Assembly: GCA_030704615.1 (NCBI GenBank)
Contig: CM060732.1
Location: forward strand, 23,064,001 to 23,128,000
Direction of reading: 5' to 3'
Origin: Takakia lepidozioides
Taxonomy: Eukaryota > Plantae > Bryophyta
DNA length: 64,000 nt
Below, one piece after another: positions 1-64,000 of this stretch. The notes under the pieces were generated by a model that saw nothing but the letters and a program-made list of their open reading frames with translations, had not been told where the DNA came from and ran no database searches. The translations under genes and the position numbers were made by a program. The number at the start of each line of letters is the position of its first letter. Position 1 is the stretch's first letter.

Positions 1-860
1 GTAATTGACCAAGAGAACGGGCCATGTGCTCCGACTTGTGGATTGAGCTCCGTAGGGATTTACACCGTCTAAGGCCAATCGAAGTCGCAGAGATCGTGGC
101 TCTGCAGCAAAATCCGCAAATGTGGTGTCAATGTGTCTCCATGCTTTGCTATCAGCTGGATGTCGAACCAACCCATCCTGGCTCTTATGTCTGTCGTGCC
201 ATGTCATGAGGTTAGCGATCAATTTACATCGGTACATACGTTTCAACCTTGGAATGACAGGGAAGTGTCGCAATACTTTCTTGGGCACACTTCCACGACC
301 TGGAATGTAACGGGAACTGCGGCACACTGGGCAAATGTCTACATTCTCATACTCCCCACGGAAGAGTACACAACCACGCTCACAGGCATGAATCATCGTG
401 TACTGCAATCCCATCTTGGCAATCATGGTTTTTGCTTCATAGTGAGTTTTCGACAATGAATTCTCTCTAGGAAAAAAACTCTTACGCAAGTATCCCAGAA
501 GCTCATCCACAAATGCATTGGTGCACTTGTGGGTAGTGCATGCGTTCAGCAACGTCAAAGTTGCTTGTAGCCGGCTGATGGAGCACCCTTCAAAAAGTGG
601 ACATTGCGACGCTCGGAAGAGTTTATCATACTCGGGATCAACGTGCAGGTGAGCATTCTCATCAAATTGTCTCCGGAATCGTCGAGATCATCGTCATGAT
701 CGGCAAATGTGTGATCGGTTCCACCATGAATGGGGTCCTCTCTGTTTGCATCTGCAAAGAGAAACGCTTCTTGCAATGCACGCTGCATTTCTACCTCCAA
801 TCCACCACTCTCATACGTTCCATCCCTGCGTTTTGAAGATCTGGCTTGAATGGGCACACT
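1..860 (-). mobile_element. CACTA (En/Spm) TnpD/Tnp2 transposase fragment, running off the left edge
   Basis: Manual minus-strand translation gives Transposase_21-type motifs in the expected order: TLLNACTTHKCTNAFVDELL, IHACERGC, DICPVCRSSRY, VPKKVLRHFPVIPRLKR, RHPADSKAWRHID, RLRLALDGVNPYG, STWPVLLVNY. Confidence 0.88.
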
Positions 861-1059
861 CCGGCAGTGGAAGGCTCACGGAGTAATGAGTTTGGGCTGA
901 TATGCATGCTGACATGCCATGCCGTTGCAAAGAACAACGTTCTGAGTGGCGATTGTGATCTCAAAATCTACCCCTGCATTCAAGCTTATTTCTCTCTCGA
1001 GCAGAGCCGCCTTGTGGATGTTCCAGCCAGTGTCCAAAAACAGCTCAAGTGCAAGACAA

Positions 1060-1960
1060 CAACATCAGCAAGGCATGGTTAGCTAAGCAAGGTAATGGTG
1101 GAGAGGCATTTGAACTCTCTGAACGTAATGTGGTCGGACTTCACCCCCTCCCACATCAATTGCTCATAGGTCTCCAAAACCTGCAATCCCCGCCCCTGTT
1201 GTGCATGTCCTGCGATCATCACTTTCCACGACACCACATTTCGCTCAGCCATATTGTTGAACACTCCCTATCTAGAAGGGTATTCATGTTCAGAATGACA
1301 TCTACCACAATTCTAGCTTTGACGATGCCATGGACCTCTTTGCCCTTCTCCAACAGGCTCGCACATGCACTACAAACACAAACAAACGTAATGTGCTCGG
1401 GCTTCACCCCCTAGACCCACATCATTTGCTCATAGGTCTCCAAAACCCGCAATCCTCGCCCATGTTGTGCATGTCCTGCGATCATCACGTTCCACCACAC
1501 CACATTTCGCTCAGCCATATTATTAAACACTCCTTGTCCACAAGGGAATGCTCCCACGTTTGGCATACATGTCGACGAGGTATTGTTACATCTGGTACAA
1601 TTCCAGCTTTGACAATGTCACGATGGACCTCTTTGCCCTTTACCAAGTCTCCAGGGCTGCCAGGTTTGCACATGCATTGCAAACACAAATGAACGTGACC
1701 CGGTCAGGCTGCACCTCTTCTCAACATTTGCTCATATGTCTCCAATGCCCTCATCCCGCACACATGCTGGCCATATCTTGCGAGATTCGGCGTGTTCCTT
1801 GAGACAACATCTTGTTCAGCCATGTTATCAAACTCTCCCTTCGCAACTTCATAGGTTTCCAAAGCCTCCATCCCACGTCCCTGCTGTGCATACCCTGCAA
1901 GCATCGCACTCCACGACACTACATCTCGGCAAAACAGGCTGAAATAGCTCGAAGAAGAAG
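1060..1960 (-). pseudogene. Degenerate PLS-class PPR repeats
   Basis: Fragments such as FNNMAERNVVSWKVMIAGHAQQGRGLQVLETYEQLMWEGVKSDHITF, CSACASLLEKGKEVHGIVKA and RDVVSWSAMLAGYAQQGRGMEALE are spread across frames with deletions. Confidence 0.9.
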
Positions 1961-2639
1961 GTGCCCTCACCACATTGTCCTCTACCTTGTGTCATGACCC
2001 ATTGCGGATTAGACTGACCATGAACCCAAGAAGACCTCTTGTGCGTGCTGCTTGTATCTCTAGTCAGGTACTGTGGGATTGGTTCGTAAGAACCACCACG
2101 GTGCAGCTGAGCGGGCAGAGATTAAAATATGGGTTGCTAAGACCAAGCTGATTCCCCCAAGAACCTTGTGATCATCAGGAAGAATACCAAATCATGGTAC
2201 AAAGGGGAGCCAAGAGCCCACATTTGCACATAATGCGCCCGTGACGCCATAAACGCTTGCAACAACAGGACATGGGCCTCGATTTGGTCTTCGTCCTTCT
2301 CGCATCACTTGTTCGTCTCTCTCTCAAGCCTCCATCCCTCTCCCAACACTTAGACAAATTCAGGCAAAGGACAAAGTTACTCTTCCACCCTTAGATCATT
2401 TTACATCCGACGATTAGAACAATCTCTACGAGCCACACAAGCCCTAAAATACATTAAAATATTCCACGTCATGAGCCATGTGGAGCACTTATAAAAATTC
2501 CATTTTTGAATAGGGTGTGCAATGAATGCCTAGTTGTTAAGAGTCGTTCTCTAGTGCTTAAAACCACTTGTAATTGTTGTTTTTAAAAAAAATAAAAAAT
2601 TACGTAATTGAATTAAATCGCCGCGAATATTGTGCCGAC

Positions 2640-2785
2640 TGCGGAGTCATTGATGCAACTTCTATCCGCCATTAGAAATGTGAATTTATCCATTACGACT
2701 GTGCAGTAGTAACAAACATCTCAAAGTTGTTCCCTCAGTGGTTTTGGACATGCAGTCGATTCGGAAAAGACACGAATGCTTCTAG
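2640..2785 (+). mobile_element. Helitron-like 3' terminus, copy 1
   Basis: Ends GATTCGGAAAAGACACGAATGCTT-CTAG|T: a short ATTCG/CGAAT hairpin, then CTAG (2782-2785), then T. Homologous to ~8887-9047, and the similarity stops at about this point. Confidence 0.6.
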
Positions 2786-2786
2786 T

Positions 2787-5365
2787 GTTGACTGGGGTCA
2801 GAAAAGTATTCATTCCACAGCTTCTCCTCATCTCTGTTACTTGTTTTTTGATAGTTTTCTATTGTCACATTGGCAGTATCATGTCAAAGTCACTCCAAAC
2901 TACATTCACCCAGCCAGCTAACTTGCAGAATTCAACATGGAAAGTTAGGGCCGATTCTGATAAGAGGGAAAAACAGGGTGAAATGTGCTGGAGAAGATGC
3001 CTTCATTAGCAGTGTCTGATTTTATCAATTGTGCCGTTGCTGCCAGTTGACCATCTACCCATGCAGCCTATTGATCCACAGGGAATCATAGTTAACCTGG
3101 AGCTTGAAGTCCGGGCCTCTTGGGTGAATCTGCACCCACACTCTATCCCTGCTCCTTTAGCTATCCACTCTTCTGCACAAATCATGCATACATCTTTGCC
3201 TTGCTGCTAGCAGCTGACAATGACAGCCTATATTTGTTAGATATGAAGCATCCAACTCAGCTTATCACACTAGTTCCTATGCTCAATTGCATCTGCTACT
3301 CTCTATAATCCAACAGGCATTCACCTTCTTGCCTCGATTGTCCCACCATTGACTGGGGTCAGAATAAGTATTCATTCGACAACTTCTCCTCGTCTCTATT
3401 ACCTATTTCTGGATACTGAGCTGCTCTTCTACCTACCTAAGCATTAGTACAATGATCTTACCTCGAGAAGCTGAACTCATCTTTCTTCTAATCGTGAAGC
3501 TCTTTGCTGGCAGCAGCAGTCTTCAAGATAGTAGCTGACCATGCTCCCGCAAGGTTGTGTTTTCCAGCTTGCAAGCTGCCAGCAAATCCACAGTATCTGT
3601 GCGCACGTACTCAAAGGCATCAGTCTGGGAAAAACATCATTAACTTTCCCGAATACAAGATGCACACAGTCAGGGTGAATCCTTCTTACAAATCCAAAGA
3701 GGGTCCATAAAACACAGGTCCAACACACGTAGGCAAGCCACAGACAATACTGAGCTGTTTGCAAATGTCTGTCAGACAAAGCAAAAGGAACCAGCAAGAA
3801 AGTAAATGGAAGGGCACCTCACACAAGAAGCACCAGATTGCCTATGTTGCCCTTCACCCAACCATTCCCTGCTTGTCAGCCCCCTTTACATACTTGAGTT
3901 CTCCAGCAAAACTATGAAACAAGTTATGTCATGCACTCCGTCATTGTCGTCCTTTCCTTGCGATTGAAAATGGTCGAACTCATCTGTGAGTGTACAATTT
4001 GTGTCCTCACATCCTACAACAACATGGAGCACGTGGATGCCCTAGGGAAACCCTCCCATGGCAAGACCGCAAAGTTTAGGAGCTTAGTCACTTCACCAGT
4101 AACCTGTTGTATATCCATCCAACGAGTGGCATTTGTGCATATTACCCAATGAGTGGCTGCATAAATCTTTTAAATGAAAGGTGTCTAAATGTAGGGATCA
4201 TAACTACACACAAATGCAGGGAAGTGTGCTTGCCTCTTCTATATCATTGGGGTTGACTGCAACATCGTCTCTAAACTGCATGGCCCCTTCTTCAAATCTG
4301 CAGCACAAATTGGCTATATTCATTGAACCCGACGGTGTCTTCATGAAAAGCTAGGCTACTAACTGCACTAGTGATGTTTCCTGGTGTTAACTAACCAGGA
4401 ATGTATTTTGAAGCTACTCAACCCTTCATTAGTGCCGATGATAATCATATTATCAGTGAGGTAACACAGTTCTAGAATTCAGTAGTGTTTTTAGGTTTTC
4501 CAGGCGAAGACGCCAATACATAGCAGCATCAGAGTTAGGGTTGCCACACTCTTGTCCATCCTTTTTGGCCCTTTTGTGTCACATTGGCAGTATCATATCA
4601 AAGTCACTCCAAACTATCAAAGGTTCACTCAACCAGCTAACTAGCAGAATTCAGACATGAATAATTAGGGCCGATTCTGATAAGAGGGAAAAATAGGGTG
4701 AAATGTGTTGAAGAAGGTGCCTGATTTTATCAATTGTGCCGCTGCTGATGCGGATTCTAGTTGACAATCTGTTTCTTGTACTTGTCCTTCCACAGGGAAT
4801 GATAGGTAATATGGAGCTTGAAACCCGGCCCTCTTGGATGAATCTGGACCCACACTCTATCCCTACTCCTTCAGCTATCCATGCCTATGCACAAATCATG
4901 CATACATCTTTGCCTTGCTGCTAGCAGCTGACAATGACAGCCTAAATTTGTTCTAGGAAACACCCAACTCAACTTATCACACTAGTTCCTATGCTCAATT
5001 GCATCTGTTACTCTCTATAATCCACAAGCATTCACCTTCTTGCCTCGATTGTCCCACCATTGACTGGGGTCAGAAAAGTATTCATTCTATAGCTTCTCCT
5101 CGTCTATGTTACCTGTTTCTGGATACTTTCCTATTGTCACATTTGCAGTGTCATGTCAGTCACTCCAAACTATCAAAGGTTCACTCAACCAGCTAACTTG
5201 TAGAATTCAACATGAAAATTTAGGGCTGATTATGATAAGAGGGAAAAACAGGGTGAAATGTGTTGAAGAAGGTGCAATTGTGCCGCTGCTCCTTCAGCTT
5301 CCAGTTGACCATCTGTTTCTTGTACGTGTCCTTCCACCGGGAATCATAGGTAATCTGGATCAACT
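2787..5365 (-). pseudogene. Array of intron-split OSB-type PDF (ssDNA-binding) motif modules, about 3-4 partial copies
   Basis: Exon A (...FSDPSQWWDNRGKK, e.g. ~3325-3400 and ~5035-5110) has donor AAG|GTGAAT. After a ~190-nt intron, exon B reads IHPRGPDFKLQVNYDSLW (starts 3129; another copy ~4740-4843). The joined peptide matches the OSB PDF consensus WWDNR..K.NP..PDFK....LW. Confidence 0.7.
3818..4297 (-). pseudogene. Two orphan exons of a plant TPR-protein gene (At3g05625-like, from recall)
   Basis: Exon 4234-4297 reads FEEGAMQFRDDVAVNPNDIEE and exon 3818-3841 reads AIWCFLCE. Joined, they match the recalled conserved peptide RFEEGAEQFR.DVA.NPNDTEESIWCFLCEA. Confidence 0.65.
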
Positions 5366-5379
5366 ATGAAGTAAAAAAA

Positions 5380-5920
5380 AACCATGCTTTGCTGCATTAT
5401 TAGGCCTGCCTTGGAGTACACTTATGCAGTGGGGGTTGATAACTCCAACCAGGTTAAGTCTTGGGTGCTTAAGGAGTGCATGTCAGCATGCTCCAAAATG
5501 CCTAATGTGGCTATTTGGGGTGAGTTTGGCATCCCTCCCTTAAGCTCCCAACGAGATTAAGTCAAGGTCAGATGGTGGGGTCAGCTCCAACGTATGACTA
5601 ATATCAGATACCCTAAGTTAATAGACTCTATATCTCACCCTGTCAAACAGGCTAAGTCCTGGCGGAAGAGGGTAGAAGAGATTTTCAAGGATCTGAATCT
5701 AAGTCCGCAAGTCTTGACCCTGCTGGATAACTCTGACTTACAGGCTATAGTGTCCAAAGCCATGTCTGTTGCCAGGAAATGTTGTTGATGAAAATGGTAG
5801 AAAACTTCCCTGAACTTCTTTCTAGTCTGTGACATGGGGGAGGACATCATGGATGACCTCAAGGGTTTACCCACAATACACTAAAATTCAAACTCAGGTC
5901 AGGAAGCCTACCTTTGAACA
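5380..5920 (+). mobile_element. Decayed non-LTR (LINE) ORF2 C-terminal fragment
   Basis: IRPALEY ... PNVAIWGEFGIPPL ... WWGQLQRMTNIRYPKLI ... KSWRKRVEEIF resembles the post-RT region of LINEs. Confidence 0.55.
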
Positions 5921-8330
5921 TCAAACAGATGCACAGAGGAAAGGGGGATTGCAAATGACAATGTCACCATGGACCTCTTTGCCCTTTTCTAGAGCTGTCA
6001 GGCTTGCACATGCAACAAACGTTAGGTGGTCGGGCTTCAACCCTTCCCCCATCATTTGATCATAGAACACCAAGAGAACACCAAAGCCTTCATCCCACAT
6101 CCTTGCTGTGCATACCCTACAAGCATCGCGTTCCATGACACACATCTTGTTCAGCCATAGTGTTGAAAACTCCCTTCGCATCCTCGATGCACCCACATTT
6201 TGCATACATTTCGACCAACGTATTGTTCAGAATGACATTTGGTACAATTCCAGCTCTGAAGATGTCGCCATGGACCTCTTTCCCCTTTTCCAGAGCTGCC
6301 AGGGCAGTGTTCATAATGACATTTGGTACAATTCCAGCTTTGATGATACCCCATGCACCTCTTTGCCCTTGTCATGCACCCACAATTTCGGTCTGATGTC
6401 CACCAGCGTATGGTTCAGAATGACATTTGGTACAATTCCAGCTCTGAAGATGTCGCCATGGACCTCTTTCCCCTTTCCCAGAGCTGCCAGGGCAGTGTTC
6501 ATAATGACATTTGGTACAATTCCAGCTTTGGTGATATCCCATGCACCTCTTTGCCCTTGTCATGCACCCACAATTTGGGTCTGATGTCCACCAGGGTATG
6601 GTTCAGAATGACATTTCCAGGTACAATTCCAGCTCTGAAAATGTCGCCATGGACCTCTTTCCCCATTCCAGAGCTGCCAGGGCAGTGTTCAGAATGACAT
6701 TTGGTACAATTCCAGCTTTGATGATATCCCATGCACCTCTTTGCCCTTGTCATGCACCCACAATTTGGGTCTGATGCCCACCGGGGTATGGTTCAGAATG
6801 ACATTTCCAAGTACAATTCCAGCTCTGAAAATGTCGCCATGGACCTCTTTCCCCTTTCCAGAGCTGCCAGGGCAGTGTTCAGAATGACATTCAGTACAAT
6901 TCCAGCTTTGATGATATCCCCATGTACCTCTTTGCCCTTGTCCAGGGGTCGATGCACCCACATTTTGCATACATGTCCATCAACGTGGTTCAGAATGACA
7001 TTTGGTACAATTCCAGCTCTGAAGATGTCGCCATAGACCTCTTTCCCCGTTTTGAGAGCTGCCAGGGCAGTGTTCAGAATGACATTTGGTACAATTCCAG
7101 TTTTGATGATATCCCCATGCACCTCTTTGCCCTTGTCCAGGGCTGCCAGGCTTGCACAAGCATTGCAAATGCACAGAAACATGATGTGGCCGGGCTTCAC
7201 CCCTTCCCCCATCATTTGATCATAGGTCTCCAAAGCCTCCATGCCACGTCCCTGTTGTGCATACCCTGCAAGCATCGCACTCCACGACACCACATCTCGT
7301 TCAGCCATAGTGTCGAAAACTCCCTTTGCATCCTCGATGCATCCACATTTGGCATACATGTCCAGGTCAGGGCAGTGTTTAGAATGACATTTGGTGCAAT
7401 TCCAGCTTTGACCGATGTCACCATGGACCTCTTTCCCCTTTTCCAGGCTTGCACACGCATTGCAAACACAAACAAACGTGATGTGGTTGGGCTTCACCCC
7501 TTCGCCCATCATTTGCTCATAGGTCTCCAAAGCATTCGTACCACGCCCATGCTTGGTAATCCTGCCAACATTATATTCCACGTGATCGTTGAGGCATTAT
7601 GTATTGAACACTTGGTGATCATCCATCATGCTCCCGTCAAACATACATGTTGACAAGGGTGTTGAGTAGAAAATCGTTCGGCGTGAATCCACTTTGGATA
7701 ATGTGAGTGTGCACCTGCTTTCCAGCTTCCAGGCCTTTCATCTTGATGCACTTATGCAAGAGACACACATACATATCTACATCTGCTGAAATGCCTCCTT
7801 GGTTTAAAGTCTGTAGAGCCTCTTTCAGTCTGCCTGCCTCATAAAGCATCTTCACATGCCCATAAGTGCCAGAAGAGGCAAATGTGGACTCCCTCTCTTG
7901 ATCCTCTTCCAGAAGTTGTGGTCATGGTTGAGGTGCCCGATTTTATCAACTGTGCCGCTACAGCTGCCGCTTCCAGCTGACCATCTACCCATGGAGGTTT
8001 CTTGTAGCTATCCTTCCACAAGGAACCATAGGTAATCTGGAGCTTGAAATCCGACCCTCTTGGATGAATATGGACCCACACTCTATCCTACTCCTTCAGC
8101 AATCACTGCATCTGCACAAATCATGCATACATCCTTGCCTTGCTGCCAATGCGAACATCGCACTCCACAACACCGCATCTCGTTGAGCCACAGTCGAACA
8201 CTACCTTCGCATCTTCATTGCTCCCGCATTCGGCATACATGTCCACCAGGGCGGTGTTCAGAATGACAAACCCTACAATTCCAGCTTTCACGATGTCACC
8301 ATGGACCTTCCATGTCACTTCCAGGTGGAG
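5921..8330 (-). pseudogene. PLS-class PPR gene (RNA-editing-factor type), frameshifted, with a PDF-motif exon just 5' of its N-terminus
   Basis: ORFs 7637-7855 (EAGRLKEALQTL...YVCLLHKC...GKQVHTHIIQSGFTPNDFLLNTLVNMY), 6793-7581 (P-L-S repeats, MYAKCGCIEDAKGVFDTMAERDVVSWSAMLAGYAQQG) and 5921-6314. ORF 7839-8081 has HPRGSDFKLQITYGSLWKDSYKKPPWVDGQL. No E/DYW domain was seen. Confidence 0.88.
6226..7140. repeat. Tandem repeat of ~188 bp, about 5 copies, inside the PPR pseudogene
   Basis: The unit starting GTTCAGAATGACATTT recurs near 6226, 6413, 6601, 6791 and 6988. Each unit holds two L-motif halves (KGKEVHGDI..AGIVPNVILN). Confidence 0.9.
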
Positions 8331-8886
8331 GTAGTACATATTAAAATATGCAAGCCCCCAAGGCCAGATTTTGTTTGCATGTTCTTGTGAAAGACACGTC
8401 AGCAAATGTGCCCCCGAATCACGGGTTCAATCAATGCGCAGTGGTTCATGGAGTCGTTGAGTGGATTACATATCCACTTTAATGAATAAATATCTTTATT
8501 CCATTAATCGAATTAGGAATGAAAATTTCTAGTCGCATGTGTAGTAATTAGAACACGTATGCTATCCGTTATCGACATCTTAACCTCTTCACTAAGGTGA
8601 GGTGCGTGCGCGAAACGGGTGTTACTTGAAGTCGGGTCAATGTGGCCATGGCAGACCTTGTCACATCCATCAACATGGTTTTTGTTGTAGTATGTTATGA
8701 CAGCAAGAGAAGGATCCAGGTAACATCGTCCAATCCTAAACTAACAGAGGCAACCCCTCTTGATGGACTCTCCCTGAACGACTTTCTTCTGTCTCGGCCC
8801 TTTGTGGTTGTTGTAAGAAGGCAATTTCCGCTTTTTCAAATTTTATGTATTTACGCAATTAATTAAATAGCCCGGATTTTTGCTAC

Positions 8887-9047
8887 GACTCCGGAGTCGT
8901 TGACCCCATTTCTGTCCGCGGTCTGAAATGCCCCCGTGGGCCCACATTGTCCATTTCAACTCCCCAGTAGTCCTGTTTACTACCAAGTGGTTCCCGGAGT
9001 GGTTGGCCGACACCTAGTCGATTCGGAAAAGACACGAATGCTTCTAG
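8887..9047 (+). mobile_element. Helitron-like 3' terminus, copy 2
   Basis: AGTCGATTCGGAAAAGACACGAATGCTTCTAG|T with CTAG at 9044-9047, identical to the terminal ~30 nt of copy 1. Confidence 0.6.
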
Positions 9048-9554
9048 TGTATTGAAGCCAGCGCCTTGTGTTCAGTGACCCATGATGTTTTGTGCGATTC
9101 ACAATGGTGTGAGAGACATTTGTGGTGACCTCGGTGTATATAACATATCAGACACCGTATATGTGGTTTTGAAAGCCATTCTGTCTCATAACCATTATAC
9201 ATTCGCTTCCAACATGAAGCCACTAGTTCAAAGTTCTCCATTTGAAAAGGAGGATACCATTGCATTTGCAAGGCAGTGCACCATAAAATCGATGTTTCAG
9301 TATCATCGTCCCTTTCAGATAGCAAATGACACTGTCTTGGACTAAAGTGAAAGTTTGTGGGCTCTGGGTCATCTTCTGATTCTGGGCTCTCCGCCATTGT
9401 TGGGCAAATTTCAGATTTTGCTTTGGGGTTTATTTTCAGTTTTTGTTGCATGCTTATGCACCACTCGTACATGCAAGGGACGTGACCTTTCATAGTGCAA
9501 AACACGGACATGACCTTTCACAACTTGCCCCTTCACACGCGACTTTTCACCAGT

Positions 9555-10150
9555 AATCCCCCGATCCCCCGATTCGAAACCTGCCGTCCCTCATCCCCTC
9601 ACCCCGTGGTCCCCTCATCCCCTCATCCCCCGTCCAGCTCCCGACATTCCCTCCATGATCCCCTCATCTCCCGGCCTGTTCCTCTGGTTCCCTGATCCCC
9701 TGGTCTCCCCGCCCGCTCCCCTCGTTCCCTCATCTCCTGATCTCCCCACCCGTCCCCCTGGTTCCTTGATCCCCCTGATCTCCCCAACCATTCCCCTGGT
9801 TCCCTGATCCCCTGTTCTCCCCACCCGTCCCCTTGGTTCCCCGACCCCCTGATCTCTCCCGCCCGTTCCCCTGCTTCCCTGATCCCCGCTAACCCCTTAT
9901 ACAATCCCTTGTCTCCTTCATCCCCCAACCGCCCTGAACCTGAGCCCCCTGATCCCCCCCTGACCCCCTTGAACGCCTTCCAGGCTCCCTTATCTCCCTC
10001 ATCCCCCGTTCCCCTAGCTAAGTCATCCCCTGTGGCACCGACCCTCCCAGTTCCCTGATCCCCCTACCCCCTTGTTCAACGACCCCCTCATCCGCCACAT
10101 CCCTGGTTGTTTGATCCACTCAAGGATCCCCTCACCCCTTCATCCCCTTC
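9555..10150. repeat. C-rich degenerate short tandem repeats (CCCTGATCCCC / CCCTCATCCCC / CCTGGTTCC)
   Basis: Directly visible low-complexity array. Confidence 0.85.
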
Positions 10151-10249
10151 ACAGCACAGTGGACGCCAAGAAGGCACAAAGGGATTACAAAGAGGAGGAC
10201 AAGCTTCATTTTTTTTTTCGTGGGGAATGGAGATACAATAGCTACATCC

Positions 10250-10960
10250 TCAACATCCGAGGCATGCACATGTGACAGTCTACGCTGCAAATCTACATCA
10301 TCCCAATTATCCACTATCCATCCACAAAGAAAATCTTGCTTTGATACTGCGTACTCAAATGTAAACCAATCTGCTGTAAAAGTTGCCCCCCATTTTTTTG
10401 TGATTTTGGTCTCCAAGTATTTCTGTATGAAAGTCATTACAAAGTAGCCACACTCCCAGCCGCTTGGTTGTTGTGGCACCTCAGGTTCCAGCCACTCCCA
10501 TGCCATTATTTCATTCCAAAGTACTGAGTCCGGTTCGGCTTTGTGTAGGTATGCTCTAAAAGTGCGAAGACGCGTTTCAAAGGCAAATCGGCTATGGGAT
10601 CTGAATGATGTCATGGAATTCAGATGAACAAACTTGGACTTATCAAAAATCATCAAACTCCAATGGCCCCTGCAGAACGCACATGTGTTTGAGGCCAGAC
10701 ACCACTAATGCTTTCCATTCTCCAAATCAAATCAAAGTCGGTCAAAGCTGCAAAATAGGAGGATTGAGGGACGTACCCAGAGCATAAGGGGATGAACCAT
10801 GCCTGAACCTTATCTGGATCCTTCCCTAGGCACTTCTCAGTTACCCAAACATTTACAAGCCCTTTGGAAATCCTGTGAAGGTCGTCCTTGGTTGATGCCT
10901 CCAAAGCCGTCCATATCAGTGTGTCCATCACAGCCCACCAGCAACGATTACTCTCCTCTA
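10250..10960 (-). pseudogene. Ulp1-family (peptidase C48) SUMO protease domain, frameshifted
   Basis: FCRGHWSLMIFDKSKFVHLNSM carries the catalytic His, with Asn at the Asp position. VPQQPSGWECGYFVMTFI carries the oxyanion Gln and catalytic Cys. ORFs 10132-10656 and 10653-10931. Confidence 0.8.
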
Positions 10961-11169
10961 GGGATAGCTACAAAATATTGGCATACAAAAACACCCCTCC
11001 ATCCCCCGCTTCCCCATACAATTTTGACAACCGTAGATAATCCCATGAACCCAGAATGAACTCATGTGGAGTGCCTTTGAAGAAAATAAGGCAGCCCTTG
11101 TCCTCTGGGAGCTTTTCCCTCAGTCTATTCTGGTTTCTGCATTTAACACAAGTTCACGAAGTCACACAG

Positions 11170-14100
11170 ATAGGCAATTAACTGTTAAGGGTGTTGTCAA
11201 GCAACCATATCATCCCCCTATCATGCGTATAAGCCTTGTTGAATGTACTCACCATGAATTTGGTCCCCCCTTGGTCATTGGAAGCCCTAGCCCACTTACT
11301 TAGTGACTTTTGGCCGACCAGATTTTGCCTTCCATTTCTTCCCTGTTCTGGTGATAGCTTTACTTTCCCCCTCAGCTGCACGGTTCTCCTCCCTCCCCGG
11401 CATCGTCACCCTTATTTTTTGCACACGCTTCGGCTCCCCCTCATCCTTCGGGGGTCTTTGCTTCCCCTTGCCAATCTCCTCTCCAGTCTGCTCCCCCTTG
11501 CCCTTCATGTATTCCTTCTCCTTCCCCTTATCCTTTGTTTCTTTTTTATCCACCTTCTCCATGCCCTGCAGGTTCAATTGGCGTCCCGAAGTTTTTGCAG
11601 CAACCCTATGCCGTGTTCGACCTGCTACTGGGCCAGATGATGGTTTGCCGGAGGTCAAACCCATGTGCAGGGGGGTTGGAGCAGAAACCATAGGCGCAGG
11701 CACCGTCAAACCCGTGGTGAATGTGAAGCCAGGGGTGACCCCCAATTCAATATTCCAAGGATCTGTGGAAGCGATGGGAGCAGTACCAAGGGGCTGGAGT
11801 AAGTGCTCTGCTGTGGGGGAGACCAGACTATCTGCGAGTGCAGATAACAACGGGATGGCCTGTGGATGATACGGAGGTGCACCTAGGAAAACTGACATAG
11901 GTGGAACAAACCCCTTTGTTGCCAATTCGGTGATCCCTACCAATGACTGGCGTTCAGGGGTCACCAACGTTGAAATAATCTCAACCTGTGTCGTTGACAG
12001 AGGACTGGAAACAACTGCAAATCTGCTAGACTTAATAGTTGGATCCACCATTCTTGGCACATCCTCCCTCTCCACGTGGGAGTACACACAGAATCGGGAT
12101 GAGTTGAAAGAGGTGATTGGACAAGGGCAGAGAGTGAAGGATCACAGAGAGACACAGCAGCCCGCGACAGAGCATATACATGGAGGGGAGCAGGCATGAC
12201 ATCGGGAACAACGTTGGGGGATGACACCTCGGGTGATGGAGCACTGAGGGGGGGACCAGAGGGAGTCACAGTAGCATGCAAGAGAGCAGACAGATGTGGG
12301 GAAGAAGAGTGGAAGTCAGGGACAGACAGGGGGGGACCAGGGTCACACACGGATGCATGCTTCGTAGAAGACAGATCTGGGGGAACAGACAAAAATCGGG
12401 AGTAGAGGTGGGGGCTGCCAGGGCTAAAGGGAGATCAAAAAGGGAGGGAGCAGTGATACACAATAAAGCAGTAGTAGATGAGGGGGGAGCACAAAAAGAA
12501 AACTCATGCGAGGAGGGAGATGAGTCCGATGGGATAGCATGCAGTGAGACGAGGGTAGCCACTTCTGGGGGAGCAGATAATGGAAGAAGTGCAGAGGCGG
12601 GGGGATCACATGGTTGGGGAGGAGTCGCAGAGAGGGCGGCAGACACAGAGGGGGGTGCGGAGAGGAGGGTAGCACCTGGTACGGGTTCACAGATTTGAAG
12701 GGGGGCAGCGGCGGGGACATCACATGATGGGGCAGCAGAGACAGAGAGGGTAGCAGAGAGGAGGGCTGTTCCTTGGGAGCGATCAGAGATAGAAGGGGAG
12801 AAGAGGCGGGGGTAGCAGAGACAACAAAGGCAGCAGAATATTCCCTTGGGGAGTCTAAAAGAAAACTGTGAGGCAGAACAATATGAGAGGGGATGGGATT
12901 GACATCAACTTCCGCAATGGGTGTGTAGAAACCTGCCGTCGGAGATTCCAGTTGAAAAGTCTCTGTATGAGGCGCTTGAAGGTCTTCAATCTGTGAGGGT
13001 GTTGGCGACGCCATCTACGATGCATGGTGGTACAACTGCGATGAATTAAAGGCGTCCACGTTGATGTGGGAAAGGTGAGGGGCATATGGTGACACTCGTC
13101 GGTCGTATAGTTCATTTCTTCTTGCCAACAACACCTTGTTTGCTCGTAAGACCTCCTCCATGGCATTTTGAACTCCAACATCAACTGCCTCAGCCTCACC
13201 TATCACAGAGACAAGCGCTTGTGTCTTAGCTTTGACCCCCGTGATCCCCCGATCTCCGACTGTAAAGTCTGCTCCCCCATTTATCTATTCCAATTCTGAT
13301 CTTCGCAATGACAGACTGTTGGAGAGGCAAAGCATGCACTTACTCAAAAGATGCACGTAACGTCCCAAATCAATGTGCTCCTGCCTAAGCAATAGATCCT
13401 CCCAGGCCCTGGCTGCACGTCGTATCCCTTTGGCATCGTTGCCCTTGCACCACAAAACTTGGAAGTGGGCCGTTTCCGTTGCTGCAAATTCATGAAACGC
13501 TCGGGCACGCACCATGCGAAGAAATGCTCGGCAAGAGTCGACGATCTGCATTTTGTCCTGCATTGTACCATATCTAAGCTGACCCTCTATCAGGAGCACT
13601 TCTTTCAACGTACTCTCCTGATTCTGAAAATTCCCAAATGTCCGCCAACCTCCATGCAAGAAGAGTCAAAATCCATGGTAGGGCAGTTTGTGAGCAGTCT
13701 GCGGTGCAAAAAGCATCATGATATGACTGGGGCAGATGCCGTGTCTTAAATCGGCCAAAGGATACAAGTGTGAAATATGGGGTCGAGGGTCCATGGTAGA
13801 AAAAACTTGGAGGGGTACAGGGACCGGAGGCAGTCGGGCTGGACATTGACGTTTCAGCCAGGTGACAGGGCATCAGATTCCTCGGCAGTTCTTAGGAGAG
13901 GGAATTCAGGAAGCAGATGTCGAACGTCCTGCTCCTCCAGCAATAGTTCAACAATATCAAACTGGAGATCTAGAGATGAGGGGGGAGCAGACCTGAAAGA
14001 AGTCAAGGGAGCAGAAGAGGGGGGAACAAAGCAAGGGGAACATGACGTGGGGGGACCTGCTATGGGGCGAGCAGACCTGTTAGCAGAGGCGGGGGGGGGG

Positions 14101-15585
14101 AGGGGTAGGACAATGAAGGGGGAGCAAAGACAAGCATGATGGGGGGAACAACATTCACTGGACGGGAGGGTGTTACGAAAGGAGTACTCTTCTTTCCCAC
14201 AAGGTAGCTCTCAAAATCTTCCAACTCCAGCCCAATGGATAGAGCACAGGGAACGTCGTCTTTGCAGGTGTTCCATGCCCGCACTAATTTCTGCACAGCC
14301 TCAATTTCTCCCGCGGAAGCATTGATTTGCTGGCAAAAATGCAACACAGAATCAACATTTACAAACCGGGGGCAATCCTGGGAAACTATTGGGGGGAGCA
14401 GATGGCCATAAACTCAAAAGGAGATTGGGGGTTGAAGCAAACATGTTCTTGTAGAAGCCATCTTCTCCAGTGGCATTCAGCCCTCTCTACTCGCATTGCC
14501 AACCCTCCACTCTATGCAAAATTCACAAATGCATCCCAAAATCTTTCATCGTCCTGGTCAGCAAAATTGGAAGGGAGAAGTCCATGTTGTAGGAGTATAA
14601 ATGTTCCAGGAGGAGTGATCGGGTGCGATGTGTTGTGGTCGATGTCCATGGCCCCATCCCCTGCAAGAGGCCCCGAGCTCCCAGACTGCTCCCCCTCGTC
14701 CTGATGAGTAGTCTGCTCCCCCACATCTGCGTGTCTTCGTTGTTTTCCGGACTGGCCCCCCTGACTTTGAGACGGATCCCCCCCATGTCCGATCCCCCCC
14801 ATTTTTGCTGTTGGCTGCTCACGACTGTAGGGATACTTTTTCTTTGGCTTTCTAGTCCAAGTGACAGTGAGTTCAGGCAACACTTTGGCTTGTCTCTCAC
14901 GGGCGGAGGGTAAAGTAGTAACAATCTTAACCTTTTGTGCCCCCCTTCTTTGGTTTGGTGCGCTAAAAATCGGTGTCGGACCCACTACGGCTACTCCTCT
15001 TGTGAGGGGCTGCCACTTGTGACGGTGCAGGCGCATCAGGCTTCCGTTTTCTCGCTCCTTTGGGCTGATGCTGCCGATCAGTAGGGGACACGTCGTCTCC
15101 TGGTACGCGCCGCGCTTCAGGGTTTGTACACCCTCTCAACCTCTCCACAAAATGAGTAACCTACTTCGAGAACTCGGCAGCGGGCCAGGGTTTTAGTGGC
15201 AACTCAACCTCGTCCCAACCATCCACCATGTTCAACCAAGGACAACCCTCCCCATCAATGACATGCCTATTCAACCTAACCTTATCCTTCATGGGCCGCC
15301 CACAGAGAGAGAGAAGACTCCGGCCGAAGCCGGCGTAACTAAGAGCCACTTCGCCTTGCGGCTACTGCCCCCTTTCGAGGGAGGCCGCCCACAAAACTTG
15401 CACTTATAGGGATTCCTTTGTTTCGCGCCATCACAAACTCTGAGGTCCGCCTCTGCCTCCCCTATCATCTCCTCCCACTCAGTTGGCGTATACCAAAAAG
15501 GAACCTCGTCCCATTTCTTAGGCTTGTGCCAAAAAACCAGCATACCATCCTCAGGGGGAACAACCTTAGGCCTAGTCTTCGCCAT
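11170..15585 (-). pseudogene. Long fragmented Pro/Ser-rich ORF series of unknown function, upstream of and co-oriented with Ulp1 (probable TE accessory gene)
   Basis: Starts MAKTRPKVVPPEDGMLVFWHKP...RNPYKCKFCG and continues through ORFs 14512-15036, 13285-13659, 12424-13014 and 11296-12087. No recognisable domain. Confidence 0.4.
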
Positions 15586-15721
15586 TGGCAACGAGCACAC
15601 GATGCCGAAATACAGAAAAGAAAAAGCAAGGAACAGTGTCGTGCGCATACATATCGCTACAAAACTACATCGCTGTCCAAACCACACCACACATATATGA
15701 CAATAAAGTAGTCTAGCACAA

Positions 15722-16078
15722 TGATAAACAGACTTGTAAAGGACACACACTCTCAACACACAGAAATATGCAATCCTCAAGATCACTCTTAGAAATAGAA
15801 GTCGAGCCAGGGGCACCCCAAGCTATGGGGACTCCACCCCACAACAACCTACACTCCCATCATAAGCACACTCAGTCCTCAACAATGCAGGAGCTCGGTC
15901 GCGCAGGCTCAACTCGAGAGAGATGAGCTGCGCGACTGCCGCCTCCGTGAAGATAAGACAGACCAGGTGTCAAACTAAACTTGACACCTGATTTAACACT
16001 TGACCTAAATCCAAGTGTTAAATACAAATAACTAGTTTTATTCTAGCTGTTTTCACACTGTGCTTATTTAACTTGACA
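15722..16078 (-). repeat. LTR-like repeat, copy A (terminus TGTCAAG on the minus strand)
   Basis: 357 bp, near-identical to 27625-27981. Both copies end exactly at ...AACTTGACA. Confidence 0.9.
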
Positions 16079-16086
16079 GCTGTCGT

Positions 16087-16585
16087 NNNNNNNNNNNNNN
16101 NNNNNNNNNNNNNNNNNNNNNNNNNNNNNNNNNNNNNNNNNNNNNNNNNNNNNNNNNNNNNNNNNNNNNNNNNNNNNNNNNNNNNNNNNNNNNNNNNNNN
16201 NNNNNNNNNNNNNNNNNNNNNNNNNNNNNNNNNNNNNNNNNNNNNNNNNNNNNNNNNNNNNNNNNNNNNNNNNNNNNNNNNNNNNNNNNNNNNNNNNNNN
16301 NNNNNNNNNNNNNNNNNNNNNNNNNNNNNNNNNNNNNNNNNNNNNNNNNNNNNNNNNNNNNNNNNNNNNNNNNNNNNNNNNNNNNNNNNNNNNNNNNNNN
16401 NNNNNNNNNNNNNNNNNNNNNNNNNNNNNNNNNNNNNNNNNNNNNNNNNNNNNNNNNNNNNNNNNNNNNNNNNNNNNNNNNNNNNNNNNNNNNNNNNNNN
16501 NNNNNNNNNNNNNNNNNNNNNNNNNNNNNNNNNNNNNNNNNNNNNNNNNNNNNNNNNNNNNNNNNNNNNNNNNNNNNNNNNNNNN
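16087..16585. other. Assembly gap (run of N)
   Basis: About 500 N; continuity across it is unverified. Confidence 1.
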
Positions 16586-16929
16586 NTGTGTGGGCTGTGT
16601 GGGTTGTGTAACCCCCTTCTACGTGCTCGCTGTCAACCGCCTAAATGGTTCCTGTTTGTCTCAGTCTTTGCAAAATTAAGGTACCCTACGATCCCGTAAA
16701 GTGTCTAAGTCCCCTACAGTCCTCTAACACCACAGCCGTACTAAGTCCTCTATCACTGTCTTTATCGGGCTCAAACTCTATCAACCAAGAGGCCGGGTAC
16801 AAGAGTAGCCCCATCGTTAGTCGCCGTCTTGCAATCTATGAACTTGAGCCAAGATCTCGTGTGTTCAAGGTCTCCTAGTAGCTGGGCCTTGCGTTTCTTG
16901 TTAGCCTCCCATGGTTGTATCCACTCCCA

Positions 16930-18200
16930 CTATCCAATGCAATGTGGACATAACCAATCCCCATCCGGAACCATCTCAAGAGGTGGAGTAAGCATCCCCA
17001 TATGCCAACCTCTAGAGCACCGATCACATACCAGCATGGTGGCTGCCCCTTTAGCAGACCCACACAACATGCACCTCAAACCTGCAGATACCACTGCCAG
17101 GTTTGGGTCAATCCTGCCATCAACATTCGGAAGGTGACATGGCGCACAATTACGCACATGGTCCTTCCAAGTGATGCCATCCCGACCCTCCAAGACCAAG
17201 ACGCCTGAGGGCAAGACCTCTCGAACCCTCAAAATAACACGTCCTGCAGTCACATCCAGGGTCGTAGGAGCAGTCTGCTGCAGATAGACATAGTCACCAG
17301 GGTTGAATCTCCGAACCCCAGGACGATAGCCCCCACCACGTATGGTAGCATACCTCAACGTATCACGGTGTTGTGCAATGGCAAGGTTCTCGAAAGCCAT
17401 AGGCATGACTCTCTTGAACAACTCTGCACGCTGCTCACATGCACGTGCCCACACGTCCGGATCGTCAAGGTTAAGAACTGTAACAGCTTCTCTGCGAATG
17501 GATGTAGGCAAATCCGGCTCTCGGCCAAAGAGAAGAAAGTATGGTGAAAAGGGCAAGTGATGCTTGCTTGCTGAACCTGTAGCCCATGGCTAACCAGGGT
17601 AACTGAAGGTCCCAATCTCCTAGGTGTCCCTTCTGCAAGCCATACTTGCGCAAACCCCTCTTTACTGTCTGAACAACTCTCTCTGCCAAGCCATCGGCTT
17701 CAGGATGATCCCGAGAAGTGGTGCGGTGGTCTATCAAGGCCTTGTCACACAAAGCCTGAAACTCCCCAAGAATTCTCTCCCTTGGTCCGTGAGTACCTCA
17801 GCTGGAGCACCGAATCGGCTAAGCACACAATCCAGGAATGCATACGCAGCTCCTCTCACTAGCCTTATCAGGCAATGGAACCAATTCAATCCACTTGGAG
17901 AAGTGCTCCACCATCACCAACACGTACTTGTTGTGGCGCATGGTCAGTGGCAACGGCCCTGCGAAGTCAAGACTCCACCTGTAGCCCAATCCCATGATCG
18001 GAAGAGGGTGCAATTGTGGAGTAGGGGCGTTGAATGAAGCACGCACCCTGTCACACACCATGCACCTAGCCACAAATGTTGCACCTCTGTGTGCATACCA
18101 CGCCACCAATACTGCCCCTGCAGTAGACTATGAGTGCGTCGCACCCCAAATGCCCCAACTCCTCATGGGCATGCCGCACTAACCGTGCCCGCTGTGTTGG
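16930..18200 (-). CDS. Integrase with C-terminal PHD finger (frameshifted)
   Basis: HEELGH...CMVC zinc motif; WSLDFAGPLP; LTDQGREF; HPEADGLAERVVQTVK. Ends CMLC...MLVCDRCSRGWHMG(M/C)LTPPLEMVPDGDWLCPHC (C4HC3 PHD, ~16933-17075). Confidence 0.9.
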
Positions 18201-19901
18201 GTGAGGCACAATCCTCACTCGACCATCCTCCCACACTCGGAGCAGGTGTGTCCCCTCCCACCTGAACCTCTTGGCTCGTTGTAGGATCCGATCCCTCTCC
18301 TTGGCAGTCATAGTGGCTGCCGTGTCTCCACTGCGGAGGTAGTCCAACACAACTGAATCCTCATGTATATCTTTGGCGCCACCCTGCTCATTGCTGGCCT
18401 CAGGGTCCTCAGACACTTGATCTACAGTCATCCCTGTTGTAGGTCCAACCTGGCCTTCCGCTGCCAAGATACACAGAAATGCAGATGCATGCCATCCGGG
18501 CACCATCTCCTCGTCCGTCTCACCATGCCACCGAGCTCCAGTGTCATCCTGTTGGCTCGTGCATGGATTGCGACTCAACCCATCTGCATTTCGATTGACC
18601 AAACCCGGTCGATGCACCACCTGAAAGTCATACTCTTGAAGGATGAGTGCCCACCGTGCAAGCTTCCCCGTAAGCTTGTCTGACTCCATCAACCACTTGA
18701 GTGGTTGGTGATCCGTGACAAGGGTGAAGAGATTGCCGTATAAATAGCACCTGAAGTGTGCCACGGCCCACACTGCAGCTAAGCATTCTCCCTCATATGA
18801 GCTATACTTAGACTCTGCAGCATTGTTCGAGCGGCTAGCATAAGCCACTACGAACTCTCTTCCCTCATCATCCACCTGTGTGAGCACCGCTCCAAGCCCC
18901 AGCATGCTCCAATCTGTATGCAGCTGAAAAGGACGCCCCCTGATAGGTCGTCTCAAGATGGGCGCCGAGGTCAACCTCGCCTTGAGCTCTTGAAAAGCTT
19001 GTTCTTGCTCATCTTCCCACTGCCACTCCTGGTCCACCTTGGTCAGCTTGGTTAGAGCCTTTGCAATGGCACTAAATCCCTTAACAAACCGTCTGTAATA
19101 GTTTGCTAACCCCATGAAAGCTCGAACTCGGCTCACATCCGTGGGGCGTGGAACCTGTGCAATGGACTCTACCTTAGTCTGCTGTACCCCCAATCCTCCA
19201 GGATATATCATGTGACCCAGATACTCAATCTGGTTGTGGAAAAACTTGCACTTGCCCGGATGTAACTTCAATCCGTGCGTCCTCAAGCGCTCAAATACCC
19301 CCTGAAGGTGTCTCTCATGCTCCTCCACCGTAGCACTAAAGATGATGATGTCATCTATGTAGCACCGAGCAAACTCCACCCCTGCTAGAATCCTGTCCAT
19401 GACTCTTTGAAACTCAGCGGGAGCGTTTTTAAGCCCAAATGGTAAGAACCGCCACTGGTATAGGCAATCCTTCCCGTGCTCATTGATCCCCCAGAATGCC
19501 GTCTTTTGCTTATCCGCCTCCTTGATCGGCAACTGGTGATATCCGGATCGTAAATCCAACGTGCTAAAGACCTTGGAATGCCCAATGGCATCAAAGATCT
19601 CCTCTGGTGTTGGCATGGCATACCTATCGGACTTGGTCTGACGATTTACAGGCCGGTAATCACCGCACATACGTCTCTCCGTCCAATTGCCATAGACATC
19701 CTTCTTAGCTGGCATCACTGTGGCTGAAGCATACTCTCCACCAGAGAGCTCCACCAAACCTGCCTCCCAGAGATCTTGAGTCCTCATCTGAATCAAAGAC
19801 CTCTCCATGTCACTGTATCTATAGGGTCTCCGAAAGATTGGCGTGTCAGTGGCCAACTCAATACGGATCTCTTGACCCTTCAGTGCTCCCAAGTCCTTCA
19901 A
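18200..19901 (-). CDS. Reverse transcriptase and RNase H (gypsy)
   Basis: [87 protein letters not shown]. Confidence 0.97.
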
Positions 19902-20369
19902 ACTGAAGGCAAAGCAATTCCTGTAAGCCCTCAGGAACCGCCGTATACGTCGTCTCTCTCCTCCGGTGACAATGGGTCCAATATCAGGCTCCCAATTGTC
20001 CTCCGTAACTGCAACCTTAAGTCCAGTGGGCTTAGAGGTAGAGGACGCGTCCCGTGGTTGCTATGCTGCAACCTCTTGAGCAGTACCCCCTTCCTGCTCA
20101 GTCAATGACAAGGCCTCATCCTGCCCCATCATCTCATCATTGAGAACCTCCTCATCCCGAGAAGAATCCCCAACCTCATCCATCACAGCTGCCTTCGCTG
20201 CCAACTCCCTCTGAACCTCGAGCACCTCCCACATGTGCCATGGATGTCTACACCTCGTGGTCCTCACCGGCTCGCCCCCACTCGCTGCCTGTACCGTCTC
20301 GGTAGGCAGAGAGACCATCAAGGGAAGTGCACTCCGCACTCTACGTTGCTCAGCCATAGCCAAGCTGAC

Positions 20370-21310
20370 AATCCAGGTCAAGCAATTGAGATCCATTGCT
20401 TGCCCCAACACCTGACGACGTGATGCCTCAGAAAGGAAGGCACCGCCGTGGTCCCAGTGGAAAACCCCATAGCCCGCTCTCGCTCGTCGGCATTAGGCTC
20501 CACTAACTGCTGCAACTGAGCATCCCACAGGAGGCCAGGTCCACCATCCCGAAAAGCATGGGATCCTGGGAAGCTGAGCAGTGTAGGTAATGCTGCTCGT
20601 GGTTGACCCACTCTGTTGACCACTGCCAAAGGCGAACGGTCATCGTGTCTCACACGTTGAGACTGCCTTCCTGTGTCCAAAATGCCATCCACGGTGAGGT
20701 GTGCTGGCCGCTGCACCCCATCAAATGCACGCTTGAGCAGTGCGGGTGGCATCAAGTTAGTCCACCATAGTCGTGGACGATGAGCCCGTGACCCCACTGC
20801 AGCTGCATCCAGCAATACTGCTGACCCAAGCCACGACCGGACTTGATGCACACTGGCCATCACCCTGGCCCGAGAATCACCCATCAGTGGCACATTCTCC
20901 AAGATGTATGCGGAGATACAGCCTGATGAAGCTGCAAGTGGCGCAAAATCCGCACCATCTCCCAAAACAGACCCGTCCTCGAGTCTCGCAATCCATTGCC
21001 ATGCCCGGCTGATGAATGCCCTTGGCAGGGCCAACCTGCCACTACCAGATCAATGGAGCCAACCCGCTCCAAATCCTGCGCCCCCAGCAACGAAATGTCT
21101 GCTGGCAAGGCCTGCTGATATCCACGAACTGCAGACACCTGCAACAACTCAGGGTGCTGCTGCACCATCTGAGCAACATGGCGCAGTGAGACGCGTCGTG
21201 CAGTCTCATCCCTCTCCACATACAGGTAACGTCGAACTCGTACACCTGCCTGCAGCACTGCAGCCAATCCAGTGCTGATCCCGCCAAATAAGTCCAGAAG
21301 GCATATGCCT
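20370..21310 (-). CDS. DNA (cytosine-5)-methyltransferase domain, DNMT3-like, embedded in pol (about two frameshifts)
   Basis: Motif I LLDLFGGISTG; II YLYVERDETA; III ADI; IV DLVVAGWPCQGHSSAG (catalytic PC); V GLRDSRTGLF; VI YILENV; VIII SRAHRPRLWWTNL; IX EPNADERERAMGF; X LGQAMDLNCL. Confidence 0.93.
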
Positions 21311-21699
21311 TCATCCGGTCGCTGCCACACAAGAGGTGTGGTGTCCAATGGCGACAACTGAGGTGGCCCTGGTGCAATCACCGCACTCTCCTCCTCTCCT
21401 GACGGTACAAAAGCTTCTACCCAAGCTTGTTGCACCCGTCCATCAGCAGCTTGCTGCAAATCCTTGCTCGTACCCCACAACGGAGTGTGAGCAACCATGG
21501 CAGGCAACTCCGCCGTACCATGCATGTCATCCTGCTCTGCTGGAGGTGGCACATCCTCTGCATGGGCATTGCCTTCCAGCAACTCTCCAGGCCAGCTGAC
21601 TGCAGCTGTGAAGGCGGCTAGTGTTGGCATCTTGCCCCGCTGAGCAGCTGCAATACCCCCAATGAATGTCACAGGGAGCTGTGCACGGCGACCATCCCC

Positions 21700-22100
21700 T
21701 GACTGCCATCCAGGCCTGTAGGATGCTGACTCCTCCCAGAAATCCAGGGTGAAGCCCATGGGGTATAACACTGCCCCACCAACGAGGACATCGTAAGAGA
21801 CCGCGTCTGTCACAATGGCCTTGGCTCGCATCACTGAGCCATCTACAGGATGATCCGGCTGCAGTCTAATAGCCAACTGATGCCGTGTCATGCCCCGAGC
21901 CTGCTCTGATCCTCCCAGAGATGTCTGTATCTGGAAAGGACAAGGCTCCATATCCGCCTCCATGAGGCCCAAACCTGCAATAGCAGCTCTGCCCAACATC
22001 AGTGGCTGAGCTCCTGAGTCCAACAAGACCCGCAGTGGCCGGTACTTCTTGCCTGCCGGTCCACTCAAAGTGAAAATGCCTCCCTGGTTGTCTAACAAGA
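21700..22100 (-). CDS. Retropepsin-like aspartic protease of the DNMT-gypsy element
   Basis: RVLLDSGAQPLML ... YDVLVGGAVL, in the same ORF (20884-22680) as DNMT motifs I-V. Confidence 0.8.
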
Positions 22101-22606
22101 CAACTCCAGGTGTCACCATGGCGCGCTCAAAGGCTGGCCTAGCTGGCAGCTCCGTCAATCTGGCAGCTGCAGCTTGCCAGGGCGCTGCCGTGGCAGTCTT
22201 GACCCTCAAATCCGAGGATCCCTCTGCCACTACACCTTCCACTAACTCCGCAGAAGATGAAGTGACCTCTCCACTCTCGCAGAGTGTTGCTGCTAGTCTG
22301 AACACTGCAGCTGGTCTCACTCCCGGCGTCGCAATCATGGTTGCCGAGAACAGTGGGGCTTGACACACAGAGGTGGCTGCCCCCAACAACACACCGGCCG
22401 CACTAGCCTTGGCAGCAGGAGTCAGTGCTGCACGTGTAGCTCTCCCCAATGGCATAGTAACCTCCGCCTCGGTAACAGTCGGGCGAGAACTAGGTGCCAT
22501 GGATGGCGTTGACACTGTCTCCGCCAAGGTGAATGACTGAGGCAGCCTTGCCTGACGGCTTGCCTCCCCACGTTGTGGATCCAACTCCACCTCTGCACCT
22601 CGTGGC

Positions 22607-24265
22607 TCAGGAACTCGTGTTGCTCCTCGAGTCACGGCTGCAGCAGACTCCACCTGCTCTATGGTAGTGCTGCTCCGCACATGAATCCCATGCCTCCCAT
22701 ATCTCCTCCCTCAGGAGCAGGAGGTGGACCATCCCGCCTGGAGCCGGTACCGCCTGAGCTATAGCCATGGCAGCGAGCCTCTGCTCTAGCTGCTGAAGCC
22801 GGTTGGCCATGCCTTGGTCAACACCCTGACCTCCGCGTCCTTGGCCATGTTGAGCTTGCCCTTGGCCTGCACCTCGTGCCCGACCACCTCGTCCTCTCTG
22901 GGCTGGTCCACCTCGCCCCCGGCCACCATTGTTCCCTTGGAACTGGCCTGGGCGCAACTCAGGATGCAAGTCATAACACTGGGCATCTCCATGCCCATAC
23001 TTGCCACAATGCCCACACTGCAACTGTGCAGGCTGTGCTTGTGCCGGCCTTCTGCCACTCTCTGGGCAATCTCTCTTGACATGGGGTCCTCCACATGTCC
23101 AACATATCACCCCTGGTTGCTGTTGGCCTGCAAAAGATGCCACGGGCCTCTGCACCTGAGGTCCCCTGTAAGCTCCATGGAACTTGGGCTGGGCAACCTT
23201 GCCCCCCTGACCACGCTGTTGGGCAGTCCCTTGTGCTTGTGGGCTGACAGCTGTGCCCCGTACAGGCATGTCCTTACCAAATCCAATTGTAACAACTCGC
23301 TCCTCCACCATGTTGAGCTCAATCCGCTCAGCCAGCAGAAACACATCTGCTAATGTGGGTTGGGCTGCTTGTAACAGGGTTGCATCTCGCACCCTTCTCT
23401 TGAGCTCCTTGTCCAGAATTCCATACCAAAACTGGATTGCCTGAGCTTCAGTAACCCCTTGGGTCACACTTATCAAGCGCCTCATACGAGTGTACGCCTC
23501 TCGCAGGCTCTCACTGGGTTTGCGCTGGAAGTCTTGCAAACTTCGCAGCTTCTCTGTCCGTACACCTTGGTAGTTCCTCCGCAACTCCTGGAAGAACTCC
23601 ACCACCGGGTTGAATCTAGGCACATGTGTTGTAGCTGTGGCAGGAGGAGTAGTAGCACCTTCTGAACTGGTACCACCTGCAGAAGTACCAGCACTACCTG
23701 CTCCACTACTAGTGCTGGCAGTGGGAGCTATTGGTACTGATGCAGCTACTGGTCGCGTCATGCCTCGAGTAATGGAGATGTAGTCAGGTGACCAATACAT
23801 CCTCCACTCCTCAATCTCTGCTTCATGTCCTCGCCTGAACTCGTGGTAATCGTCCATAGGCGGGCCTTCCAAATGCTGGAACAGTCCCTTCCACGCCATG
23901 AATGGGGTGAATAGATGTGGATTGCGCATCTGCTGCAAATCACACCAGCTGTCGAACTCCTGGATAAAGTCATCCAACTCGATTGTGCCCACAGCTCCAG
24001 AGTACCTACGAGGCCCCTTGGTAGCTCCATACATCTCCTCCATGTCGTCCCACAACAATGGCGAATGAAAGTGCACACCTGTTGATGAAGCCTCCGAGCC
24101 TGTGTCTGACTCTACAGTAATTGAGGGTGGCGGTGAAGGTGGTCTGAACCGAATACCTCGTCTTGTGAACCCACTCTCACTGTTACTGCCTGTAGCCGTA
24201 CTCCCCTCAAAACCCTTGGGTAACTCCGTAATGACACTCACAATGTGCACCTCCTCCAGTGACAC
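22607..24265 (-). CDS. Gag of the DNMT-gypsy element
   Basis: FQRKPSESLREAYTRMRRL (major-homology-like region); two knuckles, CWTCGGPHVKRDC and CGHCGKYGHGDAQC; RGG-rich tail. Confidence 0.88.
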   Translation of the reverse strand: MSLEEVHIVSVITELPKGFEGSTATGSNSESGFTRRGIRFRPPSPPPSITVESDTGSEASSTGVHFHSPLLWDDMEEMYGATKGPRRYSGAVGTIELDDFIQEFDSWCDLQQMRNPHLFTPFMAWKGLFQHLEGPPMDDYHEFRRGHEAEIEEWRMYWSPDYISITRGMTRPVAASVPIAPTASTSSGAGSAGTSAGGTSSEGATTPPATATTHVPRFNPVVEFFQELRRNYQGVRTEKLRSLQDFQRKPSESLREAYTRMRRLISVTQGVTEAQAIQFWYGILDKELKRRVRDATLLQAAQPTLADVFLLAERIELNMVEERVVTIGFGKDMPVRGTAVSPQAQGTAQQRGQGGKVAQPKFHGAYRGPQVQRPVASFAGQQQPGVICWTCGGPHVKRDCPESGRRPAQAQPAQLQCGHCGKYGHGDAQCYDLHPELRPGQFQGNNGGRGRGGPAQRGRGGRARGAGQGQAQHGQGRGGQGVDQGMANRLQQLEQRLAAMAIAQAVPAPGGMVHLLLLREEIWEAWDSCAEQHYHRAGGVCCSRDSRSNTSS

Positions 24266-24776
24266 TATAAGGCTCTAGTACTAATCTAATAGTGACACGG
24301 GTGGGCACCTGTTGCAGTCTAAGGGTCATATCCCAGTGGCTCAGGGCACCTGCACCTGCATCCACCGCAAGAACTCCTATGGTTGGCTGGTCATCAACCC
24401 AGCCTCACCATAGAAGAAACACTGGTGGTCTTGCTGGTCATCACTCCAGCCTCACCACCGACAGCATACTCTAGGATTGACCGGTGATCAAATCCGGCCT
24501 AATCCCTATGAAAGCAAGCGCCCACACAAAACCAACATGGCGCACAGTCAAGCATGCAGGTGTTGGGGGGGATCCAAACACAAGAAATCAAAACATCAAC
24601 ACCCCCACACCAAAATCCAGCAGCAACGCTGATCCTGCAGAATATCCCAGCCCAAACCCCGGACTGACTGGCCTCCACCAAGAGAGGCTTTGGCAACTAC
24701 AAGTACAAGGTAATGAAAATAGTACAGAGATGGAGGGGAAGAATAGAAGCCCGCCCAAGCAAGATCTAATCCTGAT

Positions 24777-25526
24777 CTATGCTATCAACTTCCAGACTTC
24801 TCTCAAAGTGCCTCGCTCTGCATGATGGTAAGGTGTAGGAGGTATATCTATGTCCAGAAACCTGCCACTAACCTTGTCCCAAGCTACAGTAGCTCGCTCT
24901 AACCAACCCTCCTCCTCTTTCTGCCAGGTAGAGACAAAGCAATACTCCCCTATCTCCCGCTCACTGAACACTAAAGAAAACAAAGGTAGGGTCTGATAGT
25001 CTCTCAACTCGAAAGCTTTGAGACGGTTGCGGGTGTCCTCATTGCGAATGACTGCATCTCCTTCACGCACAACAAACATGTCATTGCTGATGAACCCCCG
25101 CTCGTGGTTGCCCTGTGCAGAGCGTATCCGGCTGCAACCATGTCTGATTGCACAAACTTGTGTAGCTCCTGCTCCTCTGCTCCAGTACACCACGGCCTTG
25201 TGGCTGAACACCTTGGTCCCCGGGGCTGTCTTTGGCTGTGTTCCAAGCCTAGCTTCCACCCACTTTGGTATTTCACCTACAGCTGCAGAACTGCTGGCTC
25301 CAACAGAGTTCTGACTGTCCAAGGCGATATTGAGGCCCTCAATGCCAACTACAGCAGTCTGTTGTCTACTGCTAATGCCTGACTCCCAGTATGCAATCAA
25401 CTCGTCCAACTGTTCTCCACTCAAATCAGTCTGAGTTCCTTGGGAAACATAAATCTTGTCCCCTTTGGTGCACAGGCTAAGAGAAGAGACCTGCCCTTCA
25501 ACGACGTCCTCATTTCCCCCAGCCAT
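24777..25526 (-). CDS. 249-aa ORF of unknown function upstream of gag
   Basis: Uninterrupted ATG-initiated ORF of normal complexity, on the same strand as gag. Confidence 0.5.
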   Translation of the reverse strand: MAGGNEDVVEGQVSSLSLCTKGDKIYVSQGTQTDLSGEQLDELIAYWESGISSRQQTAVVGIEGLNIALDSQNSVGASSSAAVGEIPKWVEARLGTQPKTAPGTKVFSHKAVVYWSRGAGATQVCAIRHGCSRIRSAQGNHERGFISNDMFVVREGDAVIRNEDTRNRLKAFELRDYQTLPLFSLVFSEREIGEYCFVSTWQKEEEGWLERATVAWDKVSGRFLDIDIPPTPYHHAERGTLREVWKLIA

Positions 25527-26239
25527 ACAAGGAGTACATCCACAGATTTGTCTCTAATATAGACCAGCACAGGTTCTAGAGACAGGATTGTGGATCTTTC
25601 ATGGCACACTCACACTCTAAAAATTCCATAGATTTTTAGCAGAGTCCCAAAAACAGAAACCAGGTCTAGATAGGTAGATTTCCCCTTTCTGCAGCTATCC
25701 CCTCAAAAACTGAGTCAAACGGAGCTCATTTGACAAAGATATGACCAACCAGGCTCTTTAAACATTTAAATTAGATAAAAAGGCTTTGTTTTTTTTTTTT
25801 TAACACCAAAACGCTTTTGTCATTATAACTGCTCCCAAGTCACCTACGAGTTCCCAACACGTCCAGGTAGTTCGTCCAGGTAGGGGCGATTTCAAGAGCA
25901 GATCAAGAGATGCACTGCGCAACACCCTCATGGCTTATGGACAGGCGGCCTGCAATCGAACGATTCATGGATGGTTGCTGGACTTGCACAACACATCTGC
26001 CACATCGGAACCACAGCTTCACTTCACCAACATTCAGCACAACAGGAGCAGAGCAGAGCATACAAGAGCTTGGCCGTTGATTGCGACACCTGTTGTGTGT
26101 GAAGTTTGAGAATTGAGCTGCTTTTTTTTTGATGTCTGTGGTTCTACTGTGGTGTTGTACGTGTGCTCCTTGGACCTGTTGGACCTCCCGCAGACGTGAT
26201 AACTTTCTTTTCTTCTTATCCTTGAACCCTCCTGAGGCC

Positions 26240-26710
26240 CTATACATTCTTGATTTTGGCCATTTTGGAAGGAGGCCATTGGCCTTTCTTCCTTAACTTG
26301 CGCTTGCGCACCAGCCTCTTCCTTCGAAGCTCCAATCGTTTAGCCTTCTTCTTTAACAATTATGCTTTTGACTTGAGGGAAACTATGGCTGGGATGGTGA
26401 CCTCAGGAACAATCTCGACCTCTGACTCTGGGGCATCTCCAGCAGCCCTGGCTACCACATTCCTCTCCGTTGTGGCCTTCCACGTCAAGGACGCACCGGC
26501 TGCGACCTGCCCACTGTAATCTCCAAGTTCTTTTCTATACTTCAAACCCACTCTAAATCCAGAAAACAGCCCGCAAGCAGGTCTCCACTGCGAGCTTGCC
26601 GAGGCAGCAGATGGTGAGAGAGACAAGGACACATTGGAGAAGGTCGGCACAAGGGCCTGGGAAAGAAGGAACGCCAAAGGTTGCAGAGTTCTCTGGTACA
26701 CCAAAGCCAA
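26240..26710 (-). pseudogene. PSRP5: Plastid-specific 50S ribosomal protein 5 (cL37) pseudogene
   Basis: ORF 26360-26710 looks like a transit peptide and starts with TTG instead of ATG. It continues in frame past TAA (26360-26362) as LLKKKAKRLELRRKRLVRKRKLRKKGQWPPSKMAKIKNV*, the diagnostic PSRP5 C-terminus. Confidence 0.85.
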
Positions 26711-27492
26711 GTTCTGAAGGCGGGATTCCCCCTATTGCCCAGGCAGGGCACAAGCTGGGCATTTACGGAAACCCCTCCGAGAAGCAGATGAGGCTCTCGG
26801 CAGATTGCCCTGCAGGTTTTGCTTGTAAGTCAGTCTTGTTAGCCAGCGATTGTAGGGCCTGCACCTGAAGCTCCGGGAACATCAATTAATCAACGATCTC
26901 CTCCAGCAAAATGGGAGTGTCACAGGTTTCTTCCATCAACATTCACTACTTCATGTGCTTGGCTATTTGGGCCTGTTTTTCTTTTTCCCGCCCTAACTTG
27001 CTTAAACGCTCCAGTGTGTGCTTTTGTACCCGAGCCCTTCTTAGCTCGCAGTGTCCTTCATAGAGCCGTCCTCATCGACAACTGTCCATATTGCTTTAAC
27101 AAGGTATGGATGTGTCACCATTGGACTGACCAGGTATAGCAAGGCTGCAGAACAATCTGCCTCTCACAGTGCTCCTGTACAATTGCAGTTATAGCGACGC
27201 ACCGAGTGCCCAACTTGCAGTAGTAATGCAACCGCAAGCGCTTGTTCCCCTGTCACAACCACACTCTTGCATGCACGCTGCACACAGGCTTCCACCTCCG
27301 GAGAAGAAGTCCAGGGACAGAGTTGCGGTTGTCAGCAGCTACCAACAGACACAGTTTTCCTTACATTTGCGCATCATCCTGCTGCTCCACCATGATATCT
27401 CCTCACTGGCCAAAACGAAGGCTGCTTCCATGCAGTGTAGCTCCGTCCTGCCCGGCGGCCTTATGCCAGAACCAACGCTGATCGAAACCTGC

Positions 27493-27518
27493 ATATATAT
27501 ATATATATATATATATAT
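27493..27518. repeat. (TA)n microsatellite
   Basis: Directly visible. Confidence 0.95.
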
Positions 27519-27539
27519 TTTTAAAGCTTCTTAAACTAA

Positions 27540-27981
27540 GCACTACTCTCACACAGGTAATCATACAAGTGCTAACCCTCAACTCCTACCTTGCACTCAC
27601 AGGTAAGAGCTCATCTCTCTCGAGTGATAAACAGACTTGTAAAGGACACACACTCTCAACACAAGAAATATGCAATCCCTCAAGATCACTCTTAGAAATA
27701 GAAGTCGAGCCAGGGGCACCCCAAGCTATGGGGACTCCACCCCACAACAACCTACACTCCCATCGTAAGCACACTCAGTCCTCAACAATGCAGGAGCTCG
27801 GTCGCGCAGGCTCAACTCGAGAGAGATGAGCTGCGCGACTGCCGCTCTCGTGAAGATAAGACAGACCAGGTGTCAAACTAAACTTGACACCTGATTTAAC
27901 ACTTGACCTAAATCCAAGTGTTAAATACAAATAACTAGTTTTATTCTAGCTGTTTTCACACTGTGCTTATTTAACTTGACA
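27540..27981 (-). repeat. LTR-like repeat, copy B
   Basis: 27625-27981 matches copy A. 27560-27625 additionally aligns with the diverged copy C. Confidence 0.88.
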
Positions 27982-29385
27982 ACAGAAGCCAGAGAAAACA
28001 AGGAAGAGCACAGGGATTGCAACAAACAAAAGAAAAACACAAAGCATAGACAGCAAAGAGGATATGAGTAGAGCAGCTGAAAAATCACAATGAAGAGCCG
28101 CCACCGAAGAGTCGCTTCACGAGGAAGTCATTCCGCACGTGCAGTGTACCTAGGGGAGCGGGCACGTGGGGGAGCAGGGGATCAGTCGATGGACACGTGG
28201 CAACAACACCAAAGTGGGGATCACTGATGTCGACACGTGGGGAGATCTGGACGGTCATAAGGGGGAGCAGACATGGGGAGATGTGAAGGGGAACGAACCC
28301 CTAGCCACTCCCAGAACATGGGGATCAAAGTAGGGGGACCAGACACGTGGGGGGATGTTAGTAGAGGGGAGCTGACCGTGCGGAGAGTACTGGATATGAC
28401 ATGCATGGCGATTCTGTGGTCAGGGAGGTGACACGTGGGCAACGAAGACAGGGGGGGTGGCGGGGGGGGGACCAGACAGTGGGGGAGCAAAAACTCGGGA
28501 GGGATTGGATGTTTGGGGTTTTGCAAGTGACGGATTGAGGGAGGGAGACAACTCATGAGAGGAAAGGGACCAAAACTACAGGGGCAGGGAACATGAGAAG
28601 AGACCATTGTGTAGGAAGAGTAAAACACCATGCTAGGTCGAAAAAGAAATCCCTATAAGTGCATGCATTATGAGCTGGCCGGCATACAACCATCTTGGAC
28701 TCTCCAACCTCCATCAATCCTATTCAGCTGCTCGATACCCAACCATGTTCGATTCTGCAATACACAGATGTTCACATTTGAATCTAGCAAGGTAAGTAGT
28801 ATGAAAAAACAAACATGAAGTTGAGGCTGAAGTTTAATATGCGAAAGGTACTATAGTTACAGATCCTCATCCCCCTGCACATGGGATTAAGTGCAGCCTA
28901 CGCCAATCCTGTCAGCTTTCAAAACAACAAACAACAAACAAGATAGAGGCAAACAAGAAAGAACAACAAAAGAAGAACAAGAAGAAGAAGAAGAGAAGAA
29001 GAAAACCCCCTGTACGCATTGTATGCAAGACGTGAGTTGCAAGAGAATCACAAACGCCGTAAAGCGCACACGATTGAGGCCCTGGCAGGTCAACCCAAGC
29101 CCATCGAAGCAGGAGTACGAACAAGCACGATAGCTGGAAACCTTTGCTCAATCTAGATGGAGAACCCTACCTCCACGATGAAGTGAACAACACATGCAGG
29201 TCCATGTGGTGCGATACCCACCGTTGGAAATGGAAGGGATTGGGGGATCGGTCGAAGGGGGATCAAAGCAGGAGATCGGCGGCAAGATCAGGGAGGGGGA
29301 TGGACGACCGGGGGAGTGCCACGCAGTGGACCATCGCACAAAACTATCAGACGGCGGGGGGACGGCCACATCACGTTGAAGAGGG

Positions 29386-31294
29386 TGTCAAGTTATTTTA
29401 CCACTAGTGTGAAACTAGCTAGGAAATAGCTAGCTTTTACATATTGACATTTGGGATTGGCCCAAGTGTCAATCCAGGGGTCAAGGAAGATTTAGGCCCT
29501 GGAGTGGTTATCTTCACGGCAAGCGCGGGAGGCTCATCTTTCTCGAGTTGAGCCTCACCGCGCCTAGCTATGGCGCCGTAGTGTGGATTCCCCATGGCGT
29601 GGGGTGCACTTGGCTTGACTTGTATTTGAGTGATGAGGTTATATATGCATGAGTTTATGCTTCAGATTTGTGAGCTCGTGCTTGTATTCCTCTTCTTTAT
29701 CACTCGAGAAAGATGAGCTCGTATCTGTGAGTGCCAGATACGAGTTAGTTGTAGCACTTGTGGTTTTTGCTTGAGAATGAGAGAAACCAAGTTGTTATGC
29801 AAGGAGCACCGTGGAGCTCTTGGTTGTTAGAAGCGGAGGCGATGTGGGTTACGAGGTGGTAGACCTTGGCATTCAATCTTCAGCTTCAGAGATGAAAGCA
29901 CCATGCTGCAGGTAATTCCAGAGCACCTTGATGGTTTCAGATTGTGTACATGCATGAGCAAGCATGATTGGGAAGAGGACCAGTCAAGAGCAGGTTATAG
30001 TGGCTTTGGTGGCAAAGCTGAGAACTGGACTTGGGAATGCGAGCTTTCATTGTGTGAAGGATTGCAAGACCAAGCGAAAGGGCTGATTTGGCTTGGGGCA
30101 AATCAGTGCACTTTGTGGAGTATGGTGAGATTGGACTGGACTTGGGAATGCGAGCTTTCATTGGTGAGAGTGGGGCATGTGTGGAGCATGCCTTCAGCCC
30201 ATTGAGGCTCTTTTTTTCAAGCTTTAGAGAGCTAGAACGGAAGGTCTAGGGCTGGTTTCCACTTGGAGTGAAAGAAAAGCACTTGTAGGGCCTATGTGAG
30301 TTGGGGTTTCAACTTCAAGCTTGAAGGGAATGCAACTCTTGAAGCAGCAGGTGTAGGGGGCTGGAATAGGCTCTAAGACAGATGCTATGGCCAAGGAGAG
30401 TGCTTAAATGAGTGCTCACAAGGGCTGGGAACCAGCAGGGCTTGGTTGTTTGCCATTGAGTTAGTGGCGTGTTTGGGGAGGCTAAGTGAGAAAGAGGCTT
30501 GGTTTGTGGCAACCACCTCATGGCATAGGGCTACTATGGTGGTGTGTGGGAGCCGAAAGAGCAAGAATACCTTGCTGATTTCCTCACAGCTGCCATAGCT
30601 CGGTGGAAAGAAGCCTAGAGTCCAAGAGACACAAACCCTAGCTTGGCGTGGCTAAACCCCTTGGAGAAATGGCTAAACTGCCAGAGCGGCCATGGATGGG
30701 GCTGTGACGGGCTGTCCCTGTGGCCTTGGGGGTTGTGACGGGCTGTGAGGGGCTGTGCCGATGGCCTTCAGGGCTATGAGGGGCTGTGAGGGCTGTGCCG
30801 GTGGCCTTTTGGGCTGTGACAGGCTGTGCCCGTGGCCTTTAGGGCTCTGATGGGCTGTGAGGGGCTGTGACAGGCCGTGCCTGAGGCCTTTGGGGCTGTG
30901 AGGGGCTGTGAGGGGCTGTGAGAGGCCGTGCCTGAGGCCTTTGGGGCTGTGACGGGCTGTGAGGAGTTGTGTCAGGCCGTGCTTGAGGCCTTTGGGGCTG
31001 TGAGGGGTTGTGACAGGCTGTGCCCAGTGGCCTGTGGGGCTGTGACGGGCTGTGCGGGGCTATGAGAGGCTGTGCCCAGTGGCCAATGGGGCTGTGAGGG
31101 GCTGTGAGGGGCTGTGACAGGCTGTGGCAAGCTGTGCCATGTGGGGCTGTGACGGGCTGTGACAGGCTGTGCCTGAGGCCTTTGGGGCTGTGACGGGCTG
31201 TGCCCGTGGCCTTTGGGGCTGTGATGGGCTGTGAGGGGCTGTGACAGGCCGTGCCTGAGGCCTTTGGGGCTGTGATGGGCTGTTCTCTGTGACA
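29386..31294 (+). mobile_element. Diverged LTR-like copy C, possibly a ~1.9-kb 3' LTR
   Basis: Starts TGTCAAGTT right after purine run GAAGAGGG (PPT-like). The first ~380 bp are homologous to copies A/B in reverse orientation. A candidate inverted end TGACA lies at 31290-31294. Confidence 0.5.
30695..31285. repeat. GC-rich minisatellite (GGGGCTGTGA / CGGGCTGTGCC / GGCCTTT units)
   Basis: Directly visible tandem array. Confidence 0.92.
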
Positions 31295-31957
31295 TTGGGC
31301 TCCCGCTGTGCCGCAGGGCCTTCGTCTTCATCATCTGAATATTCACATCCCTGCATCCCAATAGTCATCTTGTGAGTGGACCAACAACGATGTGACACTT
31401 GTTCATATTATGACATAGGAGGCACGGTGACGTTGCAGTGATGCAGACATATTTACGTATGTATCTTATGAATATACACCCAATCAAAACACGACATTTG
31501 TAACCATTGAAGTCATAGTTGTAGTCACTGACTTAGTCATATATGACTACATGACTACACATGACCAATGAAAACACGACATGTGCATTAATTAAAGTGA
31601 TAATGGAAGTGGCGTAGTCATACTCACGTCTGTATCTTATGACTTCTTGACTACAATCACCCAACGAAATGTCGACATGTGGAGAAGATGATCGTTGCAT
31701 TCAAAATTCAAACTAAAGTGCTGAAGGGAAAGTGGCGATCTTACCGGAAGAGAACAGCGTTGGAGAAGAGGATCCCTCCCGTGTATCATGTAATGATTCC
31801 TCACTGTTTCCAACAAGAGTACTTTTCCTCCATGACACTCATCACAGTTGCATAGCATTTTTGTATGCCCATTCCTTGTGGCATAAGCTTCTTCCACTCG
31901 CCATAGATGGTCATCTATTCTACGCCTACGCATCCGTTCGCCACCTGCACTGTACAT
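31295..31957 (-). pseudogene. CACTA transposase-associated N-terminal domain (start of TnpD), truncated
   Basis: MLCNCDECHGGKVLLLETVRNHYMIHGRDP (CxCxxC...H pattern); GTAAG donor near 31745; an acidic next exon GCEYSDDEDEG from ~31351. Confidence 0.6.
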
Positions 31958-33402
31958 GCTTTGAACGTCACCCCTTCCCTCTTTGCATGCTACGCACAGT
32001 GCATTGTCTCTAGTTTTGCACCAGCTGCCAATGTGCTATTTCTATATCTATAGTATACTATAAGTATCGTTTCTGAGTGTCCATGGTGAAGCGGAAGGTC
32101 TTCGAAGTGACAGTCCCTCTCACTGAGTACGAGAAGTTCCGAGAGCGCCGGATTGCTGCCATAAAGGAGGTGGAAGCAACGTTCAAGCAGTCGATAGATG
32201 GGTGAGTTTAGTTCCTGACTTTGGATACCCACCCACTAAACTTGCAATTTGCCTTATCCTCTAACCTTCCTACAGCGATCATAAGCTTCATAGCACAAAT
32301 GGGGGCGAGTAGCTGCGACTTGTACAAATAGAGAGGCAAACAACATGCAGTGAGTGACGATTAGGTTTGAGGAGGGTGTGTCATTAGGCGGGAGAGGTCC
32401 GCCGTCATTCGTGGGCAGGCATTACGTCTTGGTAGGGTGCGGCTGTGGTTCAGCGTAGGCTTAAGAGTATTAGGGTATGTATGCTTACATTTGTTTGTGA
32501 TTGTTTGAGAGGGAGGTCATGGAGGTGTTTGTGCAGGCTTGCGGGAGCAAATCGCACTCGCAAGCCACGCGCTCCGAAGGAAAAAGGTAGGGATCAAGGT
32601 CCTGCAAGGCAAAGTGCCAGACTGAAGACGATGAAGACTACGATTTTGCATGAGGGCTCTTCTGAGGACGATGAGGACGATCCACTCCTCCCACGCTAGT
32701 GCGAGGCGAGTGCGTCGTCGGCGGATGCCACGGCAAGCCGAGGAGAACATGCCCATGCTCATGTCGCAGGACAAAAACGCCCATCATCTACACTACGAAC
32801 ACCTTCTCCGTCTGTGAGTTATAGTTCTTCACAATGACCATGATTCTAATTATGTATGTTTTTGGTAAAATCACGAAGAGATAGGGTATGTCTGTCAAGA
32901 CAGGGAAGTTGGACAATGCAGGGGTCAGCCAAGGCACAATCACAAATGATTTCCACTAGACAAGTTGAAGTGCCAAAGGCATGATGTCAGGCCAATGTAG
33001 ACTTCAGGTGTGTTCAAATTCCTTGCCCCATGAAACCAACGTCCTGGTACTAAGCTACAATGGCTACTTATAGAGATACTTGGGTTACTTATGCACCCAG
33101 AATATCAGTAAAACTTGGAGGGATACTTCTCATGGACCCATCAGGTTTGTCCATTTGATTCTTGCTATGGATTTCAGGAACACCCCATACCTAAGAGGGC
33201 TTAAAAATGTACTGGGAGGACATCATTGGGGCCAATCAAATTTGGGAGATTTACTGCCCAAGATCATACTGAGTTTTGGGTAATCTTGTCTTTACAAATG
33301 ATATGTGCTTCCAGTTGGTTTTGCATGAATTCAAGGATTTGCTGCTTGCTGCCTATATGTATGTGTAATCACCCACATTGTACTGGGGGAATTTCTTTTC
33401 AG

Positions 33403-36400
33403 GGCAAGCACAAGCGCACTGGATCCACGATCCCTGCTGCTAGCAATGAAGATGGCGCCCACAAGAACGCAGGAGGTGGCCCTAACTCTCCCAACGTTGT
33501 GGGTTCTGTGCCACCAGTACCCCCACCTTATTATGGTATGCCTCAGTACCCACAGTCTGGCACTCAGTATGGTCAGGGTCAATATGGTGCTCCTCCATAT
33601 GGCCAGTATGGCCAGTATCCTCCTCCACCATATTTGCCACCCCCTAATAGCTATGGGGGTGGCAGGCCACTGGAATATCCTCCTGCTTATGGACAGTATG
33701 GCCAGTATAGTCCTCGGCCTTCTGGCCAACAACCATGGCCACCAGTCCCTACTTGGCAGGATCCTGCTTTGAATTCTCCTGAGCGCACGGAGGTCTCTGA
33801 AGGAGGGGAGGGTGCCATTTCAAAGAATGAGAGAACCAATGCTTTAAGGAGGGCTAATAGCTCAGCCAAAATTGAAGCTGCCAAGGTCAAGGAAGACAGA
33901 ATAGCTGCAGGTCTTCCTCCCACGGTGATTTTGACGAACCTCAAAGGAGCCCCGTATGGTCAGACCCGGAATGTATGGCACGCTGCCCTTAAAGGACAGG
34001 CTTATCGCAAGCTAGATTGTTCCCTTGCCATCAACAACCAACCTGATGAAGTTGTATACAAAATCAGAGATCACCTGGCTAAGCTATTTTCATATACGCT
34101 GCACGAGTTAAAAGACTTCCACCTAAAACAAACAATTGGCAGAATAATGAAGAGCCAGCGTTATGAAGCACACACTGCGTGGTTGGGTGGTAAGGGGAAA
34201 CCCATTATTGTATCTGACGAGGTATGGAACAAGCTTGTAAGTTACTGGCAGACAGAGGTGTTCCACAAAGTGTCGGGCAACATGAAGAAGGCAAATGGTG
34301 CAATTCTGAATCCTACCAAGACTGGCCGTGGTGGGAAGGCAATGGTGGAAGCACGCTTGGTAAGTGGCATCATCACGACTCTGTATTTTGTTCCTCGTTG
34401 AATTGCTATGTGTATATAGTCAGCCCTCACATTGCTTACTGACTTGTGGCATGGGTTTGTTTGTGGCATGGATTAATTTGTAGGAAACACTATCAGGGTG
34501 CCCTCCTACATTATATGAAATTCAAGAGGGTTCAGTGTCACGGTTGTCAGCTGGGAGTGACAGGCGGGTAAGTGTGTTTTCCACGTTTGCTAGAGTGGTT
34601 GCTGCATCATAGGTTGCTAGGGTTTTTTTCACGGCTTTTGGCCTGGGTTTTCTTTCCAATGGTTGTTCATGCTAGGTTTTTTGGGTTTGATTCATACTTG
34701 GGCAAGTTTTCATGGATTGGCAGGAGGGAAGTCTTGCATATTCTACAGTAGTTGGCAGGATGGATGGCTTGGACAAACTGGTGGAATCACAAGGACGTGA
34801 CATGGCAAAATTAAAATTACAGATGCAGAGTATGATTGAGTACCAGAAAGCCATTGTGACGAGATTGGGGATTAATCTACCAGGCGCAGGACCAGTGACA
34901 TCTACGATGGATACGTCTGCTGTGACAGTATCAAAATGTTTGGAATCCCAATTTCAGACGGTAACTGGTGCTCACTCTAAGCCCTTATGTCTTCCTGTCA
35001 CTGATGATCTTTTGAATTTGACCGAGCAGCAGCAGGATACAGGGAAGGCCAGCTGTGAGGTACACGTGGAAATTCAGCCCTTGCCACGTACAAAGGCAGT
35101 AGCAGTCCAGGGGGCAATGGTGACAGAGCGGCCGGGCACACCGGATTCTAGTATGCAGGTATGTGGGAGTTTAGATGGGGAGGAAGATGCAGACGGGGAC
35201 AAAACAAACAAGCAGGTTGCTTTAATTTCTCCTGCTCACATGTTGAAGCCAAATGTCAGTTTACTTCCTGGACCAACGAGGAAGCATTTACTAATTCTGG
35301 ACTTAAATGGTCTGTTATGTGAATCTTTTCATTCTGCTAATGGGCCTGCATCCCTTCCCAAAGGTTTTGTGGGGAAGATGTGTGGCAAGAAGATGGTAGT
35401 TTTGAGACCACGCTGTTATGACTTTTTGCAAAAGTGTTTTGAACACTTTGAGGTGGGCGGTGTGGTCTTGTTGCCAAGCTCGCAACTTCTTCCCAATGGT
35501 GGACTATATTTTTGCAGCCCACACTAACCTGGTTTTCCAGTGGGATGCCCTTCACTGTGACGAGGATCCAGTCCTCCCATGCCGTAAGGGGTCTGATTCA
35601 AAGCCATTATATTTCAAAAACTTGTCCACAGTGTGGGCAGACTGGCCAGAATGGACTTATGAGGACACTGTTCTTGTTGACGACACACCAAGAAAGGCGG
35701 CAAACAATCCTCCCTTCAGTGGGATTTTTCCAGAGCCATGGAAGGTGCAACCAGATTCACCAACTGATGAGTATCTAACAGAGGTGTTGTGGCGTTTCTT
35801 GTGGAAGGCATCGAAAGCTGCCAGTATTCCCAAGTTTTTGGAGTCTCAGCCTGTTTTCGGACAACAACCATACAACACTGCTACTGTGAAGGTACAAACA
35901 TTCTGACAGTGCTCTAGAGGCTACATTTTTGTGGGTTCATTCATTGCATTGCTTTCCTGGATGCTTCTCCTCGGTTGCTTGATTAATGCTAGGTTTTCTT
36001 TGCAGCTTTTCATGTTGGTTTTTTTTGTTTGATTCATACTTGGATTTTGTTTCTATTCACTATTCCTGTTTGCTCATTGCTTTCCTGGTTGATCTCTGGT
36101 CTGTGACACAGGAACTTGTGACAAACAAAGGTGATATTGTCGACAAGCCGGTACAGACGAGGGGCAAGAGTGTCGACCCGGCGAGTAGCCCCCCAAAAGA
36201 GGTCTCACCACCACTGGAGACTGCAAATGGAGTAAGTCCAGGCCGTTGTCTTGTCTGTTATATTTTTTCCAACCTTGGGGCTATCTTTAACTTGCAAATC
36301 TTGAGTGTCCTAGTCGTGTGTATGTCATGGGTTTTCACATCGTGTTCTTTTTTGTGTGGAGTTGGGATCACAGTTCAGGGTGGGTGACGAGGTTCGGTTG

Positions 36401-36655
36401 TTGGATGTGAACTCCAAACGCAAGAAATGTGGAGTAGGGCTGATTGTTGCTCTTCAAGGTGCTGTGGTGGGTTACGGGTACCCTGCTGTGCCCCTTGATT
36501 ATGCCTGTGTGTACATCAAAGAGGCATGTGTCAGTAACACCCCTCTACCATATGTGAATGGTGTTAGGAAACAGACCGAGTTGGGGCAGGTGGTTGGCCA
36601 GACAACACTTTGGAGTCTAAAGTTACTGAAACTTATGGAGCTGCGGAAGGGATAG
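33403..36655 (+). CDS. Spliced CACTA TnpA-like gene: Ptta/En/Spm domain + FCP1/NIF-like HAD domain + Tnp1/En/Spm-like C-terminal domain
   Basis: VWNKLVSYWQTEVFHKVSGNMKKANG..PTKTGRGG (~34220-34340). KHLLILDLNGLL..LRPRCYDFLQKCFEHFEV/AVWS..YFKNLSTVW..TVLVDDTPRKAANNPPFSGIFP (35280-35740, 1-nt frameshift ~35457). GDEVRLL..PLPY..ELGQVVGQTTLW (36380-36655). Confidence 0.75.
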
Positions 36656-37279
36656 TCAGTATTGCACTGTTTAACAGAGTTCTTGATTCTAATAGCACTA
36701 GAACATACTAGCTACAACAATTCAGCCCATGTGTGGGCTTACTTGTTTTTGGCTGGGCCTTTTGAGGCATGGATTTTTTTGACCTTGTGGCTTTTGAGGT
36801 GTCCATTGGGATATTGGTCTCATTTGGATTTTTGTAATGTGATTTATAGGCTTGTATTGCCCTGTAGTTGACTATTTTCATTCTCCTTGTGGTTGATAGT
36901 ATGCAGGAGGGATCCATTCTGTTTTCATGTTGGAATTTCACCATGTAATGAAGAATTTAAATCATTTAATTCACTTTCATTTTAAATAATAATATTAAAA
37001 ATAATACCATTAAAAAAAAATCCAAGGCTGCAATCTCCCTGTTCTTTTAAATATTAAATGAAAACTAAAAATTAAAATATGAACATTAAAAATATAAACT
37101 ATTTCGGAAAAAAAATCTTGATGACACGTGGCATCACTCTTGCTCAAACCAGAACACGTGGCAGTATATGACACGACATTCTTTATCCATATTTTCACCA
37201 CGTGTAAAGATCCGTAGTCATATATGCTAGTCATATATTTTGTCTGTGTGCCACATGTCACATCTCAAGTGCAACAGGT

Positions 37280-37800
37280 GTCCCGCTAATATCTCTCCAT
37301 GTAGACATCCCTGTAGTCATATGAGCGAGTCATGTAGTCACCACGTGTGAAATCTGCCATAGCACACGTGTCTCGCTAGTGCCTCTCCATGTAGGCATCA
37401 CTGTGTAGACATGTAGTCATATGATCATGGCAAGAAGTCGTGACATGTCAAATTCTCAGTGGCGCACGTGTCCATCCGTCGCCTCTCCATGTAGGCATCA
37501 CTTTGCAGACATATAGTCATATGATCCCCTGACGAATGCATGACGTGTCGCTTGCGCAGTGGCGCATGTGTCCCGCTGAAGCCTCTCCATGTAGGCAGCG
37601 CTCAACAGACAATGTAGTCATATAGTTGTGACTGCAACCATCTCTGCAGCAGGACTCCAGGTGCCACGCAAGTAGTCATGGATATGACTTGCAAAACGCA
37701 GTCCTAAAGACTAGTCGCTATGACAGGGCTTTTTTCACTACAGAGTGATGTAGTCATGAACGCATATAAGACTGAAAAAATAGTCATATGTGAAGTCATA
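37280..37800. repeat. CACTA subterminal repeats (~100-bp unit containing CTCTCCATGTAG and TAGTCATATG)
   Basis: About four copies of CTCTCCATGTAG between ~37290 and 37600, plus scattered TAGTCAT motifs. Confidence 0.85.
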
Positions 37801-39904
37801 AAAACGCTCATCTGTTGTAGTGATCCCACTCGATATGATGAGCAGGTTCAGCTTGACTTCTCTCACACAAAAGACGCTGCCAAGATGGGGTTTGCTGCCC
37901 TAGATGACTTCCCGTCGTTGTTCTGGGCTGCAACATACAATTAATCTGGCCCATGGCGAGGGGCCTTGCCTTCCACCAATCATCTGTAAGTCCTGTGAAA
38001 CTGTTTTTGTGGCAGTTTGTAAGCAGTGGGCAGCGATGGTGGGCTGTTGTAGGATTTGATGAACTCAATGCCGTGTACTGACAACAACCCCTCATCTCTT
38101 ATGCAAGCATTCAACAAGCCAAGTTGACTGCAGAGCATATTCAGCCCCCCACGTTTCTAGTTGCCTAATGTTCTTCATCTCCTGGGCAGAGCATTTTCCA
38201 GGGTCTCCATCTGTGATGACACACTATCTTCTCATGTGGTTCAGCTTCTGGTCTTGCTCTTGTTTGCACCACCCCAATGAAGGGCAGTTCCCACCTGCTT
38301 GATTCTCTCTATATGGTTGTCTTTGGGTCTTGGCAGGGTTTCCCACAACCGCCTTTCCTTTCCAGACTGCCAGTCATCAGCCTCGTTCTCCAATGCTTCA
38401 CTTTCTTCCCAAGTGAAGTGCTCTCCTCTTTTATGCTTCAACGTCCCTGCAGGTGTCTTTTCCTTCATCTCCCGTGGTGCTTTCGAATGAATGAGCACTG
38501 ATTTACATCTGTTGGCAACACTTACGGTGTCCCTTTCCTTGCATGCCACTGCAGGCCCGCATTGACTTTCTTGGCAGGGAAGTCTCCTCCTTCTCCCTCA
38601 TTTTCTGGCTCTGTTGGTGCCCCACTCACCATGCTATCAGGGCTGCATTTATTTTGTGGTGTTGCGCCAGCCAAGGGCGATCTTTCAGGCACCAGGTTTT
38701 CTACCCTGCCCTTCCACTTTTCATAAGCGAGGTGCCTGTCTTCCTCCCTTTCACTCTTCAGCCTCTCAGGCAGATTTTTCTTCATGCGATTGCTGCTCCC
38801 ATACTTCCAATCCTTGTTTAATTTTCTCCAGCCATCACCCTCAGATTTGACAAGGTATTGCTGCCCTTCCTTGTGTCTTTCCTCACTCCCAGCTGCTGGT
38901 TTTATCCCAGATTCACCTCTCATCCTTGCCTGGGGTCTTGCTTGCCAAACAGCCCTTGTGTGGGGAACTTCAACGAAAGGCAACATCTCATTCTCAGCTC
39001 CTGTCTTTGTACCTCTTTGCAGCAGTCCAGCCTTGGGTGCCTCACTTTCTGATTGCTGGGTTGCATTCTTCGCCACCAACATTTGACAAGAAAGTGTGCT
39101 CCATCTTCCTCATCTCCTACTGGTTCCCTTGATGCTTCACCTCGTATGTCTTCCTCCTCATGTTTTAGCAGCAGCTCCCATGCTTGAATTGCTACTTTTC
39201 CTCGTAGTTGATCTTGTGCTTTCCTTTTTCTCCGTAGCTTAATCAACAGTTTTGTCTTGGTAGCTCCCTTGCCATGAGTGCCTTGTCTCACTGCATCTCC
39301 CTTGGCTGCCCACCATCCGTTGAGTCTTTCTTGCACTATTATGACCCTCGTTGGCATGCACTTTGCTGCGATGCCCCACATGTATTTGCTGCTCCCTTTA
39401 ATCATCAACATAGTGCTCCAGAGCCAGTTCCTCATTGTTGACCAGTTGACCTTCTCAGCCCTTGGACACCATTTTCCCTTCTCCCATGTTGCCTCGTCTT
39501 TCTGCTTCATCATTTGCTTTACTTGCACGATGTTGCTTCTTCCCTACAGCTCATCATGTGTTGTGGCTCTTTCCCATGTTGCACTCACTCCCATCATACG
39601 TTGTGCAGTTGATAAGACTGAGATGAGTTGATGCAGGATAGGGGGAGGGCTTGCTGGTGTATGTTGTCCGATAGGCCCCATGCACAGAGTCAAAGCTGGA
39701 AGTCAGCCTTGCAAGGACCCAAGTGAGAGAAGTCTGGTGGGGGTAGCATCTTGGGGGATGGCAGTTAGGGCAATGTGTGTCTAGGGCAATATATGTCATA
39801 GCAGCGGGTGATGTGCTGCCAATTTTGAGGATAGAGACAGCCTGTAAGCTGTAGATTTGTATAAGTGGTTTCTTCTGACACATATTGCTCCCAGTTTGCC
39901 ACAA

Positions 39905-40060
39905 CCAGTTGTTTGCGTTTGTAGTGCATGTGCGAGCCTGCTGGGGAAGGGCAAAGAGGTCCATGGTTGCATCGTCAAAGCTGGAATTGTGGCAGATGTC
40001 ATTCTGAACAATACCCTTGTGGACAGGGAGTGTTCAACAATATGGCTGACCGAAGGATAG
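39905..40060 (+). pseudogene. PPR fragment
   Basis: VCVCSACASLLGKGKEVHGCIVKAGIVADVILNNTLVD, similar to 1219-1407. Confidence 0.85.
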
Positions 40061-40074
40061 AGTGTAATGACTGC

Positions 40075-40965
40075 TAATGAAGGCACCTTCTTCAATTTCA
40101 CCTTGTTTTCCCCTCTTATCAGAATTGCCCCTAATTATTCATGTCTGAATTCTGCAAGTTAGCTGGTTGAGTGAAGCTTTGATAGTTTGGAGTGACTTTG
40201 ACATGATTCTGCCAATGTGACAACAGGAAAGTATCAAAAACAGGTAACACAGACGAGGAGAAGTTGTGGAATGAATATTTTTCTGACCCCAATCAATGGT
40301 GGGACAATCGAGGCAAGAAGGTGAATGTTTGTTGGATTATAGAGAGTAGCAGATGCACTTGAGCGTAGGAACTAGTGTGATAAGTTGAGTTGGGTGCTTC
40401 CTAGAAGAAGTCTAGGCTGTCATCCTCAACTGCTAGCAACAAGGCAAGGTTGTATGCATGATTCGTGTGAGGCATGGATAGTTGAAGGAGCAAGGATAGA
40501 GTGTGGGTGCAGATTCACCCAAGAGGGCCAGACTTCAAGCTCCAGATTAACTATGAAGCTACAAGAAACCTGCATGGGTAGATGGTCAACTGGCAGCAAC
40601 GGCACAATTGATAAAATCAGACATTGTTAATGAAGGCATCTTCTTCAGCACGTTTCACCCTGTTTTTCCCTCTTATTAGAATCGGTCCAAAATTTCCATG
40701 TTGAATTATGCAAGTTAACTGGTTGAGTGAATCTAGTTTGGAGTGACTTTGACATGATACTGCTATGTGACAATAGGAAAGTATCAAAAAACAAGTAACA
40801 GACATGAGGAGAAGCTGTGGAATGAATACTTTTCTGCCCCCAGTCAATGATGGGACAACCAAGGCAAAAAGGTGAATGTCTACTATATTTCAGAGAGTAG
40901 CAGATGCAATTGAGCATAGGAACTAGTGTGATAAGTTGAGTTGGGTGTTTCCTAGAACAAATGTA
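40075..40965 (+). pseudogene. Two tandem OSB-type PDF modules (same family as 2787-5365, opposite strand)
   Basis: Exon 40244-40320 reads KLWNEYFSDPNQWWDNRGKK; intron 40321-40512 is GT..AG; the exon from 40513 reads IHPRGPDFKLQINY..PAWVDGQLAA. A second, decayed exon A lies at ~40795-40871. Confidence 0.75.
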
Positions 40966-40967
40966 GG

Positions 40968-42730
40968 TTGTCAGGGATTTTGAAGGATTACGGGACCTCG
41001 CATCTTCGAGACTGCTGCTGCTATATGGATATCCCACGCTTTGGATGCCCTTGGTCTGAGCTTGTGACCCGAAATCAAAACGACAATGCAGAGGCCTTGG
41101 CCCCTCTGACGGACAAGGAGTTGCACGAGAGAAACTTGAGGATATTGGCTGAGAAAGAGCCTCTTGCACAAAATAGAAAGGACAAGGGGAAAGGGAAGGT
41201 AAAGGGGCAGAAAAACACTCCGAATGAGAATGAGATGGAGTCCGTGGTGCAACCGGGGCCACTGCAGACCCCACCCCCAGCCAGAAAGCCTGACCGAAAG
41301 AAAAAGGGTCTTAAAGAGCCCTACGATGCAATGGAGCACCCATCTTGAATCATTTTTCCAGGTATGTGCGAGCTGGTAAACGACGGGTTCCTGGCCATGA
41401 TGGAGACAAGGAAGTCAAGTTACAGTGGTGATCCTTCCAAAACGTGGGACAAGCTCTGTGCTTTTCTCCAATCGGTAAGCAATTATCATGCATGTGTTTG
41501 AGTTTTGTTTTCTTTGTTTTATTTTTGCTCGGATCAGAAATGTCGCTTATAAAACATCTTTCCCTTCTTACACGCTATATTGCTTGCAGGCATGGAGGGG
41601 AAAGGAATCTTGGGTGAATGGTGCACTGAAACCGTTTGCTTCGGAGATGGTTATTGTGGACATTCCGGACGGGCATCCAGTCCCGGATATTCTGCCCAGT
41701 GACACCTGCCCAACATGGAACAAATTTGACGAGAGGTATTGGAGTTGGGTGTTTTCCTTTTGCAAGTTTTTCCTTTCCGATGCAGGGGTTCTTGTTATCA
41801 TACAATCTGTCACGATGAGATGTCGCCGGGAGCTGGCAAGCTACTTGAAAGCGTCGGGGATGCGGATTATCAAGACCTGGAATTGTGTCAACAGCCTATA
41901 TCTGACGAAGGGGGATTGCCCAGGGCAGAAGGTACGTTTCAAATACTTTATTTTTATGCCTTCTCTGTTGAAGTTCCACTGTACTGACTGTTATGAAGTC
42001 ATGTTGTTCGCACTGCCTGAATTGAGTGCTTCAGCGCACTTAGTTTTGGCGGTGCATGAGCAATGACTCTGAACCTGTTCCATCCGGAATGGGTTTGCAC
42101 TCCCACCCAGATGTGCTATGAAACATTTCTCACTAATTATTGACCTCTTCATCGCAGACCCATCTATTTGAGGCCGTCTGTCTCGTGAGGGTACATCCAC
42201 TGTCGACTCCCACCACAGTGGTTGAGTTTGAGCTTCATGGGGGAGGATGTTTCATAAACAAGAGGTTCGATCCTGTCGTCGATGACATGCACTACAACTA
42301 TGTGGACTCCAACGTATATTTGTGAAAGCCAAATGGAACGCCTTGGAGAGGGGCCCGTGAAAAAAGCCCGGCTTTTATCCAAACGATCATTGAGAGTTGT
42401 TCTCGGCCAGGGGCCCGCATCATAGATCTCACTCTCGGCACAGGTTTCTCTTCTTGCCTTTGTCATCGATTTCTTTTCTTCTGCACGTCCTTTACTCAAT
42501 ATTCTAAAACTCTAATTCCATCATTCTGTCTCTTGCAGGCGCTTCTTACCATGCTTGCAAGGCAGGTGGTAGGCACTTGTTTGGTATGGAAGGAGATGCA
42601 GATATTTTCACTGGCCTACTCGCCGAGTTGCAATGGGGCTCGTCTACCTCCAGTGTGAAGGATGTCACTGCGCAAATTGATATCCTCGATGGAGACGACA
42701 AGGACCTGGACAATGACTTTTCATGTGAGT
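40968..42730 (+). pseudogene. Spliced beta-class amino (N6-adenine/N4-cytosine) DNA-methyltransferase-like gene with two in-frame TGA stops
   Basis: Exons ~40968-41474, 41590-41931, 42158-42443 and 42539-~42725 all join in frame via GT-AG. Motif-IV-like MVIVDIPDG precedes PWRGAREKSPAFIQTIIESCSRPGARIIDLTLGTG|ASYHACKAGGRHLFGMEGDADIF (motifs X-I-II). Confidence 0.7.
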
Positions 42731-43087
42731 AAGTTCATTTTCTGTCTATTTGATCCCTGTGTATATTCTCTGTCGCGTCCCCTTCTGTTGTCTGATTATT
42801 ACCCAAATGGTGCATTTCTGATTGCAGGAATGTCAATGCAATCCCGTTGCCCCTGTCTTCCATATACTTGAGGGACTTGTGCTGAAGCCCACCTCCTATT
42901 TATGTCCTTCCCGACTACGCAGAAGGCATTGCTCGTGTGCATGCAGCTGTGCTTTCTCCCCCACCCTTGCGTTGGAGTTCCAGGAAGACGCTCAGGCACC
43001 TCCGTGCAAAGGTCTTCATAGATGATAGTGCCGCAGTTTCAGGTGGTAGCAGTACTCCTAGCAGTTCAGCAGATTCAGGTGGTAGCA

Positions 43088-43927
43088 TGTCGTGGCCCTT
43101 TGCCTTGAGGGCAGGGGTCAGGACACATGAGGGGCTGCCCCTGTGGTGGGGGCAGCGGCAGCGATAGGTATGGGGGGCTGAAGCACCCTTGAGTGCCCAA
43201 GTGTCGCGGCCCTTTGCCTTGAGGGCAGGGGGGGTCGGGACACATGAGGGGTTGCCCCTGTGGTGGGGGCATCGGCAGCGATAGGTATGGGGGGCTGAAG
43301 CACCCTTGAGTGCCCAAGGCACCCAAGGAGGCGGAGGCGCTCACTAGGTGGAGCCCCGCACACCGGGTTGCGGTGGGGGTGGCTCCACAAGGGGTGGTGG
43401 TAGCTTAGCGGGACTTAGTGGGGGTGGCATAGGACTCACCATGGGGGCGGAGACCTCGTGGTGGGAGTCGTGGGGAGTCTTGGGACTCATCACGGTCCAT
43501 GGGGCCGTGGTGAGTGGGCCAAGACTCACCGCGACTCATCACCGGGAGTCGAGGGTTTTCGTGGTGGTTCGCCATAAAATGGCATGGCTGGTTGTGAAAC
43601 CCCCGCGGACAGCTACATAAGTATATATAGGGAGTAGTAACCCCGAGAACGGTGCAAGCCCGTTGGTGACCAAAAACTAGTGAGTAAGCAAGCGAGCCGG
43701 AAAGCGACCAAAGAGTGGGGAGCTGTTCTGGACTGCCATCTACCAAAGGGAATTCCACTAGTCCCAAATAGATGGAGGGTTTAGCGGGAAGCGAAGGGGG
43801 ACCGTTATGTCCCGGTGAGCAGCCGAAGCTCCAAGTTGGCCCGGCGGCCAGATTGGGAGTCAGGCGCGCGCATCAAAGCGAGTAACTATGATGTGAAGGG
43901 GAGCTTACCGAAGGGAGGTGCGTGACA
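43088..43927 (+). repeat. 5' LTR (840 bp)
   Basis: TGTCG...TGACA; begins with a ~114-bp tandem duplication; candidate TATA (TATATATA) at ~43622. Confidence 0.96.
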
Positions 43928-43929
43928 CT

Positions 43930-43941
43930 TGGTATCAGAGC
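43930..43941 (+). promoter_or_regulatory. Primer-binding site (initiator tRNA-Met)
   Basis: TGGTATCAGAGC, 2 nt after the 5' LTR. Confidence 0.95.
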
Positions 43942-43982
43942 TTAGAGTTCAGTACGCGATCGTCCTTGGGATTGGCCTCATC

Positions 43983-45146
43983 ATGGGGTCGGGCAAGCCG
44001 AAGCAAAAGCGGAACGGCCCAAAAGATGATGATCCCGGTGAGCCCGATGGGGGCGAGGTGTCACCGAGGCAGCCGTTTGAGGAAGCGATGCATGTTTCTG
44101 AAAACGAGGCCGCTCAAGAGCGGGAGGAATCCGAGGAGTCGGAGCCCGAGGAATCCTTGAGAGCTCCGACAAACCAAGAGATGCCTCCCATGCCGGCAGC
44201 CTTTTGGGAAGGGTTGTTGGCGCAGTTTGGCGGGACGTTGAAAGACGTGTTGAAGGCGGCTAATGCCACTTCCACTAAGGCAAAGTTTAAGGTGAAGCCT
44301 AAGGAACCTGGCACCTTCGAGGGTGTCCGAAATCAGAAGGCACTCAACACCTGGCTCCTGGAGCTAGAGCAGTACTTCCGGGCGGCCAAGTTGAGTGACG
44401 AGGATCGGGTGGAAGTGGCTCCCACCTATTTGAGGGGCTATGCTCAACAATGGTGGCAGAAACGCCTTCACGACCGAGGTCCAAGCCCGAAAACCTTGAA
44501 CTGGAGTGGGTTCAAGGAATTGATGAAGAGACAGTTTGTGCCCCTCAACGCGTCCTGGCTGACTCGGGACAAGATGAGGAATTTGAAGCAAACAGATGAC
44601 ATTCGGGGGTATGTCCAGGCTTTCAATGTGATGTTGCTCGAAGTCACGGACATGGCAGAACCAGAAATGGTCTTCAACTTTGTGGCGGGACTGGCCCCAT
44701 GGGCAAGGCGGAAGTTGGAGGAGAAGCCACCCAAGACTTTGAACGAGGCAATTGAGAGGGCTGAATGTTTCTCGGATGTCCCTAGGGGTGAGAGACAAGG
44801 CCGTATGGAGCTGAACCACAAGAAGACCCGGCGGGAAGGTGACTCCTTCCGACCGGAAAAGAAGTGGGATAGGCCACGCGGCGACAATGGCACGTGGAAA
44901 TTGAAGGGAGGGCCTTCACACGTCAAGGCGGCACCCGGTGCTTCGAAAGGAAAAGCGGGTGGAGTGGCTTATGGCGGACAGAAGGCGACCTTTGATGGAG
45001 TGTGTTTCAATTGCGGGGAGTCCGGGCACATGGCCAAGAAGTGCACGAAGCCCCGACAATTGAACATGACTCGGGCGACCACGGAGCTGTCGGAAGATAC
45101 CATCAGTCGCTTGGTGGAAGCGGTGGTCGCCAGGACTTGCAGGTAG
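43983..45146 (+). CDS. Chromovirus Gag
   Basis: [43 protein letters not shown]; knuckle [14 protein letters not shown]. Confidence 0.93.
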
Positions 45147-48100
45147 GCAAATTTTCTTGTGAGTTGTATCAGGAAACTGGCGCCTTACGAAAAGGGAGTC
45201 AGTTATTGTTCGTGGATGGGATAATATCCGGAACTAATGTGTCGTTGTTGGTGGACACAGGAGCGTCGCACTCCTTCATGACACTGGCAACGGCACAAAA
45301 GTTGGGACTCCCGACAAGTGACGTGGGGGCCTCTATTGAGGTGCGTTCTGCCAAAGGAGAACCACAGTTGGCGACAAGGTTGGCGTTTGATGTTCCTCTT
45401 CAACTGGGGAGTTGGGAGGGACGTGAGAACTTCACCATCTGCGAGATCGATGGAGTAGATCTCATTTTGGGGATGACCTTTTTGAGCAAATCCGGAGCGG
45501 TCATAGATGGCCGCAAGAGAGTAGTCACGCTGCCATGTGGGAATGGTGGCGAGGTCTTACGAGTGTCGGAAACGCCCAAATCCGTGGGAGGGCGAATAAA
45601 CCTTCTGTCAGCAAAGGAGTGGGCCGTGGAGGAGGCACACGAGCCCCAATTTTTGCTTTACATTAGAGAAGTGAAAGGAGAAGGCGATGGGGAGCCGAGC
45701 CCAGATTGGATCAAGGGGATTTTGGAGAAATACCAGGATGTGATGCCGGAGGATTTACCAAGCGGTTTGCCACCGCGAAGAGGAGTTGACCACAAGATTG
45801 AGGTGATACCGGGATCGGAACCGCCTACCAAGGCGCCCTACCGGTTGAGCCACAGAGAGTTGGTCGAGCTGAAGACTCAGCTCAAGGATCTAATGTCAAA
45901 GGGGTACATCCGGCCGAGTAAGTCACCTTACGGAGCCCCGGTGCTATTTGCAGACAAGAAGGATGGGACGCTGCGGATGTGTGTCGATTACAGGGCTCTG
46001 AATAAGGTGACTATCAAAAACCGGTACCCTTTGCCAAGGATCGACACCTCTTCGATCGGTTGGCAGGAGCGAAGTATTTCAGCCGGATCGACTTGCGCTC
46101 CGGCTATCATCAAATTCGGGTGGCGGAAGGAGATGAGGAGAAGACCGCGTGCAGAACAAGGTATGGTTCATATGAGTTCTTGGTGATGCCTTTTGGGCTC
46201 ACCAATGCACCAGCGACATTTAGCACGCTGATGAACAGCCTTTTTCAGGAGTGGTTGGATGACTTTGTGATCGTGTACATCGACGACATCTTGGTGTATT
46301 CGAAAACAAAGGAGGAGCACCTGGAGCACCTCAAAAGGGTGTTCCAGAAATTGCGAGAAGGGAAGCTGTATGCCAAAGCTTCAAAGTGCGAATTCGGGGT
46401 CACAAAAGTGGAGTTCCTGGGGCATGTGATTACACAGGATGGGATCAAAATGGATGACAGAAAGGTGAGGGCGATCTTGGACTGGGAGCCTCCGACTTCG
46501 GTCCCGGGAGTGCGATCCTTCCTAGGACTCGCCTCCTATTACCGGAAGTATGTGAGAAATTTCGCCAAAATCGCGGGGCTGCTGTCAGACCTTCTGTGTA
46601 AATCTAAAGTCTGGGCATGGAACACCTTTTGTGGCCAAGCTTTTGCTGAATTGAAGCAGCGGATGGCGGAAGCTCCAGTCTTGAAAATCCCGGAGTTCGA
46701 TCGTCCGTTTGAGATACATACAGATGCGTCGGACTTCGCGATTGGTGGGTGTACTGATGCAAGATGGACGTCCAGTGGCTTACGAAAGTAAGAAACTGAA
46801 TGAAGTGGAGCGACGGTGGCCGACGCACTAGAAAAGAGATGAAGGCGGTGGTGCACTGTCTTGAGCTCTGGCGCCACTATGTTGGTTCCAACCCAGTGAA
46901 GGTGTTCACGGACAATGTCACGGTGAAGTATTTTGCCACGCAGCCCAAATTGTCCCCAAAACAACTTAGGTGGCAAGATACTTTGGCGGTGTTCGACGTG
47001 GATATCCAGTACAAACCGGGACGAGACAACGTGGTGGCCGATGCTTTAAGTAGAAAGCAGCAGCTCTTGTTGGTGTACAAGGGCGAGACGACGCTCCAAA
47101 GGAAGATCCGGAAGGCTTGCCGGAAGGATGAGCTGGCAAAGTCCGCGATGCAGGACTTGAGGATGGGGGGTAAATCGCAGTTCCACTTGCAAAATGGACT
47201 GCTCCGGTATAAGCAAAAACGTCTCTACGTGCCGAAGGGAGGGATCAGAGATAGCCTCTTGAGAGAATGCCATGATAGTCCGCTTGCGGGCCACGGAGGA
47301 GCCAAGCGCACTGCGGCACTCTTGAAGAAAGAGTATTTCTGGCCCAAACTGAGGGAGGAGGCAGAGGAGTATGTCAAGACATGCACCACATGCCAACAAA
47401 ACCGGAGCGAGTACAAAAAGCAAGCGGGGCTGTTACAACCCTTGCCGATTCCAGAGGGGACTTGGGAAAGCGTCTCGATGGATTTCATGACTGCTATGCC
47501 GCTGTCAAAGGATTCGATGCAATCATGGTGGTGGTGGATAGGTTCAGTAAAATGGGCCATTTCATCCCCACCAAGGAGACGGCAACGGCGCAGGAGACAG
47601 GGCGACTTTACTTCGCCCACGTCTTAAAGCATCATGGAGTCCCGAAGGATATTGTCTCGGACCGCGATCCAAAGTTTACGAGTAAATTTTGGAGGGCACT
47701 TTGGAAGAAGATGGGGACGAGGCTGAAGATGAGCACCGCCTTCCGACCTACGACCGACGGCCAAACAGAAAGAGTGAATTCCGTAGTGAAGCAGATCTTG
47801 CGGAATTACGTGTCGGCAGACCAAACAGACTGGGTGGAACACTTAGACGCGGCAGAGTTCTGTTATAATAACACAGAACACTCCGCAACGGGAGTTTCCC
47901 CTTTCGTATTGGTCTATGGAAAAGCACCTCTGGTGCCGACAAGTTGGGCCGCCCAGGACGTTGAGAACCGGCAGTAGCGGCGGTACTGGAAGAACGCGAG
48001 CGTTTGTTGAAGCTCGCAAAGTACAACATTGCCAAAGCTAGGAAACGGTATGAAAGGCAGGCGAATCGGAAGCGGAGGGAAGTGAAGTTTGAGGCAGGCA

Positions 48101-48527
48101 CAGAGGTCTGGTTGAACATCAAGAATTTCTGACTACCTCCGGAAGTGAGTCCGAAGTTCGTACCTCCGTATGCGGGACCCTTTCGCATTCGGAAGGTTAT
48201 GAATGAGGATGTGTATGAATTGGAGCTGCCGGCAAACAGCAAGGTGCACCCAGTATTCCATGTCTCCCTTTTGAAGCCTTACTTCAAAGATGAAGCGCGT
48301 CCGAATCGGCATCAAGTGTTGCGTCCGCCACCTATGCTGTTGGATCATGAAAATGAACCTGAGTACGAGGTAGAGGGAAGTTCAGGAACCGAGAAACGGA
48401 GTATCTCGTCAAATGGAAGGGCTATCATCATGTGGAGGCATCTTGGGTGCGTGCCTCAGAAATGGGAAACGCATCCGAGGCGGTCGCAGCTTTCGAAGGG
48501 CGACCTCAAAAGCGGAAGAAGCGTTGA
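45147..48527 (+). pseudogene. Chromovirus Pol (PR-RT-RH-INT-chromodomain), several frameshifts/stops
   Basis: [11 protein letters not shown]; YIDDILVYS; [11 protein letters not shown]; HDSPLAGH..CTTC; SDRDPKF..TDGQTER; PPYAGPFRI; chromodomain EPEYEVE..EYLVKWKGY..EASWV. Confidence 0.95.
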
Positions 48528-49432
48528 TGGGGACATCAACCTTGGAGCATGGGGGAGGAAATGTATGTTTAGCCCGGCTTAGCTAGCTTAGGAATCCGAT
48601 TGCAAAAACTTGTATTGTACAAAACGTGCTATAAATGAAACGGATTCCAAATGTTGTGCGTCCTATTTTGTTTGGAATAGTGATGCATGGTATGGTTGGC
48701 TAGTGTGTAGAATGCATGCTAGCTTATAAAAGTGGGAGAGGTAAATTGGGTTAATCGTGTGTTTGTGTAGTGCCGAAATCGGGTGACCCCCATCCGAGGG
48801 GCAAGGAAACTTGCGCCTTCTTTGGGAGTTCGCGTGTTAGTGCGCATCTGGCGCGTGCGCGTACTATAACTGCGCTACCGAGGGGGTTGCCTTGTAGTGC
48901 GGGCTAACGCGGAAGCCACGTGCTTCCGTTCACGTACTATAATCGTGTAGCCTCGGGACGAAGTCGTAGTGCGGCTTTGGCGTGTTCCCGTACCTCAGGC
49001 CAGCATTCCAAGGCGGACCCAATTGTAGTGATTGGGGTGCACGGTTGGTTCAAAGTTATCTTCCTAGTCAAAGAGGGTTCCAGGTGAACCCTTGCTCAAG
49101 GTGATACCAAAAGCGGCATCATGAGCGGTCGCAAGCAATGTTGTTGCAGTAAGGCGATTCGATCCTCGGGGAGGATCGTTCCTTGGCCTTGAAGTAGGCC
49201 GAGAAGAGTGCACTGGGAGGAGCTTGAGAGGCTCTACCCTTGGCCGGGACTTGGAGGAAGTCGGCCGAACTAGCTAGTGGAGAGTAGAGTCAAGTGTGGG
49301 GTTTGGTTCTTTGCCATGGGACGCCATGGTACGGAAACAAACTCCTTGATGTGGGACGCCACAACTTGGATGTTCGTTTCTACAAAATGGACAAGTCGAT
49401 GAGGACATCGACTCCCTGTTGGTAGGGGTGTG

Positions 49433-50128
49433 TGTCGCGGCCCTTTGCCTTGAGGGCAGGGGGTCGGGACACATGAGGGGCTGCCCCTGTGGTGGGGGCA
49501 GCGGCAGCGATAGGTATGGGGGGCTGAAGCACCCTTGAGTGCCCAAGTGTCGCGGCCCTTTGCCTTGAGGGCAGGGGGGGTCGGGACGCATGAGGGGTTG
49601 CCCCTGTGGTGGGGCAGCGGCAGCAATAGGTATGGGGGGCTGAAGCACCCTTGAGTGCCCAAGGCACCCAAGGAGGCGGAGGCGCTCACTAGGTGGAGCC
49701 CCGCACACCGGGTTGCGGTGGGGGTGGCTCCACAAGGGGTGGTGGTAGCTTAGCGGGACTTAGTGGGGGTGGCATAGGACTCACCATGGGGGCGGAGACC
49801 TCGTGGTGGGAGTCGTGGGGAGTCTTGGGACTCATCACGGTCCATGGGGGCCGTGGTGAGTGGGCCAAGACTCACCGCGACTCATCACCGGGAGTCGAGG
49901 GTTTTCGTGGTGGTTCGCCATAAAATGGCATGGCTGGTTGTGAAACCCCCGCGGACAGCTACATAAGTATATATAGGGAGTAGTAACCCCGAGAACGGTG
50001 CAAGCCCGTTGGTGACCAAAAACTAGTGAGTAAGCGAGCGAGCCGGAAAGCGACCAAAGAGTGGGGAGCTGTTCCGGACTGCCATCTACCAAAGGGAAGG
50101 GGAGCTTACCGAAGGGAGGTGCGCGACA
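49433..50128 (+). repeat. 3' LTR (696 bp)
   Basis: Near-identical to the 5' LTR but lacks ~144 bp. Confidence 0.96.
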
Positions 50129-52714
50129 TAGCATTAGCAGTGTTGACACCACCTACGGATGTACTTGAGGACATTCATTTATGGAACATGAGAGGACACA
50201 CTCTCCGTTTTCCGTTGCACCACCATTTCTCTTCCCACCATCCGTTGTAATGAGCACGGACTACAATGAAATTCACATCCCGTCATTGAAACATTCTATC
50301 CCCCGCTTCCTGCGAATTTGAAAGTGTTTTCCTTCTAAACATTGCTCTCCAATTCAACCGTGTGCATTCAATAAAAGTTTTTCAACAGAGATGAATATGT
50401 GCATAGTCCAGTAGACAGTCATTCGACATATGCCATCACACCAATATTTGGTTGGATGGATGGAGGATGAATGTTTTTGGATGGATGTGACCTGTGGATG
50501 AATGTTGCATGCATGGATGGTCCCATGGATGATGTCAGTGCGCAGTATCATGCACAGGGGCGGGATGGCGAGGTTCACTGTCGGGGTTGAGGTGGGTCCC
50601 TACGGATGACAAGGGTTGGGGTTGCAGGGTAAATATGGATGAAGACATGTTTCTGCGGTAATGGGTCCTCTTCCACTGAAATAGACGCCGCATCTTTCCC
50701 AAAATCATGCCACGTGTCCTGGGCTCACACTCTAGCATCCCCCGCCAATCGGCTAATCACGAATACATGTGTCTGTGCTGCCATTGGCCAGCCAGATTAC
50801 GAACTACTGCCATCACACATAAGTGGCCACATAGGATGACCCTGATCCTAAACAACTAAAAGACAAGCTTAACTTAGTATGGCTTAGCCGTGACAGCTCA
50901 TGCTAGCGTGGAAACGTCATAGCTCATACGGCTCCATCCGCGGATCATTCATCCAGTCCAAAAGTAAGGTACAGGGTCTTGTGTCATAAACACTGGCTCA
51001 TTTGGTGAATGCATGTTACTTGAGCATTGATGAAGAGATGTAGTTGTTGAGCAGGCGATTAGTTATCACTTCAATAAATTTATAGGGGTGCCTAAGTTAC
51101 AAAAAAAGTTATTATTATTACTATTATTACTTACCAAACAGTGTGAGATTTGACAAGAATAATAAGATTTAAGATAATTAGTAAGAGTATCCCCCCCCCC
51201 CCTATACTTGTCATTTGAAACAATGTCCTATCGTTAATCCAACCCAAATCAGAATCCCCAAAACAAACAATGGGCATCAACCACATTTGCAGTAAGATTG
51301 ATGATATATGTTTTTTCAATTGTAATAATCTGCTGCACGTTGGGAGGTTGGATCCACAATCAGATTGTGGCTTCTATCTTATCGCAGATGGAATACCACG
51401 GAGTTTCTCAAAAACTTGATCCCCTTGAAACTGCCCCCTTTTCAGGCTTGGGCTCTTTTCTCTCTCTATCTACATATATATAAATCGAAAGTGTATGGAA
51501 ACGGATTATTCAAGGCTTTTCCTCCGTCTTACAAAACTCCCTCATCACACTGAACTGTGAAGGTTGTAATTTATAAAAGACCACACCAATTGGTGAAAAT
51601 TCTAGGATGCAAATTAGTTTTGAACCCTTTTTTTTGTAATAAATCCAGATCAGATCTTCTTTCCTATAATCAATGGACCTAATATGACACAAATGCACTT
51701 GAAAGTTAATTTTGCCATTTAATAACCTTGTATACCCCACAGTGGTACCCAAATCAACCCTGGAATGGAATCTAAAGTGTTCCTTAGACATGGACTTTTT
51801 CACTATCCCAGCTCTTGACAGAGCCGTCATAAGAAGAATTTAAGGTTCACCTTTGCTTTTGCCAAGCGAAACAACTTACTTGTTGGGAGCTCCCAAGAGT
51901 TTGGCACCCTTTAAGCAAATTTTAAATTTATTTATCCAAAAGGGAGAAAATTGATAATGTCAATAATTTCCAATTTAACCGGTGGACGTTACACCGAGTT
52001 TATCTGGCCTCTCCGATCTCATCCCACCTAAGTAGTCCTCAAAAGGAGTGGATTAAACGATTTTTCACATAAGTTAGTTCAACTTAGTGCCATTGCGATT
52101 CGCATGCTCTTTTATGGCGGAAAAAAGAGTGACAATGGGATACCCAAATCATTGTCACTTATTTGGGTTTTTGGGATCTTTCTAGTCTAGTAGTAAGTGA
52201 TGCACATTTGCAGAGCTAATAAGGGGGCGACACATGTCACAACATCATTGCGTGTGGAACACGTGTGAGAGTGGTTGTGAGATCATTACATTTCCTACCA
52301 GATGCCGGCACGTATTGAGGTGACAAGTAGTTATTGTCCCCTCGATGGGTCCCATTAGGCACAAACGATATGGGATAATAATTAATGACTGGCACGGCCT
52401 TTCCAAGTCATCTGAACATCGTAGGTATCTGCAATTGGGGCGGGTAACTCATTATAACTCATTTAGCGCGGACACGAAGAAACAAGAACCGAGGTTGCTT
52501 TAAAAGTACCACGCCGTTTCTTTCCACTTTTTCATCCCGTCTTTCCTCGTACGGTAAAGTAGAGCCGCGCACATTAAGTGCGGAGTGCATCTCAGCCGAC
52601 GATGGCGAAAGAAAGGTACGCTGCGTTAAAGACGATGAGGGGGGCGCCAGGACGTCTTTCTTCTCACTCTCGCGGGGGAAAGAACGAGAGAGGGAGGGTG
52701 CGAGAGGGAGGGAG

Positions 52715-55700
52715 ATGGTGCAGGCGGGGGGAATTGCGGCCCCCGTGGTGGCATCGGCGCCCACGGCATGCCAGGTGCAGTGTGCGGGATGCAGGCGCAT
52801 ACTGAATGTGCCATCTGGAATTCTGAATTTTCAGTGTCCGAAATGCAAGCTGCCGCAGGTGCTGCCGCCGCAGCTGAGGCAGCAAGGGGTGGCCCGGGGG
52901 ATCGACAATACCAAAATTCAGCTGCCGTGTGCCAATTGTCGTGCGGTTCTCAATGTGCCGCCGGGGCTGACCAGATTCGTGTGTCCGGAGTGTCGAGTGG
53001 AGCTGGCTGTGGATCCGTTGAAGTTGGCGGCGTATATGAATTCGCTTGCACAGATCAACGTGTATGGAAATGGCCAAACGGCGGGGATGGCGGCGAGGGG
53101 AGGCCTCTCTGGCGGCCTTGGGGATGGAATAGATACTCCTTGGAACAAACAACTCGGGGGACCTAATTTACCCTTGGACGAGGTGAATGAGGTGATTGAT
53201 TCCTGCTCACTGCTCTCCTCCATTAAGCTGGTCGGGGTTTTAAGCTTTCCTCTCTGGCAAATCTTGATTGTTTTCGAACCAGACTTTAGCCACTCCTGTT
53301 TGGATGCTGGCGTCTAAGCATTGGAGCTGCAGCAGAATTGAAACAGCATGGATTTGACCTAATGCTACATTGGCCACTGTGGCGCATGCCACAGTATAAT
53401 CGAGATAACTTGAGGCATGAAAGAAGTGAAGAGGCACTTTTGTCTTTCTGACCATCTTCCTGCACGGAAAATTGCGCATTGGAAAGCAGGTGATTTTGTA
53501 GATGTTTGAATAATGTCTGAGCTCAGATCTCAGAAATAAAGATAAAGCTTGATTGATGGTTGAGTAGTAACATGGGGAGCATTTGACATCAGAATTATCC
53601 AGAGCCTGTAGAGTAATGCCACAATACCAAGGAGAGGAGTGTTATGCCTGCATCTTGTGATACCTACCATACGTTGCCGTTTGTATCAGGATCTAATGAT
53701 TCACAGTAAGAAGACAGGTTTTGTCATGCACATTTGCAAATGTCGCAGCTCTTGTTGCTTGGCTTTCTTCAGAAATCCAGCCAGAAAGGCCTGACTGAGC
53801 TCTCAGGTTTGGGAATGGGAGAGGGTTGCCTCTGAGTGTGGCTGTACGGTCAATTCATGCGCAGTGAAGACACTTTGCTGTTAGAAGTTCTATATCATTG
53901 CTCTCATGCTGATTGAGTCTCTACCAAATTGAATGTCAGGTAGCTTTGGAAGTGGAGCAAGAAGAGGATGAAGGTGGAACTGCTGGAGAAACCTTCACAG
54001 ACTATGTGTGTACAGCATTGGCATGACTATACTTCTCTGTGTAAATGCTGTCCATTTTCTTTACTGTTATGCTCGCGCTTCAAGAAGAGTTTCTATCTGT
54101 TGCATAAAACAGCTAGCTGCAGTGTTGCTTGTCAAGCCCCTTTCTAGGTTTCTATTTGCAGAACTCTCAGATTTGTGATCAGGCTGCTGGTCGCTCACAA
54201 CAAAGGATGTGCATTGGTCTCCAGTAACCGCTTTCGTGCCTGCATGTGTGTTGAGTACTGTAATACTTGTGCACGTCTTGTGAGTAACTGCACACTTGAC
54301 TCACTGTGGTCCTCACACAGCGGCCATCCAAGCTATCAATAGGGCCTCCGCATCCTGATCCAATCGTGGAGACAGCGTCACTGTCAGCTGTGCAACCTCC
54401 AGAACCAACCTATGAGCTTCTAATCAAAGAGGATATCGAGAAGTCGGGTAGTCTCTCATGTTTGCAACTGGAAACCATTGTCTATGCTTCTCAGGTAATT
54501 CAAGCTTTTGTGGTTCATGATCAGTGTTCCAACCACCATTTTCCTCTACATTTCCTACCATGGTATTTTAGATTGTAACGTGTGCATGCAGAATACTTGT
54601 CTCTATGTTAACTCCACAATTTATCTATCACATGCATGTGACAATTCTTATGTTACATTTGAGTATGGCACTCTATTTCACCTCAATCGGTGAAGCTAAA
54701 GTTGGAACAGTTTCTGGCTCAAAAAATCATTATTGATGATGGTATGACACTGACCACTGGGAGTTATTGGGAATGATGTTACCTGCAGAGGCATTTGCAA
54801 CATCTTGCGGATGGAACAAGAGCAGGCTTCTTTCTTGGAGATGGAGCTGGGGTGGGTAAAGGGCGAACAATTGCTGGCTTAATCTGGGAAAATTGGAAGC
54901 GGGGCAGGCGCAAAGCACTGTGAGTACGGGAGAGACATGCTTCTGAGGGTTTTTCCTGTCACCCATGAAATTCGTAAACTATCCTTGAGTCGCCTCTTTC
55001 TGGTAAAATATGCAGCCCCTGGGGTTACCTCTGATGCTGCTAATCCATCAATGAGTTTCTCAGTACCTTGTACTCTCATTCAGATAATTTCCTAACATGC
55101 ACGAGTTGATCACAAATGGTGGAGGGCAGATGGCTGTCTGTTGGCTCAGATCTCAAATTTGATGCTCAGAGAGACTTGGACGATGCTGGTGCAACAGCAA
55201 CGGAGGTTGGTGCACCACCAACAGATCTGCTCGGTAAGTTTTACAGCTTAATACAAGTTTTCTTGTGTAGCCTATTTACTTGACACAATCGACTCGAGGA
55301 TCCGTTTTTCTGATGGGAAGGACGAATCAATCAGAAGGGTCTTGCGTGTATTTGTATTGAATGTTGGTGTTGGGTCTATGAAAAGCAGAGCGACCTTGAG
55401 AACTCTGTATCCTCATGGCTGATTGAGTGTTTTCTGATATCTGAACAGGGTGGTAATCAGTTTTTGTAGTTTGAACACGTTAGGAAGTTTTCTTTCTTGG
55501 TTGTAGGTCGTTGCAGCACTGATGTGTGAACTCCTTGCTGTGACAAGATCTGTGTATGTGATTCGCCCCAAACTTTTGAAGTCAGAACATGTAATGGTAG
55601 AGGAACTGTCCAGAGCCAAAGCTAATTCTGGTTAAGCATCTTCTGATAAGGCAATTAATTGACTGCATTCTGTTGCCAATGCTCAGTGCACCCCTTGAAC

Positions 55701-58700
55701 AAGCTGCCTTATGCAAAGCTGGACTCTAAGGCGGTGGGTGTGAAGGAGGGGGTGATATTCCTCACATACAGCAGCTTGATTGCATCATCGGAGAAGGGGC
55801 GATCACGTTTGCAGCAGCTGGTTCAGTGGTGTGGTACCGGGTTTGATGGGCTTCTAGTGTTTGATGAGGTTCTATGCACCGCTTTTACCCTGCTTTTCTA
55901 AGATACTGGATTATGGCTGCACATACGCTCCACGAGATATGCCATTTCCGTTTGTGGTTTTCTCTTAGGCTCAGTGGGTTTCCGCATGGTTCGTTCTGCG
56001 ATCATACTATTGTCATTGTTGATGTGCGGATGAGTCTTCTTTGTGTCAGTAATGCAAGAACGCAGCATTGTCTGAATTGCTTTATGTGACGTGCTGTATG
56101 TTTCTGTGTGTTTCTTCCATTTGAGTTGGAACCCAGCTTCTGGGCCACATGGGCTGTTTTTCATGTACCCTGCCTGCGCCTTAAAGCCTCTAGCATGATC
56201 CAGTAGCAGCCTGCAGCAGCAAAAGTAATGTCTGCATTTGTTTTTGACATGCTATTATTTGTATCTGTCTAGTAGATGTAGATAGATGTATACGTGAAGT
56301 GTCTTGGATGTTGTTGTGTTGTCAGTTTCATTATATCTAGCGGCACTGGGGATTGTGCCATGGGTTGAAGGATGTGGTAGCTGAAAATGTTGTGTATCCT
56401 GAAACAGTGTCACAAGGCCAAGAATCTAATACCCGAGGCTGGAGGGCAGGCCACGCGCACTGGTGAGGCAGTACTTGAACTTCAGGTACAGCATCTATCC
56501 CCCATCCAGGAATTACCGGTTCTTGGGTGAAATGAGGGCCAGAGCAACTGTAATTGTAATTGGGAAGTGCGGTCAGCCTAACTTTGTTAGAACTCCCGGA
56601 TTGATATCCAGGCAGGTAAATCCCGGCAAATGATATACCGACCCTACACTGCTGTAAACATGTAAGCTACCAACATATTGATACCCAGACCCGGCCTAAA
56701 TCAGTACTTGAGGATTGATACTTGGCATGTATGAACATTTCAAATATCCGGGGTGGATTGATACCCAGTGGGTAGGATTAATTATAATACCCGGATGGAT
56801 TGCCGGTGATAATTTGCTGAAGCTGGTATGAGGGGGTATAGACAAGTTTAGGGTTAGAAGAGAGTGGTTACCAGATTTTATCCTTCACCACCTCTTGCAC
56901 CCAACTTCTCTATATAGGCCCACATCTCGATTTTTAACTATTGTTCTGGTCTATATCCGAATTAATCCAATGTTCATCAACTGGGTATGAATAAGAGATT
57001 GATAACCGGCAAAATTTCATATATGATCCAGCGGATATATCTAATTGGAAAATATTCTCTTACCTGGATCGGGCAGGTAAATAAATCTATGATATTTAAT
57101 ATCTGGATCCGGTGGTTTAAAAAAAAGTGATATACCCACCCAACACTGGTTTACACCCTAAAAGTCTCTCTGCAGACAGCCTTGCCTTACTAAGCTTTTC
57201 AAGGGGAACGACTTGCGTACGCACTCAGTGATGGGGGATGGAAGACCAGGGATGGGAGATTCTTGATATCCCCGATCCTGGTCCCATAATGGTGGAGTTA
57301 CTGGCCACCTAGTCAGGTAGCTACCCTCCCGTGTTTGATGAGAAAGACAGGTGGTTGCAAAATTTAGTCTACATGTCTTGATATGGTGTGTCTAGGAGCA
57401 TAAGTAGACATCAAAAGTCTTATGGGTCCTTCCTAAGTGTGTTGCACATAGGTGGTGAGGGTACATGCACTGATGAATGGGATCCTCTGCAGGCCTTGAG
57501 AGGGCGGGTACACGTTGCCATCTGTGGCACTGATCCCGTATTTGTTCATGCGGGGGCATGGGGAGGCAGAACAAGTTGAGGGAAGCCCGCATTATCTACT
57601 GTTCAGCTACTGGAGCATCAGAGCCCCGAAACATGGGCTACATGGCTCGTCTTGGCCTATGGGGAGCTGGCACCGATTTCCCACAGTTCTCAGCTTTCCT
57701 TGGTCTGTCCTTGGATGTTCGTTTTGCCTCGTTTCTTTCGTTACTGTTGTTTGTCCTTGTGCTTGCCAGATCCGTGGCATTGTGCTTTTGCCATTGTTTC
57801 TCCTTACATGAGGTGCAGGGGATCTTATAGTGGGGGCAAACTTTTGGCAATTAGCAGTTGTGCAATTCAAAGTTCTAGCTACAATTTCCTGCATTTTTCT
57901 CTTCCAACCTTGTCAGTGATAGACAGAAAAACAGAATCACCAGCTTCTTGTTACAAACTTCATGGACATACTGAGTTTTGGTTGCCTTCTGACTCATGGA
58001 CCTTACCTCAGGTGCCTTGGATAAGCGAGGAGTCGGGGCACTTGAGCTTGTGGCAATGGACATGAAGGCTAGGTGTGATTTCCACCCTTAATCAAGCCTT
58101 GACTTGGTTTACTTGCTACTCAGAAATGCAGGAGTTTTGTATTAGCTTAGGATTGTGTTGTCATGTGCAATTTAGTGTGCTCTTAAAATTCAAGTCGACC
58201 TCACACATGGCCTTAGGAGAGCTTGCAATGTTTGTTTCGGATTGCACTATCTGCCACTATCTAGGAACACTTCATATTGAGGATACAACTGACGAATCTG
58301 TTGAAACTGAATGGGCCTCTTGCAAACAGAGGCATGTATGTGTGCCGTACACTCAGTTTTAAGGGTGCTGAGTTTGAAATTGAGGAAGTACCCTTGGAGG
58401 AGAAGATGCAGGTCAGTAACAGGCTTCATAAGAATTCATTGTTGCAGGTTGTTCTGTTATTTGTAGCCTAACTTCCTCTTCTTATAGCCCTTCGCTTTAA
58501 AGGTCTGTTGTGCTGATCTGCGGCAGGATGCAAATAATCACTTTGTTTGTCATGCAGGTCATGTACCTGAAAGCATGCCATTTTTGGAGTACTTTGCGAG
58601 TGGAGCTTATGTCTGCCTTGGATGGACTCCAAGAGAAGAAGCCCAATCAAAATCAGCTTTGGCGACTATATTGGGCAAATCATCAGGTGCAGCACCTTCC

Positions 58701-61700
58701 AATAGTTTGCATCTTTACCATGGACTTCAAATGGAATGATGATTCATGGGGAGGATTTCTTGGCAAAATGTTTCAGGAGTGTTAGGTATTTTGCATTATT
58801 CCTCTTCTATTTAGCTATACTTGTGTTTATATGAGGGTGGTAGGGGCTTTCATTAAGTGCACATAGATGAATGCGAATGCTAGGAGCGGGGACCAACTGT
58901 GTTGATTTGATACATCATATGTGCTCAGGCTGTTTCTGATGAACGAGTATGGCATTGATACAGCGTTTTTTCAGACATATGTGCATGTCTGCGAAAGTGC
59001 CTGCAGCAGTAAGACTGGCAAAGCAGGCTCTGGAAGAAGGGAAATGTGTAGTTATTGGCCTCCAAAGCACAGGCGAGGCGCGCACGGAAGAAGCTGTAAA
59101 CAAATATGTAGGACATTGACCCCAGATATTTGAGTCCATAAGTTACTTTGTTTGTGGAAAATTTGTCAGGAGGGAAATGCAAGTCTGTTTCTGTAAACAT
59201 ATTGTACACCTTCTCTGGATTTTCAAACGATGTTCCAATTCTGGTGCTGTTTTCCTACCTGTTGGTGTGCAGGGAGTCGAGCTAGATGACTTCGTCTCAG
59301 GGCCGAGAGAGTTGTTGCTGAAGCTGGTAGAGGAGCATTATCCTCTACCGCCTGAGCCAAGGCACTTGCATGGTCTTAACCTGGACCCCTTCCATGTTGG
59401 TTGCTTTAGCTGCCTTTGATGTTGGATGAAGTTTAGCATGATGGGTTGGCCATGCGTAGGGAATTAAATCAATAAATACAGTGCAGCATACTAATTGTCA
59501 GTGTGAAATTGACAGAGGATGGACCCATAAAGGAGGAGAATGGAAAGAAACGTCCATCAGAAGTCAATGTCTCTGCACGCGGCAGGAAGAGGAAAGCGGT
59601 GCTTTACAATCGACCCAGTGCTCATGATGACACTGACGCCGATTATGAATGTATGCTTCTTCATGCCTTCCTGACATGGTTATGTCTGGATGACCCTGGT
59701 TGATGTCCATGAGGAATCTCTGAGCCGGTGTCACTATAGGTATTTTGGTTGCAGGGGCTGCCTTCATTTTGTAATTCGGGAATGCATTTGGTAGCTACCT
59801 TATGTAACCATGGAATTGCCTTATGCAACATCAATGGGTGTTGGCTATCTTGGTATCCCCATCTTACACTGTATTATTGGTTTCCAAACGTCTGCGGATG
59901 CCTTCTTGTGAAGAAGTAGCACAGCATATTGATGTTGTTAGGAACATGTGACACAATTATCACCACTTCTACGAGTTACAATAGTCTTCTGATCCTTCAC
60001 AATCGGACTCGCCAGTTTTGGTACTACACCATGGCATTTTTAGCTGTCAAGCTATCCCGGAATGGCATTCCTTTGTCATCTGTGTACTGGGTGAGCTCTG
60101 TCAAAGATGAAGTGAGATGTAACATATGCTCTTCATCAACATCTCCTCAGATATCCTGGTATAATGGACATGTAGTTGGAAATGGCTTATGCCATGAGTT
60201 TGGCTACGTGACGGCTTATGTGGCTGTTTCGGATGGGTGGCTGCACAGGCATCAATGGGGACTGCCCCACCACTGTTTTCTGCAGCTGCACGGTAAGCTG
60301 AATCGCTTTCTGTGCTCTGCGGGCCTGGTTTGTAATTAATTGCCTGTCTCCCACCTCCGTTTCATGTGGGAGCTGGTTATTTGGCATGGCTGCAGGCTTT
60401 CCCTGCTCTGATTTACTTAGGTCTCAATCCTGTTCCAACAATGTCGATTCTGCCTCTCAACATTCCCATACATGGGCTACTTAAGTCTACTGCAAAGTAT
60501 CAGTTGTTCTTTCGAACATGAGCACCTATCTCAGCCAACAACTGATGGAGGTGAAGTTGCAAGATGGATGTGATTCTGCTAGTCCTTCATTGTAACCCTA
60601 CTATCCGAGGGTCCACTTCGCTTGCTGCTCTTGCCCATCGCATCTGACTAATATTTCCTGTGAACAACTTCATGTTCATGACTGTTGACGTGCCATAGAG
60701 GGGCTAGAAAGTCATTTTTTTATTGTGGCCTGTGAAGGCCAGAAGGTCCAGGCTTACTGCTTTCTGTGTTTTATTGTGGTGGTGGCACTTCGTTTCTGTC
60801 AGAACATTCCTCTGTGTTGTTCTCGGTTGACCTCCTTCCATGATGGATGTTGAGCTCATGACATGGCTGGTAATGTTGAGCACTGTCAGGTTCTATGCAG
60901 ATGATTGGTTTTGGTATGGTGTGTGTCTGTTGGCCTATAACTTTGATTAATGACTTCCTATTAAGAGCTCCTTGCCGTGCCAACACTCGTGTTGGGTGGC
61001 TGTTGCATCTTTTTTGGTTACGTGTGAGCCTTATTGGCTTGGTTGGGAACTATGAGGAACAGCCCTTATGCAATTTGTACATCTCTTGTTGTCTTGACTA
61101 AGTCAGGATAGGGAATATTTCAATTTACACATCTCTTGACCTGGTGCAGACACACTGGAGGAGTATGGAGACAAATGTAGGTGTGAAATTGCTCTGAATA
61201 TGTTTTTTTGCAAAGATTATGAGCTCATTTAAGACAGATTATTCGAATGTGTTGTATGTGCAGCTGAATCAGAGGCTGAGTCAGCAGGCAGTGAAGAAGA
61301 CTCGAAGATTTGCAGTATTTGCACAGTTGAAGATGTAGGGTTACTTGCTTACTTCCTGATTCTTTGGGAGGTAACCGGCCTGTGATGTTGGGTTACAAGC
61401 CCCCGTCAATGGGCAGATATTTCTGAATATTGACTATGAACTGGACAGATTTAAAGTTACAGATTGACTGGATTAACTGTTGGATTCTTCCTAAGAGCAA
61501 AATGCTATCAGCACTAACACCTTCATGCAGTGTGGTGTTGTTCTTGCTCTGATTTCTGTCTGATCCTGTAAGTATTATTTGATCATTTGCTGGAAGAACT
61601 TTCTTTCACTAGTGAATGTGGATATAATCCTGCAGGCATCAGACCTGCTGGTGGAGTGCTCTCACTGCAGGAGGGCCGCACACCCAGCATGTCTGGCCCC

Positions 61701-63602
61701 TCCTCTTACTGAGAAGCCAACTGGTGAATGGTTATGCTCCGGATGTTGTGAAAAAACAACTGATTACGAAGTAGAGAGACGTCGCTACATTGCTGAAGTC
61801 TGGCGGAGGTATGTCTTGCCATGCTTTCTCTTTCTGGCAGTGTACAGACTTGTGGTTAGTTTTACTGATTTAGCTAGTAATTGCTGGCCAACTATGTGTA
61901 CTACGGCAGAGGGAATTGTTGTTCTGAACCATTGTTCTCTTGACTCATGCTGTAGTTTGTTATTCCGTAGTCTTGTGGACTTTTGGGTGACTTTGAAAAC
62001 TTTGGTAATATCCAAGTAGGTTGAGAAACCTTCTTCACATGTCCCCAACCTAGATATTTTGAAGTTACAAGTCCAAGGGTGCTCCCCGTTTAGACAATGC
62101 TGCTGGCATCTTATGCATGTTGTTTTGGAAATTAATCAGTATGCTAAGTCTCCACAGGTTCGAGGAAGCAAAAGGGAGGAAGATTAAAACAGTGGATATC
62201 ATACGATCGCTAGACCTGCCAAATAATCCTCTGGATGACATCATTGACCAGGTATGTGTCATTCAGCATCTCTATTGTATATCAAGTCATTATTAAAAAG
62301 TTGTGTCATGCACTATTTGCTGCAGGAGATATTTAAGTTGCAAAACAACTGTATGAAGCAGGTAGTGTGATGCTGGATGTTGGAGAGGTGCATGTAATGT
62401 GTGCTCCCTTTGTCTAATGTATGGAGAAGCCTTCATTCCTATTTACTTTGATGTTGTGGAGGTGAGTTTCCGATAAACAGCAGGCCAGAATGTTTCTTAT
62501 GGTAGGCATTGGCTGCATAGTTGGGGGGTCCAGACTTTGTTGCAGAAATGACTGGGCGACGGGGGATGCTGGTGCGTGCCACAAATGGAAAGGGTGTCAT
62601 CTATCAGGCCCGCAACACGTAAGTGGGGACTTAGCACTTGGAAACAACCAATGGAAGGACATTATCAATTCCCATACAGAGGCTCCCAAGCCTGTGATTT
62701 GATTTTGTGGATCCAATGGTGGTTTGAAACTTTTTGCAGTCTTTCGTAACTGTTTTGGGCTAATCTGGAGAGATATTATTAAGACTTTCAACACACGGGA
62801 ATGAATCAACCTACCCAGATAGGATCCAGGATAGGAAGATTTGTATCATTCGTGGTTCCATTTGAGTTCTGATTTGAGTTCCCTTTCATCTCTTTATACT
62901 TTGTGCAATGCTCAAGCTTTGGGTTGCCAAAATATACCATCAACATGGAGTGATTTCTGCAGCATCTAGACCACTTGTGGATGGACTTGGAATTGCAAGA
63001 GGAGGTTGACCCCATCATGTTGCAAAAGGGTCTAAATAGCATCGGATGCAGTGTGACTCCCAACTCCTTTGAAGGTGGTTGTTAACTTGGTGAAGGTGTA
63101 GATGAGAGTTTTACTACCTCAGGGAAATTGTCTTGTGAATAATTGTTTTCTACTCTTGCAATGCACAGGAAAGATGTAACCCTAGAGATGATAAACATGC
63201 ATGAGAAGCAGCAGTTCATGAATGGGAACAAACTTGTAGCAGTCATTTCGGAAGCGGCATCTGCTGGTGTTTCGCTGCAAGCTGATAGGCGTGCCCTTAA
63301 TCAGGTTGCCCCTATTTTCCTTCTGTTAACATGAAATGTTCACGGTCCCATGTTTTATCCTTAAAGTATTACCATGTTGACAGGTAACATGATGGTGTTT
63401 GATTGATGCGTTTCGCCTATTTCTTGGGCTTCCCGTGCTGTTCAGCGCATGTTGTCCTTTCAATAGTTTCTTAAGGACTGTGCTTGAGATGACAGAGGAG
63501 AAGAGTGCACATAACCTTGGAGCTGCCTTGGAGTGCTGATCGTGCAATTCAACAGTTTGGGAGGACTCATCGGTCCAACCAAGCCTCGGCTCCTCAGTAC
63601 AG
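52715..63602 (+). CDS. FGT1: FORGETTER1 / EMB1135 (Strawberry notch homolog: SF2-like NTPase + PHD + helicase C); about 20 exons in the window, 3' end beyond it
   Basis: Approximate exons: 52715-53191 (CxxC Zn repeats, [14 protein letters not shown]); 53940-54005 ([15 protein letters not shown]); 54321-54494; 54789-54919 ([12 protein letters not shown]); 55130-55233; 55687-55868 (LVFDE); 56408-56485 (CHKAKNL); 57571-57703 ([12 protein letters not shown]); 58012-58052; 58331-58411; 58558-58686; 58964-59107; 59272-59372; 59516-59650; 61264-61334 and 61636-61808 (PHD); 62158-62251; 62521-62618 (VAEMTGR); 63168-63304; 63497-63602 ([22 protein letters not shown]). Confidence 0.95.
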
Positions 63603-64000
63603 GTAGGTTGGAGGGATGTGCTTTATGTTTGGTGGGAAGGGACAAATCATTTTGGTCTCTTTTTCATACTGACAAAGCCTTGTTGGCTTTGTGAATGTGG
63701 TGTCACTAACCCAACTAATGGAAGTCTCCCATTCATCTGCTCTAGTTTCTTTCTAAAACTTACTGCAGAGGCATTGCTGTGGCCTCACATAGTTGCAAAC
63801 GTGGATGGCACAGGAATGGTTCTTGTAAGGTCCCACATGCCAATTCAATGTTCTTTATGGGTCTGACAAGTGGCGCATTCTTACGGGCTGGCAGTCTTCC
63901 AAAGTTTCTCATTTGATTTATGCTCTAGAGGTTAGTCAGGGTGGCCTCATTTTAAATCAATTCTGGTGTCCTGTTCAAGGCACTGTAGTCTTCAAAAAGT

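Follow-up and report, generated by a model that had tools for sequence, protein, structure and literature searches.

The window (the whole 64-kb stretch of DNA that was analysed) contains a copy, with broken reading frames, of a highly repeated Ty3/gypsy family from moss, in which a DNMT3-like C5 cytosine methyltransferase (MTase) precedes a conserved in-frame UAG and reverse transcriptase (RT) and integrase follow it. Read on the minus strand, the domain order is Gag, protease, MTase, RT, RNase H, integrase and PHD finger. An earlier note had described a Ty3/gypsy element with an MTase between protease (LDSGA) and RT (YIDD) in what appeared to be a land-plant host; all named motifs were found in place on the minus strand, and the host is a moss. 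The note had taken the MTase simply as part of Pol. We revise this, as the MTase lies on the Gag side of the conserved UAG and would be made with Gag, RT and integrase being reached only by bypassing the stop. Three features go beyond that description: the C-terminal PHD finger, a conserved in-frame stop separating MTase from RT, and a 249-aa upstream ORF (ORF0). The element is laid out as follows.

25527..25810, minus strand: 5′ leader and probable terminal region, exact element end approximate (contig depth drop, run X2)
24777..25526, minus strand: ORF0, 249 aa from its own ATG, upstream of gag (relatives, depth, CG depletion)
22769..24172, minus strand: gag with a Cys-His knuckle at 23066-23104 (PF03732, E 0.0016, below cut-off)
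21650..22100, minus strand: aspartic protease region, domain limits approximate, LDSGA at 22009-22023 (motif)
20340..21312, minus strand: DNMT3-like C5 cytosine methyltransferase, motifs I-X in canonical order (PF00145, family profile, model of a relative)
21277-21294, minus strand: motif I, DLFGGI
21022-21039, minus strand: motif IV, AGWPCQ
20891-20899, minus strand: motif VI, ENV
20753-20782, minus strand: motif VIII, HRPRLWWTNL
20462-20485, minus strand: motif IX, ERERAMGF
20391-20408, minus strand: motif X, LGQAMD
20055..20063, minus strand: end of ORF1, in-frame UAG then CAA CCA, a CAR-YYA read-through-type signal (conserved among relatives)
18630..19990, minus strand: RT (YIDD at 19350-19361) and RNase H (PF00078, E 1.5e-32; PF17917, E 3.9e-36)
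17230..18175, minus strand: integrase (PF00665), with zinc-binding His pair at 18150-18173, D-D-E at 17954/17770/17660 and GYRPG at 17317-17331
16939..17073, minus strand: PHD finger at the C-terminal end of ORF2 (PF00628, E 5e-9)
16808..16825, minus strand: 18-nt stretch of the 3′ UTR, conserved among distant relatives (9 of 79 loci match it at 17-18 nt)
16587..16729, no strand assigned: end of another repeated element, nested in the 3′ UTR (contig joins and an N run)

Sequence comparison and structure prediction support a DNMT3-like, non-permuted C5-MTase, in agreement with the identity proposed earlier. A stop-free frame (20884-22710) takes in the protease and motifs I-IV, bearing out the claim that the two share an ORF, and matches PF00145 at E 4e-10, above the curated cut-off. 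Two frame breaks interrupt the domain in this copy: ENV and motif VIII lie beyond the one at ~20911, and motif X beyond that at ~20433. PC, ENV and HRxR are nevertheless intact, as had been claimed, and so is the SAM-binding motif I. Against the PDB, the family profile matched DNMT3A best (E 1e-21), with DRM2 at 4e-9 and M.HhaI at 1e-7, and the predicted structure of the MTase of a relative, L032, matched DNMT3A/3B with TM scores of 0.67-0.71. Whereas a host DNMT3 gene would be multi-exon and low-copy with an N-terminal domain of its own, this MTase is intronless, fused to a retroviral-type protease and present at a depth several hundred-fold above the flank. Viral contigs contained no match to the MTase half in the window, and with the family alignment they gave only 25-41% matches to phage-type methylases.

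The remaining domains are those of a Ty3/gypsy element, the order Gag-PR-RT-RH-IN being present both in the window copy and in an intact relative, L105. The window gag aligned with the intact frame of L026 at 43% identity with zero stops, and the region of L105 homologous to the protease matched PF13650 weakly. The integrase frame is broken at ~18150, ~18076, ~17854 and ~17550. One Cys ligand of the window PHD finger is replaced by Met, and the best PDB matches of this finger were CHD4, KDM5B/5A, PHF12, ATXR5 and PHF21A. The window copy possesses seven frame breaks in all and zero decay stops, so that assembly errors are possible.

The stop codon itself (20061-20063) is not decay, because it is common to 56 of 58 relatives at the homologous position (47 of 49 loci after dereplication) and CAR-YYA follows it in four of five lineages. 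The codon was TAG in 47 of the 58 loci, TAA in 9 and GAG in 1, with unrelated sequence in the last. As controls, only 3 of 49 loci had a stop in place of a nearby Trp codon, and CAR-YY followed 11 of 644 decay stops. The hexamers were CAACCA (window, L026 and L052), CAACTA (L027) and CAATCA (L105), indicating that variation is confined to CAR-YYA, which L038 and L099 also fit; a large peat-moss lineage has CAACCC, with the last base off consensus. The intact L105 consists of exactly two ORFs divided at the stop. Closterium, like four environmental proteins, has DNMT and RT continuous, uninterrupted by a stop. The RNA 3′ of the stop showed no strong structure in common, as judged without a shuffle control. 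CAR-YYA alone directs read-through in TMV, at ~10% in vivo (PMC2754532), and MuLV gag-pol is read through at 5% (PMC2194720). The conserved stop thus implies that the MTase closes ORF1 (Gag-protease-MTase) and would be made together with Gag, and RT-integrase likely requires read-through of the UAG.

Relatives were found in Marchantia, Calypogeia, Sphagnum, Closterium and chlorophytes. The MTase lay directly upstream of RT in 50 of 53 testable RT-found loci; among the other three, one was split by an insertion, one was 5′-truncated and one had a hAT-like insertion in place of the MTase. Sequence evidence thus supports the MTase as a family trait and not the separate one-off insertion that the note had argued against. 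Two domain orders coexist among relatives, with the MTase either before RT or after RNase H. RT and MTase trees were congruent (Mantel rho 0.64, p 0.001, 56 rows); the MTase-before-RT group forms a single clade in the MTase tree (1.0), and P0049 lies outside that clade in the RT tree. For the MTase, dN/dS between the window and 14 loci with finite dS was 0.05-0.12 (median 0.08, equal to RT), ratios that are rough because dS against the window approaches saturation; this check, proposed in the note, supports purifying selection between lineages. Within the peat-moss set, dN/dS was ~0.5 for both MTase and RT, a sign of decay. A recent transfer from peat moss was considered and is not supported, as synonymous sites of the MTase are near saturation (pS 0.71-0.75). 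Among seven relatives with both ends, five had a perfect 4-bp target duplication, one had a duplication with one mismatch and one had none. DIRS-like A-coding-B-A-B split repeats were complete in L030, L033 and L053; B-A-B ends also occurred in L057, L074, L081 and L095, and several relatives had B only. The ends of the window copy are not visible. No Klebsormidium protein was among the 52 and at least 106 matches listed by word-based searches up to 2000 aa.

At four-fold sites, C/G kept in a CG context relative to CHH was 0.41-fold in the window and 0.15-fold in the near-intact L026, with no CHG loss. The depletion was strongest in the near-intact lineages L026 and L027 (0.14-0.15) and weak in the intact L105 (0.73 and 0.90), and the two controls, an MTase-less gypsy element in the window and a host exon, retained 0.87 and 0.99. 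A host gene region (53300-64000) is likewise CG-poor (o/e 0.37) without CHG loss, indicating that host methylation can account for the CG depletion of the element.

ORF0 likely belongs to the element. It had 23 relatives at E<=0.001 with a top identity of 46%, its depth of 200,000-550,000 (run X2) continues unbroken into the gag leader, and it is CG-depleted, as is the rest of the element. None of 79 metagenome loci contained it. No Pfam match was found in 22 members examined, nor any fold match (best Z 4.3), although this absence does not by itself establish a new fold. A candidate identity as RNA ligase was rejected: the atlas score of 0.86 was below the bar, no ligase motif was conserved in the alignment and neither Pfam nor fold searches supported it.

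What the sequences show directly is the order of domains, the presence of the MTase throughout the family, purifying selection, a conserved stop in CAR-YYA context and CG depletion. With modest confidence, we favour a model in which ORF1 ends in a leaky UAG and read-through yields RT-RNase H-integrase-PHD. By analogy with TMV and MuLV, ribosomes would read through the UAG at roughly 5-10%, a requirement that would produce about tenfold more MTase than RT. Freed by the protease, the MTase would be packaged in the particle at Gag-like amounts and, acting on CG, would probably methylate new cDNA prior to integration, and the PHD finger may guide integration into chromatin lacking H3K4 methylation. 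The likely benefit is that a new insertion would arrive pre-marked like methylated host DNA. Against this model stand the CAACCC hexamer and early ATG of the peat-moss lineage, the Tca2 stop context that failed to drive read-through, the lack of methylation by the Klebsormidium enzyme in yeast, the W-E-C reading in many algal relatives, and a CG depletion that is weak in L105 and that host methylation can account for. More tentatively, and with somewhat less than an even chance of being right, these elements may belong to an old clade of gypsy elements with a PHD finger that spans green plants, chlorophytes as well as mosses and liverworts, and in which one DNMT3-like enzyme moved from behind RNase H to before RT; the land-plant branch would have added the leaky UAG, giving MTase at capsid stoichiometry and CG-methylated cDNA, and this moss lineage an ORF0 of new fold.

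Synthesis at Gag level would also yield much free enzyme, and we ask whether the MTase acts outside the particle, being released from ORF1, entering the nucleus and methylating integrated copies or host chromatin, to limit the element's own spread or alter host silencing. Host-benefit self-limitation is listed as a possibility in the 2018 paper, in the part available (PMC5890265). However, the MTase itself lacks a targeting domain, the PHD finger being on the other ORF, and the peak of CG loss in L026 and L027 fits marking per replication cycle, so we regard this activity as unlikely. A non-catalytic job for the fold, such as nucleic-acid binding or chaperoning within the particle, would suit the high stoichiometry and the P-to-E change adjoining the catalytic Cys in most algal relatives (W-E-C replaces P-C in motif IV of many). 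The one Klebsormidium enzyme assayed gave no methylation signal in yeast either, in an assay that its authors call inconclusive (PMC5890265, in part). By contrast, the catalytic Cys, EN and H-R-x-R are kept among moss, liverwort and algal members, ENV is present in 37 of 43 decayed locus matches and motif I is intact, which makes such a role improbable.

The UAG could be a true terminator, with RT-IN translated by re-initiation or from an RNA that is spliced or begins internally. Tca2, whose similar-looking gag stop context failed to drive read-through in a test (PMC2194720, in part), is a precedent, and the large peat-moss lineage has an ATG three codons past the stop. We give this little credence, since both ORFs share one frame in 12 of 14 loci and CAR-YYA is kept in four lineages amid a flanking linker that cannot be aligned among them. 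Moreover, past the stop Met first occurs at codon 85 (window) or 117 (L105), in both cases within RT, where AUG re-initiation would truncate RT, and L026 has no early ATG either. The seven frame breaks might suggest that a host gene fragment, captured once, gave the MTase and that the stop arose by decay; this is refuted, with practically no likelihood left to it, by the MTase in 50 of 53 relatives, the congruent trees and the shared stop.

The kind is already known from algae. KnitGypsy-Dnmt3 of Klebsormidium nitens is described as carrying DNMT, RT and RNase H in one ORF (de Mendoza et al. 2018, PMC5890265). The moss element resembles it in the Gypsy domain set, an intronless, non-permuted DNMT3-related MTase, catalytic residues and dN/dS under 0.2, and some of its relatives have the DIRS-like A-coding-B-A-B repeats. 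It differs in its land-plant host and in the conserved UAG splitting MTase from RT in the same frame; the available part of that text, with which we compared by description only, has no mention of a PHD finger, ORF0 or read-through. We therefore file it as a variant of the KnitGypsy-Dnmt3 kind and do not assign it to the Klebsormidium family. SymbioDIRS-Dnmt3 likewise combines a retroelement-borne DNMT3 with two coexisting domain orders, but is a tyrosine-recombinase DIRS element of dinoflagellates whose enzymes methylate CG de novo, whereas the moss MTase is known from sequence (PMC5890265, in part). UAG followed by CAR-YYA is the type I leaky context of TMV (PMC2754532), and an upstream product exceeding polymerase, predicted here, is shared with the in-frame stops of TMV and of MuLV, SIRE1 and Tca2 (PMC2754532, PMC2194720); unlike in MuLV and Tca2, where the stop lies between gag and pol, protease and MTase precede it here (PMC2194720). 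Chlamydomonas Gypsy-7a_cRei is another gypsy of the green lineage; it has a PHD finger and its terminal repeats are compound, but its listed domains include no methyltransferase and the legend's list puts PHD before integrase (PMC9940879, in part). The EpiLTRs of Cymbomonas and Euglena likewise combine a cytosine DNMT with a chromatin reader in an LTR element; their DNMT is DNMT4-related and accompanied by DAM and a chromodomain, and the preprint, in the part available, separates them from streptophyte Gypsy-DNMT3 (bioRxiv 10.64898/2026.05.21.726589). In the literature searched, we found neither a land-plant description, consistent with the earlier note, nor a read-through layout with the MTase before a leaky stop.

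What retrotransposon-borne DNMTs do has been a question since 2018. The relatives described here bring the kind into land plants, among them the genetic model Marchantia polymorpha, whose known methylation mutants would allow the role to be tested. From the conserved stop follows a sharp prediction, MTase far exceeding RT or integrase, and it offers experiments a one-codon handle. Spread to chlorophytes and Closterium questions a capture private to the Klebsormidium lineage. Marchantia gene models named DNA methyltransferases include such elements, and Mp_4g09160 has an intact family MTase domain.

No terminal repeat pair of the element was found within the window. Its own 3′ repeats are out of view because the nested insertion runs into a 500-N gap at 16087-16586; contigs connect 16729 with four separate sites in the element, and X5 and X10 contigs continue with other sequence at 16730. 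A 358-bp repeat (15722-16078 and 27625-27981, 98%) was rejected as an LTR pair, as element depth drops at ~25800 and an inverted copy lies at 29386-29761. Summed contig depth (run X2) fell from ~190,000 at 25697-25753 to ~4,000 at 25811-25867 and 640 at 26096-26200. Depth in the same run, which is not a copy number, was 0.71-1.12 million in MTase bins and 0.99-1.2 million in RT bins against 660-1,750 in the flank. In a second species (X10), a single contig spans MTase to PHD.

A Ty3/gypsy element bearing its own cytosine methyltransferase (MTase), the central observation of the earlier note, is real, and every MTase motif claimed there was found in canonical order on the minus strand. The features of the window are as follows.

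~24,170 to 16,930, minus strand: element coding region (Gag, aspartic protease, MTase, RT, RNase H, integrase, PHD finger)
20,061-20,063, minus strand: in-frame stop codon between ORF1 (Gag-protease-MTase) and ORF2 (RT-RNase H-integrase-PHD), context TAG CAA CCA
24,777-25,526: ORF0, a 249-aa reading frame upstream of gag, with 23 relatives, all unnamed
43114-50098, plus strand: second Ty3/gypsy element, without MTase; LTRs identical at 632/638 bases; coding region in many frame pieces
52583-64000, plus strand: FORGETTER1-like host gene, first exon 52,583-53,170
1090-8310 and 39900-40030: broken repeat genes with internal tandem duplications, which we take from their motifs to be PPR-like
15722-16078, 27565-27981 and 29386-29761: repeat in two direct copies (98%) and one inverted copy (about 71%), probably DNA transposon ends
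30698-31283: satellite with a 10-bp unit and higher-order periods of 41 and 51 bp

Among solved structures, DNMT3A/3B ranked first both for a family profile built from seven sequences and for an intact homologue from a liverwort (profile E-values of 1e-21 for DNMT3A/3B, 4e-13 to 4e-9 for tobacco/Arabidopsis DRM and 1e-7 for M.HhaI). The MTase model of the relative locus L032 (pLDDT 83) matched DNMT3A/3B at TM 0.67-0.71, and the DNMT3-like identity proposed earlier is upheld. The N-terminal half of the window MTase by itself did not separate DNMT3B from DRM. In most algal-type relatives (proteins P0122-P0200), W-E-C replaces P-C at the catalytic motif. Retrotransposons of this kind were described in Klebsormidium and Symbiodinium (de Mendoza et al. 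2018, PMC5890265), and the passages of a 2025 paper and a 2026 preprint that cite the kind for streptophytes do not name bryophytes. We found no published description of such elements in mosses or liverworts, nor of read-through in them, in a search with subscription literature, Repbase-type catalogues and the main supplement of the 2018 paper outside its scope.

The MTase is a family trait and not a one-off insertion. A metagenome scan using RT only gave 79 loci, 53 of them with enough upstream DNA and several representing one insertion in different samples; the MTase lay directly ahead of RT in 50 of the 53. Summed depth in public runs was similar for MTase and RT, both several hundred-fold over the flank (depth is not copy number), and a single contig from a second species covers MTase through PHD. 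Comparison of the window with 14 loci gave MTase dN/dS values of 0.05-0.12 (median 0.08, equal to RT) at dS near saturation, and values inside the peat-moss set were ~0.5 for MTase and RT alike; the neutral value of about 1 that the earlier note had offered as a check was not observed. With the C-terminal half of the MTase as query, 52 proteins were recovered. The top match was from Calypogeia fissa (77%); Marchantia polymorpha contributed many models, the best of them at 63-73%, and Sphagnum was also represented. Several PF00145-annotated Marchantia proteins (e.g. Mp_4g09160, Mp_8g17980) are ORF1 of such elements, not host methyltransferases. A profile search returned at least 106 proteins, including Closterium, Haematococcus, Chromochloris, Monoraphidium and Cymbomonas; no Klebsormidium protein was among the matches listed. 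The MTase precedes RT in bryophytes, Closterium and some environmental proteins, and follows RNase H, before integrase, in named chlorophytes and most environmental proteins, integrase-PHD being present in both. These two orders lie largely apart in the RT and MTase trees, and RT and MTase distances are concordant (Mantel rho 0.64, 56 rows). Two intact eukaryotic elements, L105 and L106, were found within two cyanobacterial genome bins, L105 on a contig filed in one of them; this placement is most likely contamination.

Next to the MTase, the stop between the two ORFs is itself conserved. In the 58 loci covering the site, the codon is TAG in 47, TAA in 9 and GAG in 1, while the last has a sequence unrelated to the others; of the 49 loci left by dereplication, 47 have a stop there, versus 3 at a nearby Trp codon. 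Decay stops were followed by CAR-YY in only 11/644 cases. In the intact L105 the coding sequence falls into exactly two ORFs, Gag-PR-MTase and RT-RH-IN-PHD, divided at TAG CAA TCA, and in another relative, L026, a single frame from gag to integrase is interrupted by the conserved stop and one further stop. The first Met past the stop is codon 85 in the window and 117 in L105, both within RT. CAR-YYA 3' of UAG is the TMV read-through signal, giving ~10% in vivo (PMC2754532), and in-frame stops occur in the retroelements MuLV (5%), SIRE1 and Tca2, with the caution for Tca2 that stop context need not be enough (PMC2194720). Protein models from Calypogeia, and several from Marchantia, terminate 91-97 residues past motif X, and proteins ending soon after the domain form one clade of the MTase tree (0.975) that contains all named land-plant members; in Closterium, P0047, P0049, P0034 and P0170 proteins the MTase runs continuously into RT. 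Counting against read-through is the peat-moss lineage, in which the stop is followed by CAA CCC ATG. On balance, we consider it very probable that the stop is read through.

The PHD finger is closest to those of CHD4, KDM5 PHD1, ATXR5 and PHF21A, which prefer unmethylated H3K4. From the layout, conservation and stop seen in the element, we infer, with only slightly better than even confidence, a joint mechanism: ORF1 would be produced in bulk, a minority of ribosomes would continue past the stop into ORF2, the protease would release the MTase within the particle, the MTase would methylate CG sites on the cDNA, and the PHD finger would direct integration.

CG retention, measured at four-fold sites relative to CHH context, was 0.41 in the window, 0.15 in L026, 0.14 in L027, 0.48 in L106, and 0.73 and 0.90 in L105, compared with 0.87 in the MTase-less gypsy and 0.99 in a host exon. 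CHG depletion was absent from the window, L026, L027 and L105 and present in decayed peat-moss copies and L052. Such CG depletion fits self-methylation at CG. It also fits host CG methylation, because the FORGETTER1-like gene region is CG-poor too (o/e 0.37) and shows no loss of CHG, the pattern expected from gene-body CG methylation.

The window copy has ~7 frame shifts (near 22,660-22,770, 20,911, 20,433, 18,150, 18,076, 17,854 and 17,550). Some may be assembly errors, since the conserved stop is the sole stop within aligned in-frame segments, the number of stops per MTase domain in decayed relatives ranges from 0 to 7, and the neighbouring gypsy is likewise frame-broken; the frame pieces of that neighbour, set against its LTR match, hint at indel errors in the assembly.

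The 5' end of the element lies near 25,750-25,850; on its 3' side it is interrupted at 16,729 by the insertion of a different element, beyond which comes a gap. In the relatives L030, L033 and L053 the repeats are arranged A-coding-B-A-B, the pattern published for KnitGypsy-Dnmt3, with A measuring 339 bp and B 113 bp; other relatives have B alone at the end. Perfect 4-bp target duplications flank 5/7 relatives. In four loci the complement of the bases directly after A (16, 11, 10 and 13 nt, with no shuffle control) was found inside A, e.g. L030:2018-2033 against L030:1842-1857. This complementarity recalls Tf1/Tcn1 self-priming (PMC6317226) and suggests that reverse transcription may be self-primed in these relatives.

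ORF0 had no Pfam match and its model (mean pLDDT 74) no fold match. Depth continuous with the element and strong CG loss (retention 0.17) tie it to the element; its absence from all 79 metagenome loci means that it may be a separate repeat.

The host is a land plant, in line with the earlier supposition: one FORGETTER1-like exon, sharing 81% identity with Ceratodon purpureus, against 64% with Sphagnum and 62-63% with liverworts, indicates a moss that probably lies outside the peat mosses. Frames at 10132-10704 and 35300-35906 presumably resemble ULP1-type protease and FCP1-like phosphatase, which CACTA-type transposons carry.
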